Below, one piece after another: positions 1-64,000 of a stretch of DNA of 64,000 nt. A model generated the notes under the pieces. It was not told the origin of the DNA. It saw nothing but the letters and a program-made list of their open reading frames with translations, and searched no databases. Source of the stretch: a virus; IMG/VR virus record IMGVR_UViG_3300045141_000143, positions 4,061-68,060 of that record. The stretch is one strand, 5' to 3'. Within the stretch, counting starts at the first letter, position 1; each line of letters opens with the position of its first letter. The position numbers and the translations under genes are program-made.

Positions 1-1
1 G

Positions 2-181
2 ATGGTGCGCGCCGAGGCTGTTGAAGGTCGCCGGTGGATCACTGACCACATACCGGGCGAGCGGTTCATCACTCGCGCGGAGTGGGCAATCGCCCGAACT
101 GCCCTGGTCGAGAAGGGGCTGCTGACGCTGATCGGCGGCATCACGATGGCCGGTCGCGAAGCACTGGGAGACGAGACATGA
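2..181 (+). CDS. Partial hypothetical protein (5' end probably outside window)
   Basis: Open frame from window edge (..WAIARTALVEKGLLTLIGGITMAGREALG..); TGA overlaps next ATG (ATGA at 178-181). Confidence 0.55.
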   Translation: MVRAEAVEGRRWITDHIPGERFITRAEWAIARTALVEKGLLTLIGGITMAGREALGDET

Positions 182-561
182 ACTCGCAATCGTTGGAGGC
201 CGGACTGGCACAGTTCACCGGCACCGAAAACTACACGAGGCACGGTCTGATGCGCGATCTGCTGATGACCGACGGCGTTGTGTTCCTGGCCAACGAGGCC
301 GGGGCACACTGGCTGACGGACATCGTGGGCTCGCACCTGATGACGAACAAGACGCTGCGGGGCGAGGAGTTCCAGTGCTGGACGCTGGTGAAGACGGGCA
401 CCGCAGCCCGCGTGTTCGCCACGGACGGCAACGAGACGGAACTGGTCTCGCAAGACATCGAGTTCACCGACTTCCCACTCGACGAGGTCAAGCTGTTTTG
501 CAGCAAGGCCGCGGAGTTCGGGCCGAAGTCGTGGGTTCTCATGCTCACGTCGGAGTACTGA
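178..561 (+). CDS. DUF6876-family protein
   Basis: LAQFTGTENY..H..LMTDGV.FLA..AGAHWL.D..FQ.W.L..DGN..QDIEFTDFPL..KL..LML.SEY pattern. Confidence 0.8.
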   Translation: MNSQSLEAGLAQFTGTENYTRHGLMRDLLMTDGVVFLANEAGAHWLTDIVGSHLMTNKTLRGEEFQCWTLVKTGTAARVFATDGNETELVSQDIEFTDFPLDEVKLFCSKAAEFGPKSWVLMLTSEY

Positions 562-563
562 CG

Positions 564-998
564 ATGGGATGGTTAGTGTTGAACGGCCCGATACCCTACG
601 GCTACACGCGAGATGAGTATCTCCGCAGGGAAATCGAGGATCTGTCGTCCCAGGCTCGTGCCAGGGGCTGCAAGAACGAGGTGATAGCTTCGGCTTTCGT
701 TGGCAGCGTCTGGTATGCCGCAGTGCATGTCATCAGGCCATCGGACACCGGGCACTCGATCGATTGCACCACTGCCCTGGTCTATCTGACGCAAGGCACC
801 GCGAAGGCCGGCTTCGGATACAAGGACATGGACGAGACGATGGGGCCGGTAGAGGCTCAGTGCCCCGTCAAGATCCTCGACATGCTGTCGCCGGTCCACA
901 ACCTGGGCGCTGGCGAACAGGGGGCAAAATGGGCAAGCGAATGGCGGGCACGGTGCCGCGTCTACGCAAGCCTGCCACGAGGAAGGAGGGCGTCATGA
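564..998 (+). CDS. DUF6927-family protein
   Basis: MGW start, WYAAV, FGYKDMDETMGP..CP..ILD.LS, W..EWR.RC motifs. Confidence 0.8.
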   Translation: MGWLVLNGPIPYGYTRDEYLRREIEDLSSQARARGCKNEVIASAFVGSVWYAAVHVIRPSDTGHSIDCTTALVYLTQGTAKAGFGYKDMDETMGPVEAQCPVKILDMLSPVHNLGAGEQGAKWASEWRARCRVYASLPRGRRAS

Positions 999-1183
999 CG
1001 GTCTCGGACGTCTTCCACAACACCGACTGGAAGCTGCTGTCGAAGCAGAAGCTGCACCTGATCTCCGCGTGCAATCGCTTCGAGGAACTCGAAGGGCTGC
1101 TGAACTGGATCGACAGCATACAGGAAGCAGCCGAGGACGCTGGCTTCCCGGTCGTGTGGCTGACTACGGGAGAGGACAAATGA
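995..1183 (+). CDS. Small hypothetical protein
   Basis: AGGAGG RBS, ATGA coupling at both ends. Confidence 0.7.
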   Translation: MTVSDVFHNTDWKLLSKQKLHLISACNRFEELEGLLNWIDSIQEAAEDAGFPVVWLTTGEDK

Positions 1184-1365
1184 ACGAGCGTTGGCAATGC
1201 AACTGCGGATCGGGCCTCGACAAGCGAGACCTGAAGGATGCACGCGGCATCTTCTGCACCTTCGTCTGCGACAAGTGCGAGCAGCGGAAGCGCAGACAAT
1301 TCCGCGCGGACATCTTCGAGGATGCCTCCTACTGGCACGATGAGCCCATCGAGGAGGACGAGTGA
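1180..1365 (+). CDS. Small Cys-rich (Zn-binding) phage protein
   Basis: CxCGSG..DARGIFC..VCDKC..DEPIEED; coupled to neighbours. Confidence 0.75.
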   Translation: MNERWQCNCGSGLDKRDLKDARGIFCTFVCDKCEQRKRRQFRADIFEDASYWHDEPIEEDE

Positions 1366-1682
1366 TGGTCGAGGAGTGGAACGTCACCAAGTTCTGCCGG
1401 GAGTGCGGCAAGCGGATGATAATCGATGATGACGGCATCGCGTATCACTTGCGGGAGGCACCGGCTGGCACTGCCGATGAAGTAGACCACGATGCGGATC
1501 GGCATCACGTTGCTCTCGATGACACCGAGGGCGAACTGACCTGCGACGTTCCGCTCACCGAGTTGGAATGCAGGGTGCTGACGCAACTCGTGTGGAACAC
1601 AACGAGCGACAAGTTCCCGGAACTGACACGCGATGTAGCCGTCAAGCTGCTCGACAAGTTCCGGGGCAATTACTTCAGCTGA
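1362..1682 (+). CDS. Hypothetical protein with N-terminal CxxC
   Basis: Coupled ORF, GGAGG RBS. Confidence 0.6.
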   Translation: MMVEEWNVTKFCRECGKRMIIDDDGIAYHLREAPAGTADEVDHDADRHHVALDDTEGELTCDVPLTELECRVLTQLVWNTTSDKFPELTRDVAVKLLDKFRGNYFS

Positions 1683-1778
1683 CGTTGAGGATGGGGATGC
1701 AGTGTGATGCACACTGCATCTCTATGCACAACGTGCAGAACGTCAGTGATCCTGCTGGCGTAACACCAGGAGCCAATC

Positions 1779-2891
1779 ATGGCTGCTACGAAGAAGAAGG
1801 CGGCACGCAAACCCTCGCGTGCTTTGAACGCTGCCAAGCCACCGAAGAAGGCGGCGAACGGCGTGGAAAAGGTGAAGCCGGAGCCGAAGGCGCCAGTGTG
1901 GGAGACCATGCTGCTGCCGGTGCCGTTGCTGATGGCGGCCGAGAGCATCGCCGCGAAGGCCGACAAAGAGCGGGTCGGACTACAAGGCGTTATGCTTCAC
2001 CAGAAGGACGGTGGCGCAGGGCGGATCGTCGGCAGCGACGGAACGCGGCTGTTCGTCGGTTCCTTCCCGGTGGGGTCGAAGCCTCCGACCTGGCTCAAGA
2101 CTGGTTTGGTGCTGCCTCGTGAAGACCTGAAGGCCCGCGTGAACATGATCGCAAAGGTCGCCGGGAGTGAGGTCCAGATCAAGCACGCCAAAGGGGAAGC
2201 CTTCGCCTTCCTGAGCGACACCAACGACACCATGCTGTTTCGAGTGCAGTGCGGCGAGGTGACGGCGTTCCCTCCCTACGAGAACGTCTTCAACATCCAG
2301 TCGTTCTCCGACATGACGGAAGAGGGCGACATGGTGGAGAAGCGCGAATGGGAGCCGGTCGGCTTCAACTCGCGTCACCTGAAGCACGTTGGCGAGGTGG
2401 CCAAGATCCTCGAAGCGGGTATGCCGAAAGACAGCCGGGAAAAGAACGGCATGACGATCCGGGTGTTCGACAACGGGGAGCCGAGTGCGCCTCGCGTATT
2501 CGACTTCGTCGGATGGCCTGGTGCTCTGCTTGTGATCGCTGCGGTGCAGCTGACACAGACGGTGCTGCCGTTGCAGACCGCCAAGCTGCTCGCCCCGGCG
2601 GTCAAGCTGACACTGGCTGCGCTGCGGGCTCACGCAACCCGCTGGCTGGATGCGGCAACGAAGGCTGACGGCGAGGTCGCCAAGGCAGCTTGCTTGGCCA
2701 AGGCCCGAGGCTTCCAGGAGCGCGTAGCGGCTATCCTGGCGGTGACGCCTGATCTGGCTTCACCCGCGATCGGCACCGACGCCAAGCCGGAGCCGGAAGC
2801 TGAGGCAGAAGCCGAGCCAGTCCTGACGCGGGCTGAGAAGGCGGCTGCGACACGCAAGCGCAAGCAGGCTGCTGGCGCGACCGTGCACTAA
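1779..2891 (+). CDS. DNA sliding-clamp (Pol III beta)-like fold protein with Lys/Ala-rich tails
   Basis: IVGSDGTRLF, FPPYENVF and VGFNSRHL resemble clamp motifs ATDG.RL, YP.Y..V and IGFN..YL. Confidence 0.5.
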   Translation: MAATKKKAARKPSRALNAAKPPKKAANGVEKVKPEPKAPVWETMLLPVPLLMAAESIAAKADKERVGLQGVMLHQKDGGAGRIVGSDGTRLFVGSFPVGSKPPTWLKTGLVLPREDLKARVNMIAKVAGSEVQIKHAKGEAFAFLSDTNDTMLFRVQCGEVTAFPPYENVFNIQSFSDMTEEGDMVEKREWEPVGFNSRHLKHVGEVAKILEAGMPKDSREKNGMTIRVFDNGEPSAPRVFDFVGWPGALLVIAAVQLTQTVLPLQTAKLLAPAVKLTLAALRAHATRWLDAATKADGEVAKAACLAKARGFQERVAAILAVTPDLASPAIGTDAKPEPEAEAEAEPVLTRAEKAAATRKRKQAAGATVH

Positions 2892-2901
2892 GCGGGGAAC
2901 A

Positions 2902-2933
2902 GGGATGCGGCCAGTGGAGGTTGGCCGCATCCC
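2902..2933. terminator. Intergenic 12-bp stem-loop (no U-tract)
   Basis: GGGATGCGGCCA-N8-TGGCCGCATCCC. Confidence 0.5.
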
Positions 2934-3031
2934 CCGCCGACTGGTCTTGCACCAGGTCGGCACGCTGGCTGCGCACCCGCGGTTCGCGGTGGCGTTATAG
3001 TGCGTTTCGCACATTCCTAACAGGGGGACAA

Positions 3032-3895
3032 ATGACAGTCATCGGGACTGGCATAAGTTGGACGAACTCAACGTGGGGCCTCGCAACAGGATGCGACAAA
3101 GTGTCCGCCGGTTGTGACCACTGCTACGCTGAGGAGATCGTGGGTCGCTGGGACTTCGGTCACACCTTCGATCAAGTGAAGCTCCACCTCGAAAGACTAC
3201 CTCACGTCAGACGGTTCAAGCCGTTGCCTGATGGTCAGGGCGGCTTCAACCCGCACATGGTCTTCGTCAACAGCATGAGCGACTTCTGGCACGATGCAAT
3301 CTCCAACGAGGTCATCTATCAGATCCTCGATGTGATGGAGGCCAACCGGCACGTTGTGTTCCAGATCCTCACGAAGCGGCCGATCAGAGCCCGCAGGCTG
3401 CTGACTGGTCGTTACGGCGGCAAGGGCATACCGTCACACATCTGGATCGGCGTATCGGCTGAGGATAACCGGGTGGCCAAGCGGCTAGACATCATGCGGA
3501 CGATTAAGCAGCGCTGTGGTGGCGGGACGTTCTTTGTCAGCGTAGAGCCCATCGTCGGGCCTACAGATCAGATCGACTTCGCTGACATGGACTGGATCAT
3601 CACCGGGGGCGAAAGCGGGCCAAAGGCACGGACGATGGAACGACCGTGGCTGATGAGTGTGCTGGACACGCAGACTGCGCCGATCTGGCACAAGCAGAGC
3701 GGCACTGTGCGAAGCCACCCGAACATCGACAAAGTCCCAAGCCGCTACCTCAAACCTGCCGATCAGTTCCGCTGGCTCCGCGACAACGGATGGGAGCTGC
3801 TGCCGCAAGAGAAAGGCGGCGCCACGGCGGATCGGATGACGTGGCGGCATCTGCCGCAAGCCTACTACGACCTGAAACAAGCAATGGCTGCGTGA
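3032..3895 (+). CDS. DUF5131 (phage Gp37/Gp68) three-Cys radical-SAM-like protein
   Basis: ISWTNSTW..TGCDKVSAGCDHCYAE, VFVNSMSDFWH, FQILTKRP, IWIGVSAED, FVSVEP, WIITGGESG. Confidence 0.92.
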   Translation: MTVIGTGISWTNSTWGLATGCDKVSAGCDHCYAEEIVGRWDFGHTFDQVKLHLERLPHVRRFKPLPDGQGGFNPHMVFVNSMSDFWHDAISNEVIYQILDVMEANRHVVFQILTKRPIRARRLLTGRYGGKGIPSHIWIGVSAEDNRVAKRLDIMRTIKQRCGGGTFFVSVEPIVGPTDQIDFADMDWIITGGESGPKARTMERPWLMSVLDTQTAPIWHKQSGTVRSHPNIDKVPSRYLKPADQFRWLRDNGWELLPQEKGGATADRMTWRHLPQAYYDLKQAMAA

Positions 3896-3907
3896 TTGGA
3901 GAAATCA

Positions 3908-4207
3908 ATGAGCGACGAACTATTGGTAGACATCGGCATGATGCTGGCGGCGCTACCCCGCCCAATGAACTCGGACGAAGTGAGACGGTTCGCAAACGAT
4001 CTGGTGAACAAATCCGTGGATCAATCGCCTCTGTCCATCGCCTCACTGGCTTGGATCGAACTAGAACCGCGAGGAGGCAACCTGGACCAAGCTGAAGCTC
4101 TGGCGACAGCCGTCCTCAATGTCGTGGACCCGAAGAGAGGTCTCTCACTGAGTGCGGCACGAAAGATCATCGGAGCTATCTGGGCTGGCACCACGCTGAT
4201 GAAGTGA
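3908..4207 (+). CDS. Hypothetical protein
   Basis: GGAGA RBS then ATG. Confidence 0.6.
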   Translation: MSDELLVDIGMMLAALPRPMNSDEVRRFANDLVNKSVDQSPLSIASLAWIELEPRGGNLDQAEALATAVLNVVDPKRGLSLSAARKIIGAIWAGTTLMK

Positions 4208-4216
4208 AGCACCGAA

Positions 4217-4240
4217 CAGGAGGCGAGCAATCGCCTCCTG
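4217..4240. terminator. Perfect 10-bp stem with GCAA tetraloop
   Basis: CAGGAGGCGA-GCAA-TCGCCTCCTG in intergenic gap. Confidence 0.55.
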
Positions 4241-4304
4241 ATCCGTGCCTCACAGCACGTCGGGCCGGCGATACCCGGCAACTGCGCATTTGGAGAAATG
4301 CAAC

Positions 4305-5018
4305 ATGGCTACGAAGACGAAGAAGAAGGCTGCGGCCACACCGCCGCAGCCGGTCGAGCCTGAGTCGCGGGAAGCGGTGCTGGCTGCGATCGTCAAGCTC
4401 TGCGATCGGTTTGATCGCCAGATGCTTGAGACTCGTGGTGAGACGATGAACCTGGCCTTCGGCCACTACGGCAGGAACACCCCGATGGGCGATCTCCGCG
4501 ATGAGATGCGGGCGCTGGACATCGTGCTGGACAAGTTCCTGACCGCCGAGGAGGACGCGCAGGACATCGTGCTCAAGGCGATCTCCATCGAGCCGGGGAT
4601 CGTTCCAACCTGGTCGCGGGCGGGCACGTTCCTGATCTGGATGGGCAAGACGCCCTTCCGGTGCGAGTGGGGCGGCTTTCCCTACCCGTACGCCAGCTTC
4701 GCAGCAGCCGACCCACGGATGCCGTTCCCAAGCTCCGATGGTGTGATGCGATGCACGACGGTCATTGAGCGTATGCAGAGGACGCCGGCCGATGTCTGCC
4801 GTTCTGATCTGCTGGTGTCTTCGCAAAGGATCAGCTGGAGACGAAACAAGAAGGAACCGACCTTCAGCTTCGTCCCGCTGGACCCTGCTACCCGAGCAGA
4901 CGTAACGTCCTATCGGGACAGTAACGAATGGCTACGCAAGGCCATCGCGAAAGGCCCTGTTGAGCCAATCCCGATGCCGGATCATCTGCACGCGATCCCG
5001 CTGGCTCTCGCTTTCTAA
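4305..5018 (+). CDS. Hypothetical protein, possibly KlcB-like
   Basis: PGIVPTWSRAGTFLI recalls the VP.WGQ.G.FLI motif of plasmid KlcB-like proteins (from memory). Confidence 0.55.
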   Translation: MATKTKKKAAATPPQPVEPESREAVLAAIVKLCDRFDRQMLETRGETMNLAFGHYGRNTPMGDLRDEMRALDIVLDKFLTAEEDAQDIVLKAISIEPGIVPTWSRAGTFLIWMGKTPFRCEWGGFPYPYASFAAADPRMPFPSSDGVMRCTTVIERMQRTPADVCRSDLLVSSQRISWRRNKKEPTFSFVPLDPATRADVTSYRDSNEWLRKAIAKGPVEPIPMPDHLHAIPLALAF

Positions 5019-5079
5019 ACCGCCTGCCGTTGTGGCCGGGACGTTCCCGGTCACAACGCTGCGCATTGGAGAACTACAA

Positions 5080-5529
5080 ATGAGCGAGGATCTCATCACC
5101 ATCGGCAACGATGGTCAGACGATCACCAACACGGACTACTGGCAGCACCCATACGCCGCAAAAGGCTTGTTCTTCCTATCGACCAACGCCGGATGCCTGC
5201 GTCTGCTTGTGCCCCAGCCGCATGTCCACCTGATACCGGAGATGACCAACAACGTCCGCGAGGTCGTGCTGACCAGGGGGAAGATGGAGGGCAAAGACGA
5301 CGTGGTCGAGATCATGTTCGAGGACGGAAGTGACGCGCCGTTCAGCCTGCATCTCGATCCCGGCCAGCTTGATCGGCGATGGACCAAGCAGGACGAAGGG
5401 TCGCAGTGCGTCTTTGCGGTCTACACAGAGGGACCAGCCAAGGTCGCTGAGTTCACGCGCTGCTTCCTCCGACGGGCGTCGCGCCTGCCGCACATGAAGC
5501 CCTGGAAGGGGAGTGAGCGCCATGAGTGA
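5080..5529 (+). CDS. Conserved mobile-element protein (possibly CcgAII-like)
   Basis: I.NDGQ.I..TDYW...A.KGLFFLS.NAGCLRLLVP..EIMFEDGSDAPF.LHL...Q.DR pattern; family name recalled, unverified. Confidence 0.6.
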   Translation: MSEDLITIGNDGQTITNTDYWQHPYAAKGLFFLSTNAGCLRLLVPQPHVHLIPEMTNNVREVVLTRGKMEGKDDVVEIMFEDGSDAPFSLHLDPGQLDRRWTKQDEGSQCVFAVYTEGPAKVAEFTRCFLRRASRLPHMKPWKGSERHE

Positions 5530-5770
5530 CGATGCAGAACGTGCACGCCTGCGGGCGCTGCCAGTCACACGAACCACCAAGCTGCTCGTCATGAACAGCG
5601 GCGTTAGGGAGTGGGTGAGCAACGGACGCTTGTTCACCGTGATCGGCAAGCCACGCCCGCACCGCATCGATGAGGATGATCCGTCTATCTACGGCCACCA
5701 GCTGCTGGGCCACGAAGGCGAGCGTGCCTGGATGGTGACTGTGGAGATCAGGGGAGATCAGGGAAGGTAG
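5522..5770 (+). CDS. Hypothetical protein
   Basis: Overlaps upstream stop; last gene of + strand block. Confidence 0.55.
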   Translation: MSDDAERARLRALPVTRTTKLLVMNSGVREWVSNGRLFTVIGKPRPHRIDEDDPSIYGHQLLGHEGERAWMVTVEIRGDQGR

Positions 5771-6072
5771 TTGACCTCGATGCCGCCAACACGCGCGATG
5801 ATCTTGCGCGCTGTTGGCGCATCAACGCCGCTGGCGATCACGCACACCGGCATCCAAGTTTCATCGACGCCCTCAACGTCGAACCACGGCGCGAAAGGGT
5901 CGGTCTTGCCCGCCACATACACCTGCATCTCGTTGTTGCGCACCAACCGATAGCGGTTCGTCGCTGCCAGGACGACGGGAGCAGGCGGTGTGGGGTTAGG
6001 CGACCACGCGACTGCGACCGGCTCCGGCTCCGCGAACAGCGAGAGCTGAGGTTTAAGCCTCGCCGTCGGCAC
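5758..6072 (-). CDS. Hypothetical protein (start uncertain, GTG)
   Basis: Last ORF of - strand operon; QLSLF motif. Confidence 0.5.
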   Translation of the reverse strand: MPTARLKPQLSLFAEPEPVAVAWSPNPTPPAPVVLAATNRYRLVRNNEMQVYVAGKTDPFAPWFDVEGVDETWMPVCVIASGVDAPTARKIIARVGGIEVNYLP

Positions 6073-6721
6073 GCGCCTGCCACGCCGCGAGATAGGCTTC
6101 CTGGAACGCCTGGATCGACGCGAACCACTGCCCGTTTGGCTCCAGTATCGAGCCGTCCGGTCCCATGTGACCCCACCACGCATTGCCCGCTGGCGTCTCC
6201 AGCAGCAGCGCCGTCGATGTCTCCGGGCTGCCAGCGATGCGCCACGCCGTGACATACATCTGCTTGATCCAGCAATTGTCATGCGACGGGCCAGCGGTCG
6301 CATCGCGCGGCTCGATGGAAACGACCATGTGCTGCGCGGCCGCGGGCACGTAGTGGGCTGGCTCATTGACGATGATCGACGAGGCACTCGCCACACCAAT
6401 CGAGCAGTTCACCGGGCTCGACAACTGCACCGAGAACGACTCGTCCTGCTCGAAGACCGTGTCGCCAGAGACAGCAACGATGATCTGCGCCGTGGCCTCC
6501 CCGACATCGAAGGTGATGACGCCAGACGGCAGCACGCCGCCAACAAAGTCCTCCGGCTGGGTGTCGCCGGCGAGGACTGCCCACGCAGCACTCGACACAC
6601 CCGACTGATCCCCTGACCGCGTCACCGTGAAGGTGAACAGGGTGTCGCCAGTGTCGCCCTCGACTTTCGCCGTCTGGTCCGCCGCTATGTCGATCCGGGG
6701 TGTCGGTGCTCTGCCGCTCAT
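6053..6721 (-). CDS. Calx-beta domain protein
   Basis: EGDTG..FTFTVTRSGD..DFVGGVLPSGVITF..GE..I.VAVSGDTVFEQDESFSVQLS.P..IVNE. Confidence 0.88.
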   Translation of the reverse strand: MSGRAPTPRIDIAADQTAKVEGDTGDTLFTFTVTRSGDQSGVSSAAWAVLAGDTQPEDFVGGVLPSGVITFDVGEATAQIIVAVSGDTVFEQDESFSVQLSSPVNCSIGVASASSIIVNEPAHYVPAAAQHMVVSIEPRDATAGPSHDNCWIKQMYVTAWRIAGSPETSTALLLETPAGNAWWGHMGPDGSILEPNGQWFASIQAFQEAYLAAWQARADGEA

Positions 6722-7350
6722 TGGTTCTCGTCCCCTCGCAGCACCAGGCCGATGTATGTGACCCGCGATCCCTTGTTGCCCGTCGCCTGCCATCGCTTGA
6801 CGATGGTCACGCGCATCATCCGGCACACTTCCCCCAACGCCCTCTCGATCAGATCGCTGCGCGCCGCTCCCATACCAGGGAGATGCGTCTTCACGCGCGC
6901 CAGCTTCGCCATCGCCTTGCCGAGCCCGCCCATGTTCATCTTCAACCCGAGCCCTTCGGTCAGCACCACGCCGATGATCTCCTTTGGCTCGACAGGCCTC
7001 CTCGCGGCTATTAGGTAGAGCTGCTCCCACGGAGACCCGTGAGCATCGAGGTCGAAGATGTTGTAATCCCGCAGATCGATCGCACGCAGCACGCGCCGGT
7101 TATCAGCCTTCGCGAAGGCCATACGTTGGTCGTCTGGATACCAGGCGGTGTTGTCGCAACCGACATATTTGCCAGCGCGGGACCACACCGCTTTGAACAT
7201 CTCGCCTTCACCAGCGAACGCATCGAACACCGACGCGGCCTCCGCGCCGATCTCGTCCAGCACGCTGCCACGGATCTTGGCCTTCGCTGGCGCAGCCGCC
7301 TTCGAGTTGTCGCGCTTGCCGTAGCGCAGCAGGTCTTGCGAGATGTCCAT
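6718..7350 (-). CDS. SAM-dependent methyltransferase-like protein
   Basis: VFDAFAGEGEM motif I, YVGCD, IFDLDAHGSPW. Confidence 0.7.
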   Translation of the reverse strand: MDISQDLLRYGKRDNSKAAAPAKAKIRGSVLDEIGAEAASVFDAFAGEGEMFKAVWSRAGKYVGCDNTAWYPDDQRMAFAKADNRRVLRAIDLRDYNIFDLDAHGSPWEQLYLIAARRPVEPKEIIGVVLTEGLGLKMNMGGLGKAMAKLARVKTHLPGMGAARSDLIERALGEVCRMMRVTIVKRWQATGNKGSRVTYIGLVLRGDENQ

Positions 7351-7910
7351 CAGGCAGTCTCGAAGTAGAACAGTTCGCTCTCGACGCTGGTAGGCACCAG
7401 GGCGATCACGTCGTGATGGATCTTGCAGACGTAGGCTCCCTCCTTTGCCTTCGCCTTTACCTGATCGAACGTCGGACAGGCCGGATGTGGCGTGTCCGGC
7501 ATGAAGCAATGCGCGTCATCGATCAGAACGAAATGTGCATACGGCGACGCATTGATGGCGGCGAGTTCCTCAAGCACTGGCCAGTCGTCCTTCTCGCCGA
7601 ACAATCCTGGCGCTGCGTGCGCGTCGAGCCAGAACAGCGCGGGTCCGTCGAGCGATGCCACGACCCCTGGCAGCACTGCCCGCGTGTCGCCTGTGAAGAA
7701 TTCGACGTTGCTATGCTCGGCGCAGGCAGCAAGCGCAGCATCTTGGAACTCCAGGCTGCTGTCGATCGTCACGACACGCCTGAAACGCTGTGCCGCCCAG
7801 AGCGTACTCTCCCCCTCGAAAGTTCCCGTCTCGACCAGGGTCGTCATGCCGTAGCGCCGCTGCAGGTGTTCGACGAAACTGGCAATCGGGGCGTGACTCA
7901 GCGTTGTCAT
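7350..7910 (-). CDS. Class I SAM-dependent methyltransferase-like protein
   Basis: LVETGTFEGEST, VVTID, FFTGD, LFWLDAH, VLIDD. Confidence 0.8.
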   Translation of the reverse strand: MTTLSHAPIASFVEHLQRRYGMTTLVETGTFEGESTLWAAQRFRRVVTIDSSLEFQDAALAACAEHSNVEFFTGDTRAVLPGVVASLDGPALFWLDAHAAPGLFGEKDDWPVLEELAAINASPYAHFVLIDDAHCFMPDTPHPACPTFDQVKAKAKEGAYVCKIHHDVIALVPTSVESELFYFETA

Positions 7911-8170
7911 CGGTCTCTCGCTCCCAGCAGCGCCCGCACATGCGCGGTCCGCAAGTCGCGCTCGGCAAGCAGCTTATCGATGAGGGCCTGCTGCACGCCG
8001 GTCCTACGCACGAGGCGGTCTCGCTCCTCCTCAGCCGCCTGTAGTTGCCGGTTGATCTCATCCGCCGCCTGCTCGGCCAGACACACCGCTTCTCGGTGAA
8101 CGTGATAGCTCACGCTGACCTGCGGCGCGGCGCTGACTATCTGCGCCTGGTCGCATTTTTCATCGTTCAT
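7907..8170 (-). CDS. Hypothetical coiled-coil protein
   Basis: Coupled ORF within operon. Confidence 0.6.
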   Translation of the reverse strand: MNDEKCDQAQIVSAAPQVSVSYHVHREAVCLAEQAADEINRQLQAAEEERDRLVRRTGVQQALIDKLLAERDLRTAHVRALLGARDR

Positions 8171-8171
8171 C

Positions 8172-8780
8172 TCAGGTGTCCTCCACCGTGCCGATCTCCA
8201 CCGTGATCGCCGGATACTCGACGAGCAGTTCCTTCATGCGCTGCAGCACGACAGCCTGTTCCGCGAGCGGCCCGCGCACCGCCAGCCAGAAATGGTCGGT
8301 CACGTTGGAGGTCTCGATCTCGTAGACTTCGATGTCGTCCACGCCGGTCTGATCGAACAGCTTGCTGGCCTCCTCGACGGAATAGCCGGTCGCAAGCCAG
8401 TCGCCCTCGCTGATGTCTTTCATCAGGTCGGCGACGCGCCGGTCATCCAGTTCGGACAGCGCGGCCAGGCGGTCGTCGGCCAGCATGATCCGGTCCGCGG
8501 CGTGCTGGTCGACATCGAGGAACAGCACCGCGATTTCCGTCCAGCCGAGACGGCGCGCGGCGGTATGCACCCCATGTCCGGCTATCAGCATCCGGTTGGC
8601 CTTGCGCGCTAGCAGCGGCCGCGTCTGCCGGTCCAGCCGCAGCGCCGCCATCAGGCGGTTGATCTGGTCTTCGCTGTGCTTGTTCGGGTTCTTCGGGTTC
8701 GGCCGCAAGTCGCCGATCGGCACCAGCTCCACGATAGGAGCCTCGCGGGTGGCAGGCGACAGCGTAGCAGCGCGGGCCAT
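8172..8780 (-). CDS. ParB/Sulfiredoxin N-terminal domain protein
   Basis: VPIGDLRPNPKNPNKH..Q..L..PLL..LIAGHG...AA..LGW..I.V..LADDRLA. Confidence 0.88.
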   Translation of the reverse strand: MARAATLSPATREAPIVELVPIGDLRPNPKNPNKHSEDQINRLMAALRLDRQTRPLLARKANRMLIAGHGVHTAARRLGWTEIAVLFLDVDQHAADRIMLADDRLAALSELDDRRVADLMKDISEGDWLATGYSVEEASKLFDQTGVDDIEVYEIETSNVTDHFWLAVRGPLAEQAVVLQRMKELLVEYPAITVEIGTVEDT

Positions 8781-9106
8781 TACCGCAGGAAGTCCATCAT
8801 CGCGGCGTAGCTCGGCCATTCGCCGACGACCCACGATTCGGAGACCGAACACACCCCGGCCTTCGCATCGAGGACATGCCAGCACGCCTCAAGGCGCACG
8901 GTTTCGGTCTCGTCGAACGCGGTGAAGTAAGGGAAGCCGTGGTCGAACTCGCCGTCGACCACCGGCAGCATGGGGCCTTCGACGATCAGCTCCACCTGGC
9001 CGTCCGGGTGGTCAGCCCGGCGCGCACGGATGCGATGCTCTGGCGGCAGCACTCGCTCGAAACGGCCTTCCATCTCCCGATGACACAGGGCGATTATCGC
9101 GCGCAT
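8780..9106 (-). CDS. Hypothetical protein
   Basis: Coupled ORF. Confidence 0.6.
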   Translation of the reverse strand: MRAIIALCHREMEGRFERVLPPEHRIRARRADHPDGQVELIVEGPMLPVVDGEFDHGFPYFTAFDETETVRLEACWHVLDAKAGVCSVSESWVVGEWPSYAAMMDFLR

Positions 9107-9975
9107 ACGTTTTCTCCCTCGAAGTGATCGGCCAGCTTCACCATCCCGACGCGCACCAGCGCGCCGGCGATCTCCTTCCGCATCTGCCGGAAGGTCGAGT
9201 AGCCCACGACGGTGCCGCCCAAGCAGATCCAGATCACAGCCTCCCAGTGCAGCTCGCCGATCGCGGCCGCGGCCTCGCGCGCGATGAGGCAGGCGTCGAG
9301 GTTGCTCGAACTGATCGGCTTGCGGAGGAACGGCGCCGTGTGCACCGAGATGCCGCCGCCGTTGCCCAGGGCTGGCGTCATGGTCTCCAGGCAGTCCCGC
9401 AGCGTCTCTGCGGCCTCGTACTCCCGACTGGTGATCGACCCGGCACGCTGCAGCGCGAGCAGCGGGTCGGCCCGCACGGCCCGCCGCACGATGCGCTGCG
9501 GCTGGGTCGGGTCGCGCACCGTGGCGACCGAGACGTCGGCCTCGCGGATCACCTTCCCGGTGGCGTCGATCACGTCCTGGAGGCGAATGGTGGGCCCGAC
9601 GTCGACCCCGTAGTGGGGCTCGCGGGGTCGCCGGGGCCGCGCCCGAGCCTCAGCACGCCTACTCGCGGCTATCAGGAGCGCCATGTCGGGCGGCCGCGGG
9701 AGGGGCGCTGGCGGGGCCGCAGGCGGCTTCCGCGGCGCCTGGCGGTCGACCGGCCAGGGATGCACCGTGGCGGCTCCCTGGACCCAGCGCGGCCCCAGGC
9801 GGCGGCAGACCAGGCGCAGCCGGTGCGGCTTCACCTCGCCGCTCCGGCGCAGCTTGGTGATCTCGATGATCCGATAGACCACCTTGCCCTTGGGCGAGCC
9901 CAGCAGCATCCCGACAGCCAAGCCACCCTGGTCCAACCGGCGAGCGCGAAGCGTGATGATGCGCTCAGTCGGCAT
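9094..9975 (-). CDS. DUF6456-like protein (putative late-gene regulator)
   Basis: DPLLAL.RAGSI...EYEAAE.LR..C-terminal helical HTH-like region; downstream of replication genes. Confidence 0.6.
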   Translation of the reverse strand: MPTERIITLRARRLDQGGLAVGMLLGSPKGKVVYRIIEITKLRRSGEVKPHRLRLVCRRLGPRWVQGAATVHPWPVDRQAPRKPPAAPPAPLPRPPDMALLIAASRRAEARARPRRPREPHYGVDVGPTIRLQDVIDATGKVIREADVSVATVRDPTQPQRIVRRAVRADPLLALQRAGSITSREYEAAETLRDCLETMTPALGNGGGISVHTAPFLRKPISSSNLDACLIAREAAAAIGELHWEAVIWICLGGTVVGYSTFRQMRKEIAGALVRVGMVKLADHFEGENVCAR

Positions 9976-10636
9976 GTTCGAGGTTCTCGACGGTTCTCGG
10001 CGGTTTCCGGCGGATCTGATCGCGCAGCATTTGCGCGCGATGGCAGCCACCCAGTCCCTGAGCCTCGTAGACAGCGAGGAGCTGCTCGCCGAACAGGTGG
10101 TGGGCCTTCGGTCGCGACGGCGGCTGTGGCGCGTCCTCGATGGCTGCTGCCTCTGCTGCCAGGGATTTGGCTACCACGGCCTGGGGCAGCAGGTCGACGT
10201 GCTGCGGCGCGAACTTGCGGACAGCGGCGGCAAGATAGCTCACCAACTGCGCGTCGTCCCCGGCCTCGAGGATCCGCCGTTGGATGCCAGCCGGGTCGTC
10301 CCACTCGCGGCTGAGTTCGTCGTCCCGCCTGCTCAGTTGTTCCGACGGCGTCGCCTGGGTGATCGCGGGCAACGGCGGGCGATGTCCCTGCCACCACTCC
10401 GACAACCACGCCGCCAGTTCGCCGTAGGTGGGAAATCCTTTGACCGCGTTCCGCGCGCAGTGCTCCAGGCTCGCCTGCGTGAACGCGCCGTCGGGGAACC
10501 GATCGAACAACAGCGGCACGTACGCGGCGAGCTTCATCTCTGACTCCTGGCGAGAGATGCTAACCGCCGATAACACGCCGAGAGATTGGCACCACTGTCG
10601 CACCACTGGGAGGTGCGTCGGCTTGGTAGTCGGCAT
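9965..10636 (-). CDS. Hypothetical replication-associated protein
   Basis: Directly follows initiator; FP..AFT..SL..FPTYGEL..WW motifs. Confidence 0.65.
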   Translation of the reverse strand: MPTTKPTHLPVVRQWCQSLGVLSAVSISRQESEMKLAAYVPLLFDRFPDGAFTQASLEHCARNAVKGFPTYGELAAWLSEWWQGHRPPLPAITQATPSEQLSRRDDELSREWDDPAGIQRRILEAGDDAQLVSYLAAAVRKFAPQHVDLLPQAVVAKSLAAEAAAIEDAPQPPSRPKAHHLFGEQLLAVYEAQGLGGCHRAQMLRDQIRRKPPRTVENLEHAD

Positions 10637-11195
10637 CGGCGTTCTCCATGTCGGCTAGGATGCTGGCGGTGAATCCGTTCCTCGGTTCGCTTCCCTTCAC
10701 CCCAATTTTATGACCCCCCGTCCGCGTCCCCCCTCCGGGGGGATAAAAGGGGGGGCTGCTGTTATCTGGTTCTGGTTCTTTCGCGTGCACGCGGGTCCGC
10801 GCGCGTGAGTCCGACTCATTTTTGGGATGGCATGTGCCATCCTCTGAAATGGCATGTGCCATTTTCCAACGACGTTGAGCGCCTTTCTTTCCAGCGGCTT
10901 GCTTGACTTCACTCACATCTCTGGCGCGTTGCCGTTCTGCGTCTACTCTGCGATGTCTCCAGGCCCCACCTTCTCGACTGAAAAGGGTTATCGCGGGGCC
11001 TGCTTGGCGACGCCATTGGGGCACACTGATCTTGGCGATCCTGGCCAGCGACGCCTCGTCGTCGGGCAGATCGCCGCGTTTGAAATAGTGCATGATTAAC
11101 AACAGGTAGATCCCATGCTGGAACGCGGTCAGGTGCATCGTGTCGGCGAGGTAATCGCCAACATTGAATCGCATCCAGTGGTCGGTCGCGGCCAT
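10560..11195 (-). CDS. DUF1376/YdaU-family replication initiator
   Basis: WMRFNVGDYLADTMHLT..QHGIYLLLIMHY..LPDD..LARI..G.KG..RW. Confidence 0.9.
   Translation of the reverse strand: MAATDHWMRFNVGDYLADTMHLTAFQHGIYLLLIMHYFKRGDLPDDEASLARIAKISVPQWRRQAGPAITLFSREGGAWRHRRVDAERQRARDVSEVKQAAGKKGAQRRWKMAHAISEDGTCHPKNESDSRARTRVHAKEPEPDNSSPPFYPPGGGTRTGGHKIGVKGSEPRNGFTASILADMENADADYQADAPPSGATVVPISRRVIGG
10827..10862. repeat. Two ATGGCATGTGCCAT iteron-like repeats inside initiator gene (candidate lytic origin)
   Basis: Identical 14-mers at 10827 and 10849, each with ATGGCA/TGCCAT dyad arms. Confidence 0.55.
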
Positions 11196-11198
11196 CGA

Positions 11199-11768
11199 TC
11201 AGAACAACCGTTGCTGGCCGGGCAAGTGCCCGAACTCAGGGTTCCGTTGCCACACTTCATACTCGCGCCAGAAGATGAGACGCTCCGCCCATTCGTCGGG
11301 CGTCATCGTCGATTTCTCAGTGTTGCAAGTGCGGCAGCATGGTTTTACATTTGAATCAAAATAAGGCGGTCGGGAACGGTCGATAATGTCCAGGGTGATG
11401 TCAGCAAAACCGTTTCCCATCGCGCTGTACAAGCGACGACAATAGTCGCACGTATTCGTGTAATCGTGCCGCATCTTATATGCCACTCTGGCGAGATCCC
11501 AACCGTAGTAGCGTCGGAACACCTCGACGGATAATCCAAGGCGCTTTGCATGGAAGGCAATCGTCGACTTTGCCTTGGACACGAACGGATCGTTGCTCTT
11601 GTCAGCATCCCGATCATTTTGCTTGCAGCCGATACAAACCTTTTCCCGGAGAATGTATACATTCTCGCCCCTGCTGACGGTCCCCCTCTTGTGAAACTGG
11701 CCGATCCCCCATGTTCCGAAGCATCGAGTGCACTGCTGTGTGGCGATCGGCTTATGAATGAACGTCAT
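11199..11768 (-). CDS. HNH/His-Me finger endonuclease-like protein
   Basis: CxxC pairs, CDYC, LDIID, NVKPCCRTCN.EK; lower GC than neighbours. Confidence 0.7.
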   Translation of the reverse strand: MTFIHKPIATQQCTRCFGTWGIGQFHKRGTVSRGENVYILREKVCIGCKQNDRDADKSNDPFVSKAKSTIAFHAKRLGLSVEVFRRYYGWDLARVAYKMRHDYTNTCDYCRRLYSAMGNGFADITLDIIDRSRPPYFDSNVKPCCRTCNTEKSTMTPDEWAERLIFWREYEVWQRNPEFGHLPGQQRLF

Positions 11769-11980
11769 GCCGCCCTCTCATTGCTCATCAGCCCTGCATG
11801 GGCCGTGCATAAATTCCGGTCCGGTACGGCACGCTTCAGCAGGACACCGGCCTCGCGGACGGCAACGCTGCCGATGATGACGACCGTCGCCGGCGCACCA
11901 CAGCGGCAGCGCCGGGCGGCGAAGCGCGCAGCCAGTCCTCCCTGGTAGGCATCCAGGTCGGCTTGCTGCGCGGGCGTCAT
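11765..11980 (-). CDS. Small Cys-rich protein
   Basis: RRCRCGAPATV..LCTAH; related to 24793-25032. Confidence 0.65.
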   Translation of the reverse strand: MTPAQQADLDAYQGGLAARFAARRCRCGAPATVVIIGSVAVREAGVLLKRAVPDRNLCTAHAGLMSNERAA

Positions 11981-12033
11981 GAGACGGCCGCGATCAGCAG
12001 GACGAAGAAGCCGATGACGATCCAGAGTTTCAT
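11977..12033 (-). CDS. 18-aa hydrophobic micro-peptide
   Basis: MKLWIVIGFFVLLIAAVS; ATGA overlaps at both ends. Confidence 0.55.
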   Translation of the reverse strand: MKLWIVIGFFVLLIAAVS

Positions 12034-12410
12034 GGCCGCAACTCCGCATCGAAGAGCGAGAGCTGCGGACGCGGCCCTGGGTGCTTCAACTCGGTCGCTC
12101 GCAAGATCCCCAATGGGGTGATCCGCCACACGATCGCGCTCGACCCGGAGGGAGCGGGACGCCTCACCAGGCTGTCGGCGATGTAGCCCATGTCGCGCAA
12201 CTCACCGCGTCGCTTGCCCGCGCTGGTCTGCTGACGCCCCACCAACATGCCAAGCTCGAAATCGGTAAGCCCGCTCGGATGACCGTAGTGGACGAGGAGG
12301 ACGCGGACGCGGTCGATGCTTCGCGTGGACGGACTTCTCGCCGCTGCCTTGTGAGAGGTTTCAGGATCGGTGGGTCTCGCTCCAGGCCCCGGCCCAACCG
12401 TCTCCATCAC
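12030..12410 (-). CDS. Winged-helix DNA-binding phage protein
   Basis: ARPTDPETSH.AA, GLTDFEL, SAGKRRGEL..G...DS..RR..SG..AIVW. Confidence 0.8.
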   Translation of the reverse strand: MMETVGPGPGARPTDPETSHKAAARSPSTRSIDRVRVLLVHYGHPSGLTDFELGMLVGRQQTSAGKRRGELRDMGYIADSLVRRPAPSGSSAIVWRITPLGILRATELKHPGPRPQLSLFDAELRP

Positions 12411-12907
12411 ACAAGCTCCCGACGCACGACGTGCCGGACCGCAAATTCCCAGCCGCAGCAGGCGTCAGCGATGTTGTCGTTCTTGGTGTCGATGCCGCGC
12501 TGCTGCGCCCAGCGGACAACGACGCCCTTGACCGTGCCCTTTGGGAACTGGCCACAGCCCAGCACCTCTTGGCGGATGGTCTGCGGTTCGTTCTCGGCGC
12601 AGCGGATGCCAAGCTCGGCGCACTCGCCCTCGACGTAGGCATCGAGGCCATACTGCTGGCGGATGACGCGAAGGGGATCGTCGGTGAAGTGGGCGAGCGG
12701 CGCCTCTTTGAACACGAGGCTCGGCTGGTACTTCACCAGTGCCTCGACGAAGATGGTGCGGAAGGCGTTCAGCCGGTCGCCCAGGTACTTCTGCGGCAGG
12801 AGCCACACGCCCCACGCCGCCGGAAGCTTTAGGTCCGTCGTCCCGTAGGCCCACCCGCAGTTCGAGCTAAGATCGAGTGATAGGACTCCTCCTCGCGCTG
12901 CCACCAC
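12407..12907 (-). CDS. RuvC-like Holliday junction resolvase
   Basis: VLSLDL...GWA, VFKE.P, G..K..V, DNIADA. Confidence 0.8.
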   Translation of the reverse strand: MVAARGGVLSLDLSSNCGWAYGTTDLKLPAAWGVWLLPQKYLGDRLNAFRTIFVEALVKYQPSLVFKEAPLAHFTDDPLRVIRQQYGLDAYVEGECAELGIRCAENEPQTIRQEVLGCGQFPKGTVKGVVVRWAQQRGIDTKNDNIADACCGWEFAVRHVVRRELV

Positions 12908-12913
12908 ACACGG

Positions 12914-13573
12914 CTAGTGCAGGGGTAGCGGTGGTTCGTTCTCGCTGGTGGCGGTTGCGGCTGGCGGCACTGAGGGCGGGCGGCCGCGCTTGCGACCAGG
13001 GTTCGCCGTGGTCGAGCCGGTCGCCGGCGGCGCCTTGGCCTTGCGGGGCTTGCCGGTGGCGACCTTGGCGTTCTTGTCGAGGCCCTTGGCGATCTCCTTC
13101 TGGCCGCGCTTCCAGCCCTTCATCCAGAGCGCGTAAGCCTTGTCGCCTGGCTTGCCGACTGCGGTCTCGTTCCCGAAACCCCGACGACCGGCCACGAACC
13201 CAGCCTCCTCTGCCTCGAATTCGGCGTGCTGCTCGCGCGCCTTGGTGGTCGGCTCGACGTCCTTGACCTCGTTGAACAGGTTGAGCTGCATCGCGAACTC
13301 GGCCTTCTCGATCCGGCCGTAGCGGAACACATCGCGAAAATGAGCAACCGCGGTTTCCGGCTCCTGGCGGCGCAGCTGGATGACTTCGATCAGGGCTTTG
13401 ACGTTGATGCCATGTCCTTTCCAGCGCTTGCAGACGTTCCGGTGATCGCCCTGGGACTTCTCCAGAGCGGCTTTGCTCGCGGTGATCTCCCGCCGCGCTT
13501 CGAGCACAACTTCTGGCGGCACGATCCCGATCTGGCTCTCGGACCCGTTAGAATTTTTTAACCGTGCTGCCAT
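12914..13573 (-). CDS. GapR/DUF2312-like DNA-binding protein with Rmf-like segment and AT-hook
   Basis: K..KG.GINVKAL..VIQLRRQE; AEEAGF.AG..W.KGW..GQ; KRGRP. Confidence 0.55.
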   Translation of the reverse strand: MAARLKNSNGSESQIGIVPPEVVLEARREITASKAALEKSQGDHRNVCKRWKGHGINVKALIEVIQLRRQEPETAVAHFRDVFRYGRIEKAEFAMQLNLFNEVKDVEPTTKAREQHAEFEAEEAGFVAGRRGFGNETAVGKPGDKAYALWMKGWKRGQKEIAKGLDKNAKVATGKPRKAKAPPATGSTTANPGRKRGRPPSVPPAATATSENEPPLPLH

Positions 13574-13662
13574 TGTAGCCCCCTTCTAGTTCTTGTAATC
13601 TGTGCACAATGCACAGACGTAAGTGCCTCGATTCGCTGCTTGATGGCGCCGCAGTAGGTTCT

Positions 13663-13977
13663 TCAGACTCTGACGGCATCACTTGGAGTAATTCGATGTT
13701 CGACGGGCTTCTCAGGTTTCACGCGCTTCCGGCGGCGCTTTTTGGCGCGCTCCCGGTGGCGTTTGGCGTGGACGCCCTCAGCGGCGGCGGCGAGGAGTTC
13801 CATGCTGATGCCACGGATCTTGTTGCGTTTTGCCGACGCCATGAGCGCGGACCAGTACTCGTAAGGCACGGAGTTCCGCCGCTTCCAGGCCATCACCGTG
13901 TCGTACGGGACCGCCAACTCGTCGCTGATTCGCGCGAGCGAAGGCCAGAGCGACAGCAGGTTGGCAAAGCTTTGCAT
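13663..13977 (-). CDS. Cro-like HTH regulator
   Basis: WPSLA.ISDELAVPY.TV.AWKRRNSVP.EYW; divergent from repressor. Confidence 0.85.
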   Translation of the reverse strand: MQSFANLLSLWPSLARISDELAVPYDTVMAWKRRNSVPYEYWSALMASAKRNKIRGISMELLAAAAEGVHAKRHRERAKKRRRKRVKPEKPVEHRITPSDAVRV

Positions 13978-14015
13978 GGCGCACGATTGCGCCGGGAAGG
14001 GGGGTAGGTCAAGTG

Positions 14016-14948
14016 ATGGCTGAGGACTACGACACTCTGGGCCGACGCCTGCGTACGGTCCGCCTGGGGCTCGGGCTGGACCAACAGGTCGTCTCCAAGG
14101 CGCTCGGAATAGCGCCGACAGTGATCTCGAAGCACGAACATGACCGCCGCAATGTCAGCGAGGAGGCCGCGCTTCGGTATGCCAAATACTACGGCATCCC
14201 GGTCGAACATCTGCTCGATGCGCCGAAAGAAAAGCGGCCACCGAAAGATGTTGATGTGATCCCACGTTTCCAGGGGGAACCGAAGTCGCGAGGCGAGCGT
14301 TTAGAACGACTGCGGCAATCTCGCGGCTTTATGAAGCTCGCTCCGACTGCGCGTATGATAGGCATCAATCCCACGACAATGACGCACCACGAGAAAGGTT
14401 TGCGCGAAATCACACGCCAAGCGGCTGAACTTTATGCACGTTTTTTCCACGTCCCGGCTGGTTTCATTCTGTTCGGTGATGATTGTCCAACTGAGAATTA
14501 TGCCGATATAGTTGGAGAAATAAGAGCCAGAGGTCGGGTAGTTATGACCCACGGTAACGACGAGCATGGCGAGGTCCGCCGCGTTCCCACACCATCAGGA
14601 CTGGTAAGCGGCACCACGGCGAGCGGAGAGCAACCCAAGCTTGTCGCCTTCGTTGTCATCGGTGACGACCTGTATCCGGCCTACTTTCACGGCGATGTGG
14701 TGGTGGTTGCGAAGGATCACGGGCCGATAGTTCCAATTGATGTCAATGGGCGTGAGTGCATCGTGACGACGGCGTCCGGTGAGAACCTGCTCGGCATCAT
14801 CAAATCGGAGGGCGGCGAATACTATTCGATCGTCGGCCCGCACGCGCCGCCACAGTTCCACATCCGGCTCCTCAGTGCAGAGCCGGTGCTGCAAATCTTC
14901 CGGGGTTTGCTGCGCACCCTCTCGCGTGGCGGCAACGGCGAAGGTTGA
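14016..14948 (+). CDS. CI-like repressor with two XRE-HTH domains and S24-like C-terminal domain
   Basis: Two LG.RL..LR..G..A..LGI.PT...HE..R..A..YA..F units; VIGDDLYP..FHGDVVVV. Confidence 0.85.
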   Translation: MAEDYDTLGRRLRTVRLGLGLDQQVVSKALGIAPTVISKHEHDRRNVSEEAALRYAKYYGIPVEHLLDAPKEKRPPKDVDVIPRFQGEPKSRGERLERLRQSRGFMKLAPTARMIGINPTTMTHHEKGLREITRQAAELYARFFHVPAGFILFGDDCPTENYADIVGEIRARGRVVMTHGNDEHGEVRRVPTPSGLVSGTTASGEQPKLVAFVVIGDDLYPAYFHGDVVVVAKDHGPIVPIDVNGRECIVTTASGENLLGIIKSEGGEYYSIVGPHAPPQFHIRLLSAEPVLQIFRGLLRTLSRGGNGEG

Positions 14949-14978
14949 CGAGGCTTTGCATCTTGCACAGGATGCGGC

Positions 14979-15932
14979 ATGGCTCGACCACGCCGCCTCC
15001 GAAAGCCCGGCATCTATGCACTGACGGCCAGCGAATATCTGGCTGATCCCTGCGCCCGGCCATCGCTCAATCGCGGCATCGCCCAGCGCCTGGTGGAGCG
15101 GTCGCCCGCTCATGCCTGGATGGCCCACCCGCGCTACGGCGGCGCATCGGACGACGACGGCGATGACGACACGATGGACGTGGGCAGCGCGGTGCACGCG
15201 GCATTTTTGCTGGGTGACGACCTGATCGCGGAGTTCCCGTTCTCCTCCTGGCGATCGGATGCTGCCAGGGCCCGACGTGCCGGCGCGAGGGCTGCCGGGA
15301 AGATCCCACTGCTGTCCGAGAAGGCCGCGATCGTGCGGGCGCTGCTCGATCAGCTCTACCTGTTCCGAAACATGACCGGGGCCTTTACCCGTGGCAAGCC
15401 CGAGCAGACCGTGCTCTGGCGTGAGGGCGAGGTTTACTGCCGGGCTAAACCAGACTGGCTCCCCGACGATCCGACCGCGCCGCTGTGGGATCTGAAGGTG
15501 ACCAACGGCGTCGCGTCGGCCGGAGCCTGGAAGTATCGCGCCTACGAGGTTGCCGCCGACATCCAGGCGGTGATGTACGTGCGCGGGGTGGCGAAGGTGC
15601 GCAACCGCTCGCCGGACGGGATGCGGTTCTGCGTCATCGAGCAGGCCCCGCCGCACGGCATCCGGGTGTTCCGCTGGTCCGGTGAGGCTGAGGAGATCGC
15701 GCTGGCCAAGTTCGAGCGCGCGGTGGAGTTGTGGGGCGAGTGCCAGGCCAAGGACCGCTGGCCCAGCTACCCCACCGACGAGGTGTTCCTCGATCCTGCC
15801 TACGGCGCGCGGGACGATTGGGCGGCGTTCACCGCATCGGCCAAGGGCCTCGACCCGCAGACCCAGGCGCAGCGCCAGAAGGATGCTGCCGTGGCCGATA
15901 AGATCGTCGCACAGCACAACTGGGGAGGCTGA
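14979..15932 (+). CDS. PD-(D/E)XK exonuclease (RecE/Exo VIII-like)
   Basis: GSAVHA, EQTVLW..CRAKPDWL..WDLKVT, IQA..Y, F.VIEQ.PP. Confidence 0.88.
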   Translation: MARPRRLRKPGIYALTASEYLADPCARPSLNRGIAQRLVERSPAHAWMAHPRYGGASDDDGDDDTMDVGSAVHAAFLLGDDLIAEFPFSSWRSDAARARRAGARAAGKIPLLSEKAAIVRALLDQLYLFRNMTGAFTRGKPEQTVLWREGEVYCRAKPDWLPDDPTAPLWDLKVTNGVASAGAWKYRAYEVAADIQAVMYVRGVAKVRNRSPDGMRFCVIEQAPPHGIRVFRWSGEAEEIALAKFERAVELWGECQAKDRWPSYPTDEVFLDPAYGARDDWAAFTASAKGLDPQTQAQRQKDAAVADKIVAQHNWGG

Positions 15933-15934
15933 GG

Positions 15935-16189
15935 ATGCTGAAAGCAGCCGTGATGGGAACCAATGGTCGCGCGCTTTTGGTGCTCGGCTTGTCCTACGCC
16001 AACCTTGACCATCTTCGATCGGGACCGGGCGACTCATTCCTCAAGGTCGACGGCAGCCGGTTGGGTCTGGACATCGACGTCATGATCTTCTCCGGCGCGA
16101 CCGAGGCCGACATGGCGGGGACCATCGTCAAGGCCGATGGCATCGGTCCCGACACCACGGTCATCATCGACCCGAAGCTGAAATCATGA
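15935..16189 (+). CDS. Hypothetical protein
   Basis: GAGG RBS; coupled to next gene. Confidence 0.7.
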   Translation: MLKAAVMGTNGRALLVLGLSYANLDHLRSGPGDSFLKVDGSRLGLDIDVMIFSGATEADMAGTIVKADGIGPDTTVIIDPKLKS

Positions 16190-17523
16190 GCGACGGCGGA
16201 CTGATCTATGCCCCCGCCACACCAGGCGCCGAGACCTACCTCATCGCCCTGGCCGGGCCGACCGGCTCTGGCAAGACGCTGTCGGCGCTGCGCCTGGCGC
16301 GCGGGCTCGCAGGACCAGACGGCAAGATCTTCTTCTGCGACACCGAGAACCGGCGCGGCCTGCGCTACGCCCGCGACTTCGAGTTCATGCACGCCTCGAT
16401 GTCGCCGCCATTCATCAGCGAGAAATACACGGTCGCCGCCGAGCAGGCGCAGAAGGCCGGGGCCGCGGTGCTGATCCTCGACAGCGTCAGCCACGAGCAT
16501 GTCGGCCCCGGCGGTATGCTGGAGCGCTTCGAGGATGAACTGACCCGGCTCGCCGGCGACAACTACGAGCGCCGCGATCGGCTGAAGGGCACCGCCTGGA
16601 TCAAGCCGAAGCGGGCGCACAAGGCGATGCTCCAGCGGTTCATTCAGCTGAACATGCACGTCATCTGCTGCCTGCGCGCCGAGCCCAAGCTGGTCATCCG
16701 CCCTGATCCGAAGAAGCCTGGGAAGACCGAGTGGGCCGACGCTGGCCTGCAACCGGTGTGCGGCAGCGACTTCATGTTCGACATGACGATGAGCCTGATG
16801 CTGTATCCGCTCGACCCCAAGAACCCCAGCGTGGATCCGCGTGGGATCCCCGTGCCGATCAAGCTCGACAAGCAGGACGCCCACCTGGTCCCGCTGGATC
16901 GCGTGCTGGACGAATCGGTGGGCGCGGCGATCGGCGCCAAGGCGCGCGGCGAGACGGTGGCACCGAAGTCCCAGCGCCACGAGATGCGCACCGATGTGCC
17001 GACTGACCCGAATGCTGGCAGCGATCTGATCCCGTCAGGGCAATCGTCAGTAGAGTCCAAGCCGCCGCCACTGCGCGGCGAGGCCAAGAACCGCGCCAAG
17101 GCTGATGAGCTGATCGCGCGGTTCAACGCCACCAGGGCTCAGGTGGATCACCAGGCACTCATCGCACTGGACGAGGTGCAGGACGCGCTGCGCTGGTTCC
17201 TGGAAAAGCGGCCCGAGATGGCGAAGGAGATCAACGCGGCGCTCAACGAGAGTTGGAAACGCTGCAATCCGTTTGGGAGCGGAACGCCCTCAAATGAGAC
17301 GGCAAAAAGTGACACGCCACCCGACAAGGATCAGCAGCGGGCCGATCAGATCCTCGCCGACATCGCGGCCGCCGAGGACGAGGAACAGCTGAAGGCAGCG
17401 ACCGGCGGCACCGCTTTGCAGACGCTGGCCAAGCGCTGGCTCCAGGAGCGGCCGGAACTCGCGAAGGCGATCAACGACGCGGAGAAGGCAAAAGCCGACC
17501 AACTGAGGAGCGTGACAGCATGA
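16186..17523 (+). CDS. AAA ATPase, Sak4-like recombination protein
   Basis: GPTGSGKT, CDTE, LILDSVSHEH.G.GG; paired with exonuclease. Confidence 0.85.
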   Translation: MSDGGLIYAPATPGAETYLIALAGPTGSGKTLSALRLARGLAGPDGKIFFCDTENRRGLRYARDFEFMHASMSPPFISEKYTVAAEQAQKAGAAVLILDSVSHEHVGPGGMLERFEDELTRLAGDNYERRDRLKGTAWIKPKRAHKAMLQRFIQLNMHVICCLRAEPKLVIRPDPKKPGKTEWADAGLQPVCGSDFMFDMTMSLMLYPLDPKNPSVDPRGIPVPIKLDKQDAHLVPLDRVLDESVGAAIGAKARGETVAPKSQRHEMRTDVPTDPNAGSDLIPSGQSSVESKPPPLRGEAKNRAKADELIARFNATRAQVDHQALIALDEVQDALRWFLEKRPEMAKEINAALNESWKRCNPFGSGTPSNETAKSDTPPDKDQQRADQILADIAAAEDEEQLKAATGGTALQTLAKRWLQERPELAKAINDAEKAKADQLRSVTA

Positions 17524-17639
17524 CAATCAGGCAGCGGAAGATACGGCGGGCACTGCGGGAGTGGCGTTCCGATCTGGCGATTGTGGTGCTGGGGGTGACC
17601 GTCGTGTGCGGCCTTGTGGTAACCGGGGTGCTGCGCTGA
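17520..17639 (+). CDS. Small single-TM peptide
   Basis: MTIRQRKIRRALREWRSDLAIVVLGVTVVCGLVVTGVLR; coupled both ends. Confidence 0.5.
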   Translation: MTIRQRKIRRALREWRSDLAIVVLGVTVVCGLVVTGVLR

Positions 17640-17824
17640 TGGGCCGCCCGCGCGACCATGAGCTGTACGATATTCGCCGGATCATGGCGATTTTCGCAGC
17701 TATGCCGGTGCCGCAGCGTCGCCGCGTGCTGGCATATGTCAACGAACGTATCGACCTGATGGCAGAGTTCACTCCACCGAAGACCGAGACGCTGGAGGAA
17801 GATCTACCGCTGGAGACCACCTGA
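17639..17824 (+). CDS. Hypothetical protein
   Basis: TGATG coupling. Confidence 0.6.
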   Translation: MGRPRDHELYDIRRIMAIFAAMPVPQRRRVLAYVNERIDLMAEFTPPKTETLEEDLPLETT

Positions 17825-18066
17825 TGGAACGCACAGAGATCATGGACGAAGCCGGTCGCTGGATGGCTCGCGCCAACGAGGTCCAAGCCGGGCCGGACGA
17901 CGTGTTGAAGATCCTGTCGCTGATGATGGGGCAACTGCTGCACGAACATGCGGCCGACGCTGACCAGGCAGGCCACATCATCGTGCAGCACAATCTCTTC
18001 GCGATCGAGTTTTACACGCGCCAGCAGGAGCGCCGAGAGCAGCGGCGCGCGACGACGTTGCACTGA
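17824..18066 (+). CDS. Hypothetical protein
   Basis: TGATG coupling. Confidence 0.65.
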   Translation: MERTEIMDEAGRWMARANEVQAGPDDVLKILSLMMGQLLHEHAADADQAGHIIVQHNLFAIEFYTRQQERREQRRATTLH

Positions 18067-18275
18067 TGCCGGGGCATAGCCTGCATCCGCGACCGGGGTT
18101 CAATTGGCTGGCGGTGTCGTGGGGCGGGCCAGACGAGGTCGTGTCGGAGACCTGTTCCTACTGCGAGGCGGTGATCCCCGATGACGATGTGCCGCTGATC
18201 CTGTGGAACAACGACGGCTGGTGCGCTCGCTTCTGCCTGAAATGCTGCCGCAAATGGTGGGGCATGTCGGGGTGA
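18066..18275 (+). CDS. Small Zn-finger protein
   Basis: CSYC..FCLKC. Confidence 0.65.
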   Translation: MPGHSLHPRPGFNWLAVSWGGPDEVVSETCSYCEAVIPDDDVPLILWNNDGWCARFCLKCCRKWWGMSG

Positions 18276-18805
18276 CGAACGAGGAGCTATTGCTCCGAAT
18301 GTTCCCCGAGGCCGTCGCCAAGCGCGAGGCAGCCTACGAGCGCGGCCGCCAAATGCTGCGCGGGGTCAGGGCTGGAGTGCCGGTCCCAGACTTGGCCAGG
18401 CGGTTCGGCATGTCCCGCACCCGTGCCTACCAAATTCTACACAAGGCCGAGAAGAACCGGGAGGCGCCGGTCGCGCAGTACTTTCGCCAGACCTGGGCCG
18501 ATTATGAGCAGCTCTGCAGCCGACGCCCCACCGCTCCAGAGAAGCCCCGTCGGCCTCGCCCTAAGCCACCAAGAACGGATTGGTATCGGATGGAAGACCA
18601 GCGACAAGGCGAAGCACTGACCGCGCTCATCATCCAGAAGCTCTCCCCGGTCCTCGATGGCGAGCCGCTGCCCCTCGTGATCGAGGCAGTAGCAGCGGCG
18701 ATGATGGCGCTGCTCGCGTCCAGCGTGCCGTTCCCCGCACAGAAGCGAACGGTGTTGCTCAGTTATGCGCAACGCATCCTGAATTATGCAGAGGAGGTGA
18801 CCTGA
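18272..18805 (+). CDS. HTH (sigma-70 region 4-like) protein
   Basis: GVPVPDLARRFGMSRTRAYQIL. Confidence 0.65.
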   Translation: MTNEELLLRMFPEAVAKREAAYERGRQMLRGVRAGVPVPDLARRFGMSRTRAYQILHKAEKNREAPVAQYFRQTWADYEQLCSRRPTAPEKPRRPRPKPPRTDWYRMEDQRQGEALTALIIQKLSPVLDGEPLPLVIEAVAAAMMALLASSVPFPAQKRTVLLSYAQRILNYAEEVT

Positions 18806-19188
18806 TGCCGCGTTGGACCCACGCCGTATGCGACGTGTGCTGGGAGGCACAGGAGCCTGGAGCGCTGCCGGTGCGGATGGCCAAGCCCGTCATAGAGTAT
18901 TGCGGATGGTGTGCGCAGCGGACCGAATCGGGGATCTATCGGCGGGCCGACCCTGAGACGGTGCCCTACCCCGATCAGCCAGCCGATGCGCGATGTTTCA
19001 TCGCGGGGTTCCGTCGCTCGTCGCTGCCGCCTGGCGCCGCCTACATCGACACCGACCAGGGCCGGCGCATCTACTTCGGCCGCATGGCCGACGGCGACGC
19101 GGTGTTCATCGCTGGCCAGTTCCGCGAGTGGCGGCGGATCGCACTGAGACGCCGATCGCCGCCGCCTCGCGGCCTGGGCCTGTCGTGA
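18805..19188 (+). CDS. Hypothetical Cys-rich protein
   Basis: CDVCW..CGWC; coupled ATG. Confidence 0.55.
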   Translation: MPRWTHAVCDVCWEAQEPGALPVRMAKPVIEYCGWCAQRTESGIYRRADPETVPYPDQPADARCFIAGFRRSSLPPGAAYIDTDQGRRIYFGRMADGDAVFIAGQFREWRRIALRRRSPPPRGLGLS

Positions 19189-19354
19189 TGAAGCGCAAGC
19201 GTTGGACAAGTCGCGCGGAGTACTACGCGAACCGTCGGATCTGTCGCATGTGGCGCAGCGGCCGGATCACGTTCACTGCGTTCGACTGGTGGCTGCGCTC
19301 CATGAGTGGCGTTTGAGCGCGCGTAGACTCCACACTCAGTAATTCAATTCCTGA

Positions 19355-19384
19355 GAATTAGTGAGTGAGGCCGAATTAGTGAGT
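19355..19384. repeat. Direct repeat GAATTAGTGAGT x2 in AT-rich patch (candidate Rep-binding origin)
   Basis: Copies at 19355 and 19373 at the 3' end of the rep-like gene. Confidence 0.55.
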
Positions 19385-19894
19385 AAGCGCGGCCCGCTGG
19401 TCTGCCAGAACCTGCCGCTGTCGCCGTTCCAGCAGGTCAGTCGGCCCCTGTGGCGCTGGCGGAACCCGCCTTTCTTGTTGGTGAGCAATCTTCTCTGAAT
19501 CAAACCTTCGGATTGGTGGCTCGCACTGAGCTTCGCAGGCGGGACACAGCACATAGGCGTTGGAGGTCTGCTCGCAGCGCCAGCCGGTGCCCGTGTCGCG
19601 CCGCAGCCGCCGCTGCCAGCGGAGGAAGCCCAGCCCACGGAGCCGCACCAGAGCCCGCTTGGCGGTTGCCAGGGAGCAATCGGCCCAGTCGGCTATGGTC
19701 GCCTGGGACGGGTCCAAGCGGCCGTCGGCGCCGAGCATACGGACCAGCACCTCGCCGACCTTCAGTTGGTCAGCGGTGATCCTGCCCGCCCTCCTGAACT
19801 GCCGCAGCAGCCATCCCAGCCTCGCCTTGCCCTCTCGCGGGATCGGCTGGCGCAGGCCGTCACCGAACACTGAACCTCGTAGCCATCGTTGCAT
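19376..19894 (-). CDS. Plasmid-type HTH replication protein
   Basis: GRLDPSQATIA..A.CS..T.KRAL..L..LG.LRW.RRL..R.EQTSNAY, typical of alphaproteobacterial small-plasmid Rep. Confidence 0.7.
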   Translation of the reverse strand: MQRWLRGSVFGDGLRQPIPREGKARLGWLLRQFRRAGRITADQLKVGEVLVRMLGADGRLDPSQATIADWADCSLATAKRALVRLRGLGFLRWQRRLRRDTGTGWRCEQTSNAYVLCPACEAQCEPPIRRFDSEKIAHQQERRVPPAPQGPTDLLERRQRQVLADQRAALTH

Positions 19895-19984
19895 CAGTCC
19901 CCCTCGTCGGGACCGACCGTCAGGACGCAGCTACCCACTCCCAATACGGGCTTGCATTTGGCACGTTGATGCGGGATAAACTGA

Positions 19985-20050
19985 TGCTGCCAAGCAGTCA
20001 GTTGATCCCGCGTGGGGGTTGTGGGGCCGGTCCTTTGGATCGGCCTTTCG
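19985..20050 (+). ncRNA. Candidate counter-transcribed antisense RNA upstream of rep
   Basis: Promoter-like CTTGCA..GATAAACT (19951-19982), then hairpins ending GGCCGGTCC-TTT-GGATCGGCC-TTT, antisense to rep leader. Confidence 0.4.
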
Positions 20051-20214
20051 ACTATCTACGCATTGGATCTCCGTCGCCCCCTGGAATCGGGAAGCATCCC
20101 GCCACTTTGCGCTGCGGGCTGTGCATCGTGCAAGGGGTTATCGTTTCACTGTTGCAAAACTGCCACCAGGTATTCCAGCCGGTTAATCCCCATTGCCTCG
20201 ACGCAGCGACAGGT

Positions 20215-20574
20215 TTACTCGCCGGGTAAAGGAGTAAACCCGATGAGCGATGACCTTCAGCGGTTGCGGCACTGGCAGATCAAGGACTTCCCCGAGGACA
20301 AGCGCCTGGGTGTGGCCGGCGCCGCGAAAGCGGCCAACCAGACGGTCGCCGCATGGCTGGAGCCGATCATCGACCGCGCCCTGACCGGGACTGACGCCAC
20401 GGTTACTCGCCGGGTAAACCAGCCAGAGGCGCCGCCTGATGACCTGATCCGCTTGGTGGAAGCGGCTTGCCTGTTCGCGGACCACGCCGGGGCGATGCCG
20501 CCCGGTCTGCGCAACGCGGTCGGTCGTCGGCTGCGGTCTGCGCTGGAACCCGACCGGGTTACCAATCGGGTAAA
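20215..20574. repeat. TTAC-N4-CGGGTAAA repeats x3
   Basis: TTACTCGCCGGGTAAA at 20215 and 20403; TTACCAATCGGGTAAA at 20559. Confidence 0.65.
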
Positions 20575-20683
20575 CCGGCCCAAGCAGCTTCCAGCGCCGG
20601 TCAGTGGCGTGCTCGGCCCGACCGTCGAAGACGCGAACCAAACTCTCCAGGATGGCAGCGAAGCAAGCCTAGCGGCCGAGTGA
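20243..20683 (+). CDS. Ribbon-helix-helix DNA-binding protein
   Basis: WQIKDFPED.R..V..AA....QTVA.WL..II. Confidence 0.65.
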   Translation: MSDDLQRLRHWQIKDFPEDKRLGVAGAAKAANQTVAAWLEPIIDRALTGTDATVTRRVNQPEAPPDDLIRLVEAACLFADHAGAMPPGLRNAVGRRLRSALEPDRVTNRVNRPKQLPAPVSGVLGPTVEDANQTLQDGSEASLAAE

Positions 20684-20935
20684 CATCAGCGGGTTAGAGC
20701 CAAGATGCGCTCAACCATTTCAGCCTCACTTTCGACGCCCGCTTTCTCCAGGATCGCCCGCTCGCTCTCTGGCTTTATCGCGGCGGGCAGAACCCTGGGC
20801 TTCGGCAGCTCTACCGCCCTGGCTGGCGCTGGCGGCGGCGCCGGTGGCGCCGCTGGCGGTCGCGGCTTCGGGACCGGCCTACGCTTCGCCGGGCGCTCGG
20901 CACGGGGTGGCGGACCCTTCGGTGCCCTGGGCGGC

Positions 20936-21232
20936 TTACGCACGACTGCCCCGCTTCGCCAGATCGGGGAAGCCAGCCTGCACCAGCGACATCCGCCCCA
21001 GCGTGAGTTCGCGCTTGGTCTCGGGTTCAAGCTCCCGCCACTCCGCAACCGTCAGCGGTCGCCAGAGCCCGCCCTCAACGAGCGTGTGGTAGACGCCGCA
21101 GTTCATGCACGCCGCCACGTCACCCGGCACCGGGATGTCGGAACGGCGCGCATCCATAGGCGAGGCGGCGTCCATCACGTAGCCGCACTGGTGGCACATC
21201 CACGGCCGATAGCGCGTCACTCCCTTCGCCAC
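20936..21232 (-). CDS. Cys-rich hypothetical protein
   Basis: CHQCG..DAAS..P.PGD...CMNCG. Confidence 0.7.
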   Translation of the reverse strand: MAKGVTRYRPWMCHQCGYVMDAASPMDARRSDIPVPGDVAACMNCGVYHTLVEGGLWRPLTVAEWRELEPETKRELTLGRMSLVQAGFPDLAKRGSRA

Positions 21233-21438
21233 TACGCGGCCTCCTTCCCGTAGGTGAACAGATCGCAGGTTCCCATCGCCATGATCGTGCCAGCCACCAC
21301 GGAACAGGACTGCATGTGCGGGTCGAACGTCAGGCAGATCATGCAGGGAGAGCGGCGGTCGGGGGATGGGTGGATGTAGCGCGCGGCGGCCTTGCTGGTT
21401 TTTTCGATGGTGGTGTCGGGTGAATCGCCAGTCGCCAC
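21232..21438 (-). CDS. HiPIP (high-potential iron-sulfur protein)-like
   Basis: K.SKAAA.Y..P..C-x2-C-x9-C(.VVAG.I...G.)-x12-C-x2-F. Confidence 0.65.
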   Translation of the reverse strand: MATGDSPDTTIEKTSKAAARYIHPSPDRRSPCMICLTFDPHMQSCSVVAGTIMAMGTCDLFTYGKEAA

Positions 21439-21442
21439 AATC

Positions 21443-21739
21443 TCACCTCCTAAACCCGTCGATGTACAGGACAGGCGTCGTCGGCTTGGTCGCCGCTTTC
21501 AGGCGCTCGAACAGATAGCCCTCAACGGGCAGTGTCGTTCCGGTCTTCTTCACATAGTCCCCAAGACGACGGCGGTAGGCTGCGTGACTCAGCAGCGCAT
21601 CGGGCTCTTTCTTGCCTGGGCGCAAAGCCTGTTGCTTCTCTCGCGGCCGGCGCGGGGCGCTGGCCTCCTCGCCCAACTTGATCGCTTGGATCTGCATGTG
21701 AACGGTCTCGGTAAGCATCGGATCGAACTTCCACGCCAT
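21443..21739 (-). CDS. Hypothetical protein (paralogue of 21749-22006)
   Basis: MAWKFDPM..IQAIKLGE.AS.PRR. Confidence 0.65.
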   Translation of the reverse strand: MAWKFDPMLTETVHMQIQAIKLGEEASAPRRPREKQQALRPGKKEPDALLSHAAYRRRLGDYVKKTGTTLPVEGYLFERLKAATKPTTPVLYIDGFRR

Positions 21740-21748
21740 TGGACTCTC

Positions 21749-22006
21749 CTACCGGAAGATCGCTGACAACGAGATCACAGGCGTCAGCTGTCCGCAGACC
21801 GGACAATCAACGTGCTTGTCGTGGTTGTGCTCGATCCACTCGTCGCGGACCCTCCGGGTTTCCTCAGACATCGCCGGATCGGGCTGGTTGGGTGGCATTC
21901 GCCTTAGTCGTAGTCGGCGGGGCTGGCTCCTGGCCTCGCCGCACCTGATCGCCAGGATCGTCATCTCAATCGCTACATGGCCGAGCGGGTCGAAACGCCA
22001 CGTCAT
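21749..22006 (-). CDS. Hypothetical protein with C-terminal CPVC
   Basis: GGAGG RBS; MTWRFDPL..ILAIRCGEARSQPRR. Confidence 0.65.
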   Translation of the reverse strand: MTWRFDPLGHVAIEMTILAIRCGEARSQPRRLRLRRMPPNQPDPAMSEETRRVRDEWIEHNHDKHVDCPVCGQLTPVISLSAIFR

Positions 22007-22166
22007 CGTCAGATTCCTCCCTCCCGGACCTGCGTCGGTGGGGCCGAACCGCTTTCGTTGGCGGCGCTGGCGGGCCTGACTGAAGGTCCGGGTTTGTGTC
22101 CTCAGTCGCGCCGGGATGGCATCGGCTCGCCAGCTACACGGAACGGTAGCGACAGCGTCACAGTCG

Positions 22167-22279
22167 TGCAATATGCACATTCCCGATTTGGTCAAAGATG
22201 CACAGAATGCCTGACAAGGCGTCGTGATCTGTGGACAAATCGGGGGATGCAATGCGACGGTGCGCGTGCAGGATGCACA
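22167..22279. promoter_or_regulatory. Divergent promoter region with two TGCA-N3-TGCACA sites
   Basis: TGCAataTGCACA at 22167, TGCAggaTGCACA at 22267. Confidence 0.6.
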
Positions 22280-22290
22280 GGGTAAGCGCC

Positions 22291-22626
22291 ATGAACGAGG
22301 TCAAGCCGCCTGTGGATGACGAGGTCGCCGCCTTGTCGGCCGCCATCGCCAAGGGCGCGGCCAACGCCATGAAGGCGGTGGAGGATGGCGGCGGCGTCGA
22401 CTCGGTGTTCGAGGCTGGGATGCGGATGGGGATCACCATCGCTATGGGGCTGGCGACCGCCAGGGCCATCAGGGAGCGGCGGCAGCGGGACAAGTATCGG
22501 GATAAGGCGCTGGGGCAGGGGGCCTTCTACCAGCGCCACGACTACCGCGCGCAGGCCTTCGCCGAGATGGCCAATGCGATGGAGCGGTGGAACGCGGCGC
22601 ACGGAGTCGAGGGCGACTCGGAGTGA
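22291..22626 (+). CDS. Hypothetical protein
   Basis: First gene of + strand block; typical codon usage. Confidence 0.65.
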   Translation: MNEVKPPVDDEVAALSAAIAKGAANAMKAVEDGGGVDSVFEAGMRMGITIAMGLATARAIRERRQRDKYRDKALGQGAFYQRHDYRAQAFAEMANAMERWNAAHGVEGDSE

Positions 22627-22853
22627 GTCCCCCGTTCCCGATTCACCCCAAGATCCAGTTCGTCAGCACCGAACAGGCCGAGCAGGCCGACGTGATGGTG
22701 TGCATGTCGTGGACGGACCCGCCCGTCCTGCGAGACAACCTCCAGGCCGCGTGCGGCGTGTGCGGCCACCTCGTCCAGCATCGTCCGAATGCGCCTGTGC
22801 GGCCGATGAAAGTATGCGTGTCCTGCGCGCCATCCATCATCCGGCAGCAGTGA
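22623..22853 (+). CDS. Small Zn-finger protein
   Basis: CGVCG..CVSC. Confidence 0.6.
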   Translation: MSPPFPIHPKIQFVSTEQAEQADVMVCMSWTDPPVLRDNLQAACGVCGHLVQHRPNAPVRPMKVCVSCAPSIIRQQ

Positions 22854-23384
22854 ATTGTTCGCGATTCGCCCCCTGCTGAAACAGGTGGACCTAGCGAATG
22901 ACGTCGCGCAGGAGGCGCTGGACGCCGGCGATCTGGTCACTTTCTGCGCAGCGATCCAGCTGGCGGCGCAGCTGCTGCAACTGGCGAGGATCTGGGAGAG
23001 GATGAACCGATGAGCGTCTGGTACTGCTCGGCGTGCCGAATCGCCTATGCGTCGGTGCCCTACTGCCCGCGGTGCGGCGCGGTCGGAGTTCGCCAGCCGT
23101 GAGCGACGCCGAGCGGCGAGAGATAGCGCTACAGGAGATAGGCGACGCCGCTGCGGACTGTGTGAAGCGCCTGGAGCGGCTAGCGCGCTGGCTGGACGCC
23201 CTGACGGCTGACGAGGCGTTGGCATGGTCCCAGGCGCGGCAGGCGTGCGACCGGCTCTATCTCGCGGTCAACCAGCCATGACGCTGGAGAGGCGCTGGGT
23301 GCGGCTCTGCGTCCTCTGGTACGTGTGCGGCCTCGCGACCGGGCTCGTCGCTGCGGCATGGTTCGCGAAAGCCAGGGGCATCTG

Positions 23385-23642
23385 GTGACGGCCCCCGGCT
23401 ATTGGATGTACGAGACGAGCGGTGTGCTGCGGCCTGCGATCGTGGCCTATCTGGACGGCGAGGAGATGACGCCAGAGCAGATCGTCGCCATGCGCGCGTA
23501 TATCCGGCAGTGGATCTTTGCCCCGGTATGGACAGGCCCAGAGATCGAGAACCTGCGCGCGATGGTCGCTGGCATCACGAGTCGAGAGCGGCTTGAGTTC
23601 TGGTTGGACGAGGCCGAGGCCTGCGGGATCGATCCGCTATGA
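23385..23642 (+). CDS. Conserved phage hypothetical protein
   Basis: PGYWMYETSGVLRPAI.AYL..MRAY.RQWI..GIDPL. Confidence 0.7.
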   Translation: MTAPGYWMYETSGVLRPAIVAYLDGEEMTPEQIVAMRAYIRQWIFAPVWTGPEIENLRAMVAGITSRERLEFWLDEAEACGIDPL

Positions 23643-23938
23643 GCGAGACGGTGCAATTCTGCCCGCAGTGCGGGACCAAGACATGGCACGTCAGCGGCGT
23701 GTGCGAGTGGTCTGACTGTCACAAGAAGTGGCGCCAGGGCGACCGCGTGCTGATCGCCATCGGATCGGACAGCACGCCTGGGGTGGTGATCCTCGCGTCG
23801 GGCAACGGCAAAAGTTTGATGCTGGAGTTCGAAGCGATCTTGCATGGCCACGTCGGGACGATGCCGGTGCTGCTTGAGGAGGACGGCTGCTTTCGCTCCA
23901 TCGTCACCGGAGAGGTCGTGGAGCTGACGCCGCGATGA
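23639..23938 (+). CDS. Hypothetical protein with Zn ribbon
   Basis: CPQC..C..C; VILASGNGKSLMLEFE. Confidence 0.65.
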   Translation: MSETVQFCPQCGTKTWHVSGVCEWSDCHKKWRQGDRVLIAIGSDSTPGVVILASGNGKSLMLEFEAILHGHVGTMPVLLEEDGCFRSIVTGEVVELTPR

Positions 23939-24396
23939 CGACGGCTGACACCTACTCGGACGGCACTCTGAGCCTGATCGCGGTGAAACGTCCACGCCTG
24001 GAAGGCTGGCGCGAGGTTCCCACTGACGGATTGCCGGTGGTGAGACACAAGGGCGCCCCGGTGCGGGCCTTCTTTCACGAAGCCTCATCGCTGGCTGTCC
24101 TGTCCGCCGTGGAGTTCATCGATGACGGTAAGGTCGACGGACCAGAGTATCACCTCAGCATCAGCCGCCAGCATCGCACGCTCGGCACGCGCCGTTGCTC
24201 ATCGAACGAAGCGCGATGGGTGCTGAAGCAGTTCGGCATCGAGGAAGCGATCGAGGACAATCACGTTCCCGGCGGCCGCGTCCGCAACTTCTGGCGGCCG
24301 GTCGCAGACCCGATGGTTGGGCGTGAGTGCCTGTGCGTCGAGAGTGAACCTGCGATCGTTGAGGATAAGGGCGACTTCGTTTGGAGGGCGGCCTAG
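23935..24396 (+). CDS. Hypothetical phage protein
   Basis: EYHLSIS..EEDNH-like..RNFW..C.C. Confidence 0.7.
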   Translation: MTTADTYSDGTLSLIAVKRPRLEGWREVPTDGLPVVRHKGAPVRAFFHEASSLAVLSAVEFIDDGKVDGPEYHLSISRQHRTLGTRRCSSNEARWVLKQFGIEEAIEDNHVPGGRVRNFWRPVADPMVGRECLCVESEPAIVEDKGDFVWRAA

Positions 24397-24632
24397 ACCG
24401 CCTCCTGCCCCTTGCCCTCACGCACCAGCTTGGCTGATCCAGGGCAGCAGCACCCGCACCACCAATGCAGGCGAGGCGCTCTGGTGAACCCGTCCAGCCA
24501 ACCGGCGCGCTCCAACTCCCGATCGTCCCCGTAGGGGCAATCCGCCGCCGCAGTGCCAGCGCGCTTCGCCTCGTCGCCTTCGCGGCGGCAGCGTTCGACA
24601 ATCAGCATAGCCATCGCGAGGTTGTCGTTCAT
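24393..24632 (-). CDS. Rmf/CrpP-fold small protein
   Basis: EG..A..G....CPY......WLDGF. Confidence 0.6.
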   Translation of the reverse strand: MNDNLAMAMLIVERCRREGDEAKRAGTAAADCPYGDDRELERAGWLDGFTRAPRLHWWCGCCCPGSAKLVREGKGQEAV

Positions 24633-24714
24633 GGGTTCCTACTCTTCAAAATGCCCATTTTGAAACCTGACATGGAGCAAAGCGCCAATTGCCACAATTG
24701 GCCAGACGCCGGGC

Positions 24715-24746
24715 AAAAAAAAACCCCGCCATTGCCCACGGCGGGG
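24715..24746 (-). terminator. Rho-independent terminator ending late operon
   Basis: On - strand CCCCGCC-loop-GGCGGGG followed by T9. Confidence 0.85.
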
Positions 24747-24792
24747 GAGGCTAGCGACTCGGAAGGTGTTCTCTTAACCCAGAACCCGCTGA

Positions 24793-25032
24793 CTATAGCC
24801 GAGGAGCGTGCTCGGCGCAGTACTCGCGGGTGACTGCCCTTTTCTCGACCTTGCTGATGACGAAGACGGTCGCCTGGGCGCCGCACTGGCACCGTCGGGC
24901 ATAGAAGGCGGCGAGCTGCTCCTCGCGCCATGCTGCGGCCCTGGCCTTGCTCTCGGCCTTCCTGGCCGCTCTGGCAGTCGCCCGCGCCTGGTGTTCGTCT
25001 GGACCAGGCGCGGTGCCGCCCTTCGACCTCAC
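24793..25032 (-). CDS. Small Cys-rich protein
   Basis: RRCQCGAQATV..YCAEH. Confidence 0.6.
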   Translation of the reverse strand: MRSKGGTAPGPDEHQARATARAARKAESKARAAAWREEQLAAFYARRCQCGAQATVFVISKVEKRAVTREYCAEHAPRL

Positions 25033-25310
25033 CGCGAAGGCTCTTGGTCGTCAGTCGCCTTTCTCTTCGCTGGCGCGGGAGCCGGGACCAGCCCGTGCGG
25101 TAGAGCTTCTAAGGGGATGGTCTTGCTGCACGCTTCCAGAAGCGGGACCAGCACTCGCTCGCGGGAAGCGTTCTGCTGCGACAAGAGCCAGAAGAGCGCA
25201 CCGATGTAGACTGCGTTAATCAGGAGGACCATCAAGAGGTGCGATGGCAACGCTCCGATCAGCTTGTGCGAGATGCCAGCGATCATCCCGTGCTGCTGCT
25301 CTTCGGTCAC
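25029..25310 (-). CDS. Membrane protein, putative holin
   Basis: One hydrophobic helix; next to peptidoglycan hydrolase. Confidence 0.5.
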   Translation of the reverse strand: MTEEQQHGMIAGISHKLIGALPSHLLMVLLINAVYIGALFWLLSQQNASRERVLVPLLEACSKTIPLEALPHGLVPAPAPAKRKATDDQEPSR

Positions 25311-25681
25311 AACGAAGCCTCTGTCTCGACCACGCAGTAGCGGTCGCCATCATCGCAGGCAGGACCGACGCCGTTCTTGAACCTGATGATCCTCTCCGCG
25401 ACGGGATGCAGCACCCACTGGTCGATCACGCGGAGGCCGTCATCGTTCTGGTCAAGCAGGATCGCTATGTGGCTGCTGCCGTCGGTGGAGTTGGTATAGC
25501 GCCCGTTGTTGAACGTCGCGACAACTGCACCAGGCGGAAGATCGGCGCCGCGCACCTTGATCCCTTGCCGCAGCTTGGAGGAGTTCGGCACGCCTGGGTC
25601 AACCAGCTGGACGAGTGCCATGCACTGGCCGGATCCGACGACCTTACCGATCCAGCGGTGAGTGTCCGATGCGACGAACAT
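25307..25681 (-). CDS. Endolysin, BPSL0067/Tae2-like cysteine amidase
   Basis: GQC.ALVQ..G.KV..PG.VVATF..GRY..SH.AI..V.DQW. Confidence 0.8.
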   Translation of the reverse strand: MFVASDTHRWIGKVVGSGQCMALVQLVDPGVPNSSKLRQGIKVRGADLPPGAVVATFNNGRYTNSTDGSSHIAILLDQNDDGLRVIDQWVLHPVAERIIRFKNGVGPACDDGDRYCVVETEASL

Positions 25682-25690
25682 AGCGGCCTC

Positions 25691-26779
25691 CTATAACTCG
25701 ATGATCGCCGTGTAGCTGCCCAGGAAAGTGTAGTAGCCAGCTGCAACGACTGCGGTCGATAGCTTTAGATCTCGGGCCGAAAGCGCGGCGATTGTGTTCG
25801 CCGCGCCGCAGTTTGTGCAGCTACCGACGCCAATGAACACGTTCGGTGTGGCACGCATCAGCGTGGGTAGGTTTATCATGTGTTCCGCGACCATGCCGGC
25901 GAGGCCGTAGCCCGAAAACCGGAACTGCCCCTGCACCAGATACCTCTCGCACAGCGCCTGGTCATCGAACCGCACTTCCCATTGGGACGCGGTGTCGCCG
26001 GGTTCAAATTGCGGCTTTAGGACGCTGCCAGTGTTGAATTCGATCGTAGTGTTCGCGCCTGCGGTGATGGAGGTGGCGCCTGTGCAAACCAGCGGGCTGG
26101 TCGAGTAAGCCCCCGTGTTGACCCGCGCCGTCGCAGTGCCCTGCCATGAGAGCACATAGGTGCCGCCCTCTATGAAAGTCCCATCGATGACCTGTTGCAT
26201 CGTTCCTTGGGTCACCGTGACGGTCGTGGCTGGCTTCGTTGCCGTGAACGTCAGCGTCCAACCGTTCTGCCCGGTCCTCCAGCGATCAAACGCCGTGTAC
26301 TGGAACGCCGCCACATTGTTGCTGCCGCTGATATAGCCATTCTGGTTGCACTGAAATCCCGAGTTGATGAGTCGGTTGCGATGACCGGCAAGCGGACCCA
26401 GGTTCTGTTGCGGGCTCGAGATGTCGTAAGGCACCTTCAGCCGTCCGGTCGATGGGTCGCGATAGACCGATCTCTCAGCGGGGATCTCGGGATAGACGTA
26501 GACGGGCAACGTGTTGAAATTGATCTTCGCCGTGCTTCCGGCCGAAGTCCAAAGCACCGTGTCGCGCGTCAGCGAGCCCGTGGTGTATGTGCCGATACCC
26601 CACTCTTGTCTTGTCGTATCATTCGCGAAATAGAGAACCTGTGCCGGGGCCACGAAGTATCCGGCAGCGACGCCGGCCGACCAGGGCAGCCGCCCTTGCA
26701 CTGGCGTGCCGAGAACGAAGTTGCCGGTGCCGGGAGCTGCGACCAGCTCCAGGATGAAGTTGCCGATGCGCTCAACCAT
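25691..26779 (-). CDS. Tail fibre/receptor-binding protein
   Basis: N-terminal PGTG.F.L..EWG.GT..LTR; C-terminal RNRLIN..F..NQ..C.RY domain. Confidence 0.7.
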   Translation of the reverse strand: MVERIGNFILELVAAPGTGNFVLGTPVQGRLPWSAGVAAGYFVAPAQVLYFANDTTRQEWGIGTYTTGSLTRDTVLWTSAGSTAKINFNTLPVYVYPEIPAERSVYRDPSTGRLKVPYDISSPQQNLGPLAGHRNRLINSGFQCNQNGYISGSNNVAAFQYTAFDRWRTGQNGWTLTFTATKPATTVTVTQGTMQQVIDGTFIEGGTYVLSWQGTATARVNTGAYSTSPLVCTGATSITAGANTTIEFNTGSVLKPQFEPGDTASQWEVRFDDQALCERYLVQGQFRFSGYGLAGMVAEHMINLPTLMRATPNVFIGVGSCTNCGAANTIAALSARDLKLSTAVVAAGYYTFLGSYTAIIEL

Positions 26780-26788
26780 GCTGCTGCC

Positions 26789-27565
26789 TCAGATGCGTTC
26801 GGTTAGCTGGCCCGACCATGAGCGACGATCGGATGTGCCCAACGGGTATTTGATGTCCGCGGTCTGCTTGAGCCTGCCAAACGTGGCTTCCGTCCTCCAG
26901 TCTGGCGAATTGGTGTCGGGCACGACGAGGAGATTTGTGCCAAAGGCCGCAGCCCGCATCATGGCGTCAAGCGAGGGCCAAAGCTCCGTGCTCGTGCGGA
27001 CGCCTTGCATATCCAGATCCCAGCGTCGCCGTTGGTATCGATAGACCGGATACTCTTGCCCTCCGTGCGAGACCAGTTCGTCCGTCGTCACGTCGCGGCC
27101 GTAGCTGGTGTTGAGCGAAAGCGCGGAGAGCGGGCTCCACACCGGCCCGGCATACGCCAGCGCGACGTTGATGAAGCCGTCGGGGTTGCCGCTGTCGTTG
27201 AGGCTCACAGTGGCATAGTCGCCCACCACGCCGCCGGTGTCGGCAAGCACCTGCCCGCTCCCGTTCGCTGGCCCCGCCGTCGAACCCGAATACACGACCG
27301 TGGCCGGGTTGTTGTAGACCGTGAAGACGATTGCTGCGGCGCTGGTGAGGTTGCTGCGGAACAGGCCGATGATGCGAAACGTCTGCTGCGTCAGAGGCGG
27401 TGTAATGGTGAGCAAGATCCCGGTGCGCGTGGTCGTCTGCCAGCCGTCCGCCGCAGCACCAGAGTCAGTTTGCAGGTTGGTCACGGGCATCCCGGATGCG
27501 GCGTTGTTCGATGTCACGGTGCCGGTGGTGACGTGGTTTATGTAGCCAAGCAGGGCATTGCTCAT
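26789..27565 (-). CDS. Minor tail (distal tail/tip) protein
   Basis: Position after tail tip; ends E-R-I. Confidence 0.7.
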   Translation of the reverse strand: MSNALLGYINHVTTGTVTSNNAASGMPVTNLQTDSGAAADGWQTTTRTGILLTITPPLTQQTFRIIGLFRSNLTSAAAIVFTVYNNPATVVYSGSTAGPANGSGQVLADTGGVVGDYATVSLNDSGNPDGFINVALAYAGPVWSPLSALSLNTSYGRDVTTDELVSHGGQEYPVYRYQRRRWDLDMQGVRTSTELWPSLDAMMRAAAFGTNLLVVPDTNSPDWRTEATFGRLKQTADIKYPLGTSDRRSWSGQLTERI

Positions 27566-30500
27566 ATCAGCAACCTAACTGTGACCGACGCATCCTCGGA
27601 GCGGTAGCTGTAGCCCACGACCTGGCCAAGCCTGGTGCCCGAGAGATCGCCGATTTCTGTGGTGACCGAGACCACGTCGCCATATTCGAGCGTCACGCCA
27701 AGGGCGAACGGCACCTCGATACCGTAGACGCGCCGCCGCACACCCCAGAGGTTCGTGTACTGGCTCGCCGCTGCCTGCGCGGCCGCCAGCGCTCCCAATG
27801 TGGGTCCGGCGTCCACGATCGAGCCGGTGATTACCGGAGGATCGTTTGGCCGCGTGACGGAACTGAACAGCGTTGGCGAATTCGACTGCTGGATCGATTG
27901 CGGTGTGGCGAGGTACTGTTTGCGGGTCGCGTCGATCAGCGGTGAGAGATCGGTCGTCTGCTGGGTATAATTGTCATTGTAGCCGACGCGCATTCTGTAC
28001 GGCGTGGGCGAGATGCCAGCCGGAAGCGCGATCGGCGTGATCGAGATGATGTTGCGGTTGTCGAGCGCGGCCTCGACCAGCGTCGAGGCATTCGGGGGAA
28101 GCGCCGCCAATACCAGCGCACGGAGCTTACCATCGCGGCAGGAGACCAGCTTCATGCCAGCCGGAGCCAAGATCCTGGTCAGCAGCGTGATGCCGTCGGG
28201 CGCGTCTCCAGGCGCCAGGAAAATGGCACACCCGGAGGCGAGCGGCGCAACAGCTCCAATCGCGGCCAGATTGGTGCCGTTCAGCGCCACCAGGTTAGCC
28301 GGAACCCCGCACAGGTTGGTCAGCGCGTAGGCAGCGACCGCCAGAGCCACCGGTCCCGGCGAGCCAGGTATCGTCTGGCCGTTCACGTCACAGGTGATCG
28401 CGTAGACCGGTGTGCTGCCAAGCTGAAAGCAGCCACGCGCGAGGCATGTGCGATACGATCCAGCCGGTGTCGAGCCGACATAGAGGTCAGCCACGTCGCC
28501 AGCGAACGCCCAGCCCCCGGCGTGACCGCCTTCATAGAGGTTCGCGAGCTTCAGGATCGGGCCGTCGCAGACCTGATAGATCAGGTTCGGAGGGTCCACG
28601 AGGATCGGCGTGATGTTGTTCACCGGCCCGTAGATCGCCAACGTGCCTTGACCGCCGCCGATCACCAGCGGTTTCAGCGAGCCCGTCAGCGCGGCTGTGC
28701 CATCGTATTGCCCATTGCCGCCGTAGGTGGTCCTAAGCACCGGGCGTTCTAGCCAGTACGACGTATCGCGCAGTGGGATGGTTACCTGTTTGTCATCGGA
28801 AGTCACCGGGCCTGCCACGCCATTGAAGGCTGGCACCAGGCTCGCGTAAGGCGGTTCGGTCAGAATGTGCCGTGCGGTGTATGTGACATCGGCGGCACGC
28901 AGAGTGATCGTGGTCCCTGGTGGGATGTACGACGTCACCGTGTTCAGTTCCATCTGCCAGCAGGAGGTATAGACGACGTCGCCGTTCACCTGCGGCGTGA
29001 CGCGGAGCACTATCGAGGTGTTGCTGAAGCCGGAGGTCAGTGTCGCGCTCGCAGTGATCCGCTGCCAGTGATCGGTCAGCGCCAGATTGGCGGCGACCGA
29101 TGTTGCCGCGGTGGTGTTGCCCTCGATCGAGATCGCGATCGACGTCTTGGAAGCGGCTCGCGAGCCCGGAATCCAGACCCAGATCGAGGCACGCAGTGCC
29201 GCCCCTGTGGACGGCAGGCCGGCAACGCCGATCGTCGCAGTGTTGCTATCCGTGCCGGTGGCAGTCCGAACGTGTTTCCAGACTGAGGATCCGCCGTAGA
29301 TCGGTGGGATCTCGCCGGTTACGGTGGTGTTCACGTTCCCGACGCTCGGCGTCTGCGTCGAGAGGACGTACTGGTTCTTGGCGATCTCGTTCAGCAGGAC
29401 CGGCGCCCCGGTGAGGTGATAGGTTGCCGACCTCGTGAACGGTCCGTTGGTCGTCGGCATGAACGAGGTTGCTACGCTACCGCCCTCTTGCTGCGGCGCC
29501 ATGAGGCGGATTGTGAAGTCGGTGAACCAGGCGTTGGGAATGTTTATCAACAGAGTCATCTGCGCGTAACGGGTTGTCGCGTGGCTGCATATCATCGGTG
29601 CGACACGGCGAGCGCGGGTAATGTCGTTGAGACTGCAAGGCGAAGGCCCGTCACCGGTGAACCCCAGCAGCGCGATGGTGCCGTCCCACTCCCGCGTCCC
29701 GAACTGGAAGGTGATGCCGCTCTGCGAGCCGCCGATGAGCGACGCATAAATGCTTGAGCACCACGCCTGCCCGACGGTCGCGTCGACGGTAAACGTATCG
29801 GCCACCAGGATTACACCCGCGGCGGAAGTGGTTGTGCCGGTGAAGTGCAGGTCCATGTACTTGTAGTGGGTAACCGTATCAGTGCCGATGTTCGTGACCT
29901 GCATCGTCAGGCCGGGAAGTTGGACCGACCATAAGCTCGGCAGCGTTGCCGTACCCACGACCGCGCCTGTCATGTCCGAGGTCGGAATGACGTTCGTTCC
30001 AGCATCGCCCCGCGTTACGTCGCCGACGGTGGTGGGAATGAAGAGAGTCGGCGTGGTGCCAAGCTCAAGCTGCGGCGCAGTGAAGTCGATGGTGAAGTCG
30101 ACCGGCGCTCCGACGTTCCAATAGAACACGATGGACGGGTTCGAGGTCGCATATGCCGCATTGCCGGTCGCCGGCGTGGAATAGGTGCGGAAGAGCCGCG
30201 TGAGCGTCCCGGTGATCGAGGCCAGGAAGTTTGGCTGCGGCACGGTTACGGTGGTCGCAGTCGCATCGTAGAGCGCGAGCCAGTGCACGATCTGGGTCAC
30301 GTTGGCGAAGCTGCCAGCGATCAGCGCCATCGAGTGGGACTGCACGATCGCCGCGTTGTTCGGCAGGCCCGAGAGGCTGCCAGTTGTCCCATATGAGAGG
30401 CTGCCTGTGCTCGCCGTCGGAGTGCCGTGGAATCGCATCCGCAGCACGTTCGCCGCACCAGCTGCCCCGCTCTTGTAGATGGAAAGTTCGACCGCCAGGC

Positions 30501-31125
30501 CGCCCGATGCGACTGACCATCCTGTCGGCATTACGCCGCCCGAGTTGATCGTGCCTGCCGTGGCGCCGTTGCCAACCGAGTTGCGGACCACGTTCGTGGC
30601 GGTCACGTCGAGCGCAATCTGCCCGGTGTAGTCCTGCCGGACCACGTTGACCGGCGCTAGCTGGAGCGTGTTGTTCTGATCGAGGTATGTGCCGACTGTG
30701 GCGCGGGCGGTTGCGGTGCCGCTGAAGTTCTCCAGGAGCTTGTCGCCATAGAGGATATGCGTGTCGCGGCCGTCGGCGATCCAACCGCCATTGATGATGC
30801 TGTCGTAGAAGCCGTCGCTGTTTGCCAACTGGATGGCACCCCAGGAGGCTCCTACAGCCGAGGCGGCAGGATCGAGGTTGACCATCCCGTCGACCGCGAA
30901 CGCCTCCAGTACGCGCGGCGGGTATGGCACCGGTCCCTTCGGATCAGTCGGGCGAGTTCGATACCCCATGTCCGACGCTAGGATCTGCGTGTCGGTGTAC
31001 TGACCGCTGTCGGTCAGCGAGAGCGAGCCGTGCGCCCGCGTGCCGTGGCCTTCAGCGTAGGTCAGACCGCCATCGTTCGGCCTGCGGATGGTCTGCTCGA
31101 TCGCAAAGAAATGGGCCGTCGTCAT
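27562..31125 (-). CDS. Tail tip protein with inserted carbohydrate-binding-like domains
   Basis: Follows tape measure; Y.G.G..G..KP..G..N..P..YQV C-terminal part; repeated PQ.E.G..T.F/YIP units. Confidence 0.75.
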   Translation of the reverse strand: MTTAHFFAIEQTIRRPNDGGLTYAEGHGTRAHGSLSLTDSGQYTDTQILASDMGYRTRPTDPKGPVPYPPRVLEAFAVDGMVNLDPAASAVGASWGAIQLANSDGFYDSIINGGWIADGRDTHILYGDKLLENFSGTATARATVGTYLDQNNTLQLAPVNVVRQDYTGQIALDVTATNVVRNSVGNGATAGTINSGGVMPTGWSVASGGLAVELSIYKSGAAGAANVLRMRFHGTPTASTGSLSYGTTGSLSGLPNNAAIVQSHSMALIAGSFANVTQIVHWLALYDATATTVTVPQPNFLASITGTLTRLFRTYSTPATGNAAYATSNPSIVFYWNVGAPVDFTIDFTAPQLELGTTPTLFIPTTVGDVTRGDAGTNVIPTSDMTGAVVGTATLPSLWSVQLPGLTMQVTNIGTDTVTHYKYMDLHFTGTTTSAAGVILVADTFTVDATVGQAWCSSIYASLIGGSQSGITFQFGTREWDGTIALLGFTGDGPSPCSLNDITRARRVAPMICSHATTRYAQMTLLINIPNAWFTDFTIRLMAPQQEGGSVATSFMPTTNGPFTRSATYHLTGAPVLLNEIAKNQYVLSTQTPSVGNVNTTVTGEIPPIYGGSSVWKHVRTATGTDSNTATIGVAGLPSTGAALRASIWVWIPGSRAASKTSIAISIEGNTTAATSVAANLALTDHWQRITASATLTSGFSNTSIVLRVTPQVNGDVVYTSCWQMELNTVTSYIPPGTTITLRAADVTYTARHILTEPPYASLVPAFNGVAGPVTSDDKQVTIPLRDTSYWLERPVLRTTYGGNGQYDGTAALTGSLKPLVIGGGQGTLAIYGPVNNITPILVDPPNLIYQVCDGPILKLANLYEGGHAGGWAFAGDVADLYVGSTPAGSYRTCLARGCFQLGSTPVYAITCDVNGQTIPGSPGPVALAVAAYALTNLCGVPANLVALNGTNLAAIGAVAPLASGCAIFLAPGDAPDGITLLTRILAPAGMKLVSCRDGKLRALVLAALPPNASTLVEAALDNRNIISITPIALPAGISPTPYRMRVGYNDNYTQQTTDLSPLIDATRKQYLATPQSIQQSNSPTLFSSVTRPNDPPVITGSIVDAGPTLGALAAAQAAASQYTNLWGVRRRVYGIEVPFALGVTLEYGDVVSVTTEIGDLSGTRLGQVVGYSYRSEDASVTVRLLI

Positions 31126-34100
31126 GACACCCTGGCCGGCGCCGTCGTGCCTTGCAGCAGTTGCAGCCGGAGCTGCTTCACTTCGTCCTGAAGCTCCTGG
31201 AGCTGCTCGACCAGCTGGGCGGTCTGCGAGCGCGTCTCGGTCTGCAACACGGAGGCGGTCAGTTGGTCAGACGTTTGCCCGCCGACCTCCGCCAACGCCG
31301 TGATGACGCGGCCGAAAGCGGTGACGTAATCGGTGCCGGACCCGTAGAGGGTGTGCGCCGCATTCAGGTAGTTGTCCGCATAGGTCTGCAAGGTCTGCAC
31401 CGCGGCAAAGTTGCCGCCCGACGCGAGCCCGGATTGTGTGTCGAACTGCGTCTTCGCCAAGTTGAATTGGGCCTGTGGCGACAGCGGCGACTGGGCCGAC
31501 GTTTGCAGCGTCCTGGCATACTGGTTGAGCGAGGTGATCGAACTGGTGGCTTGCGACGCGAGCGCATCGTTTTGTTGCTGTTGCAGCGCCAGCCGCTCCT
31601 CGCCCTGTGCTTTCACAAGTGCCGTGATCTTGGTGCCATAGTCGACGGTGTATTGGTACGCATCGCCATAGGTTTGCACGAGGCTGATCTTGAGGTTGTC
31701 CAACTCATCGTTTTGCGTGACGACGAGCGCGTCTCGTGCAGCCTGATTGAGCGCCGCCTGCCCGCCGGTGACCGACGCCTGTGCATTCTCAAAGCGCGTC
31801 GCGAAGCTCTCGTCCTGCTGTGAACTGGCGATCTGTTGCTGGCGGGCTTGCAGGTCGAGTTGCTGTTGCAGCGCGATCCGTTCCAACCCCTGCGCGTTCT
31901 GCAGCGCCAGCATCTTGTCGCCGTACTCTTTCGTCAGGGCATAGGCATTGCCGTAGGTTGAGGTGAGGCTGAGGTAGAGGTTCTGCTGCTCGGACCCGGC
32001 ATTTACGTCGAACGCAAACAGCTCCGCCCTGGCCTTTGCCTCCGGCGAGCCGATGATGTTGGCTGTCGCATTCGACGAGCGCACCGCGAAGCCCCAGTCC
32101 TGCTGCTGGCTCGCGACCTGACGCTCAAGGGCAGCGCGGGCAAGCTGCTGCATGGCCAGTTGCATTTCGGCGGTCTGCGCGTCCTGCAAGGCGCCGACCT
32201 TGCCATAGTATTCAGCCGTGGTCGCATAGGCGTCGCCGTAGGTCTGCTTCAACCCCTCCTGCAAGTTCTGCATCTCTTCGACTTGTTGCACATACAATGC
32301 GGAGAGCGAGGCGTTTCCCATTGCGGTCGGGTCACCGCTAATCGCTGCTCTCGCCGTGTCTCTCCGCACCGTGAAGGTTATGTCCTGCTGCCAACTGGCA
32401 ATCGCCTGCTGCCGCAGTTTTTGATTGAGCGTCTGTTCGAGGACCAGGCGCTCCTCGCCCTGCGCCGTAACAAGCGCGTTCAGCTTGTCGCCATACTCCT
32501 GCGTCGTTGCGTACGCATTCCCGTAGGTCTGCGTCATCGACAGGTAGAAGTTTTGCAGCTCCTGTGAAGCTTGGACGTCGAACGCCTCGTATGCGGCGGC
32601 TGGCGCGACCTGGGTCGGGTAGAGCGCTGCAATGGCGTTGACGCGACGCACATCGATGTTCTCGTTCTGCTGGACGCTGTTGACCTGAAGCTGAAGGTTC
32701 TCGCGGTTGATCTGCTGGCCAAGTATGTTCATTTCGTTGGCCTGCGAGTTAATCAGCGCGTCCCACTTTGCGGCATAGTTTGAATCGGTGTTGTAGAACT
32801 GATCGCCAAAGGTCTGCTGTTCGCTTTGCTGGAAGCCGATGCGCTCGATGGCCTGCTGCGCATTCAGAGAGTTGAGCGCCGCAGTGTGGATCTGGGTCGG
32901 ATCGCCGCTCAGTGCAGCAGCGGTGGTGCCCTGGCGAGCCTGCAAGGTCAGCAGTTGCTCGTTGCTTGCGATGTCGTTCTGTTGTTGCTGCTTGTTGAAT
33001 GCGACCTGAATGGCGAGCCGCTGCTCTGCGGTCGCCTTGTCGTACTCGGCCATCCGGTCGTTGTAGCCCTGCGTCGTCGTGAAGGCATCGCCCCAGATGG
33101 CGGTGAGCGAGTCAGAGAACGCCTGACGCTGCGTCGCGGAGCCTGCGCCGAGATTATCAAACTGATAAAGCTGCGCATTAAGGGCATCCTGTGGGCTGCC
33201 ACTGATCGACGCCTGCGCGGTGAGGAAGTTAGAGGTCTGGGTCGAAGTGATCGTGTCGGTCGCCAGCTTCGCGACCAGATTGTTCCGGTCGTAAAGCTTT
33301 TGCTGTGCGGCCTTCAGATCGTCGTAGCCGAAGCCGTACTGCTGCGCCTGGTTGAGAGCATCGCTGTACTGCGCATAGACCTGGCTCTGATTGGTTGCGA
33401 GCGAGCCGGGCTGCCCGGCGGTCAGCGATGGATAGATCGACGTGATAAACGTCGCGGCCTTCTGCAATGCCGGTTGCACGTCGGTGTTCGCCGCACCGGA
33501 CAGCGCGCGGAACGCGATGCCCATCGTGTCGCTTTCGGCCTTGGTGCCCTTCAGCGCCTTCTCGAAATCCGACAGCGACGTTGTGACACCGGCCAGTTCT
33601 TCCGGGCTCTGGAACAGGCGACCTTGGATGAATCGGTTCGTGAGATCATCTGACGATGAAAAGCGCAGGCTCGGGAAGGCAGCACCGATGGAACTGTATT
33701 TGCTCGGGTCTTGGAAGCCGCCCGGCGTGTTCTGCCCGATCTGTAGATACTGCGCGCCAGTGTTCACGCCTTCCAGGCTCGTGACCCGCAGACCCTTCGA
33801 CGTCAACAGATCGTTGATGGACTGGACGTCACTGATGGCAGCAGACCGCTCGCCGGATGCGTTGACCCGTTGCGATGTCGTGCTGCCGACAGTCAGCAAT
33901 CCTTGATCGTTCCTGTTGATGATCGTGCTCGAAAATGCGTTCGGCGCGTGCGGGCCGATCAGGCCACCGGCACTTCCGCCAAGCACGCCACCGATCAGGG
34001 CAGGGATCAGGAGCGATGTGCCGAATGTTGCGGGGGCGAGGACAACGCCCGCGATACCGGCCGCCGTGCCAAGGGCCGCGCCGATTTCCGGCCCATAGCC

Positions 34101-37100
34101 CACCTTGTTCTGCGACTTCTGGACAAAGCCGCCGACGAGCGAACCAGCGGCGAAGCCCGCGCTCGCGGCACCAGCCAAGCTGCCGATCGTCACGCCAGGG
34201 TTGGCGGCGATGATTGCGTCGCCTGGCAGGATGCCACCGCTGGCAGCGGTGGGAGCGATGATAGGCGTGTTCAGGAAGTTCGTGATGCCTGTCAGCGCGC
34301 CGTTCGGGCCGGTCAGGCCGAGCGATTCGCCAAGACCTGAGAACATGCTGCCGCCGGCGTTGCCCGCGGCGCTGAAGGTATCGGGGAAGAGCGCCTTGCC
34401 GATCGTGAACAGGCTGCCGCCCGTGCTGAGGAGGCTGCCGATCCCGCCGCTGCTGCTCGAGCCCTGCCCGGCGCCGCTCGCATAGAGCCCTGCCAGCCCG
34501 CCTATCGTGCCGCCACCGAAGGCGCCACCGAGCGTGCCAGACGTGCCCACGGCCTGCGTGCCGATCATGCCGCTGATGGCACCAACGCCGCCGACCGGCA
34601 CGAAGCCTTTGACCCCGTTCCCCAGGTCTACCAGCTGCAGCGCCGTCCCGAGACCGCTGCCCGCACCGCCGCCGGTGCTACCGGCGCCGCTGAACAGATT
34701 GAACACCGAGCCGAGCGTCGTGTCGTTCTTGCCGAACAGGTTATTCAGGATCGGATTGAGGATCGCCAGGTGCGCGAACTGCTGGATGAGCTGCGTCACC
34801 ACGCCTTGCATGACGCTGGCGAATTTCACGCCAGCGCCAGAGCCCTGCACGAAAGCCTGCGTGATCGAATTGCCAATCGTGTCGAAGGCCGAGCTGAACT
34901 GCTGCGACAGGTAATTGACCGTCTGCTGCTGGTTCTGAAGGTTCTGCGTGAGCTGCGCCGCCACATCCTTCTGCGCCAGCATTGCGGCTCGTTCTTGATC
35001 GAGCAGCTGCGGAGATTTGCTCGCTAGCTCGTTCTGGTCCTTCATGTGTTGGACCAACAACGCACGCGCGTCGCCGTTTTCGAGCAGAGTGTCGGTCTGG
35101 ACCTTGGTGATTTCGATCTGCTGCGCGGTGGCGAGCGAGTCCTGCACCGCCTTGGCTTCTTCGGTGGCCTTGGTGTTGTCGCGAATGATAGCGGCTGTCG
35201 CGGCGACGCCTACGCCCGCATCCGCAGCCGCCTTGCCGAATTTCTCCGCGACGATGTTGTAAGCTTGCTGCTGGATTGCCGCGTCGGACGCAGCCTTTGC
35301 GCCGCCCGACCACGCAACCGTCAGCTTGGTCTGCTCAAGAGTGGCCTCCTGGGTCTTCTTTACCCAGAGGTCGTATGCCGCCGATAGCGCCCCGAGTTGC
35401 GCGGCGATCTGCTTGGCGGCGTCATCGTCCGAGATCGGATGCAGCGGGTTCTGTGCACGCTGGCGCGCAATCGCAAGCTCGCCCGCTGCACGCTGCTTGT
35501 CAGCTTCATAGAGGATCGACGCGACGGTATTCTGATCCTGTAGCGCCTTTGTGGCCTGCTCCGTCGGGTGGATCACGTTGTTGATGTCGACAGCGTTCTG
35601 CTCAAGCAGCTTGTTGTATTGCTCGACCTGCGCGTTGTCGTTGTGGATGACGGCCTGGCTCCGCGCCTCGGTGTATTCCTTTTGCAGCGTAATCAGCTTG
35701 GCGAGTTGCGCCGCTTGCGCGTCTGACAGGTTGCCGGCCATCGCGGAGGCGCCAGCGTTGGCGGCAGCGATGCTCTCCGGCGTGCCGGTCGGGAAATCCA
35801 CCTTGGCGGGTGTCGAGACTCTGGCCGCAAACTGCGTGCCGCCGCTCTCGACGGAGGCAGTCTGCAACGCGAGCTTTGTCAGCCAGTCCGGCCAGCCATA
35901 GAGCTGCGCGATGAACGCGATGCCACCGGAAACGTCGGTCGGTAGCTTGCCAATGTCGGCAGCATTCAGCTTGCCCATCTTCGCAGTGAGACCGGCCGTA
36001 TTGCCCGCCGAGAAGCCGCCATAGGCTTGCGTGATGCCTTGTGCATCGCGACCCTGCTGGAACAGGCTGTTCATGTAGTTCAGGGCCGCAATGATGTTCT
36101 GGCCCGCATTCTGATCGATGAAGCCGCCCGGCAAGCCCCTGGCCGCAGCCGTCCCCGGCACGATCTGCATCACGCCGTGGCCGATCGAATCGGCTGCCAC
36201 GCCTGGTGTGTGATCGGTCAGTACGCTCGTGCCACTGGGAGCGCCCTGGAACAGCGACGGATACTTCGCCTGTAGCTTTTGAATCTGCGTGTCGATCACG
36301 TCCTGACCGGTCTGGGCCGCGTTGGTGGCAGCGCGACCGGTCACCCAGGCGACAAACCGGTCGATGATCGAGTCGCCCTGATAGGCGGACGAGTTTATGG
36401 CGTTGCCTTGTGAGCCAGCACTCGGGTTGTTCTGATGATCGTCGATCCACTTCTGTAGGTCTCGGAGCGCATTGATCGTCCGCGCAATGGCCTCGACGGC
36501 CGCGGCCGCCATGTCATCGATCGCCTTGCCGAGACTCTCGAAGAACGTCTTCTGGTGCGCCTGTGCTGCCGGGCTCAACGCAGCGTCGAGATCGATCACC
36601 GCCTTTTGCAGCGGCGTCAGTTCCTTCTCGGCGCGATCGGCAGCAGCGCCAAACACCTCCATCAGCTTTGCATTGGCGTCGGTGACGTCGCCCAGCTGCT
36701 GCAAATGAGCGATGTTGGCGAGGGTCACTGAGTCCAGGCCGACCAGCGACTTCGTTGCTGTGTCCAGCCCCACCGCAACCTTGGTCGGATCCGCCGAAGC
36801 CTCGACCATCAGGTTGGCGGTGTCCTGGAGCGACTTGCCCAGAACCGCGCTGAGATATTGCGCAGTGGTGGTCAGCTTCGCCAACGACTGCTGTGACTTG
36901 TCGATGAGCGGTGCGCTGGCAAATGTCTGCGCGGCAGAGGTTGCGTCGGCGGTCGATGCAGGCGTGCTCTTGGCAACCTCGCTGCCCGCAGCCCGCACCG
37001 CTTCAGCCAGATTGACATAGTCGTTGGTCGTTGCGGAGAGTTGGTCTCGGAGCGCCTCCTGCTTTCGCGCAGCGACCTCAGCGGCGTAGCCCAGACCGAC

Positions 37101-40100
37101 GATAGCGGTGGCGACAACAGCGAGGCCGGTGATGGCCAGACCGGTTGGGGTCGTGATCGCGGCCCAGGCTTGCTTCGCGGCTTGCGCGATCACGCCGAAG
37201 CCGGTGCCGGTCGCCAGGGCCACGTCGAGAACTTGGTGGCCCTGCTGGATGAACGCAGTGAAGACGGACTGTCCGGCCTCGATGGAGCTGAAGAACTGGA
37301 TCGTCTGCACGCCGAGCTGACGGACAGCGAACGCGGCCTGGCCGTGCCCGGTAGCGAGATCCTGGGCCGATTTCTGCGCCTTCGCGAAACGGCCGTTCAG
37401 CGCATCAAGCGCCGCGTCATAGTTCGCGACCGGCAGCGCGCCGTTCTTCACCGACTCGTTCAGCAGGTTGAACTCTTTCTCGTACGCCATCGACATGGCG
37501 AACAGCGGATCGAATTTCGCGCGGAGTGCATCCAGCGATGCGCCGTAGGCCTGGATGTCAGCGGCCCGCTTGGCGTAGTCGGCGTCGGAGGTCGGCGCTT
37601 GGACACCGGCAAAGGCACTGGCTTGTGCCTGTGCTGCTTCTGCGACCGCCTCCGCTGCGGCCTTCATCCCGGTGGCTGCCTCAGTCGCCGCCTCGTAGTC
37701 GCTCACGATCTTGTCGAGCGCGGCTGACTGCTCGGCAAGTCCCGGCAGCACACCGGTGTCGATAGCCTCCGAGAGCGCGCTCAGTTCCGTGCGATATTTG
37801 AGGGTGGCGGCAAACACCGGATCAAGGCTGGCCTGGAGCCGATCCGCCGCCTCGCCGACGGCCTCGAGGTCGGCAGCACGCTTGGCATAGTCGGCCTCGG
37901 AGGTCGGCGCTGTGACGCCAGCAAAGGCGTTGGCCTGGGCCTGCCCAGCCTCCGCTGCGGCCTCCGCTGCAGCCCGTGCACCGGTCGCTGCCTCAGTGGC
38001 CTTCTCATAGTCCGCGACGATCTTGTTGAGCGCCGCGGACTGCTCCGCGAGGCTCGGCAGCACACCGGTATCAATCGCTTCAGCGAGGGCACTGAGTTCG
38101 GTGCGGTACTTCAGCGTGGCCGCGAACGCCGGATCGAGGCTTGCCTGGAGCGCATCCGCCGCAGAGCCGACGGCGGCCAGGTCTGCCGCCCGCTTGTTGT
38201 AGTCATCGGTGGAGGTGGGCGCGGTGACGCCGGCGAAAGCGTTGACCTGGGCCTGTGCCGCTTGCGCCGCTGCTTCGGCTGCGGCTTTTGTCCCGGTGGC
38301 TGCTTCGGTTGCCGCCTCATAGTCCGCGACGATCTTGTTGAGCGCCGCGGACTGCTCCGCGAGGCTCGGCAGCACACCGGTATCAATCGCCTCCGCGAGC
38401 GCGCTCAGTTCCGTGCGGTACTTCAGCGTGGCAGCGAACACCGGACTGAGTTTCGCTTGCAGCTGATCCGCCGCCGCGCCTACGGCTTCGAGGTCGGCAG
38501 CGCGCTTGGCATAGTCCTCTTCGGAGGTTGGGTCGGTGACGCCAGCGAAGGCGTTGGCCCTGGCCTGTCCGGTTGATGCCGCCGCCTCGGCTGCGGCCTT
38601 TGCACCGGTCGCCGCCTCGGTCGCCGCCTCATAGTCAGCGACAATCCTGTTCAGCGCGGCCGACTGCTCCTTGAGCCCTGGCAGCACACCGGTATCGATG
38701 GCTTCCGAGAGTTTGCTCAACTCGGTGCGATACCTCAGCGTGGCGGCGAATACCGGATCGAGGCTCGCTTGAACCTGATCCGCCGCAGAGCCGACGGCGG
38801 AGAGGTCAGCAGCACGCTTGGCATAGTCCTCGTCGGAGGTCGGAGGGATGACGCCAGCGAACTGGTTGGCCTGCGACTGGAATGCTTGTGCCGCAGCCGC
38901 AGCGGTAGCCTTCATACCGGTGGCAGCTTCGGTCGCCTTCTCGTAATCCGCGACGATCTTGTTGAGCGCGGCTGACTGTTCGGCCAATCCCGGCAGCACG
39001 CCGGTATCGATGGCTTCCGACAGCTTGCTCAACTCGGTGCGGTACTTGAGCGTGGCCGCGAACACCGGATCGAGGCTCGCTTGCAGTGAGTCCGCTGCAG
39101 CGCCGACGGCGTTCAGGTCGGCGGCTCGCTTGGCGTAATCATCCTCGGAGGTGGGCTGGGTGATGCCAGCGAAGGCGTTGACCCGTGCCTGCGCGGCCTG
39201 CGCTGCGGCTTCGGCTGCGGCCTTCGCGCCGGTCGCTGCCTCAGTGGCCTTTTCATAGTCGCCCACGATCCGATCGAGCGCGGCGGACTGCTCCTTCATA
39301 CCGGGCAGCACACCGGTGTCGATGGCCTCAGCGAGCGCACTCAACTCGTTGCGGTATCTCAGGGTGGCGGCGAACACCGGGTCGAGCTTCGCCTGTAGCT
39401 GATCCGCCGCAGAGCCGACGGCGGAGAGGTCAGCAGCACGCTTGGCATAGTCATCATCGGAGGTTGGGGCGACGACACCGGCGAAGGCATTGGCCTTGCC
39501 CTGCGCGGCCTGGGCGGCGGCATCAGCCGCGGCCTTCAATCCCGTGGCAGCTTCGGTGGCCTTATCGTAGTCGGACACGATCTTGTCGAGCGCTGCCGAC
39601 TGCTCCTTCAGACCCGGCAGCACACCAGTGTCGATGGCCGACGACAGCGCACTCAGCTCGTTGCGATATTTGAGAGTGGCAGCGAAGACCGGATCGAGCC
39701 TCGCCTGGAGCGCATCCAGTTCGGCGCCATAGGCCGCGATGTCGGCAGCCCGTTTGTTGTAGTCCACTTCGGAGGTAGGCGCGGAGATGCCGTATTGCTT
39801 GCTGAATGCCGCCTGGGACGCCGCTCCGAAGGCTGTGAGCTGCCCCTGTAGGCCAAGCAGGGCCTCCGAGCCGTCAGCAATCTGACCCTGCCACAGCCGC
39901 TGCGCCTCTGCCGCGCCCTCGGTCGCCTCGCGGATGGTGACCAGCGAGGCGGCAGCGCGCTCAACCTTCTGCACCTGCTCGTCGAGGACGCGGTTGGCGG
40001 CATCCTGGCTGACGGTGCCAACGGCAACCGCTGCGGCCGCCTGGGCCTGGATGCGCGTGAGTTCTTCCTGCGCCGACTTCAGGCGATAGACGGCAGCGGT

Positions 40101-40331
40101 AAGCTCGTCGTTGCGACGGGCCACTCGCTCAAAGGCAGAAGCGGCGGCGAGAACCTTTTCGCCAGCGTCCTCGGCGTCCGAGCCCGCTCCCGCCAGCGCC
40201 GCGCCGGCGCCCTCCGCCTTCTTGATGACGGTATCAAGCTTGGCGGCTGCGGCATCGGCGGCCGGGCTGAGGTTGTCTTCGACGCTGAGTTTGGCGACAT
40301 ATTCGTCGGTGATTTTTTCGCTCTCGGCCAT
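31122..40331 (-). CDS. Tape measure protein (3069 aa) with two repeat arrays and lytic transglycosylase domain
   Basis: Ala/Gln-rich helical; QLGVQ..QF..FIQQG.Q lambda-TMP motif; GVMQ and VESGG motifs. Confidence 0.92.
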   Translation of the reverse strand: MAESEKITDEYVAKLSVEDNLSPAADAAAAKLDTVIKKAEGAGAALAGAGSDAEDAGEKVLAAASAFERVARRNDELTAAVYRLKSAQEELTRIQAQAAAAVAVGTVSQDAANRVLDEQVQKVERAAASLVTIREATEGAAEAQRLWQGQIADGSEALLGLQGQLTAFGAASQAAFSKQYGISAPTSEVDYNKRAADIAAYGAELDALQARLDPVFAATLKYRNELSALSSAIDTGVLPGLKEQSAALDKIVSDYDKATEAATGLKAAADAAAQAAQGKANAFAGVVAPTSDDDYAKRAADLSAVGSAADQLQAKLDPVFAATLRYRNELSALAEAIDTGVLPGMKEQSAALDRIVGDYEKATEAATGAKAAAEAAAQAAQARVNAFAGITQPTSEDDYAKRAADLNAVGAAADSLQASLDPVFAATLKYRTELSKLSEAIDTGVLPGLAEQSAALNKIVADYEKATEAATGMKATAAAAAQAFQSQANQFAGVIPPTSDEDYAKRAADLSAVGSAADQVQASLDPVFAATLRYRTELSKLSEAIDTGVLPGLKEQSAALNRIVADYEAATEAATGAKAAAEAAASTGQARANAFAGVTDPTSEEDYAKRAADLEAVGAAADQLQAKLSPVFAATLKYRTELSALAEAIDTGVLPSLAEQSAALNKIVADYEAATEAATGTKAAAEAAAQAAQAQVNAFAGVTAPTSTDDYNKRAADLAAVGSAADALQASLDPAFAATLKYRTELSALAEAIDTGVLPSLAEQSAALNKIVADYEKATEAATGARAAAEAAAEAGQAQANAFAGVTAPTSEADYAKRAADLEAVGEAADRLQASLDPVFAATLKYRTELSALSEAIDTGVLPGLAEQSAALDKIVSDYEAATEAATGMKAAAEAVAEAAQAQASAFAGVQAPTSDADYAKRAADIQAYGASLDALRAKFDPLFAMSMAYEKEFNLLNESVKNGALPVANYDAALDALNGRFAKAQKSAQDLATGHGQAAFAVRQLGVQTIQFFSSIEAGQSVFTAFIQQGHQVLDVALATGTGFGVIAQAAKQAWAAITTPTGLAITGLAVVATAIVGLGYAAEVAARKQEALRDQLSATTNDYVNLAEAVRAAGSEVAKSTPASTADATSAAQTFASAPLIDKSQQSLAKLTTTAQYLSAVLGKSLQDTANLMVEASADPTKVAVGLDTATKSLVGLDSVTLANIAHLQQLGDVTDANAKLMEVFGAAADRAEKELTPLQKAVIDLDAALSPAAQAHQKTFFESLGKAIDDMAAAAVEAIARTINALRDLQKWIDDHQNNPSAGSQGNAINSSAYQGDSIIDRFVAWVTGRAATNAAQTGQDVIDTQIQKLQAKYPSLFQGAPSGTSVLTDHTPGVAADSIGHGVMQIVPGTAAARGLPGGFIDQNAGQNIIAALNYMNSLFQQGRDAQGITQAYGGFSAGNTAGLTAKMGKLNAADIGKLPTDVSGGIAFIAQLYGWPDWLTKLALQTASVESGGTQFAARVSTPAKVDFPTGTPESIAAANAGASAMAGNLSDAQAAQLAKLITLQKEYTEARSQAVIHNDNAQVEQYNKLLEQNAVDINNVIHPTEQATKALQDQNTVASILYEADKQRAAGELAIARQRAQNPLHPISDDDAAKQIAAQLGALSAAYDLWVKKTQEATLEQTKLTVAWSGGAKAASDAAIQQQAYNIVAEKFGKAAADAGVGVAATAAIIRDNTKATEEAKAVQDSLATAQQIEITKVQTDTLLENGDARALLVQHMKDQNELASKSPQLLDQERAAMLAQKDVAAQLTQNLQNQQQTVNYLSQQFSSAFDTIGNSITQAFVQGSGAGVKFASVMQGVVTQLIQQFAHLAILNPILNNLFGKNDTTLGSVFNLFSGAGSTGGGAGSGLGTALQLVDLGNGVKGFVPVGGVGAISGMIGTQAVGTSGTLGGAFGGGTIGGLAGLYASGAGQGSSSSGGIGSLLSTGGSLFTIGKALFPDTFSAAGNAGGSMFSGLGESLGLTGPNGALTGITNFLNTPIIAPTAASGGILPGDAIIAANPGVTIGSLAGAASAGFAAGSLVGGFVQKSQNKVGYGPEIGAALGTAAGIAGVVLAPATFGTSLLIPALIGGVLGGSAGGLIGPHAPNAFSSTIINRNDQGLLTVGSTTSQRVNASGERSAAISDVQSINDLLTSKGLRVTSLEGVNTGAQYLQIGQNTPGGFQDPSKYSSIGAAFPSLRFSSSDDLTNRFIQGRLFQSPEELAGVTTSLSDFEKALKGTKAESDTMGIAFRALSGAANTDVQPALQKAATFITSIYPSLTAGQPGSLATNQSQVYAQYSDALNQAQQYGFGYDDLKAAQQKLYDRNNLVAKLATDTITSTQTSNFLTAQASISGSPQDALNAQLYQFDNLGAGSATQRQAFSDSLTAIWGDAFTTTQGYNDRMAEYDKATAEQRLAIQVAFNKQQQQNDIASNEQLLTLQARQGTTAAALSGDPTQIHTAALNSLNAQQAIERIGFQQSEQQTFGDQFYNTDSNYAAKWDALINSQANEMNILGQQINRENLQLQVNSVQQNENIDVRRVNAIAALYPTQVAPAAAYEAFDVQASQELQNFYLSMTQTYGNAYATTQEYGDKLNALVTAQGEERLVLEQTLNQKLRQQAIASWQQDITFTVRRDTARAAISGDPTAMGNASLSALYVQQVEEMQNLQEGLKQTYGDAYATTAEYYGKVGALQDAQTAEMQLAMQQLARAALERQVASQQQDWGFAVRSSNATANIIGSPEAKARAELFAFDVNAGSEQQNLYLSLTSTYGNAYALTKEYGDKMLALQNAQGLERIALQQQLDLQARQQQIASSQQDESFATRFENAQASVTGGQAALNQAARDALVVTQNDELDNLKISLVQTYGDAYQYTVDYGTKITALVKAQGEERLALQQQQNDALASQATSSITSLNQYARTLQTSAQSPLSPQAQFNLAKTQFDTQSGLASGGNFAAVQTLQTYADNYLNAAHTLYGSGTDYVTAFGRVITALAEVGGQTSDQLTASVLQTETRSQTAQLVEQLQELQDEVKQLRLQLLQGTTAPARVS
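31560..33200 (-). repeat. Degenerate 285-bp (95-aa) repeat, about 6 units
   Basis: (Y/F/W)G(D/N) registers at 31666, 31951, 32236, 32521, 32806, 33091. Confidence 0.85.
37567..39765 (-). repeat. 312-bp (104-aa) tandem repeat, 7 full units plus partial
   Basis: Y(A/N)KRAAD codons at 39751, 39439, 39127, 38815, 38503, 38191, 37879, 37567. Confidence 0.95.
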
Positions 40332-40332
40332 C

Positions 40333-41010
40333 TCAGCGCGCCGACAGCTGGAGGGCAGGGTAGGTGATCTGCTCGCCCCGGTAGATCCCAGTCTTCAAGA
40401 CGTATGGAACCTGCCAGCCGTGCGCCAAGCCGCCGCCTGGAAGCGTGACGAACAGCCGTTCGATGAGCGCGGCTGGGAACTTTCGCATCGCCCACTGCCG
40501 CACCCGTTCGGTCACAACGAGTTCGGGCCGGGCATAGTGCGAGAGCCGACCGCTGCGCCCGAGACGGCCTTCTTCCTCCAACCTGCGCGCGTATGGCGCG
40601 AAGTTTGCGAGGATGACCTTGGCGTTGAAGGGGATTTTTTTGGAGAGATCGGTGACCGGGATCCCGTCGATCGCCAGGAACCACGCATCCCGATAGGCGC
40701 CGCTTTGGACCGGCGAGATTGCCTGGGCGTATGCGAGCATCGCTCGAACAACGCCGTCCAGCAGCGCGAATTTGATGGTGATGGTGTCGCCGTAGAAGGT
40801 GACCGGCGACAGATCGCTGGTCTCCTTGTCATTCACGAACATCCGATAGACCGGAAGCTCGCCGCCTGCCTTCATCTCATTAAGGCGGTCACGCAGGTGC
40901 CTTGCTACGATCTTGCTCGCGTTGGGAGACTGGACGTGACGATCCAGCATCCGCCGCACTTCCTTGAGCATCCTGGGTCCGACGGATGCGCCGGCTAGCG
41001 GAATTGCCAT
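40333..41010 (-). CDS. HK97 gp10-like tail completion/neck protein
   Basis: SPVQSGAYR..W..N..PYARRLE. Confidence 0.65.
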   Translation of the reverse strand: MAIPLAGASVGPRMLKEVRRMLDRHVQSPNASKIVARHLRDRLNEMKAGGELPVYRMFVNDKETSDLSPVTFYGDTITIKFALLDGVVRAMLAYAQAISPVQSGAYRDAWFLAIDGIPVTDLSKKIPFNAKVILANFAPYARRLEEEGRLGRSGRLSHYARPELVVTERVRQWAMRKFPAALIERLFVTLPGGGLAHGWQVPYVLKTGIYRGEQITYPALQLSAR

Positions 41011-41411
41011 CAGCGCACCCTTCGTGTCGACGAAGGAGGATCGGGCGGATGCTTTTCGATCCACCACGCCCGATACTCAGCGTCCATCCTCTGAATCACG
41101 CGGTCGAGCATTTGAAATTCTCCGCGCGCCATCCGATGGAACTCGGCCCACTGCCGCACCACAGTCCAAGGGATGTCCCCGGGTACAGCTGGACCCATCC
41201 CGCCGCCGTGTTGCGGACGATCGGGATGGAGCCGGAACCAGGCTCGCCACATCCAAAGGAATTGAGGTTCGATTTGCGGAGCAGGCGGCAGATCCGCCTC
41301 GCTCTGGTCGGGGCGTTGCCCCCTAGCGATCTGCTCGTTGCGGCGAATAACCTGTCGCCTGCGCAGATCGCCCCAGTCTAGCTCGATGCGGAGTCCGACG
41401 ACGAGTTTTTT
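41010..41411 (-). CDS. Tail assembly chaperone C-terminal extension (gpGT-like, -1 frameshift)
   Basis: -1 frame open from slippery site: KKLVVGLRIELDWGD..WRAWFRLHPDR..IPW..MDAEY. Confidence 0.8.
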   Translation of the reverse strand, partial: KKLVVGLRIELDWGDLRRRQVIRRNEQIARGQRPDQSEADLPPAPQIEPQFLWMWRAWFRLHPDRPQHGGGMGPAVPGDIPWTVVRQWAEFHRMARGEFQMLDRVIQRMDAEYRAWWIEKHPPDPPSSTRRVR

Positions 41412-41812
41412 ACCGCGTCCTCAACCTGCTTCATCGAGCGCGCTGACACGCGGCCAGCGACTTCCCAGCACATCCGCGACAGCTTGCCGTAGTCGTTCTG
41501 GTAAAGCAGCTTGTGGAACGTCTCCAACGGCACGGGCTGGCCGTCCTTGTCGTTCAGGTTCCTCACCCCGATGATGAGGAACTCCTCCATCAGCGAGGCG
41601 TTGATGCGTCGCTGCTCGGCGTTGGGTATCTTCTTTTCGTCGCCATTGTAGGGCTCGGCTGCGGCAATCGTGCGGGCGGTTCGCGCATCGTGGAATGCGT
41701 CGGTGAAGCCGCGCACCTGAATTTCGAGATCACCGTAGGCCTCGTTCACACGCACCCAGATACCGTCGATGATCGACTTCATGTCGCTTTGGAATTCGAG
41801 GAGATTTGCCAT
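41378..41812 (-). CDS. Tail assembly chaperone (gpG-like)
   Basis: Between tail tube and tape measure; DG.WV..VKN. Confidence 0.8.
   Translation of the reverse strand: MANLLEFQSDMKSIIDGIWVRVNEAYGDLEIQVRGFTDAFHDARTARTIAAAEPYNGDEKKIPNAEQRRINASLMEEFLIIGVRNLNDKDGQPVPLETFHKLLYQNDYGKLSRMCWEVAGRVSARSMKQVEDAVKNSSSDSASS
41405..41411 (-). other. Programmed -1 ribosomal frameshift site A AAA AAC
   Basis: GTA AAA AAC near end of chaperone ORF; -1 frame joins 41010-41252 ORF. Confidence 0.8.
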
Positions 41813-41951
41813 GTTACTTCCTGTCCGGTGGAAGGATGGCGCGTGACCACAGCCCGGACGGCAACGGCCACGCGCCGACAGGCGGGGCGGTTCCTACAGA
41901 ACCCCGCCCGCCATCAGCGTCGTTGGGAGACGCCGATCTTGTTGATGGGGA

Positions 41952-43193
41952 TCAGTTAGGGGCCGGGAACCGGTTCAGCTGGAAGGTTCCGCCGTTCACC
42001 GTGTCGGGGTTGCACTCGAAGGTGACGTCCACCATGAGCGCCGCGCCTGGGCCGGTCGCGTTGATCTTTGCGAGAAAGACCACGTTCTGAAACGACAGGC
42101 AGTAGCTCTGTCTTGCCGCATCTTGCAGGTAGAACTGCACGTCGCCCGCAGTTTCAGCCTGGAAGACGTTGTACAGCAGGAAGTCCTTGCAGTACATCCG
42201 AAAGCTGCCGCTGCCCTGGAATGTCCCGCCAAGAATGCCGCTGGCTCCTGCTGCTCCTGCTGCGCCTGCCGATGGGCCTAGAGTGAACTCGGGTGCCGCG
42301 CCAGTGTTCTCCAAGGTGATTTGGAGCTGATCCAGATTGCCAGCGATCGTGTTCGTGGTGCCGTTGTATGTCATCCGAACATAGCCCGCGACCGGATCGA
42401 CCACGGTGCCTGCTGGCGCAGGGTTCAAGCCGCCGGTTGAGCCATCGGCTGCATTGAAGGCTTCGGATTGGGCAACGACATCGATAGCCCCGGTGAAGAA
42501 TGATCCGACGTTCGCGCCGAGCGTGATCCGCGTCACATAGCAACCGCCATAGCGCAGGAAGCCTTTGCCATCGAACTTCCGCTGCAGGAACAGCGAATGG
42601 AACGTCGTGCCGTTGGCGAGGCTCGACCCCGAGATCTGGACTTGGTTGCTGGTGAGTGAGGTCTCGGTCGTGGTCGCAACCGGTATCCCGACGAGGGTCA
42701 GGCTGGTGCCCGTGTTCACGGTGACCCGAAACCAAGTATTGTAGTTGTTGTTCACCCAGCCCGAGAGGCGGACGTACTGACCGACGAGGATGGTCGCAAA
42801 CTTCGCCGCCAGCGTTGATGTCAGCGTAAGGGTGCCAGTGCCATTCGACGCGATCGTCAGATCGGTGAGGATACTGAAGATCTGAAATGGCGGCGTGTGC
42901 GACCACTCGCCCTGACAGAGCGAGCCGAAGAAGTCGTCGTATGTGCCCCAGGACAGCGCGTAGTTGATGGTGCCACCAGCGGTCTGCTCAGTGGTGACCG
43001 CCTGCGAGACTTCGCGGGTGATGTTGATCTCGCCCGGCCGCTGCCGCGTTTTGGTGAGCGCCAGCGTGTCGCTTGTGTAGCGGATCGTGTTCCACTTTCC
43101 GCCTGGCTTCACGCCCCAGGTTGTTTCGGGGGCATATGAGAGAAGCGTTTGGTTGGCTTCGACGCCAGCCTGGTATCCTAGTGTCGCAGCCAT
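41952..43193 (-). CDS. Major tail tube protein, copy 2
   Basis: Y..E.TWGV.P..IRY.SDTL..EI..G.INY..YDDF..G.F..SG....Y. Confidence 0.82.
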   Translation of the reverse strand: MAATLGYQAGVEANQTLLSYAPETTWGVKPGGKWNTIRYTSDTLALTKTRQRPGEINITREVSQAVTTEQTAGGTINYALSWGTYDDFFGSLCQGEWSHTPPFQIFSILTDLTIASNGTGTLTLTSTLAAKFATILVGQYVRLSGWVNNNYNTWFRVTVNTGTSLTLVGIPVATTTETSLTSNQVQISGSSLANGTTFHSLFLQRKFDGKGFLRYGGCYVTRITLGANVGSFFTGAIDVVAQSEAFNAADGSTGGLNPAPAGTVVDPVAGYVRMTYNGTTNTIAGNLDQLQITLENTGAAPEFTLGPSAGAAGAAGASGILGGTFQGSGSFRMYCKDFLLYNVFQAETAGDVQFYLQDAARQSYCLSFQNVVFLAKINATGPGAALMVDVTFECNPDTVNGGTFQLNRFPAPN

Positions 43194-43220
43194 GTTGCTG
43201 CCCTCCTCCGCTGCTGCGTG

Positions 43221-44477
43221 TTACGGGGTGTTGGTGACGTTCGGCAGGCGATCGATGATGACTGTCCCGCCCAGCGCCGCCGGGTTCGCTTCGAACGTCA
43301 TCTCGGCATAGACCGGCTGCCCTGGTCCGCCCGCGTTCATCTTCTGCATCAAGACGGCGTTGGGGAACGTGAAGGCATAGGAGTTGCCAGTGGAGCCCTG
43401 GATGATGAAGGACAGCGCTCCCGCTGTTTCGGCCTGGAACAGATTATAGTTTGTGAAGTCGTTGAAGTACATGCGGAACGAGCCCGACGCTTGGAACGTG
43501 CCGCTGAGGATGCCGACAGAGAGCTTGTTGCCGAGCGCATACTCGGGCGCCGCTGAGGTGTTCTCCAGCGTGATGGCCATCTGGTCGAGCGAGCCCACCA
43601 TTGGCTCGCCGTTCCAAAATGCGCCGACAAAGCCGCCGACCGGGTCCATGACGATGGCGGGGGCCGGAAGGTCGACGCCGCTCGATGAGTCGGCGGTTCT
43701 GTCGTCCTCATCCTTTGAGACGATGTCGATCGCGCCGGTGAAGAAGTTGCCGACAGAGCCAGACAGCGTCAGGCGCGAGACGTAGGCGCCGGGGTAAACC
43801 AGCCACAGCGTCGATGACAGCATCCGCTGGAGGAACATCGACTTGAACGTCGTCCCGTTGGTCATCGATGACGACCGGACATGCGCCAGGACGCCGGTCG
43901 GGGTTTCGGTGGCAGCGTAGATACGCTGGGGACCAGCAAGCGTGAGATGGGTGGCGTCAGTCTTGGTCAGGACGTACCACCAGCCGTTGTTCTGCGGGAC
44001 GCCGGGCGCCGCCGGGTTAACCCCGAGCAGGAAGCCGTAGAGCTTGATCCACGACCCTTGCACGACGTTCAAGAACTTGTTGGCGGTCGCTGACGACAGC
44101 ACGCAGACGGCGCCAGCCCCAGGTGTGGTGACGGTGAGCACGATGTCGCCCGCTACCCCGTTGATCGCCTGTGGGGCTTGCCAGTCCTGCTGAAGCGCCA
44201 CCATCAGGAAGTCGTCATAGACACCGTACGACATAGCGTAGTTGATCGTGCCGCCAGCGGTCTGCTGGGTGGTGACGGCTTGCGACGCCTCACGGGTTAT
44301 GTTGATTTCGCTCGGCCGCTGCCGCGTCTTGGTTTCCGCCAAAGTGTCGCTCATGTAGCGGATCGCTTTGAAATGCGGCGGTCCTGCTGGGACGACGCCC
44401 CAGGTGGACTCGACGACATACGAGATGCGGGTTTGGTTGGTCTCGATGCCCGCTTGGTAACCAAGTGTCGCGGCCAT
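43221..44477 (-). CDS. Major tail tube protein, copy 1
   Basis: Full-length paralogue of 41952-43193 (both start MAATLGYQAG). Confidence 0.82.
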   Translation of the reverse strand: MAATLGYQAGIETNQTRISYVVESTWGVVPAGPPHFKAIRYMSDTLAETKTRQRPSEINITREASQAVTTQQTAGGTINYAMSYGVYDDFLMVALQQDWQAPQAINGVAGDIVLTVTTPGAGAVCVLSSATANKFLNVVQGSWIKLYGFLLGVNPAAPGVPQNNGWWYVLTKTDATHLTLAGPQRIYAATETPTGVLAHVRSSSMTNGTTFKSMFLQRMLSSTLWLVYPGAYVSRLTLSGSVGNFFTGAIDIVSKDEDDRTADSSSGVDLPAPAIVMDPVGGFVGAFWNGEPMVGSLDQMAITLENTSAAPEYALGNKLSVGILSGTFQASGSFRMYFNDFTNYNLFQAETAGALSFIIQGSTGNSYAFTFPNAVLMQKMNAGGPGQPVYAEMTFEANPAALGGTVIIDRLPNVTNTP

Positions 44478-44531
44478 ATTGCTCTCCTTTTAGTTAGAAT
44501 GAATGCACGCGACAGCAGGCCGCGTAGCTGG

Positions 44532-45047
44532 TTAAGCGACGACGACGGCGTTGGATGGCGGCGCTACGGTTTCGCCTTGCGCGTTGCGCGCGGTGACGGT
44601 GCAGGTCGCGCTCTTGCCAACGTCAGCGGGCTGCACGGCGTAATTTGGGGCATTGGTGCCTGCATTCGCGCCGTCCAGTTTCCACTGATACCAATACTCG
44701 GTCGGCTCGCCTTCCCAGTTCCCCATCGTGCAAGTCAGCGTGCTGCCGCTTTGCGAGGCGTAGGGAACATCGACGTTGGTCGGGCCACCCAGACCTACCG
44801 ACGGGAGCCGCCGTGCTCGCGTCCCCAAGGTTGTGCCACTAGCATCAGGCCCTATGCCGCCGACCGGCAGGATCTGTTTCGCGGCGACGCTTTCGTAGAC
44901 CCACATTCCGTGTTTGCCGCCGCCAGCATTCAGCACAACGCAGCGCGCAACGGCATCTGCTACACCGGTGTTTACGATTTCGCCGGTCGCGGTGTAGTTG
45001 CCTGAACCGGCGGGCGTTTCCGCAACGATATGGTACTCTTGAGGCAT
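44532..45047 (-). CDS. Ig-like domain virion protein
   Basis: GSTLTC..GNW.G.PT.Y.YQW..DG..Y.VQ.ADVGK..C.VTA.N..G. Confidence 0.8.
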   Translation of the reverse strand: MPQEYHIVAETPAGSGNYTATGEIVNTGVADAVARCVVLNAGGGKHGMWVYESVAAKQILPVGGIGPDASGTTLGTRARRLPSVGLGGPTNVDVPYASQSGSTLTCTMGNWEGEPTEYWYQWKLDGANAGTNAPNYAVQPADVGKSATCTVTARNAQGETVAPPSNAVVVA

Positions 45048-45063
45048 GGTCGTTTTCCTTCTC

Positions 45064-45231
45064 TCAGGGGAGTGTCTCGACCCAGAACCCGTACCGCGCG
45101 CCGTCCTGGCTCAGTTCGACGCAACGCAGGACAGCCACGTCGGCGTCGGCGGTTATGACCTCGCTGGTCTCGACATAGGTGCCGGAGTTGGCGGGTGTTT
45201 CGGTGATGACATGGAACGCTTCGGTTGCCAT
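45064..45231 (-). CDS. 55-aa protein paralogous to N-terminus of the Ig-like protein
   Basis: AAGGAG RBS; MATEAFHVITETPANSGTYVETSEVIT..AVLRCVEL..YGFWVE; not in ORF track. Confidence 0.75.
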   Translation of the reverse strand: MATEAFHVITETPANSGTYVETSEVITADADVAVLRCVELSQDGARYGFWVETLP

Positions 45232-45248
45232 GACGTTGGCTCCTTTTT

Positions 45249-45695
45249 TTAGGGTGATGGGGCGACAAGTTTGGTTTGGAACAAGTAACGGACGATCAGC
45301 GGCAGGCGCAGGTAGACGCCTTCGACCTTGTTGCTGAGATCGAGCGGGTCGAACGATTGATCGTCGCTGTAGGTCAACCCAGGCGTGGTCAGCCCGACCA
45401 CTGTGTTGATGCCGCGGAAGGCGTAGGAGAACGTCATCCGCATTTCTAAGAACGGGAGCAGACCGCCCCCGATCGGCACCATCAGGACGACGAAGATCTG
45501 CCCCTTCTCTTCCCAGGCGTCGTACCCGATCTGCAATGGGCCAGCGCCGGCCGCTGCTACCTCAATCTGAACCCACGGCGCAGGCGGCTGAGGGCGCGGT
45601 CCAGCGTCCTCGTTGGGCATCGCGAAGGGGATGCGCAATTGCGTCGCCACCGCCTGGATGCGGGGGATGGCGTCATGCCAGACCTCTGGTGACAT
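45249..45695 (-). CDS. Tail terminator-like protein
   Basis: PNE..PP.PWV..E.G.I.V..VP.G.G; synteny. Confidence 0.65.
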   Translation of the reverse strand: MSPEVWHDAIPRIQAVATQLRIPFAMPNEDAGPRPQPPAPWVQIEVAAAGAGPLQIGYDAWEEKGQIFVVLMVPIGGGLLPFLEMRMTFSYAFRGINTVVGLTTPGLTYSDDQSFDPLDLSNKVEGVYLRLPLIVRYLFQTKLVAPSP

Positions 45696-45698
45696 GGA

Positions 45699-46034
45699 TC
45701 ATCCGCCCAGCGTTTTCAGAGTATATACAGTGTCTTCGTCGCAGCGGTCCGGCTGCGCTGGTCCCAACACCGTCCGCGTGCTGCCATCGGCATAGACAAC
45801 CTGATCGCCGTGGCGCGGCGGCTTCGGCCACTGCACCGCGTTCATCTCGCGGTCGCTGACCTTCACCTGATCGGCGGTCTGAACCGTGTTCCCCACCAGG
45901 TCCGATACGGCACCTCTCGCCACGGCCCCCAGGCACTGCACGCTGAACGCGACCTGGCGCGTGCCGGTCAGCCGCTTGATGGTCACGACCTCGCCGTTCT
46001 TCTCGCAGGCACGAAGGAAGCCATCCGCGTTCAC
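45699..46034 (-). CDS. Head closure/head-tail joining protein
   Basis: GE.VT..R..P..GD.V..G; synteny. Confidence 0.6.
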   Translation of the reverse strand: MNADGFLRACEKNGEVVTIKRLTGTRQVAFSVQCLGAVARGAVSDLVGNTVQTADQVKVSDREMNAVQWPKPPRHGDQVVYADGSTRTVLGPAQPDRCDEDTVYTLKTLGG

Positions 46035-46477
46035 TTCGGGATCACGCGGGCAGAGAGCGTGGTGTTGGCGTAGGTGCCGGTGACGATCGCCATCAGGCGC
46101 AGCCGGTCGCCAAGGACGTGGCAGGTCAGGCCATCCGGCAGCACGTCGTTCCCGGTAGAGTCCACGCCGCCAGCGGCAGCATCGATGATGGCCGTGGTGC
46201 CTCCGTAAAGCTCGAACACGACGGTGCGCGCGGCCGCGGCGAAGGTGACCTGTGCAATGTCGAAGGCGGGCGTGTCATCGCCCAGCGCCGTCTGCACCAG
46301 GACTTTGACGTTGGATCCGCCAGAGCCCCACAGGAAGCGCAGTTCCACGGCAACCGACTGCATCCCGACCAGGCCCATCGTCCACTCCCCGGTCATCGTG
46401 CCTGGACCGGCAATCGTGAAGTCTGCGGCGTCGGTGCCGTCCGGCTGGAGGGCAAAGACTTGCGTCGATTGCAGCAT
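46031..46477 (-). CDS. Hypothetical virion beta-sandwich protein
   Basis: F.WGSGG..VQT..DIA..F..LGDRLR..GTY.NT. Confidence 0.65.
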   Translation of the reverse strand: MLQSTQVFALQPDGTDAADFTIAGPGTMTGEWTMGLVGMQSVAVELRFLWGSGGSNVKVLVQTALGDDTPAFDIAQVTFAAAARTVVFELYGGTTAIIDAAAGGVDSTGNDVLPDGLTCHVLGDRLRLMAIVTGTYANTTLSARVIPK

Positions 46478-46490
46478 CGTTGCCTCTCAG

Positions 46491-46679
46491 TCAGTTCAGG
46501 GGATGCAGGATCGAGCTACAGCACTCGACCACCAGCGACATCTCGGTTTGCAGCCGATAGGTCTCATTTGAGCAGTCGGAGCAGCGCGGACCTTTGCCGA
46601 GGATCATCGCGACTTCCGGCTCGCAGCTTTCGCAGCGGATGACGACGATCTCCCCGGCGCGGAATGGCCTGCGCGTCAT
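46491..46679 (-). CDS. Small Cys-rich protein
   Basis: CESC..CSDC; coupled to adaptor stop. Confidence 0.45.
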   Translation of the reverse strand: MTRRPFRAGEIVVIRCESCEPEVAMILGKGPRCSDCSNETYRLQTEMSLVVECCSSILHPLN

Positions 46680-47338
46680 ATCCGCATCTCCCGATAGGGT
46701 TCGAGCCGCGCTGCGGCATCCGGCACGATCGCGGCACTCTCACCGGGCGTGGGACCGAAGTAGGTCGTCGAAAGGACGTTGGGGACGCTTTCGCTTCTGA
46801 TCGACCGGTCGCGCGTTCCTGTAGACTTCCTGTACGAAAGCTGGATCAGCGCTGCGGCCTCAAGGTCGGGCGGAAGGTCGTCGCCTAGCGTGTATCCACC
46901 CGTGTATTGCACGATGACGACACTCGGATACGGATGGGCGTAGAAGCCGTAATTGCCCCACCACGGCACCCAGGTGCAGCTCACCTCGTCATAGCGCCGC
47001 AGCAGACCGGCCTCGCCGTCCAACTGCCACTGGTCCGGCGTCAGTACCGTGTTGTTCCACGTCACGGAGAGCACTTCGCTGACGGGATACAGCTCAAGCA
47101 CCAGGTCGGAGTGCACGCCAGCCGGATGGCCGATGGTGGTCTCAAACCTCTGTTGCAGCGTTTCCTTGACCAACCGCCGCCCGCAGTAGCGCTCGATCGC
47201 GCCCGACTCCTCGCGGATCCATCGAGCCAGCCGCTTGTCGTAGGACGAGCCGGTGATCTGAAGCTCGTCCTTCGCGGTCGCCAGCGTCGTCAGATCCCGG
47301 CAGGGGGCTTTTGCGATGACGGTGGTGATCGAGCGCAT
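46676..47338 (-). CDS. Head-tail adaptor (gp6/gp15-like)
   Basis: LTTL..AK.EL..D..L..I..YCGR..L..YPV..Y.GGY..P.DLE.A..L.PYR. Confidence 0.85.
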   Translation of the reverse strand: MRSITTVIAKAPCRDLTTLATAKDELQITGSSYDKRLARWIREESGAIERYCGRRLVKETLQQRFETTIGHPAGVHSDLVLELYPVSEVLSVTWNNTVLTPDQWQLDGEAGLLRRYDEVSCTWVPWWGNYGFYAHPYPSVVIVQYTGGYTLGDDLPPDLEAAALIQLSYRKSTGTRDRSIRSESVPNVLSTTYFGPTPGESAAIVPDAAARLEPYREMRI

Positions 47339-47985
47339 CAGGCGCACCGCCGGAATGCGAATGAGGCGATGCTGTCGCGGCCGAGACGGCTCTCCATCTC
47401 GTTGTGTTCAAGCAGCTCCCAGCCCAGCTGGCGCATCACCTTCAGGAAGCCGAAGGATGTCCAATACCAACAGTGTTCGTCTGGTCGAAAATGCCGCGAC
47501 GCCAGAACTTCGCACGCGCCGCCGTAGACCGGCATAGACACGAAGACGCAGGCTGCTACGCGGGCCAGCAGCCGGTCGAAGTCGGGGATGTGCTCCAGCA
47601 CGTCCCACAGCGCCACGGCCTGCACAGGCTCGGTGTAGGGGTTGCAGAACAGGTCGCGCTCCAGGAGCCACTGCACGCCGACCGGGTTGATGTCGTAGCC
47701 GCGCGTCTGGGGGCGAGCCTCGACGAAAGCCCCGCAGCCGATGCCAACGTCGATCAGGGGGCCATTCCAATGCCGCTCCACCAGATCAACGCGGGCTTGG
47801 GTGATGCGTCGGCCGAGATCGGTGTCGCGGTAGCTGAGGTATTTTGCGAAGTAGTGCGCGTCATAGGGCTCGGACGGGCGCTCAACCTCGTAGAAGCCGA
47901 CGCCGAGATCGGGCAGCCAGTTCAGGCGTTTGGCGGCGAGACGGTCGAACAGCGGCGCGGCACGGTCTTCATCCATCGCCGCCAT
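47338..47985 (-). CDS. SAM-dependent methyltransferase
   Basis: LIDVGIGCG.F, GYDINP, WDVLEHI, HFRPDEH; start uncertain. Confidence 0.88.
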   Translation of the reverse strand: MAAMDEDRAAPLFDRLAAKRLNWLPDLGVGFYEVERPSEPYDAHYFAKYLSYRDTDLGRRITQARVDLVERHWNGPLIDVGIGCGAFVEARPQTRGYDINPVGVQWLLERDLFCNPYTEPVQAVALWDVLEHIPDFDRLLARVAACVFVSMPVYGGACEVLASRHFRPDEHCWYWTSFGFLKVMRQLGWELLEHNEMESRLGRDSIASFAFRRCA

Positions 47986-48836
47986 TGCTGTGAAAAGTCG
48001 GTAATGCGCTTCTCGCATCGATGTCTCATGTCGGTGCATAGGCAGAACCTTTCCGGCGTCGCGAAACCGATGCGCGTTGTGTTCATCCGCTTGTCGAAGA
48101 GCCGGTCGGGCGCGTTCATCCCGCCGTTACCGCCCAGCACGACGAAAGTGCGGGTCTTGAGCGCAATGGCGGCGGGCACGATCCAGCCAACCGGACCGAC
48201 GACCACCGCGGCGTCGCGAATGGCAGCGAGCAGCTGGCGCACCGACAGTTCGCCCTTGGTCAGCGCGACGTTGTGCGGCGGCAGGCCACCTTCGACCCAC
48301 TCGTAGCCGTGTTTGATGTCGGCAATGACGACGACGGCGAAGCCCCTGCGCTTCAGGTCGCCGGCGGCCTCATGGATGTACTCTGGCAGCGGGTTGCGGG
48401 CCTCGTTGTCCCACTCGACCCTGCGCATCACCGGGCGGACGATCGCCAGCGGTGCATCGCCTGGGTCGAACGGGCACTTGCCCATGTCTGGTAAATCCCA
48501 CGTCGGCGCCGCCTTCATTCGAGGCAGCTTCCTCTCCATCGTCGCGGCGACGTTGCTTTTCGTGAGTTCCAGCACGCCATAGCCAAGCGCCACCGTTTCA
48601 GCGTCTGCCGGAGGCCGGAACCACTGCATGTTCTGCTGGCGCGCGATATTGCGCATCTGCGTGCGAAGCTGCCTCGCCCCGCGCACGAACCTGACGGGTA
48701 GATCGACATAGAGGTCGGGCCAGGGCGTCTCGAGCCAGACATCGCGCTCGGCGGCGATGCCAGCGACGAAAGGCCGTGTGTAGATACTATCGCCTAGACC
48801 CCACGGACCCCTTACGAACAGGCTTCTTTGGCTCAT
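47922..48836 (-). CDS. Glycosyltransferase (GT-B, GT9/heptosyltransferase-like)
   Basis: GLGDSIY..P, RNP..Y, A.VVVGPVG...AA.AL...FV..GG. Confidence 0.72.
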   Translation of the reverse strand: MSQRSLFVRGPWGLGDSIYTRPFVAGIAAERDVWLETPWPDLYVDLPVRFVRGARQLRTQMRNIARQQNMQWFRPPADAETVALGYGVLELTKSNVAATMERKLPRMKAAPTWDLPDMGKCPFDPGDAPLAIVRPVMRRVEWDNEARNPLPEYIHEAAGDLKRRGFAVVVIADIKHGYEWVEGGLPPHNVALTKGELSVRQLLAAIRDAAVVVGPVGWIVPAAIALKTRTFVVLGGNGGMNAPDRLFDKRMNTTRIGFATPERFCLCTDMRHRCEKRITDFSQQWRRWMKTVPRRCSTVSPPNA

Positions 48837-49035
48837 GGCGTGGCTTCGCCTTTTCCGGTTCCGGTGGAGGATCGGCCACGACCTTGATCTGCTCGTTCTC
48901 GTCGAGGACCGGCACAGCCAGGCCAGAGAGTTCAAGCTCGACGGCCCGAGGGCCGTAAGCCTGGAATCGCTGGCCTGGATGCACGACGCCCTCATGGTCG
49001 CGATTGATCCACGGCCGGAGAGCTTCCATGAGCAT
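48787..49035 (-). CDS. Small head-associated protein
   Basis: G.V.PG..F..RA.EL...GLA; directly after capsid gene. Confidence 0.65.
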   Translation of the reverse strand: MLMEALRPWINRDHEGVVHPGQRFQAYGPRAVELELSGLAVPVLDENEQIKVVADPPPEPEKAKPRHEPKKPVRKGSVGSRR

Positions 49036-49057
49036 AGCTACCGCCCCACAAGTATAG

Positions 49058-50260
49058 TTATGGTATAGTTCCGTAAATAAACGCGGCGGGGCGGTAAACT
49101 GCGAGTGTTAGTCTCTCTTCACCGCGTATAGTTATGAAATTCCTAACAAAATCGTCGCTATTCTCAGTAGAGATGAGTATCTCTATTGACATGCGGTCGA
49201 AGATCTGCGCGCCGAGCTGGAAGGCGCCAGTCAGGAAGTGGCCGACCTGAATGGCCTGTGTGTCGACGACCGGCAGGTTCCAGAGACGCTTGCCGAGCAT
49301 CCCGGTCGGGTCACCGACGATGTAGCGACCCTGCGTGTCCTTGGTGAGTTCGATCTTGCCCCAATCGGTCGGGTGCATGACAAACCCCGACGCCGGATAG
49401 AGAGCCAACGTCGCCTGCAGAGACGCCAGCCGCAGGGTGTCGATGTTGGTTGGCAGCGACGGCGCGAAAGCCGCCGCATAGGCCGTTGCCTGCGGGATGA
49501 TCCCGAACAGGTGCTGCCCGGTGCCATCGCCATAGAGCAGCTCGCCCTCTTCGACGAACTGCAGCCCGTAGGTCAGACGACCATCGATGACGGACCGCAA
49601 TTGCGGCGCGTCGTCCATGATCTGACGACTCGCCTTCATAAAATGCGCGATCGTCCTGACGGGGATCGACTTCAGGTCGAACGTCACATTGCTCTGCGGC
49701 TTCAGCTGGCCTTCCGAAACCACCGCAGCAGAGGTCACGTTCGGGTCGTCGGTCTCCACGGCGTACTCGATGGCGTTCGACGAGGTGGTGCCTGGGGTCA
49801 GGAGACTTCGCACCACCATCTGGCGCATCGGGGGCGTAACCATTCCCTGCCGATCCGCCACCACAAGCGACGTGCTGGGCGAGCGCCCGGCGCCGACCGT
49901 GGGGTTACCCGACGTGATGTCCTTCAACTCGATGGAGACGCGAGCCTGACCGGACTTGCTCTCCATGAGTGCCTTCACCGCGTCGTTCTCGACGACCAGA
50001 TCGCCAAGCGACTTCTGCTCGGCAGGCTGATCGCCCTTGCCGCGGGCCATCTTCTGCTCGACGCCCGTGAGCCGCTCACTGAGCGTGTTCATCTCAGTGA
50101 GGGCCTTATCGGCCTTGTCCTTGGTTTCCTGCGTGATGGTGCCGAGGTTTTTCATCTCGGTCATCGCCGTTTCGCCAATCTTCTTCGTGTCGTCCATAGC
50201 CTTCTTGAGATCGACTACAAGGGTCTTGAGTTCGACCTCTGGATTGGGGTCGTCAGCCAT
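49058..50260 (-). CDS. Major capsid protein, HK97 fold
   Basis: Delta-domain N-terminus, VSEG..KP, IAH..ASRQ..DD, L.GDG.G, RLW.LPV, F.RN..TIR.EER..LAV.RP.AF. Confidence 0.97.
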   Translation of the reverse strand: MADDPNPEVELKTLVVDLKKAMDDTKKIGETAMTEMKNLGTITQETKDKADKALTEMNTLSERLTGVEQKMARGKGDQPAEQKSLGDLVVENDAVKALMESKSGQARVSIELKDITSGNPTVGAGRSPSTSLVVADRQGMVTPPMRQMVVRSLLTPGTTSSNAIEYAVETDDPNVTSAAVVSEGQLKPQSNVTFDLKSIPVRTIAHFMKASRQIMDDAPQLRSVIDGRLTYGLQFVEEGELLYGDGTGQHLFGIIPQATAYAAAFAPSLPTNIDTLRLASLQATLALYPASGFVMHPTDWGKIELTKDTQGRYIVGDPTGMLGKRLWNLPVVDTQAIQVGHFLTGAFQLGAQIFDRMSIEILISTENSDDFVRNFITIRGEERLTLAVYRPAAFIYGTIP

Positions 50261-50265
50261 TGTGT

Positions 50266-51159
50266 TTACCCTTCGCTGGTGAGAGAGAAGCCAGACACGA
50301 TCTGCGACAGCTCCTTGAGCGTCGCTTTGCGTGCTTCGGATGCCGCCTGCTCAACAGCCTCATCCCGAGGTGCTTTGAACCCGAGTTCGGCGATGGCTCG
50401 GGCTTGCGAGTGCGAGAGCTTGAACTCCTCCCGGAGCCAACTCTCGAACTCACGTATCGTCGTTGGTTTGGCCGAGTTCATGCCCATCGGCATGTCCTGG
50501 CCGGTCAGCGCCTGGTGCGCGTCCATCAGGTGCGTAAACATCTGCTGACGCTGGTCTGACGTTGGACTGTTGGCGCCTGATAGCGACTGCTGGTGCAGCT
50601 TCATGCAGGCGGCGACTGCGGTGGCCGCGCTCTCTGCATCGACGTTCTTCATGACGGTGTTCAGCGAGACGATCTTCGCCAGCTTGTTCGCCGGGTCGCG
50701 CACAACATCGACGGAGTGCAGCACCAGGTTGTTGATCGTGCGGTGCGGCTCGTCCTTCTTGCTGCTGCGGACATCACCGCCATCCGGCACGTTGAACGCT
50801 ATGGACAGCGCCTTGATCGCGCCCTCTTTCATGAGCCCATAGACACGCTGGCCGTGATCGGTGTTGAGCGCGCAGATCTTGCCCTGGCAGATCAGACCTT
50901 TTGAGTCCTCCGACATATGCGTCCACACGCCAACGGGCAGTGGGTCGCCGCCGAACTGGTAGGCGGAATGCTCCGCATACATGCCGGGCATGGTTCCTGC
51001 GGCCGTGTGCGCCGCCAGCGTCTCTTTGAAGGCGCCAGGCGCTATGACATGGCCGTACGAGTCCTGGTTGCCCGTGACGGCGCCATAACCTGTGAACACG
51101 CCTTCGGTGCCGCCGTCGAACTTGAATTCGACTGGCGTGGCGATGCGGTCGAGCAACAT
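50266..51159 (-). CDS. HK97-type prohead protease
   Basis: FTGYGAV.GN.DS..I.PGAF, P.GVW..ED.KGL, LSI.F, V..PAN. Confidence 0.93.
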   Translation of the reverse strand: MLLDRIATPVEFKFDGGTEGVFTGYGAVTGNQDSYGHVIAPGAFKETLAAHTAAGTMPGMYAEHSAYQFGGDPLPVGVWTHMSEDSKGLICQGKICALNTDHGQRVYGLMKEGAIKALSIAFNVPDGGDVRSSKKDEPHRTINNLVLHSVDVVRDPANKLAKIVSLNTVMKNVDAESAATAVAACMKLHQQSLSGANSPTSDQRQQMFTHLMDAHQALTGQDMPMGMNSAKPTTIREFESWLREEFKLSHSQARAIAELGFKAPRDEAVEQAASEARKATLKELSQIVSGFSLTSEG

Positions 51160-51169
51160 GGTCAGTCTC

Positions 51170-52453
51170 CTATTCGACCGGTGTCGTTGGATCGGTCGGC
51201 GTCTGCGTCGCCTGGAACCCAGGATCGAGCGGCTTGAGGATGCGGAACTGCGCTTCCTTGCCGAGCAGCTGGATGGGTATGAGGTTCGATTGCACGGTCA
51301 GGTCGTCGCCACCTGTGAGCGGGGCGATATTGTCGAGCGCGCGGAGTTCATTCCTCGTGCGAAGGCCGTTCTGAGCCAGGGTCTGCATCAACGCTGCGCG
51401 GCCAGCCGAGTCCGCACGCAACAACGCATCGACGTTGAATTCGGCATAATAGAGAGCCTTCTCGCCGGGGTTCAGCAGCGACATGCGGATCGACTGCTCG
51501 ATAGACTTCAGCAGCGGACGCAAGGTGTAGGTCAGGAACCAGAGATTCATCTGTTCCAACCCGGTTCCCCACGCCGTGGACTTAGACATATGGCCGATCA
51601 TCACCGGTTGAACGCCGAACCAGCGACAGATCTCCTCGACGCTGAACTCCCGCGTCGCCAGCAGCTGCGCATCATCCGGCTTGATGCCAATCGCTTCGGC
51701 TTTGATGCCGCCCTCGACGAGCGCCCAGCCGCCGCTGTTGACGGCGCCTGCGATCTTCTCGGACGTTTCAGCGATGAACCGCTTGCGCTTGTCCTCCGGC
51801 AGATACTTCTCAGACGTGAACACCATCGAAGGCCGCAGGCCGTTGCGGAAGATCGAAGCGGACGACTTGTCGGCAGCTATCGCCATCCCAAGCGTCTCTC
51901 GCGCCTGACCGACGATCGAAAGGCCATGCAGACCGTCGAAGCTATAGCCCTTGATGTGCATCACTTCGCCCTCTTGGAGCTTCGTGATCTCGCCCATCCA
52001 GGTGTAGGTGTAGGTGAGTGAGCGGTCTTCGTTCCTGACCGCCGTGAGCCGATCGGGCACCATCGGCGCAAGGGCCACGACGCGATTGCCGTTGCGCACG
52101 ATCTGAATGTAGGCGTTGCCCCACAGCAGGATGCACGCAACGACGGCCTCCCAGAACGTGACCGCCGTCATCTCAAAGTTCGGTTGGTCGTGCAGCAGCG
52201 CATAGAGCGGATGGTCGCGTGCGAGCGTGCCGCGGCCCTCGTTGTCGGCCTTGTAGACCTGGCACGGCAAGGTCGCCATCGTCTGCGCGATCAGCCGCGA
52301 GCAGGCAAAGACTGTGCCGATGGCCAGCGACGTGCGCGGCGAGACGAATTCCCCGGAGTACGTTGGTCCGCTGCCGAGCCACGCGACAAGGCGATTGTCG
52401 GTCAGACCAAGCCCTCGGGCGATGGTCGTGACCGCGTTCAGGATCATGCCCAA
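51170..52453 (-). CDS. Portal protein (HK97 family)
   Basis: V.AC..LIA..A.LP, PN..MT..FW, L.GNAY, H..G..DG..GLS, F.NG.RP, NE.R..N. Confidence 0.97.
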   Translation of the reverse strand: MGMILNAVTTIARGLGLTDNRLVAWLGSGPTYSGEFVSPRTSLAIGTVFACSRLIAQTMATLPCQVYKADNEGRGTLARDHPLYALLHDQPNFEMTAVTFWEAVVACILLWGNAYIQIVRNGNRVVALAPMVPDRLTAVRNEDRSLTYTYTWMGEITKLQEGEVMHIKGYSFDGLHGLSIVGQARETLGMAIAADKSSASIFRNGLRPSMVFTSEKYLPEDKRKRFIAETSEKIAGAVNSGGWALVEGGIKAEAIGIKPDDAQLLATREFSVEEICRWFGVQPVMIGHMSKSTAWGTGLEQMNLWFLTYTLRPLLKSIEQSIRMSLLNPGEKALYYAEFNVDALLRADSAGRAALMQTLAQNGLRTRNELRALDNIAPLTGGDDLTVQSNLIPIQLLGKEAQFRILKPLDPGFQATQTPTDPTTPVE

Positions 52454-52518
52454 TGGTTCAGCCTCCGACCCTGTGCGTTTCTGGCCCGCGCCGGGTCGAG
52501 CCGCCGTTCAGGCGAACG

Positions 52519-52764
52519 TCAGTCGGCGGCTACATTCGCGGCCGTACTGGCTCGCTCGGGTTCTCGCAGAGTGCTGGCATGTGCCTGGATCGCGTCGTTC
52601 ACTTGCCTGGAGATGTCGAGCATCAGCGGGTTGACCTCGATCCAGGGGTTCTTGGCGATGTATTGCGTGACCCGCTCCCAGGTCGCGATGGGGAGCGTGA
52701 CCATAGCCGGCCACTGCGCGACGTCTTGCGGGGGCTGCGGCTGCGGCGGCATGTTGGTGTCCAT
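52519..52764 (-). CDS. Small protein, possible fibre chaperone
   Basis: W..V..I.K.PW.EV.PL..I..Q; follows fibre gene. Confidence 0.55.
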   Translation of the reverse strand: MDTNMPPQPQPPQDVAQWPAMVTLPIATWERVTQYIAKNPWIEVNPLMLDISRQVNDAIQAHASTLREPERASTAANVAAD

Positions 52765-52777
52765 TATTTCGATCCTT

Positions 52778-55700
52778 TTAGGTAGGAGAGGTGATTTCAG
52801 CGAAGAGGTAATAGGAGCCGTTGTAGTTGTAGTTTCCCGCTGCGGTGACGGTAGCCCCGATAATGAGATCGTGGGTGTCTGGCATCGATTGCGAGTAACT
52901 ACCGATGTTCAACGTGGAGTTCTGGAGGACGGTGATGCTTGGTATGATTCTCATGCTGGTCGGCAGCGAGAACGTCGCTATGGCAGGGGTTCCTGCAACC
53001 CCATAACCGGCGAACTGGAATGTCCCCTGCTGATAATACCGCTCGCAGAGCGAACGCTCATCGAGGCGCATTTCCCACTGTGTAGCTACCGTGCCAGGTT
53101 CCAGTTGAGGCTTTAGAACAGTGCCTGCCTGGAACTCGACAACGATGTTGGTGGCTGCGGTAATACCTGTGACGGTGATAGGGCTCGCAGCATAAGTGCC
53201 GCCGTTGATCCGACCGGTTGCCGTGCCTTGCCACGAAAGAGTGTAGGTGCCGCCCTCAACGAAAACGCCCTCGACGAGTTGTTGCACTGAGCCGGAACTG
53301 ATGGTGATCGTTGCAGCAGGGTTTGTGGCGTTGAAAGTCCAGCTGTGACCGTTCACGCCACTTCGCCACATATCGAGCGACGAGACGAACGAGTAGCCCG
53401 CGCCATTATTAACCGGACTGGGCGATCCTCGTTGGTTCACTCTGAAGCTAGAGTTGATCAACCGGTTGCGATTTCCGGCTGATGGTCCACCCCCGCCTGC
53501 TGCGCCGGTGACAAATGCTGTGGTTGCCAGTTGCGTCGTGGCCGTGCCGACGGCAGCAGTTGGCGCGGTGGGTGTTCCTGTCAGGGCTGGCGACGCCAGC
53601 GGTGCCTTGAGGTTGTCGGCAGTGGTGACGAATGCTGTCGTTGCAAGCTGCGTGGTATTCGTATTGGCGACAGCAGTTGGCGCTGTCGGGACACCTGTCA
53701 GCGCTGGCGCGGCCAGCGGCGCGTAGGGCGCCAGGAGGGTCGTGAAGCCCGCGCCGCTCACCGCACCAGTTGCCGACAACGTGGTGAATGCGCCTGTGCT
53801 TGGCGTCGTGGCGCCGACAGCGGCGCCATTCAGCCCGGTGTTTGAGATCGATGCCGTTCCGCCGACAGCAAGTATGCCACTGACCAGGCAGTTGTTTGTG
53901 ACGTTCAGTGCGTAGCCGGCAGCAGTGAATGTGACGCCGCCGGTCACGTTGACGCCGCCTACGAGCGGGACGTAGGCAGCGGTCGCGGTTTGCACGAAGG
54001 ATGTGGTCGCTAGCTGCGTGGTATTTGTGTTCGCCGCAGCAGTTGGCGCTGCAGGTACTCCAGTGAACGTCGGCCCAGCTAGCAAAGCTCCACCGACACC
54101 GGTCACGTCCGCTGCGGTTAAGACGACCGCACCAGTGCGCGTGTTGAATGTGGTGACGCCAGCCGAGGCGATATCGGCGGCGGTGACGAACGCGGTGGTC
54201 GCAAGCTGCGTTGTATTTGTCCCTGGCGCAGCAGTCGGCGCGGTGGGCACACCTGTTAGAGCCGGTGCGGCCAGGGTGGCGTATAGCTGGGCCTTGACGA
54301 AGGCTGTCGTGGCGACGGTCGTGCTGTTGTCAGCGGTTGCAGCGGTTGCAGCGGTGAAGGCGCCGGTAATGTTGAGAGCGCCTGTTCCGGTAGTGGTCAG
54401 TGTCGAGACAGCGGTCGCACCAAGACCGGTCGTGAACTGGAAGGCATTGCGCGTCGTGTCACCGATGCGGACAGTGGCGGCTGGCAAGATGCTATGCGTC
54501 GCGAACAGCGCGGCGCCGCTTGACCAGATTTCCCCGGAATATCCTTGCGGTATCGAGAAGCTATTCGTGCCCGCCGCGAAGATGACATTGAAGCCGCCCG
54601 TTCCGCCGTGCCGCACGACCCAACTCTTGTGCGCTGCATTGACCGGGATGGTGACGGTGCGATCAGCGGTCAGCACGCCCGTGGCACTGATGACCCTTTC
54701 GTTCGCATTCGCGGTCGTCCACGTCGCGTCAGCGTCAGCGATGTTGTTCGCGATGTAGCCCGCCGCCTCGCGCGCAACGAACAGCACGGTCGCGAGGCTG
54801 GTGTCCTCATCGCCAACCGCTTGCGTCACGCCGACTGTGCCGGTCGGAAGCGAGGGAGCGCCAGTGAACACTGGAGACGCGAGCAGAGCACCGCCGACAC
54901 CAGTCACGTCAGCGGCGGTTAAGACTACCGCGCCAGACCTCGTGTTGAACGTGACGACTCCCGCGGCGGCGATGTCCGCTGCGGTCACGAAGGCAGTGGT
55001 TGCCAGGGTCGTATTATTTGTGCCGGCGACCTGGGTAATCCCGACCGCACCAGTCGGCAGAGACGGCGCCCCCGAAAAGACCGGGCTCGCGAGGGGCGCG
55101 TAGGGCGCCAGGAGCGTGGTGAAACCTGCCCCGCTCACCGCACCGGTTGCTGCCAGCGTCGTGAAAGAGCCTGTGCTGGGCGTCGTGGCGCCTACAGCGG
55201 TGGCATTGATGCCAGTGGCGGTGATCGAGGCGACATCGATGGCGTTGACGTTGAACCAGTGCGCGGCGAGGTTCGGCGCGAGGTAGTTCAAACGGTTGGC
55301 GGTGACGTTGAAGCCGTAGGTCGTGGAGTAGAGCGCAATGTGACGCGAGAGATCGGTGATGCCGCCGGGTGCGACCTGGGTGTTAATGAAAATGCCACGA
55401 TAGAAGGTAAACAGGCCAGTGGCGCGCGTGATGCGAGCGTGGGTGGCGATGAGCGCGCCAGTGTCGCTGTAGGCATTGAAGTCGAGGTCGGTGCCTGCGT
55501 TAGAGCCGTCTTGTGGCGTTGCTGTCAGGTTGCCGCCGACGACCCAATTGAGAATACCGGAGGTGAGCGCGCGGAAACTACGCCAAGTCCCAGTCGCTCC
55601 ATCCGCATAGTAGCTCAAACACTGGATGTATCCTGCGTCGGCAAGCGTGATGACTGGGTTGGGTGCGGCCTGACTGCCAGTGGACCATTTGAGGCCAGTT

Positions 55701-56992
55701 GGTGTGTCGTTGACGTTGTCATAGTAGAGATTGCGGTTCGCTGTGGCGACGAAGCCGATGCTCTGATTGACGTTCATCCGAATAGCGTTCGCGGTGTGCG
55801 TGCTATTCAGAATGATGCCGTATTGTGTCGTGGCAGCGCTTAGAATGAGTTGCTGGACGCCGCTGCCACTCAGCGTGCCCGTGATCTGGATGCCGCCGGT
55901 AATGACGCCGCCTGCGAGTGGCAGATAGAGCGCCGCTGCGGCGGCAACAAATCCGGTCGTTGCTAGTTGAGTCGTATTCGTGCCTGGGGCGGCAGTTGGC
56001 GCTGCAGGTACGCCTGTGAACGTCGGTCCAGCGAGCAAGGCGCCGCCGACGCCGGTCACGTCCGCTGCGGTCAAGACGACCGCACCGACACGCGTGTTGA
56101 AGCTCAGAACCGCAGCGGCGTTCGCTGCCTGGACGAATGCCGTGGTCGCCAGCGTCGTCGTGTTCGTGCCAGCGACCTGTGTGACCCCGATAGTGCCAGT
56201 CGGCAGCGATGGCGCCCCCGAGAACACTGGGCTCGCCAATGGCGCGTAGGGCGCCAGGAGCGTCGTGAAGCCCGCGCCGCTGACGACACCAGTTGCAGCG
56301 AGGGTGGTGAACGAGCCGCTGGCCGGCGTCGTGACGCCTACAGCGGTGGCATTCAACCCGGTCGAGGTGATCGAGGCGACATCGTTGCCTGCACTGACGA
56401 AGAAGTGGGAGCCACCGACATGGTTGAGCCGCCCGCTGGTGACCGAGAAACCGTAGGCCGTGCCCCAAAGAGCTATGTGACTTGAAAGATCACTTGGGCT
56501 GGCACCAAGCACGCTGCCAAAGGCAAGACCGCCATTGCCGACGTTAATCTGGCCAGTGGAGCGGTTGATCCGCAGCGCATACGTGCCGATGAGAACGCCA
56601 GTGTCATCGTAGGGTGAGAGGTCGAGGTCACCCCCGAGGTTCGCTCCGCTCTCAGCGGTGTTGGTCGTGTGCCAGCCCCAGCGGTTTATACCCGCCGTCT
56701 GCCAATAGATCGCGCGCCCCGTGTTCGTAGCCGCGCCGTTCAGATACAGCGCCTGCGGGAGCGTGTTGATGCCGAGTGTCAGCGAGCCGGTGAGAATACC
56801 CCCGGTGGTTGGAAGGAAGGCACCAGGTCCAGCAATCGGAAAGATCGATGTCGCTTGGTTCGCGGTGTTGCCGCCGCCGTAATAGAGGATATTGGTCTGC
56901 TCGTTGTATGCGAGTTCAGCGGCAGCGAGTGTTGGTGGTGCGCCTGCGGCTCCTCCGACAGCGCGGCGCTTGATGCGAAAAGTATCGGCCAT
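52778..56992 (-). CDS. Long fibre protein (distal segment) with C-terminal receptor-binding domain
   Basis: RIKRR..LA.AELAYNE N-terminus; repeated SP.FTG.P.APT..TTQLATT.FV; C-terminal domain shared with 25691-26779. Confidence 0.85.
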   Translation of the reverse strand: MADTFRIKRRAVGGAAGAPPTLAAAELAYNEQTNILYYGGGNTANQATSIFPIAGPGAFLPTTGGILTGSLTLGINTLPQALYLNGAATNTGRAIYWQTAGINRWGWHTTNTAESGANLGGDLDLSPYDDTGVLIGTYALRINRSTGQINVGNGGLAFGSVLGASPSDLSSHIALWGTAYGFSVTSGRLNHVGGSHFFVSAGNDVASITSTGLNATAVGVTTPASGSFTTLAATGVVSGAGFTTLLAPYAPLASPVFSGAPSLPTGTIGVTQVAGTNTTTLATTAFVQAANAAAVLSFNTRVGAVVLTAADVTGVGGALLAGPTFTGVPAAPTAAPGTNTTQLATTGFVAAAAALYLPLAGGVITGGIQITGTLSGSGVQQLILSAATTQYGIILNSTHTANAIRMNVNQSIGFVATANRNLYYDNVNDTPTGLKWSTGSQAAPNPVITLADAGYIQCLSYYADGATGTWRSFRALTSGILNWVVGGNLTATPQDGSNAGTDLDFNAYSDTGALIATHARITRATGLFTFYRGIFINTQVAPGGITDLSRHIALYSTTYGFNVTANRLNYLAPNLAAHWFNVNAIDVASITATGINATAVGATTPSTGSFTTLAATGAVSGAGFTTLLAPYAPLASPVFSGAPSLPTGAVGITQVAGTNNTTLATTAFVTAADIAAAGVVTFNTRSGAVVLTAADVTGVGGALLASPVFTGAPSLPTGTVGVTQAVGDEDTSLATVLFVAREAAGYIANNIADADATWTTANANERVISATGVLTADRTVTIPVNAAHKSWVVRHGGTGGFNVIFAAGTNSFSIPQGYSGEIWSSGAALFATHSILPAATVRIGDTTRNAFQFTTGLGATAVSTLTTTGTGALNITGAFTAATAATADNSTTVATTAFVKAQLYATLAAPALTGVPTAPTAAPGTNTTQLATTAFVTAADIASAGVTTFNTRTGAVVLTAADVTGVGGALLAGPTFTGVPAAPTAAANTNTTQLATTSFVQTATAAYVPLVGGVNVTGGVTFTAAGYALNVTNNCLVSGILAVGGTASISNTGLNGAAVGATTPSTGAFTTLSATGAVSGAGFTTLLAPYAPLAAPALTGVPTAPTAVANTNTTQLATTAFVTTADNLKAPLASPALTGTPTAPTAAVGTATTQLATTAFVTGAAGGGGPSAGNRNRLINSSFRVNQRGSPSPVNNGAGYSFVSSLDMWRSGVNGHSWTFNATNPAATITISSGSVQQLVEGVFVEGGTYTLSWQGTATGRINGGTYAASPITVTGITAATNIVVEFQAGTVLKPQLEPGTVATQWEMRLDERSLCERYYQQGTFQFAGYGVAGTPAIATFSLPTSMRIIPSITVLQNSTLNIGSYSQSMPDTHDLIIGATVTAAGNYNYNGSYYLFAEITSPT

Positions 56993-57006
56993 TTATAGTT
57001 ACTGCG

Positions 57007-58947
57007 TCAGAATGTGCCACCGTCCAGGGTCACTCCATCAATGGTCCCGCCAGTGATGGCAACCGCAGACGCAGCCTGCGTCGACATGGTCCCGAGGCCA
57101 GTGATGTCGGTGTTCGGTATCGTGGCGATTGCAGTGAACGCCGCCGCCGCATTGCCCTTCACGTAGCCGGTCAGCGTGACAGCGCCAGTGCCGCCGTGGT
57201 TGACCGCGATCGTCGTCGCATTCCACGTCCCCGCAGAGACGGCACCCAGCGTCGTGATCGAGGCCTGCCCCACGTACGCCGGATCGATGTCGATGCTGTC
57301 GGGGTTGACCAGGATGCGATTGGCGGTGCCGATAGCGTCGATCTGGTTGCCGGTCTTCGTGAGCCCGCCGCCAGCGATGATCTGGCCAGCGCCGCTGAAC
57401 TGGACAAATGTGATCGGTGTCGTGCCAAGCGTTCCGCCAGGATCACTGGTGCACACGTAGCCGTTGTCGGCGTTGGCCGTGCCAAGCTCAACGAAAATAT
57501 AGGTAGCTGGAATCTCGGCCCATGTGTCCATGTCGGTCGTGCGCGTCCAGGCGCCGACTGCGGCGGCGTAAATGCCGTTGTTCTGCGCGAGCGTCTGATC
57601 CTTGACCAACACACGGTCGCCGGCGACGGCGGTGATACCGTCGATCACCAGCAAGCCACTCAGCGCTGCCAGGTTTGTCGTCGTCGCCATGCGGCAAGGG
57701 TTGCTGACGTTCAGGCCTTGAACCACACCATCGACGTAGTTCTTGGTCGCCGCGTCTTGCGGACTCGTAGGGTCGAGCAGCGCGGTGATTTTGCGATTGC
57801 CCCAGGCGACATCGGCCGTCGGTGCCTGGAACTGATCCTGGCGCAGCCCTTTCACGAATGCCGTGGTCGCAAGGGTTGTCGATGAGTCCGCATTTGAAGG
57901 TGTTGGCGCTGCAGGTACGCCTGTGAACGTCGGGCTGGCGATCGGAGCGTAAAGTTGCGCCTTCACGAATGCCGTAGTTGCAAGCGAAACCGACGAGTCG
58001 GCTGTGGCCGGCGTTGGTCCGGTCGGATTGCCAGTAAAGATCGGCGATACGGTCGGCGCACGCGAGGTATCCGTTGCGTGAACGTGATCTGCGCGAGCGA
58101 AGGTGGTGCCGACACCAACTGCGACAACGCCATCCATGACGGGGTTGGTCGAGGATGGCAGCGGAACGCTCGCAACAGTCGCGTAGGTCTGCGCTTTGAC
58201 GAATGCCGTGGTGGCTATCGACGTGTCGTTGTCCGCTGTGGCAGGAGTCGGCGCTTGGGGGTCACCTGTGAAGACTGGCGACGCCAGCAAAGCGCCGCCC
58301 ACACCAGTGACGTCCGCTGCGAGCAGAACGACCGAACCGCTTCTCGTATTGAAAGTCTGAACGCCGGTTGAAGCCGCAGCCGCCTGCACGAATGCCGTCG
58401 TTGCTAGTTGCGTCGTATTTGTGCCGGGAACAGCAGTTGGTCCAGCGGGTATTCCAGTGAACGTCGGAGACGCCAGGGGAGCACCGCCGGCACCTGTCAC
58501 GTCGGCTAACAGCAGAGTTACCGCACCCGCGCGTGTGTTGAAAGTCTGAACGCCTGCCGCCGCCGCTGCCAAAGCGACAAATGCGGTGGTCGCTATTTGA
58601 GTCGTGCTCGTCCCTGGGCTGGCAGTTGGCGCGAGAGGTACGCCTGTCAGACTTGGCGACGCGAGCGGTGCGCGCGAGGTGTCGCTTGCATGGACGTGAT
58701 CCGCGCGAGCCCATGTCGTAGCGGTGCCAATCGCAACCGCACCGTTCATAATTGGGTTGGTGGACGCGGCCAGACCAGGTCCGCCAATGCCGAGGATTAC
58801 CGATGCAGTGCCGCCCGACCCGCCAGTGCCCTCGCCATAATACAGAATGTGGTCTTGCTCGTTGTAGGCAAGCTCGGCATTCGCGAGCGATGGCGGTGCG
58901 CCGACGAGCCCGGTGACGCGGCGTTTGATCCGGATGACGTCGGTCAT
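57007..58947 (-). CDS. Fibre protein (middle segment)
   Basis: RIKRR..AELAYNE N-terminus; ARADHVH; DAATKNYVD; GDRVLVKDQT..NGIY..W.R..D; ends LDGGTF. Confidence 0.85.
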   Translation of the reverse strand: MTDVIRIKRRVTGLVGAPPSLANAELAYNEQDHILYYGEGTGGSGGTASVILGIGGPGLAASTNPIMNGAVAIGTATTWARADHVHASDTSRAPLASPSLTGVPLAPTASPGTSTTQIATTAFVALAAAAAGVQTFNTRAGAVTLLLADVTGAGGAPLASPTFTGIPAGPTAVPGTNTTQLATTAFVQAAAASTGVQTFNTRSGSVVLLAADVTGVGGALLASPVFTGDPQAPTPATADNDTSIATTAFVKAQTYATVASVPLPSSTNPVMDGVVAVGVGTTFARADHVHATDTSRAPTVSPIFTGNPTGPTPATADSSVSLATTAFVKAQLYAPIASPTFTGVPAAPTPSNADSSTTLATTAFVKGLRQDQFQAPTADVAWGNRKITALLDPTSPQDAATKNYVDGVVQGLNVSNPCRMATTTNLAALSGLLVIDGITAVAGDRVLVKDQTLAQNNGIYAAAVGAWTRTTDMDTWAEIPATYIFVELGTANADNGYVCTSDPGGTLGTTPITFVQFSGAGQIIAGGGLTKTGNQIDAIGTANRILVNPDSIDIDPAYVGQASITTLGAVSAGTWNATTIAVNHGGTGAVTLTGYVKGNAAAAFTAIATIPNTDITGLGTMSTQAASAVAITGGTIDGVTLDGGTF

Positions 58948-59570
58948 TAGAAGCTCCCTCCGTCAAGCACTTGCGACGACCAGTCCTCGAGATCGGTCGT
59001 GTAGAGCAGCACGTCGCCAACCTTGGCCGCGACGCTCGTCACCAGATCCGGGTGAACTGAGAAGCCGATCGCCTGCTCGACGAACTGGGTGGTGGCGATC
59101 TGTGTCGAGTTGCTACCGGCCGTCGGTGTCGGCGCGGTGGGCACGCCGACCAGTGCCGGCGAGTTTAGCGGCGCATAAGGCGCAAGCAGGCCGAGCGCAC
59201 TCGCCCACTGATTGTTGAGCCGACCGTACACGAGGCCTGTCGCCGGGGCATCGGGGATGCCCGATTGCCACGCCGCAATAGCGTCCACCATGACGGCTGT
59301 CGGCGGGGGTGCGATGACATCGACCGTGATCGGATCAGGCAACTCCACATCGACGTTTGGCGTCGGCAGCGGCGCAGGTGTGTCAACAACGACGACCGGC
59401 GGTGCAGCGACGACATCGACGCTCAGAGGCGGCTGCGGACCAGGCAGATCGACCTCGATGGCCGGCACCGTCGGCAGCGTCACGTCGAGAGTGAAGCCGT
59501 CAGCCGCGACCGTGACGATCTGAACCGGCGTGCCGCTATCTACATCGACGGATACGGTGTGATCGCTCAT
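58947..59570 (-). CDS. Short fibre linker with foldon-like motif
   Basis: V-D-V/Pro repeats; GIPDAPATGLVYGRLNNQW; ends LDGGSF. Confidence 0.75.
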   Translation of the reverse strand: MSDHTVSVDVDSGTPVQIVTVAADGFTLDVTLPTVPAIEVDLPGPQPPLSVDVVAAPPVVVVDTPAPLPTPNVDVELPDPITVDVIAPPPTAVMVDAIAAWQSGIPDAPATGLVYGRLNNQWASALGLLAPYAPLNSPALVGVPTAPTPTAGSNSTQIATTQFVEQAIGFSVHPDLVTSVAAKVGDVLLYTTDLEDWSSQVLDGGSF

Positions 59571-59959
59571 ATCGGGCGCCCCGGAACGATGGAGGGCTGC
59601 GCGGCTAGCGTTCCGACGTTGGTCGAGTCAGTGACATCCATCGTCACGCTCACGCTGCCAAGCAGGATCGTCTGCACGTCACCATTCGGATAGGTCAATT
59701 GGAGATCCCATGTGCCGCCCGTCTTTGGCAGCCCCTGGCTCTTCGCGGTCGTTATCACCGCAAGGATGATGTTCGGCATCTGGACGGTCAGATCGAGCGA
59801 CGTGATGAGGGTGCCGCCTGCCGCAGAGCGTATCTCGGCCTTCGGGATGACCGCCGTCAGATCGGCCGGGACGGTCTTCGCTGGATCTTGCCAGAGCGTG
59901 AATTGCCAACGATAGGAATCGCCGTGGTAGATCGAGATGTTCAGCGTGCCAGGCGTCAC
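59567..59959 (-). CDS. BppU-N-like Ig anchor domain protein
   Basis: I..GD.Y..F..P.DLT....AEIR..WDLQLT..G.V.T.L.G.V.V..DVT. Confidence 0.7.
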   Translation of the reverse strand: MTPGTLNISIYHGDSYRWQFTLWQDPAKTVPADLTAVIPKAEIRSAAGGTLITSLDLTVQMPNIILAVITTAKSQGLPKTGGTWDLQLTYPNGDVQTILLGSVSVTMDVTDSTNVGTLAAQPSIVPGRPI

Positions 59960-60213
59960 TGCTTGGCCCCGCCCGGCGGCACCGTGGTCTCAATGTCATC
60001 AACGGTTGAGCTTGCGGCGTTCCTGTGCTCGACCCACTCGGCGCCGCATGTGTCGCATCGCTTGGTGGTCGAGAAGGTGTTCGGGTCCGAGTTCGTCATG
60101 ACGCCGTTGCCATCGTGGACCGGCGTCCACGCAAGCTGCGTCATGACCTGACTGACGACCGCGATCCGGCACTCTGCCGCGTCGCCAGGGCAGTCGGGAT
60201 GACTGTGCGCCAT
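59956..60213 (-). CDS. Small Cys-rich protein
   Basis: C..C..TQLAW.PV.D..G..DPN..C..C..W. Confidence 0.65.
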   Translation of the reverse strand: MAHSHPDCPGDAAECRIAVVSQVMTQLAWTPVHDGNGVMTNSDPNTFSTTKRCDTCGAEWVEHRNAASSTVDDIETTVPPGGAKQ

Positions 60214-60225
60214 TGATCCGTTCCT

Positions 60226-61971
60226 TTAGGAAGTGACCGGACTTTCGAGGAAGCCGTCGATGCCTTCGAGGCCGTCGTCGATCATCGACTGGCCGACGCA
60301 CATGATGAGGCTCGTGATGCCGTCGATCCTGCTGACGCTGTGCTTCTTCGATGGCATCCGGTTGTCGTTTTCGTAGGTGAGGACGTGAAGGTTCGACGCC
60401 ATCCACGCCAAGACCTCGTTGTCGCCGTGGTCTAGCTGCTCGGATAGCAGCATGGCCTCGAACTGTTTGGTCGGTGCGGAGTAGAAGCGGACGCCCTGGT
60501 TGAACTGAAAGATCGGAAGCCCGGCGTTATCCAATGAGACGGCGAGCTGCATCGCGTTCCACGGGTCGTAAGCGATGCTGATGGGCTGCGCTGTTCGGCA
60601 ATCTTCCATGACGGCAGCCTGGATCTCGGAATGGTCAATGACGTTGCCCTCCGTCGTCTCGATCAGGCCCTCACTGATCCATCGCCGGTACTGCACCTGG
60701 TCGCGGTCGGTCTTCGCCTCGACGGTATCGGACGGCATCCAGAAGCGGGGCACGACCTTCCAGCGCGTCTCCTCGCCGATCGGCGGGTACAGCTTGACCC
60801 AGGCGGTCAGATCGACGCGGGACGACAGGTCGATGGCGCCGAAGAAGTGCCGGTCCATCAGTTCCGCGGGATCGAACGGGCCTCCGCTGTTTCGCCGCCA
60901 GACATCCATGTCGATTGCGCGCGTGGCGTCGCTGGTTCGGACGTTTAGTCGCAGCCGTTTGAAGGCTACGAGGGCAGGAGGTGAGCGCGACGCCTTCAAC
61001 GCCTGCCGCCGCATGTCGTCCATCTTGACCGAAACGTGCAGGTTGGGATTGGCCTTGATCCACACCTTCGGGTCGTCCCAACGATCCCCCTTGTCGAGCG
61101 TTGCGATGTAGGAAAAGTAGCTGTCGTCCTTAATGACGCCTTCGGCCACACCCATCGCGTAGGCATTTTCCGCCGCGTAGACGGTCTCCGTCGCGTCATC
61201 GCCGGCCGTCGTGATGATCCACAACAGCGGCTGGCGGCGTGAGCCCATCGCCGTGTCGAGGACATCGAGCACTGCACGCGAGCGGTGCCGGTGCAGCTCG
61301 TCGATCACGATGACATGCGGGTTGAGGCCGTCGAGTGTTCGCTCATCGGACGACAGCGCGACGAAACTCGACAGCGTCTCGTCCACCGCGAGGACTCTGG
61401 TGAGAACCTTGACCTCGCGCGATAGCATCGGTGATCGGAGCACCATGCGGCGTGCTTCCTCGAACACCAGCCGCGCCTGATCCTTTTTCGTTGCGGCACT
61501 GAATACTTCGGAGCCGGGCTCTTTGTCAGCGACGAGGCCCTTCAGCGCTATCGCCGCAGCGTCCGTCGTCTTGCCGTTCTTCCTCGCAACCTCGACATAG
61601 GCCGTGCGGAAACGCCGCAGCCCGTCATTTCGCAGCCAGCCGAACACCGATCCGCGGATGAACTTCTGCCACGCCTCAAGCTTGACCGGTCGGCCCGCCC
61701 ACTCCCCTTTCGAGTGCAGCAGGAAGTCGTTGAAGGCGATGGCATGAGCCGCAACGTCGGGGCGCCAGGTCAGGCCTCGCTTGTGGCCATCAGCCAGATC
61801 GCGGATGTGCCGCTCGCAGGTGAGGCGCACCAGGCGCCCGGTGACTATCTTCCCGGTGCAGACATCCCAGGCATAGGCGCTGACGGGATCTTCGCTAGTG
61901 GACGGCCTCCGTGCTGGGAGCGCGAGCGAGGTATTGCTGGAGCGTCTCCTGGCCTTGTCCTTCTGAGCCAT
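60226..61971 (-). CDS. terL: Terminase large subunit
   Basis: L..WQ.F, RRFR.A..E.ARKNGKT, DELH, ITTAG, W.KANP.L, DLS..D, YDPWNA, RIDG. Confidence 0.97.
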   Translation of the reverse strand: MAQKDKARRRSSNTSLALPARRPSTSEDPVSAYAWDVCTGKIVTGRLVRLTCERHIRDLADGHKRGLTWRPDVAAHAIAFNDFLLHSKGEWAGRPVKLEAWQKFIRGSVFGWLRNDGLRRFRTAYVEVARKNGKTTDAAAIALKGLVADKEPGSEVFSAATKKDQARLVFEEARRMVLRSPMLSREVKVLTRVLAVDETLSSFVALSSDERTLDGLNPHVIVIDELHRHRSRAVLDVLDTAMGSRRQPLLWIITTAGDDATETVYAAENAYAMGVAEGVIKDDSYFSYIATLDKGDRWDDPKVWIKANPNLHVSVKMDDMRRQALKASRSPPALVAFKRLRLNVRTSDATRAIDMDVWRRNSGGPFDPAELMDRHFFGAIDLSSRVDLTAWVKLYPPIGEETRWKVVPRFWMPSDTVEAKTDRDQVQYRRWISEGLIETTEGNVIDHSEIQAAVMEDCRTAQPISIAYDPWNAMQLAVSLDNAGLPIFQFNQGVRFYSAPTKQFEAMLLSEQLDHGDNEVLAWMASNLHVLTYENDNRMPSKKHSVSRIDGITSLIMCVGQSMIDDGLEGIDGFLESPVTS

Positions 61972-62419
61972 GCGTGGATGATCCGTTCAGCGCGTCGCCT
62001 CCGAGCGTGAGGCCAACTCGCGGGCGTGCGGTCGGCGAGAAGCCCAGTTCCGCCGCAAGCTTCGACATGATGAGCGCCTGACGATTGATGATCGGGAGGA
62101 ACGGCGACTGCACCATCTGGCGGGTGTTCGGCGTCCGCACTACGAGGCCCCTCGCGCCGAGCGAAGCCTGCATGACGACGGCGCGACGGTGGTAGCACTG
62201 AGCGACGACCCAGCACTCAAGCACGCCGGCGTCGATCATCTTGAGCATTCCGGGCGGGGCGTGCTGCAGGGCGTAGGCCCACGCCGCGCGCTGGTCCTCG
62301 TCGAAGTGCGCTGGCGCGGCCGCCAGTGGGCCTTCGGGCTTCGGCTCGTGGCGATTGATCGGTTCCGTCGAGCGATGCAGTTCCTTGAGGACCGTCGGCT
62401 TCGGTTTGCGGCCCCTCAT
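61895..62419 (-). CDS. terS: Terminase small subunit (P27 family)
   Basis: MRGRKPKPT.LK..EPKP..SP.L.I..ELGFSP.AR. Confidence 0.93.
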   Translation of the reverse strand: MRGRKPKPTVLKELHRSTEPINRHEPKPEGPLAAAPAHFDEDQRAAWAYALQHAPPGMLKMIDAGVLECWVVAQCYHRRAVVMQASLGARGLVVRTPNTRQMVQSPFLPIINRQALIMSKLAAELGFSPTARPRVGLTLGGDALNGSSTHGSEGQGQETLQQYLARAPSTEAVH

Positions 62420-62628
62420 CGCAGCGGAAGCACCCGCACATAGCCCACGCCATCGAGCAGCACGACCAGCACGATCAGCAGGCAGATCAGCACGACGATG
62501 ACGCGGGAGATTTTCCGCATCGGCTCTTGCACACCCAACTGGTCAATGGCCCAAAGGAGGACGGCACCGACCAGCACGATGAACAGCACGTAGATGAGCA
62601 GGTAGAGCAGGGAGATCATCGCCGCCAC
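62416..62628 (-). CDS. Small two-TM membrane protein
   Basis: LLYLLIYVL..VLLWAI..P..KI..VIVVLI. Confidence 0.75.
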   Translation of the reverse strand: MAAMISLLYLLIYVLFIVLVGAVLLWAIDQLGVQEPMRKISRVIVVLICLLIVLVVLLDGVGYVRVLPLR

Positions 62629-62900
62629 GTCCCTTTCTCGCGGTGCTTCTTCGCGTCGCAGTCGTTGCAGAGCGTCTGGAGGTTGCTGGGATCGTCACTG
62701 CCGCCATCGGCTCGCGGCTTAATGTGGTCGACTCGCCAACCCGGATCGCCGCACTTCTGACAGACCCCGTTGTCCCGCTGGCGGACATATTCGCGCAGCT
62801 TTTTCCACGCCTGAGTGCCGTAGAATGCGTGGTGGGGATTGGGGTTTTTGGGCGCCGGTTGCCACCCGAAGGGTCGATAAAGGGGTGGCTTTTGGGGCAT
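62616..62900 (-). CDS. Packaging-associated HNH endonuclease
   Basis: FYGT.AW.KLR..RD..CQ.C..VDHIKP..GG.D..NLQTLC..C..K. Confidence 0.93.
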   Translation of the reverse strand: MPQKPPLYRPFGWQPAPKNPNPHHAFYGTQAWKKLREYVRQRDNGVCQKCGDPGWRVDHIKPRADGGSDDPSNLQTLCNDCDAKKHREKGTWRR

Positions 62901-63005
62901 CGGTTAGCAACGGATTGCCGCAGGGTGGCGAATTAAGGCCGTAAGCCGTTCCCATTTGTCAAGAGATCTGACGATTTTCGTACCTGCGGCAAAGGTTTGC
63001 CGCCG

Positions 63006-63200
63006 TCAGATCGCCAGCAGGATGAGGTCATCCGGGCGCAAGCAGAGCACCAGCTCGTCGCCCACCGTTCGCCTCAGATGCACCTCGACGTAGGCCGTGC
63101 CCTCGATAGGTCTCACCTCGTAGACGTTCCACAGCCTGCCATCCTCCAGACGGACGTTGTCGGAGGCTGTGTTCAGATCCCCGACGCGGCGCAGGATCAT
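63006..63200 (-). CDS. Hypothetical protein
   Basis: Coupled ORF. Confidence 0.55.
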   Translation of the reverse strand: MILRRVGDLNTASDNVRLEDGRLWNVYEVRPIEGTAYVEVHLRRTVGDELVLCLRPDDLILLAI

Positions 63201-63508
63201 GCCGCACCAGCTGGCTTGCCGAAGCGGAGTTGAAGCTCCGCGGCGAACGTCTCAAGCTCGTTGTGGATGAGTTCCATCCGCCGCATGTCGGGCACGGTTT
63301 CCTCCACGCCATCCTCAAGGATCGTCATGATCGACGAGAACAGGTGCTGGGCGCCGGCCATGAACGCCATCCGCATCTCGTTGAGCTGAACCGCCGGGGC
63401 GTTGTGCGGGATCGCCTGCAGCCGCAGCGCCACCCACCCCGCCTCGATCAGCTTGCCTTCGTCAGCGAGCTTGCGGGATAGCTGTTCTAGGAATTGGCGA
63501 TCGGCCAT
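63197..63508 (-). CDS. Conserved phage hypothetical protein
   Basis: LIEAGW..IP..AP.VQ..EMR.AF.AGA..LF. Confidence 0.7.
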   Translation of the reverse strand: MADRQFLEQLSRKLADEGKLIEAGWVALRLQAIPHNAPAVQLNEMRMAFMAGAQHLFSSIMTILEDGVEETVPDMRRMELIHNELETFAAELQLRFGKPAGAA

Positions 63509-63509
63509 T

Positions 63510-63854
63510 TCACAGTTCCCCCTTGGCCCAGCGACCGGCGGGCACGCCGGGACGGTCCCACGCCGCCTCGATGCCAGCGACATGACGCTCGGCGCCGACA
63601 TCGGCGTTGTCACCCCAGAAGAAGGGCTCGGGGAGCGCCAGCATCATCGACGCCAGGGTCTCCAGCCAGACTGCGACGCGGTGCGGACAGTTCCGCTTAC
63701 CCGTCACGAACTGGGCCGCCGTGGTATCGGAGACGTCGAGACGCCTCGCAAACTCGTTGCGGGACCAACCGATAACGTCGAGGCACCAGGCGACGCGGTC
63801 TGGTGGCATTGGCAGCGAAAAGGCGCATGGAGGATCGGGCGGTTCGTAGGGCAT
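63510..63854 (-). CDS. XRE-type HTH protein
   Basis: CLDVIGWS.NE.ARRL.VS......G...P..VA.WLE.LA. Confidence 0.75.
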   Translation of the reverse strand: MPYEPPDPPCAFSLPMPPDRVAWCLDVIGWSRNEFARRLDVSDTTAAQFVTGKRNCPHRVAVWLETLASMMLALPEPFFWGDNADVGAERHVAGIEAAWDRPGVPAGRWAKGEL

Positions 63855-64000
63855 GATTGCTCCTGAACGGTTGAAAATCGCTCTGCGGTACTAGAACTTT
63901 CCCCGTAGCCGCTGCAAGCGCCCCGGCGACGTGGATCCCGGCTGACTACCCCCTGATTTGACCACCCCCTGGCTCAATTTCCCCTGCGCACAAACGGCGA

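Follow-up and report, generated by a model that had tools for sequence, protein, structure and literature searches.

A candidate cassette for a serially assembled trimeric fibre between the terL and portal genes of a virus, with a predicted joint between C-terminal DGGxF tails and N-terminal RIKRR domains

The insert of about 7.7 kb that splits terL from the portal gene in this virus is probably a portable cassette whose products assemble in series into a single long trimeric fibre. In the proposed chain, an Ig-fold anchor (P0004) would hold an adaptor (P0003, ending DGGSF), which would receive a middle fibre (P0002, starting with an RIKRR domain and ending DGGTF), and this in turn a distal fibre (P0001, starting with the same domain and ending in a tip domain). 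The C-terminal DGGxF motif is called here the plug and the N-terminal RIKRR domain the socket. We infer this segment order, the contact between P0004 and P0003, and the role of the tip. The cassette would be transcribed along with the late genes.

The insert between terL and portal

The window is the whole stretch of 64,000 nucleotides analysed (positions 4,061 to 68,060 of the IMG/VR record IMGVR_UViG_3300045141_000143). ORF calls placed terL and portal on the minus strand on either side of the insert (Table 1), and Pfam identified a protease and then the major capsid protein past the portal. In Burkholderia phage BgVeeders33, the nearest cultured relative by terL (39.5% identity), terL and portal adjoin. 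The insert is tightly packed, with seven genes counted, of which the six P genes are itemised in Table 1; its junctions are overlaps or gaps of 12-14 nt, with TAATG at P0003/P0002 and GTGA at P0005/P0004.

Table 1. Features of the insert and its flanks, in window positions
Feature	Position	Strand	Basis
terL, upstream flank, 581 aa	60226..61971	-	Pfam TerL_ATPase 1.5e-39, TerL_nuclease 2.8e-42; phrog_9
P0005, Cys-rich (CxxxxxxC...CxxC), 85 aa, first insert gene	59956..60213	-	conserved position in relatives
P0004, 130-aa putative Ig-fold anchor, p132/LtfC-like, GTG start	59567..59959	-	fold and phrog_1084
P0003, 207-aa putative adaptor, end ...QVLDGGSF	58947..59570	-	translation; PHROG tail-fibre repeats
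Plug 1, DGGSF-COOH of P0003	58950..58964	-	translation
P0002, 646-aa middle fibre, start MTDVIRIKRR..LANAELAYNEQ, end ...TLDGGTF	57007..58947	-	phrog_9625, phrog_11518, phrog_2647
Socket 1, RIKRR / Mtd_N-like domain, P0002 residues 1-45	58813..58947	-	profile comparison
Plug 2, DGGTF-COOH of P0002	57010..57024	-	interface in complex model
P0001, 1404-aa distal fibre, start MADTFRIKRR..LAAAELAYNEQ, end ...AEITSPT	52778..56992	-	PHROG tail-fibre families
Socket 2, RIKRR domain, P0001 residues 1-45	56858..56992	-	interface in complex model
C-terminal domain of P0001, residues 1165-1404, presumed receptor-binding tip	52781..53500	-	position only
P0006, 81 aa, last insert gene	52519..52764	-	homologue in L012
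Portal, downstream flank	51170..52453	-	Pfam Phage_portal 2.7e-101

All positions, starts and ends stated in the preliminary description were reproduced by the ORF calls and translations. Its observation that each DGGxF end precedes an RIKRR start, and that the last segment, P0001, carries no plug, was likewise seen in the window. Ends of the form D[GCM]G.[FYW] occurred in 2 of the 484 window ORFs of at least 50 aa, both inside the insert and each directly ahead of an RIKRR-domain gene, of which the record has just these two. Two small insert genes had escaped the earlier description, P0005 and P0006, neither of which matched a Pfam or PHROG family. P0005 has counterparts at the same position in the close relatives L012 (76% identity) and L018 (53%), and one that follows the chain in L020; a homologue of P0006, 76% identical, lies at the same place in L012.

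The translation of P0003 shows about eight short xVDVx strands between Pro-rich linkers in residues 1-100, then a single fibre repeat and, at the C-terminus, GDVL...W...LDGGSF, with PHROG tail-fibre repeat matches at residues 100-194. Twenty-one adaptors encoded downstream of LtfC-like genes share this build, with a strand-rich N-terminus, a collagen-like or fibre stalk and a DGGNF end. The last five residues alone are constant among adaptors; the bodies are collagen-like or of the YGRxNxxW, KxYVxNH or GDxL...WxN type.

P0002 consists of the socket, fibre repeats, a domain that also occurs in proteins annotated as "head decoration" (residues 355-593) and the plug. That domain matched phrog_2647 at 2.5e-40 and, over the same stretch, tail-fibre families such as phrog_11518 (2.3e-41). 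The PDB matches of P0002 were a tail fibre (9k09, 9.9e-9) and a capsid decoration protein (9nx3, 3.6e-6, residues 420-585). The domain is shared with head decoration proteins (phrog_2647, 9nx3); here it sits inside a fibre with a socket and a plug.

P0001 has a socket, a long repeated fibre body, of which residues 43-159 matched PDB 8ojn (5.8e-6), and a C-terminal globular domain presumed from its position to be the receptor-binding tip. This domain had no Pfam or PHROG match; its nearest ESM Atlas clusters were viral hypothetical proteins (score 0.95), and a lead at 0.89 was a cluster with CBM_4_9 in 12% of its members. The tip domain has been exchanged between the distal fibre of L012 and the 362-aa tail fibre of the window.

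Plugs and sockets in other viruses

The socket is shared by 853 database proteins at E<=1e-3 and is carried by about 1,500 clusters at 50% identity; it starts at residue 1-4 in 149 of the best 150 of 1533 cluster representatives. The preliminary description had likened it to the Mtd_N/hyaluronidase-type attachment domain, which holds at the profile level: hhalign aligned the RIKRR N-termini (alignment A2) with Mtd_N-type N-termini (A4) at 97.4% (E 1.2e-11, 52 columns), and 12 of the 24 A4 members matched Pfam Mtd_N (best 2.7e-4). The window proteins themselves miss that family, however: Pfam Mtd_N (PF18454) had no match at E<=0.01 in P0001 or P0002, and none of 22 RIKRR N-termini matched it at E<=1. 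The monomer model of the socket (pLDDT 82) had HylP (6x3m, 2c3f, 2dp5) and Mtd (1yu0-4) as its top fold matches, which were weak (E 0.8-4.5, TMq 0.30-0.45, none at E<=0.001). Like the Mtd_N domain of BPP-1 Mtd and streptococcal prophage HylP, the socket is a small trimer domain with which a distal receptor-binding protein begins at its N-terminus. Unlike it, the RIKRR subtype also occurs on middle segments, not on tips only. The solved Mtd_N structures are of isolated proteins and do not contain the partner. In BPP-1, the founder of Mtd_N, the fibre gene before mtd ends in DLGGIA, not DGGxF.

Seventy-seven viral loci were retrieved with residues 1-50 of P0002 only, so that they were ascertained through the socket and include near-duplicates. 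They held 4357 ORFs of at least 50 aa, of which 127 ended in D[GCMA]G.[FYW], and every one of these shared its strand with the RIKRR gene. With a strict regular expression, 106 of these 127 ends were followed directly by a start of the RIKRR type (81) or the IKxKR..GELAxN type (25). Under looser scoring, an RIKRR or Mtd_N-type start came directly after 102 of 113 distinct DGGxF-type junctions, and about 11 had no recognisable socket gene next; one group (L030-L038) ends in FDCGVF, with nothing recognisable after it. An independent scan of IMG/VR for DGGNF plus stop gave 68 loci with 57 true gene ends, 56 of them with room downstream. A socket followed 50 of these 56 (48 of the RIKR[RS] type, 2 of the Mtd_N type) and neither type followed the other 6, against 0 of 11 out-of-frame control matches followed by a socket start. 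This survey had been set beforehand by the preliminary description, and in both samples the adjacency was enriched. The plug-socket gene adjacency is not due to chance.

Intergenic spacing at these junctions ranged from -4 to +99 nt, and among 267 proteins none had an internal DGGxF followed by RIKRR. The plug was carried by 114 of 119 P0002-like proteins; first proteins of the chain had no socket and distal proteins no plug. Counted without regard to relatedness, RIKRR-a sockets were preceded by GGN 19 times, GGS 6, AGN 1 and GGT 1, and Mtd_N tips by GGT 16 times, CGT 5, GGS 7, CGN 1, GGY 1 and GGA 1. DGG[NS]F plugs thus stood before RIKRR-a sockets in 25 of 27 distinct junctions, and GGN never stood before an Mtd_N tip in this table. 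Judging from these sequences, the residue before the final Phe (N or S in adaptors, T in fibres) appears to covary with the socket subtype and could fix the order of segments. Such a code could also keep P0002 from polymerising on itself.

The four-part cassette is present in the cultured Ralstonia phage PY059YO380 and Synechococcus phage S-CBS2 (gp050-052), and L012 and L018, which are close relatives, have it between terL and p81. Other lineages repeatedly carry it next to portal or capsid genes.

The predicted joint and other readings of it

A complex of three copies of the last 80 aa of P0002 (chain 1) with three copies of the first 70 aa of P0001 (chain 2) was predicted from alignments of 22 rows each, and the model covers the P0002-P0001 joint only. 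The ipSAE was 0.90, 0.91 and 0.91, against 0.51 in the best of three controls; 58 of 80 solved complexes and 2 of 110 mismatched pairs attained the mark in a calibration set that the present case, two homotrimers with their own alignments, does not resemble. Runs agreed on 100% of contacts, with a partner pLDDT of 94 or more. The control with chain 1 replaced still reached 0.51 and made 138 contacts; in the model, the socket trimer thus tends to draw in partners. No PDB sequence matched the plug or socket profile at E<=10, and recall of a solved homologous complex is therefore unlikely.

The predicted interface involves chain 1 residues 66-67 and 70-80 (P0002 residues 632-633 and 636-646) and P0001 residues 1-11, 19-20, 23, 25 and 28, in the register 73:3, 75:5, 77:7 and 79:9, with residue 76 (D642) touching R6. 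The invariant columns of the plug alignment A1 (D642, G644, F646) and of A2 (M1, R6, R9, R10, P19, A28) lie within it. The C-terminus of P0002 is thus predicted to pair with the N-terminus of P0001. An interface between DGGxF tail and RIKRR domain, which the preliminary description had anticipated, was returned by the model; its picture of a peptide docked in a socket has to be altered, since in the model about 11 C-terminal residues run as strands parallel to residues 1-11, in place of a six-residue peptide in a pocket. At each joint of the chain, the last ~11 residues (...x-D-G-G-x-F-COOH) would lie as parallel strands on the first ~10 residues (M-x-D-x-x-R-I-K-R-R) of the small Mtd_N-like domain in the next trimer, and the plug's invariant Asp would face the first, likewise invariant, Arg of the socket.

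The same elements could be arranged as a branch, with both RIKRR proteins docking on the adaptor C-terminus or the anchor ring and the DGGTF of P0002 serving otherwise. The two sockets of the window are close paralogues, so the sequence fits branching too; such receptor-binding systems are well known (LtfB on LtfA, CBA120 tailspikes on one another), and one joint is all that the complex model covers. We nevertheless regard branching as unlikely. The modelled joint is exactly that of the P0002 C-terminus with the P0001 N-terminus, the plug type (N/S or T) tracks socket subtype and gene order, and a plug kept in 114 of 119 mid-position proteins would be needless on the tip of a branch.

Rather improbable is the reading of DGGxF as a trimer cap or chaperone recruiter and of the N-terminal domain as a trimerisation nucleus, shared because fibre genes cluster, even though both elements sit where a cap and a nucleus are expected, the small genes P0005 and P0006 accompany the cassette and an unrelated chain 1 scored as it did in the control. 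The order is directional, with the plug gene directly upstream of the socket gene, plugs are missing from distal proteins and sockets from first proteins, and adaptor bodies of unrelated folds, collagen-like included, share the last five residues only. The junction might also act at the DNA level, as a recombination linker for swapping cassettes whose encoded termini make no contact. The very different genomic places of the cassette, the precise insertion of HNH endonuclease genes into the junction in L003, L022 and L072, and the tip exchange with L012 fit this account, which we hold to be very improbable: it is the protein sequence that is conserved, across synonymous codons and among proteins 20-60% identical, junction spacing varies, and the invariant residues map to the confidently predicted interface. 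Recombination at conserved anchors is, moreover, compatible with a protein joint and no alternative to one. The serial chain thus remains our preferred reading.

The anchor, its site of attachment and known fibres

The preliminary description had called P0004 a BppU-N-like Ig domain. The Ig fold holds, and p132/LtfC-like is the better name by the best PDB folds; the T5 paper ties the p132 fold to the BppU N-terminus. The AF2 model of P0004 (pLDDT 91.9) is a single-domain Ig-like β-sandwich like DT57C LtfC and T5 p132, and its top four Foldseek PDB matches were the DT57C baseplate (8hqz_T/Q) and the T5 tip (7qg9_J/L), with E 4e-8 to 7e-7 and TM 0.62-0.69. P0004 matched phrog_1084 at 2.2e-14, and homologues lie directly upstream of an adaptor gene at 25 hits.

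DT57C LtfC and T5 p132 form the collar that holds the lateral fibres. It is a dodecameric ring around a ring of tail-tube paralogues, and holds fibre N-termini by strand augmentation. As in T5 and DT57C, an Ig anchor of the same fold is followed by the gene of a fibre protein with a strand-rich N-terminus, and the short N-terminal β-strands of P0003 would insert into P0004 as LtfA (pb1 in T5) does in DT57C, where the first fibre protein also carries a further one (LtfB on LtfA). The window phage has two tail-tube paralogues (Pfam Phage_tube_2, 48% identical) that recall T5 pb6 and p140. Unlike in T5, P0004 falls below the Pfam LtfC cut-off (PF23926, E 1.1e-4, 23.1 bits against 27) and has no sequence-level membership, and the phage itself is not T5-like: it has a 68-kb record, HK97-type head genes and its fibre genes between terL and portal. 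A fibre-to-fibre joint of DGGxF and an Mtd_N-like domain is not described in the excerpts of the T5 and DT57C papers. The T5 paper treats p132 with p140 as a landmark of T5-like phages only, yet genes of the LtfC-like type turn up here in Mu-like, P2-like and other settings.

The p132/LtfC fold points to attachment at the tail-tip collar, and the cassette's repeated occurrence next to the portal or capsid genes of other lineages points to the neck. We consider the tail-tip collar and a neck or portal-proximal collar equally plausible, neither being better than an open possibility, and the capsid improbable. Because of that gene position and the 12-fold p132/LtfC rings, the neck, which is 12-fold as well, may be where the anchor forms its collar, in place of the tail tip. 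More doubtfully, DGGxF-COOH and the Mtd_N-like socket might be a general, orthogonally coded connector, in which N/S or T ahead of the final Phe pairs with particular socket subtypes and interchangeable segments yield fibres of set order. The anchor-bearing cassette would then be mobile across sipho-, myo- and podo-like virions, perhaps as undescribed neck fibres.

The host range of a phage is decided by its fibres. Should a tail of five residues and a socket of 45 be sufficient for joining segments, they would be a natural reusable joint for swapping receptor-binding tips. A DGGxF end followed by an RIKRR/Mtd_N start would then serve as an annotation rule for adaptors, middle segments and tips, relabelling proteins now called "hypothetical" or mislabelled "head decoration", and p132/LtfC anchoring would extend from T5-like phages to many unrelated phages.

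In the T4 long tail fibre (gp34-gp35-gp36-gp37), the products of consecutive genes are joined end to end. The window phage has consecutive fibre genes too, and end-to-end joining is proposed from synteny and one predicted joint. Unlike in T4, one interchangeable connector is repeated in place of unique interfaces, nothing like a monomeric hinge protein is apparent, and no homology was seen. The introduction of RBPseg states the principle of end-to-end fibres of several proteins. The anchor-branch systems of Klebsiella phages dock one receptor-binding protein on the first one by a conserved N-terminal peptide. They share with the proposed fibre a short conserved terminal element and modular swaps. 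The Klebsiella systems are branched whereas the proposed fibre is serial, and, comparing descriptions, both the docking element and the receiving domain differ.

Layout of the terL–portal insert

The source virus record is 68,060 bp long and rated 100% complete in IMG/VR, and the window covers most of it. The genes inserted between terL and the portal gene (the cassette), counted as seven, overlap or are separated by 12–14 nt, and further late genes follow. ORF calls and translations reproduced exactly the sequences, coordinates, gene starts and gene ends of the preliminary description. A scan of positions 51000–62500 for promoter- or terminator-like sites gave a count not above that of shuffled sequences, with none on the coding strand; because it found nothing beyond chance, the insert is taken as co-transcribed with the late genes.

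Burkholderia phage BgVeeders33, the closest cultured relative by terL (39.5% identity), has terL adjoining the portal gene. Two metagenomic relatives (L012 and L018; terL 73–76% identical) carry this insert too, with an identical gene order. P0005 and P0006 are kept with the cassette in both and could be assembly factors. No Pfam or NCBIfam family was found for P0001, P0002, P0003, P0005, or P0006. Part of P0001 has a match (E 5.8e-6) in PDB 8ojn, a "Cell wall surface anchor family protein", and appears to be a fibre domain that a bacterial surface protein also has. By position, the 3069-aa ORF, which lacks a Pfam match, would be the tape measure, unusually long if so. Over its C-terminal 230 residues, the 362-aa tail fibre shares 46% identity with the distal-fibre tip of L012, and it seems that tip domains are exchanged between the fibre at the tail end and that of the cassette.

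Features of the window and of the other loci discussed, window genes in the order in which they follow terL
Sequence	Feature	Coordinates	Strand	Remarks
Window	terL	60226–61971	-	
Window	P0005	59956–60213	-	85 aa, Cys-rich, possibly zinc ribbon; flanks fibre genes
Window	P0004	 	-	130 aa; putative anchor
Window	P0003	 	-	207 aa; adaptor
Window	P0002	 	-	646 aa; middle fibre
Window	P0001	 	-	1404 aa; distal fibre
Window	P0001 residues 43–159	56516–56866	-	8ojn match
Window	P0006	52519–52764	-	81 aa; flanks fibre genes, last before portal
Window	portal	51170–52453	-	
Window	prohead protease, major capsid protein, head–tail adaptor, tail terminator	 	-	
Window	tail-tube paralogues	43221–44477, 41952–43193	-	Phage_tube_2
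Window	3069-aa ORF	31122–40331	-	downstream of tube genes and two small ORFs
Window	1187-aa ORF, 258-aa ORF	 	-	
Window	362-aa tail fibre	25691–26779	-	
L012	distal-fibre tip	11151–11831	 	
L003	HNH gene	5535–6005	 	exactly between plug and socket genes
L022	HNH gene	5568–6005	 	as in L003
L072	HNH gene	5559–5981	 	as in L003
L055/L059	adaptor	5636–5989	 	ends DGGNY
L154 (S-CBS2)	gp051	8001–9125	 	
L153 (BPP-1)	three genes between terminase and portal-position gene	22762–24092	 	latter annotated "head-tail adaptor"

Occurrence of the plug and the socket

Two of the 484 window ORFs of at least 50 aa end in D[GCM]G.[FYW] (the plug), and the next gene after each is one of the only two that start with the RIKRR domain (the socket). 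With residues 1–50 of P0002 as the sole query, 77 viral loci were collected. Plug-motif ends occurred in 127 of their 4357 ORFs, always on the same strand as the RIKRR gene, and by a strict regular expression 106 of these directly precede a RIKRR-type (81) or an IKxKR..GELAxN-type (25) start. Both N-terminal motif elements were present at 102 of the 113 distinct junctions; most others had variant N-termini, had HNH genes between the plug and socket genes, or were chain ends (L030–L038).

Since this sample was ascertained through the socket and included near-duplicates, a reverse scan was started from the plug. IMG/VR DNA was searched for DGGNF plus stop in GC-rich codons, which gave 68 loci. 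Fifty-seven were true gene ends, 56 of them with downstream room: 48 were followed by a RIKR[RS]-type start, two by an Mtd_N-type start, and six by neither. We found that DGGxF ends are indeed enriched before RIKRR or Mtd_N starts, as the preliminary description had expected, with 50 of the 56 gene ends preceding one against none of the 11 out-of-frame matches. A scan of genome contigs with a single narrow pattern gave only three loci, and a tblastn search of 50,697 phage records with the 50-aa socket (E ≤ 10) returned only two phages, a number limited by the short query and no proof of rarity.

HNH endonuclease genes lie within the junction at three unrelated loci; they match phrog_3377 and phrog_374 (E 1e-21 to 1e-24) and may be homing into this conserved site. 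The adaptor of L055/L059 starts with an Mtd/HylP-like N-terminus (..VQFRRGT..GEVGYE), which implies another joint further upstream.

In sequence searches, the RIKRR N-terminal domain is widespread and unannotated. Residues 1–60 of P0002 had 853 protein matches in a length-limited search, nearly all labelled "hypothetical", and the socket profile had 1533 among 1.84 billion 50%-identity representatives; the domain begins at residue 1–4 in 149 of the best 150 of these 1533. RIKRR N-termini, those of the window proteins included, fall below the Pfam Mtd_N threshold. Their profile matches the IKxKR..GELAxN N-termini found later in the chains with 97.4% probability, and 12 of 24 of the latter match Pfam Mtd_N. 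The top PDB matches of a socket monomer model (pLDDT 82) were HylP and Mtd, without significance.

The plug is strictly C-terminal in the proteins compared: 114 of 119 P0002-like proteins end in D-x-G-x-F, and among 267 proteins none had DGGxF at an internal position with RIKRR after it. What the upstream adaptors have in common is only their last five residues; the bodies are unrelated (collagen-like, YGRxNxxW, KxYVxNH, GDxL...WxN). A fused ancestral gene or read-through was also considered and was rejected, as no fused form occurred among the proteins checked.

Predicted joint and proposed order of the segments

For the P0002–P0001 joint, the model took three copies each of the C-terminal 80 residues of P0002 and the N-terminal 70 residues of P0001, with a 22-row alignment for each. 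The ipSAE values were 0.90, 0.91, and 0.91, against 0.51 for the best control, in which chain 1 was replaced; the partners had a pLDDT of 94 or more, and contacts were 100% consistent across runs. Of the solved complexes, 58 of 80 reached the tool's mark, as did 2 of the 110 mismatched pairs; this calibration, made on single-chain pairs, is approximate here. The predicted interface joins P0002 residues 632–633 and 636–646 with P0001 residues 1–11, 19–20, 23, 25, and 28, in parallel register (73:3, 75:5, 77:7, 79:9 in job numbering), and the plug Asp (D642) contacts R6. In both alignments the invariant columns fall within it: in the plug these are D, G, and F, and in the socket M1, R6, R9, R10, P19, and A28. 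The plug and socket profiles matched no PDB sequence at E ≤ 10, so the predictor is unlikely to have reproduced a complex already solved; the Mtd_N-type profile gave spurious matches only. An interface between DGGxF tails and the RIKRR domain is thus predicted at the joint modelled.

P0002-kind sockets (LANAEL..YYGEGTGG) were preceded by plugs with GGN 19 times, GGS six times, and AGN and GGT once each, and Mtd_N-type tips by GGT 16, CGT five, and GGS seven times, by rare others, and never by GGN (raw counts, relatives included). Plug type and socket subtype are thus associated, as would fit a set sequence that runs from adaptor to middle fibre to distal fibre. Such an order would explain why P0002, which carries both ends, need not polymerise. 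The daisy-chain fibre of the preliminary description has gained support, all of it computational, from the synteny statistics and from one strong prediction, and stands as a proposal.

Fibre attachment and known systems

The best PDB folds for the model of P0004 (pLDDT 91.9) are chains of ~137–140 residues, in 8hqz from the DT57C baseplate and in 7qg9 from the T5 tail tip, with TM 0.62–0.69. From their length and the weak Pfam LtfC match of P0004, we regard the chains as LtfC and p132. In DT57C and T5, a dodecamer of LtfC/p132 is reported to encircle a tube-paralogue ring and to retain the lateral fibres, whose N-termini bind it by strand augmentation (PMC10713586, PMC10038345). The T5 paper also ties the p132 fold to BppU-N (PMC10038345), which bears out the BppU-N likeness first noted for the Ig domain of P0004.

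The LtfC/p132 fold, the build and synteny of the adaptors, and the two tube paralogues argue for a tail-tip collar. P0004 homologues lie directly upstream of an adaptor in 25 matches, and all 21 adaptors examined are built alike, from a strand-rich N-terminal part, a stalk of collagen-like or fibre type, and a plug. The two adjacent tube paralogues share 48% identity, each matches "Major tail structural protein" (PDB 8xan), and one may form a p140-like ring beneath a collar. A neck collar is considered equally likely, because the cassette often adjoins portal or capsid genes and the ring of the relatives is 12-fold. The upstream neighbour of the LtfC-like gene (n = 10) was a portal gene in five cases, capsid or protease–capsid in two, and a baseplate wedge, a tail collar fibre, and an unknown gene in one each. 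The cassette lies between the portal and capsid genes in L060, between portal and protease in L068, and downstream of the capsid gene in L045, L075, and L022. In L077 it is flanked by P2-type baseplate genes, and in Ralstonia phage PY059YO380 it follows such genes; from these varied positions it is considered mobile among late operons. Gene position alone, from which a place on the head had been suggested, is not decisive, given the baseplate settings of the last two. Nor does the "head decoration" label of the P0002 middle domain (phrog_2647; PDB 9nx3) settle the location, since tail-fibre families share this domain.

The plug–socket chain is present in two cultured phages, Synechococcus phage S-CBS2 and Ralstonia phage PY059YO380. 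In S-CBS2, gp050 ends in ...SGGSF, gp051 has a RIKKR socket and an IDGGTF plug, and gp052 is Mtd_N-type; the annotation of gp051 as "head decoration protein" is probably wrong. Bordetella phage BPP-1 was rejected as a precedent: Bbp9, the fibre gene before mtd, ends in DLGGIA, not in a DGGxF plug. One of its three genes between the terminase and portal-position genes is annotated "short tail fiber protein".

Fibres made of several proteins, branched fibres, anchoring through the N-terminus, and the Mtd_N domain are already known. In the main texts of the open literature, no description was found of a repeated DGGxF-to-Mtd_N-like connector or of a p132/LtfC anchor outside T5-like phages. If confirmed, the joint would be of practical value in annotating genes and in engineering fibres.
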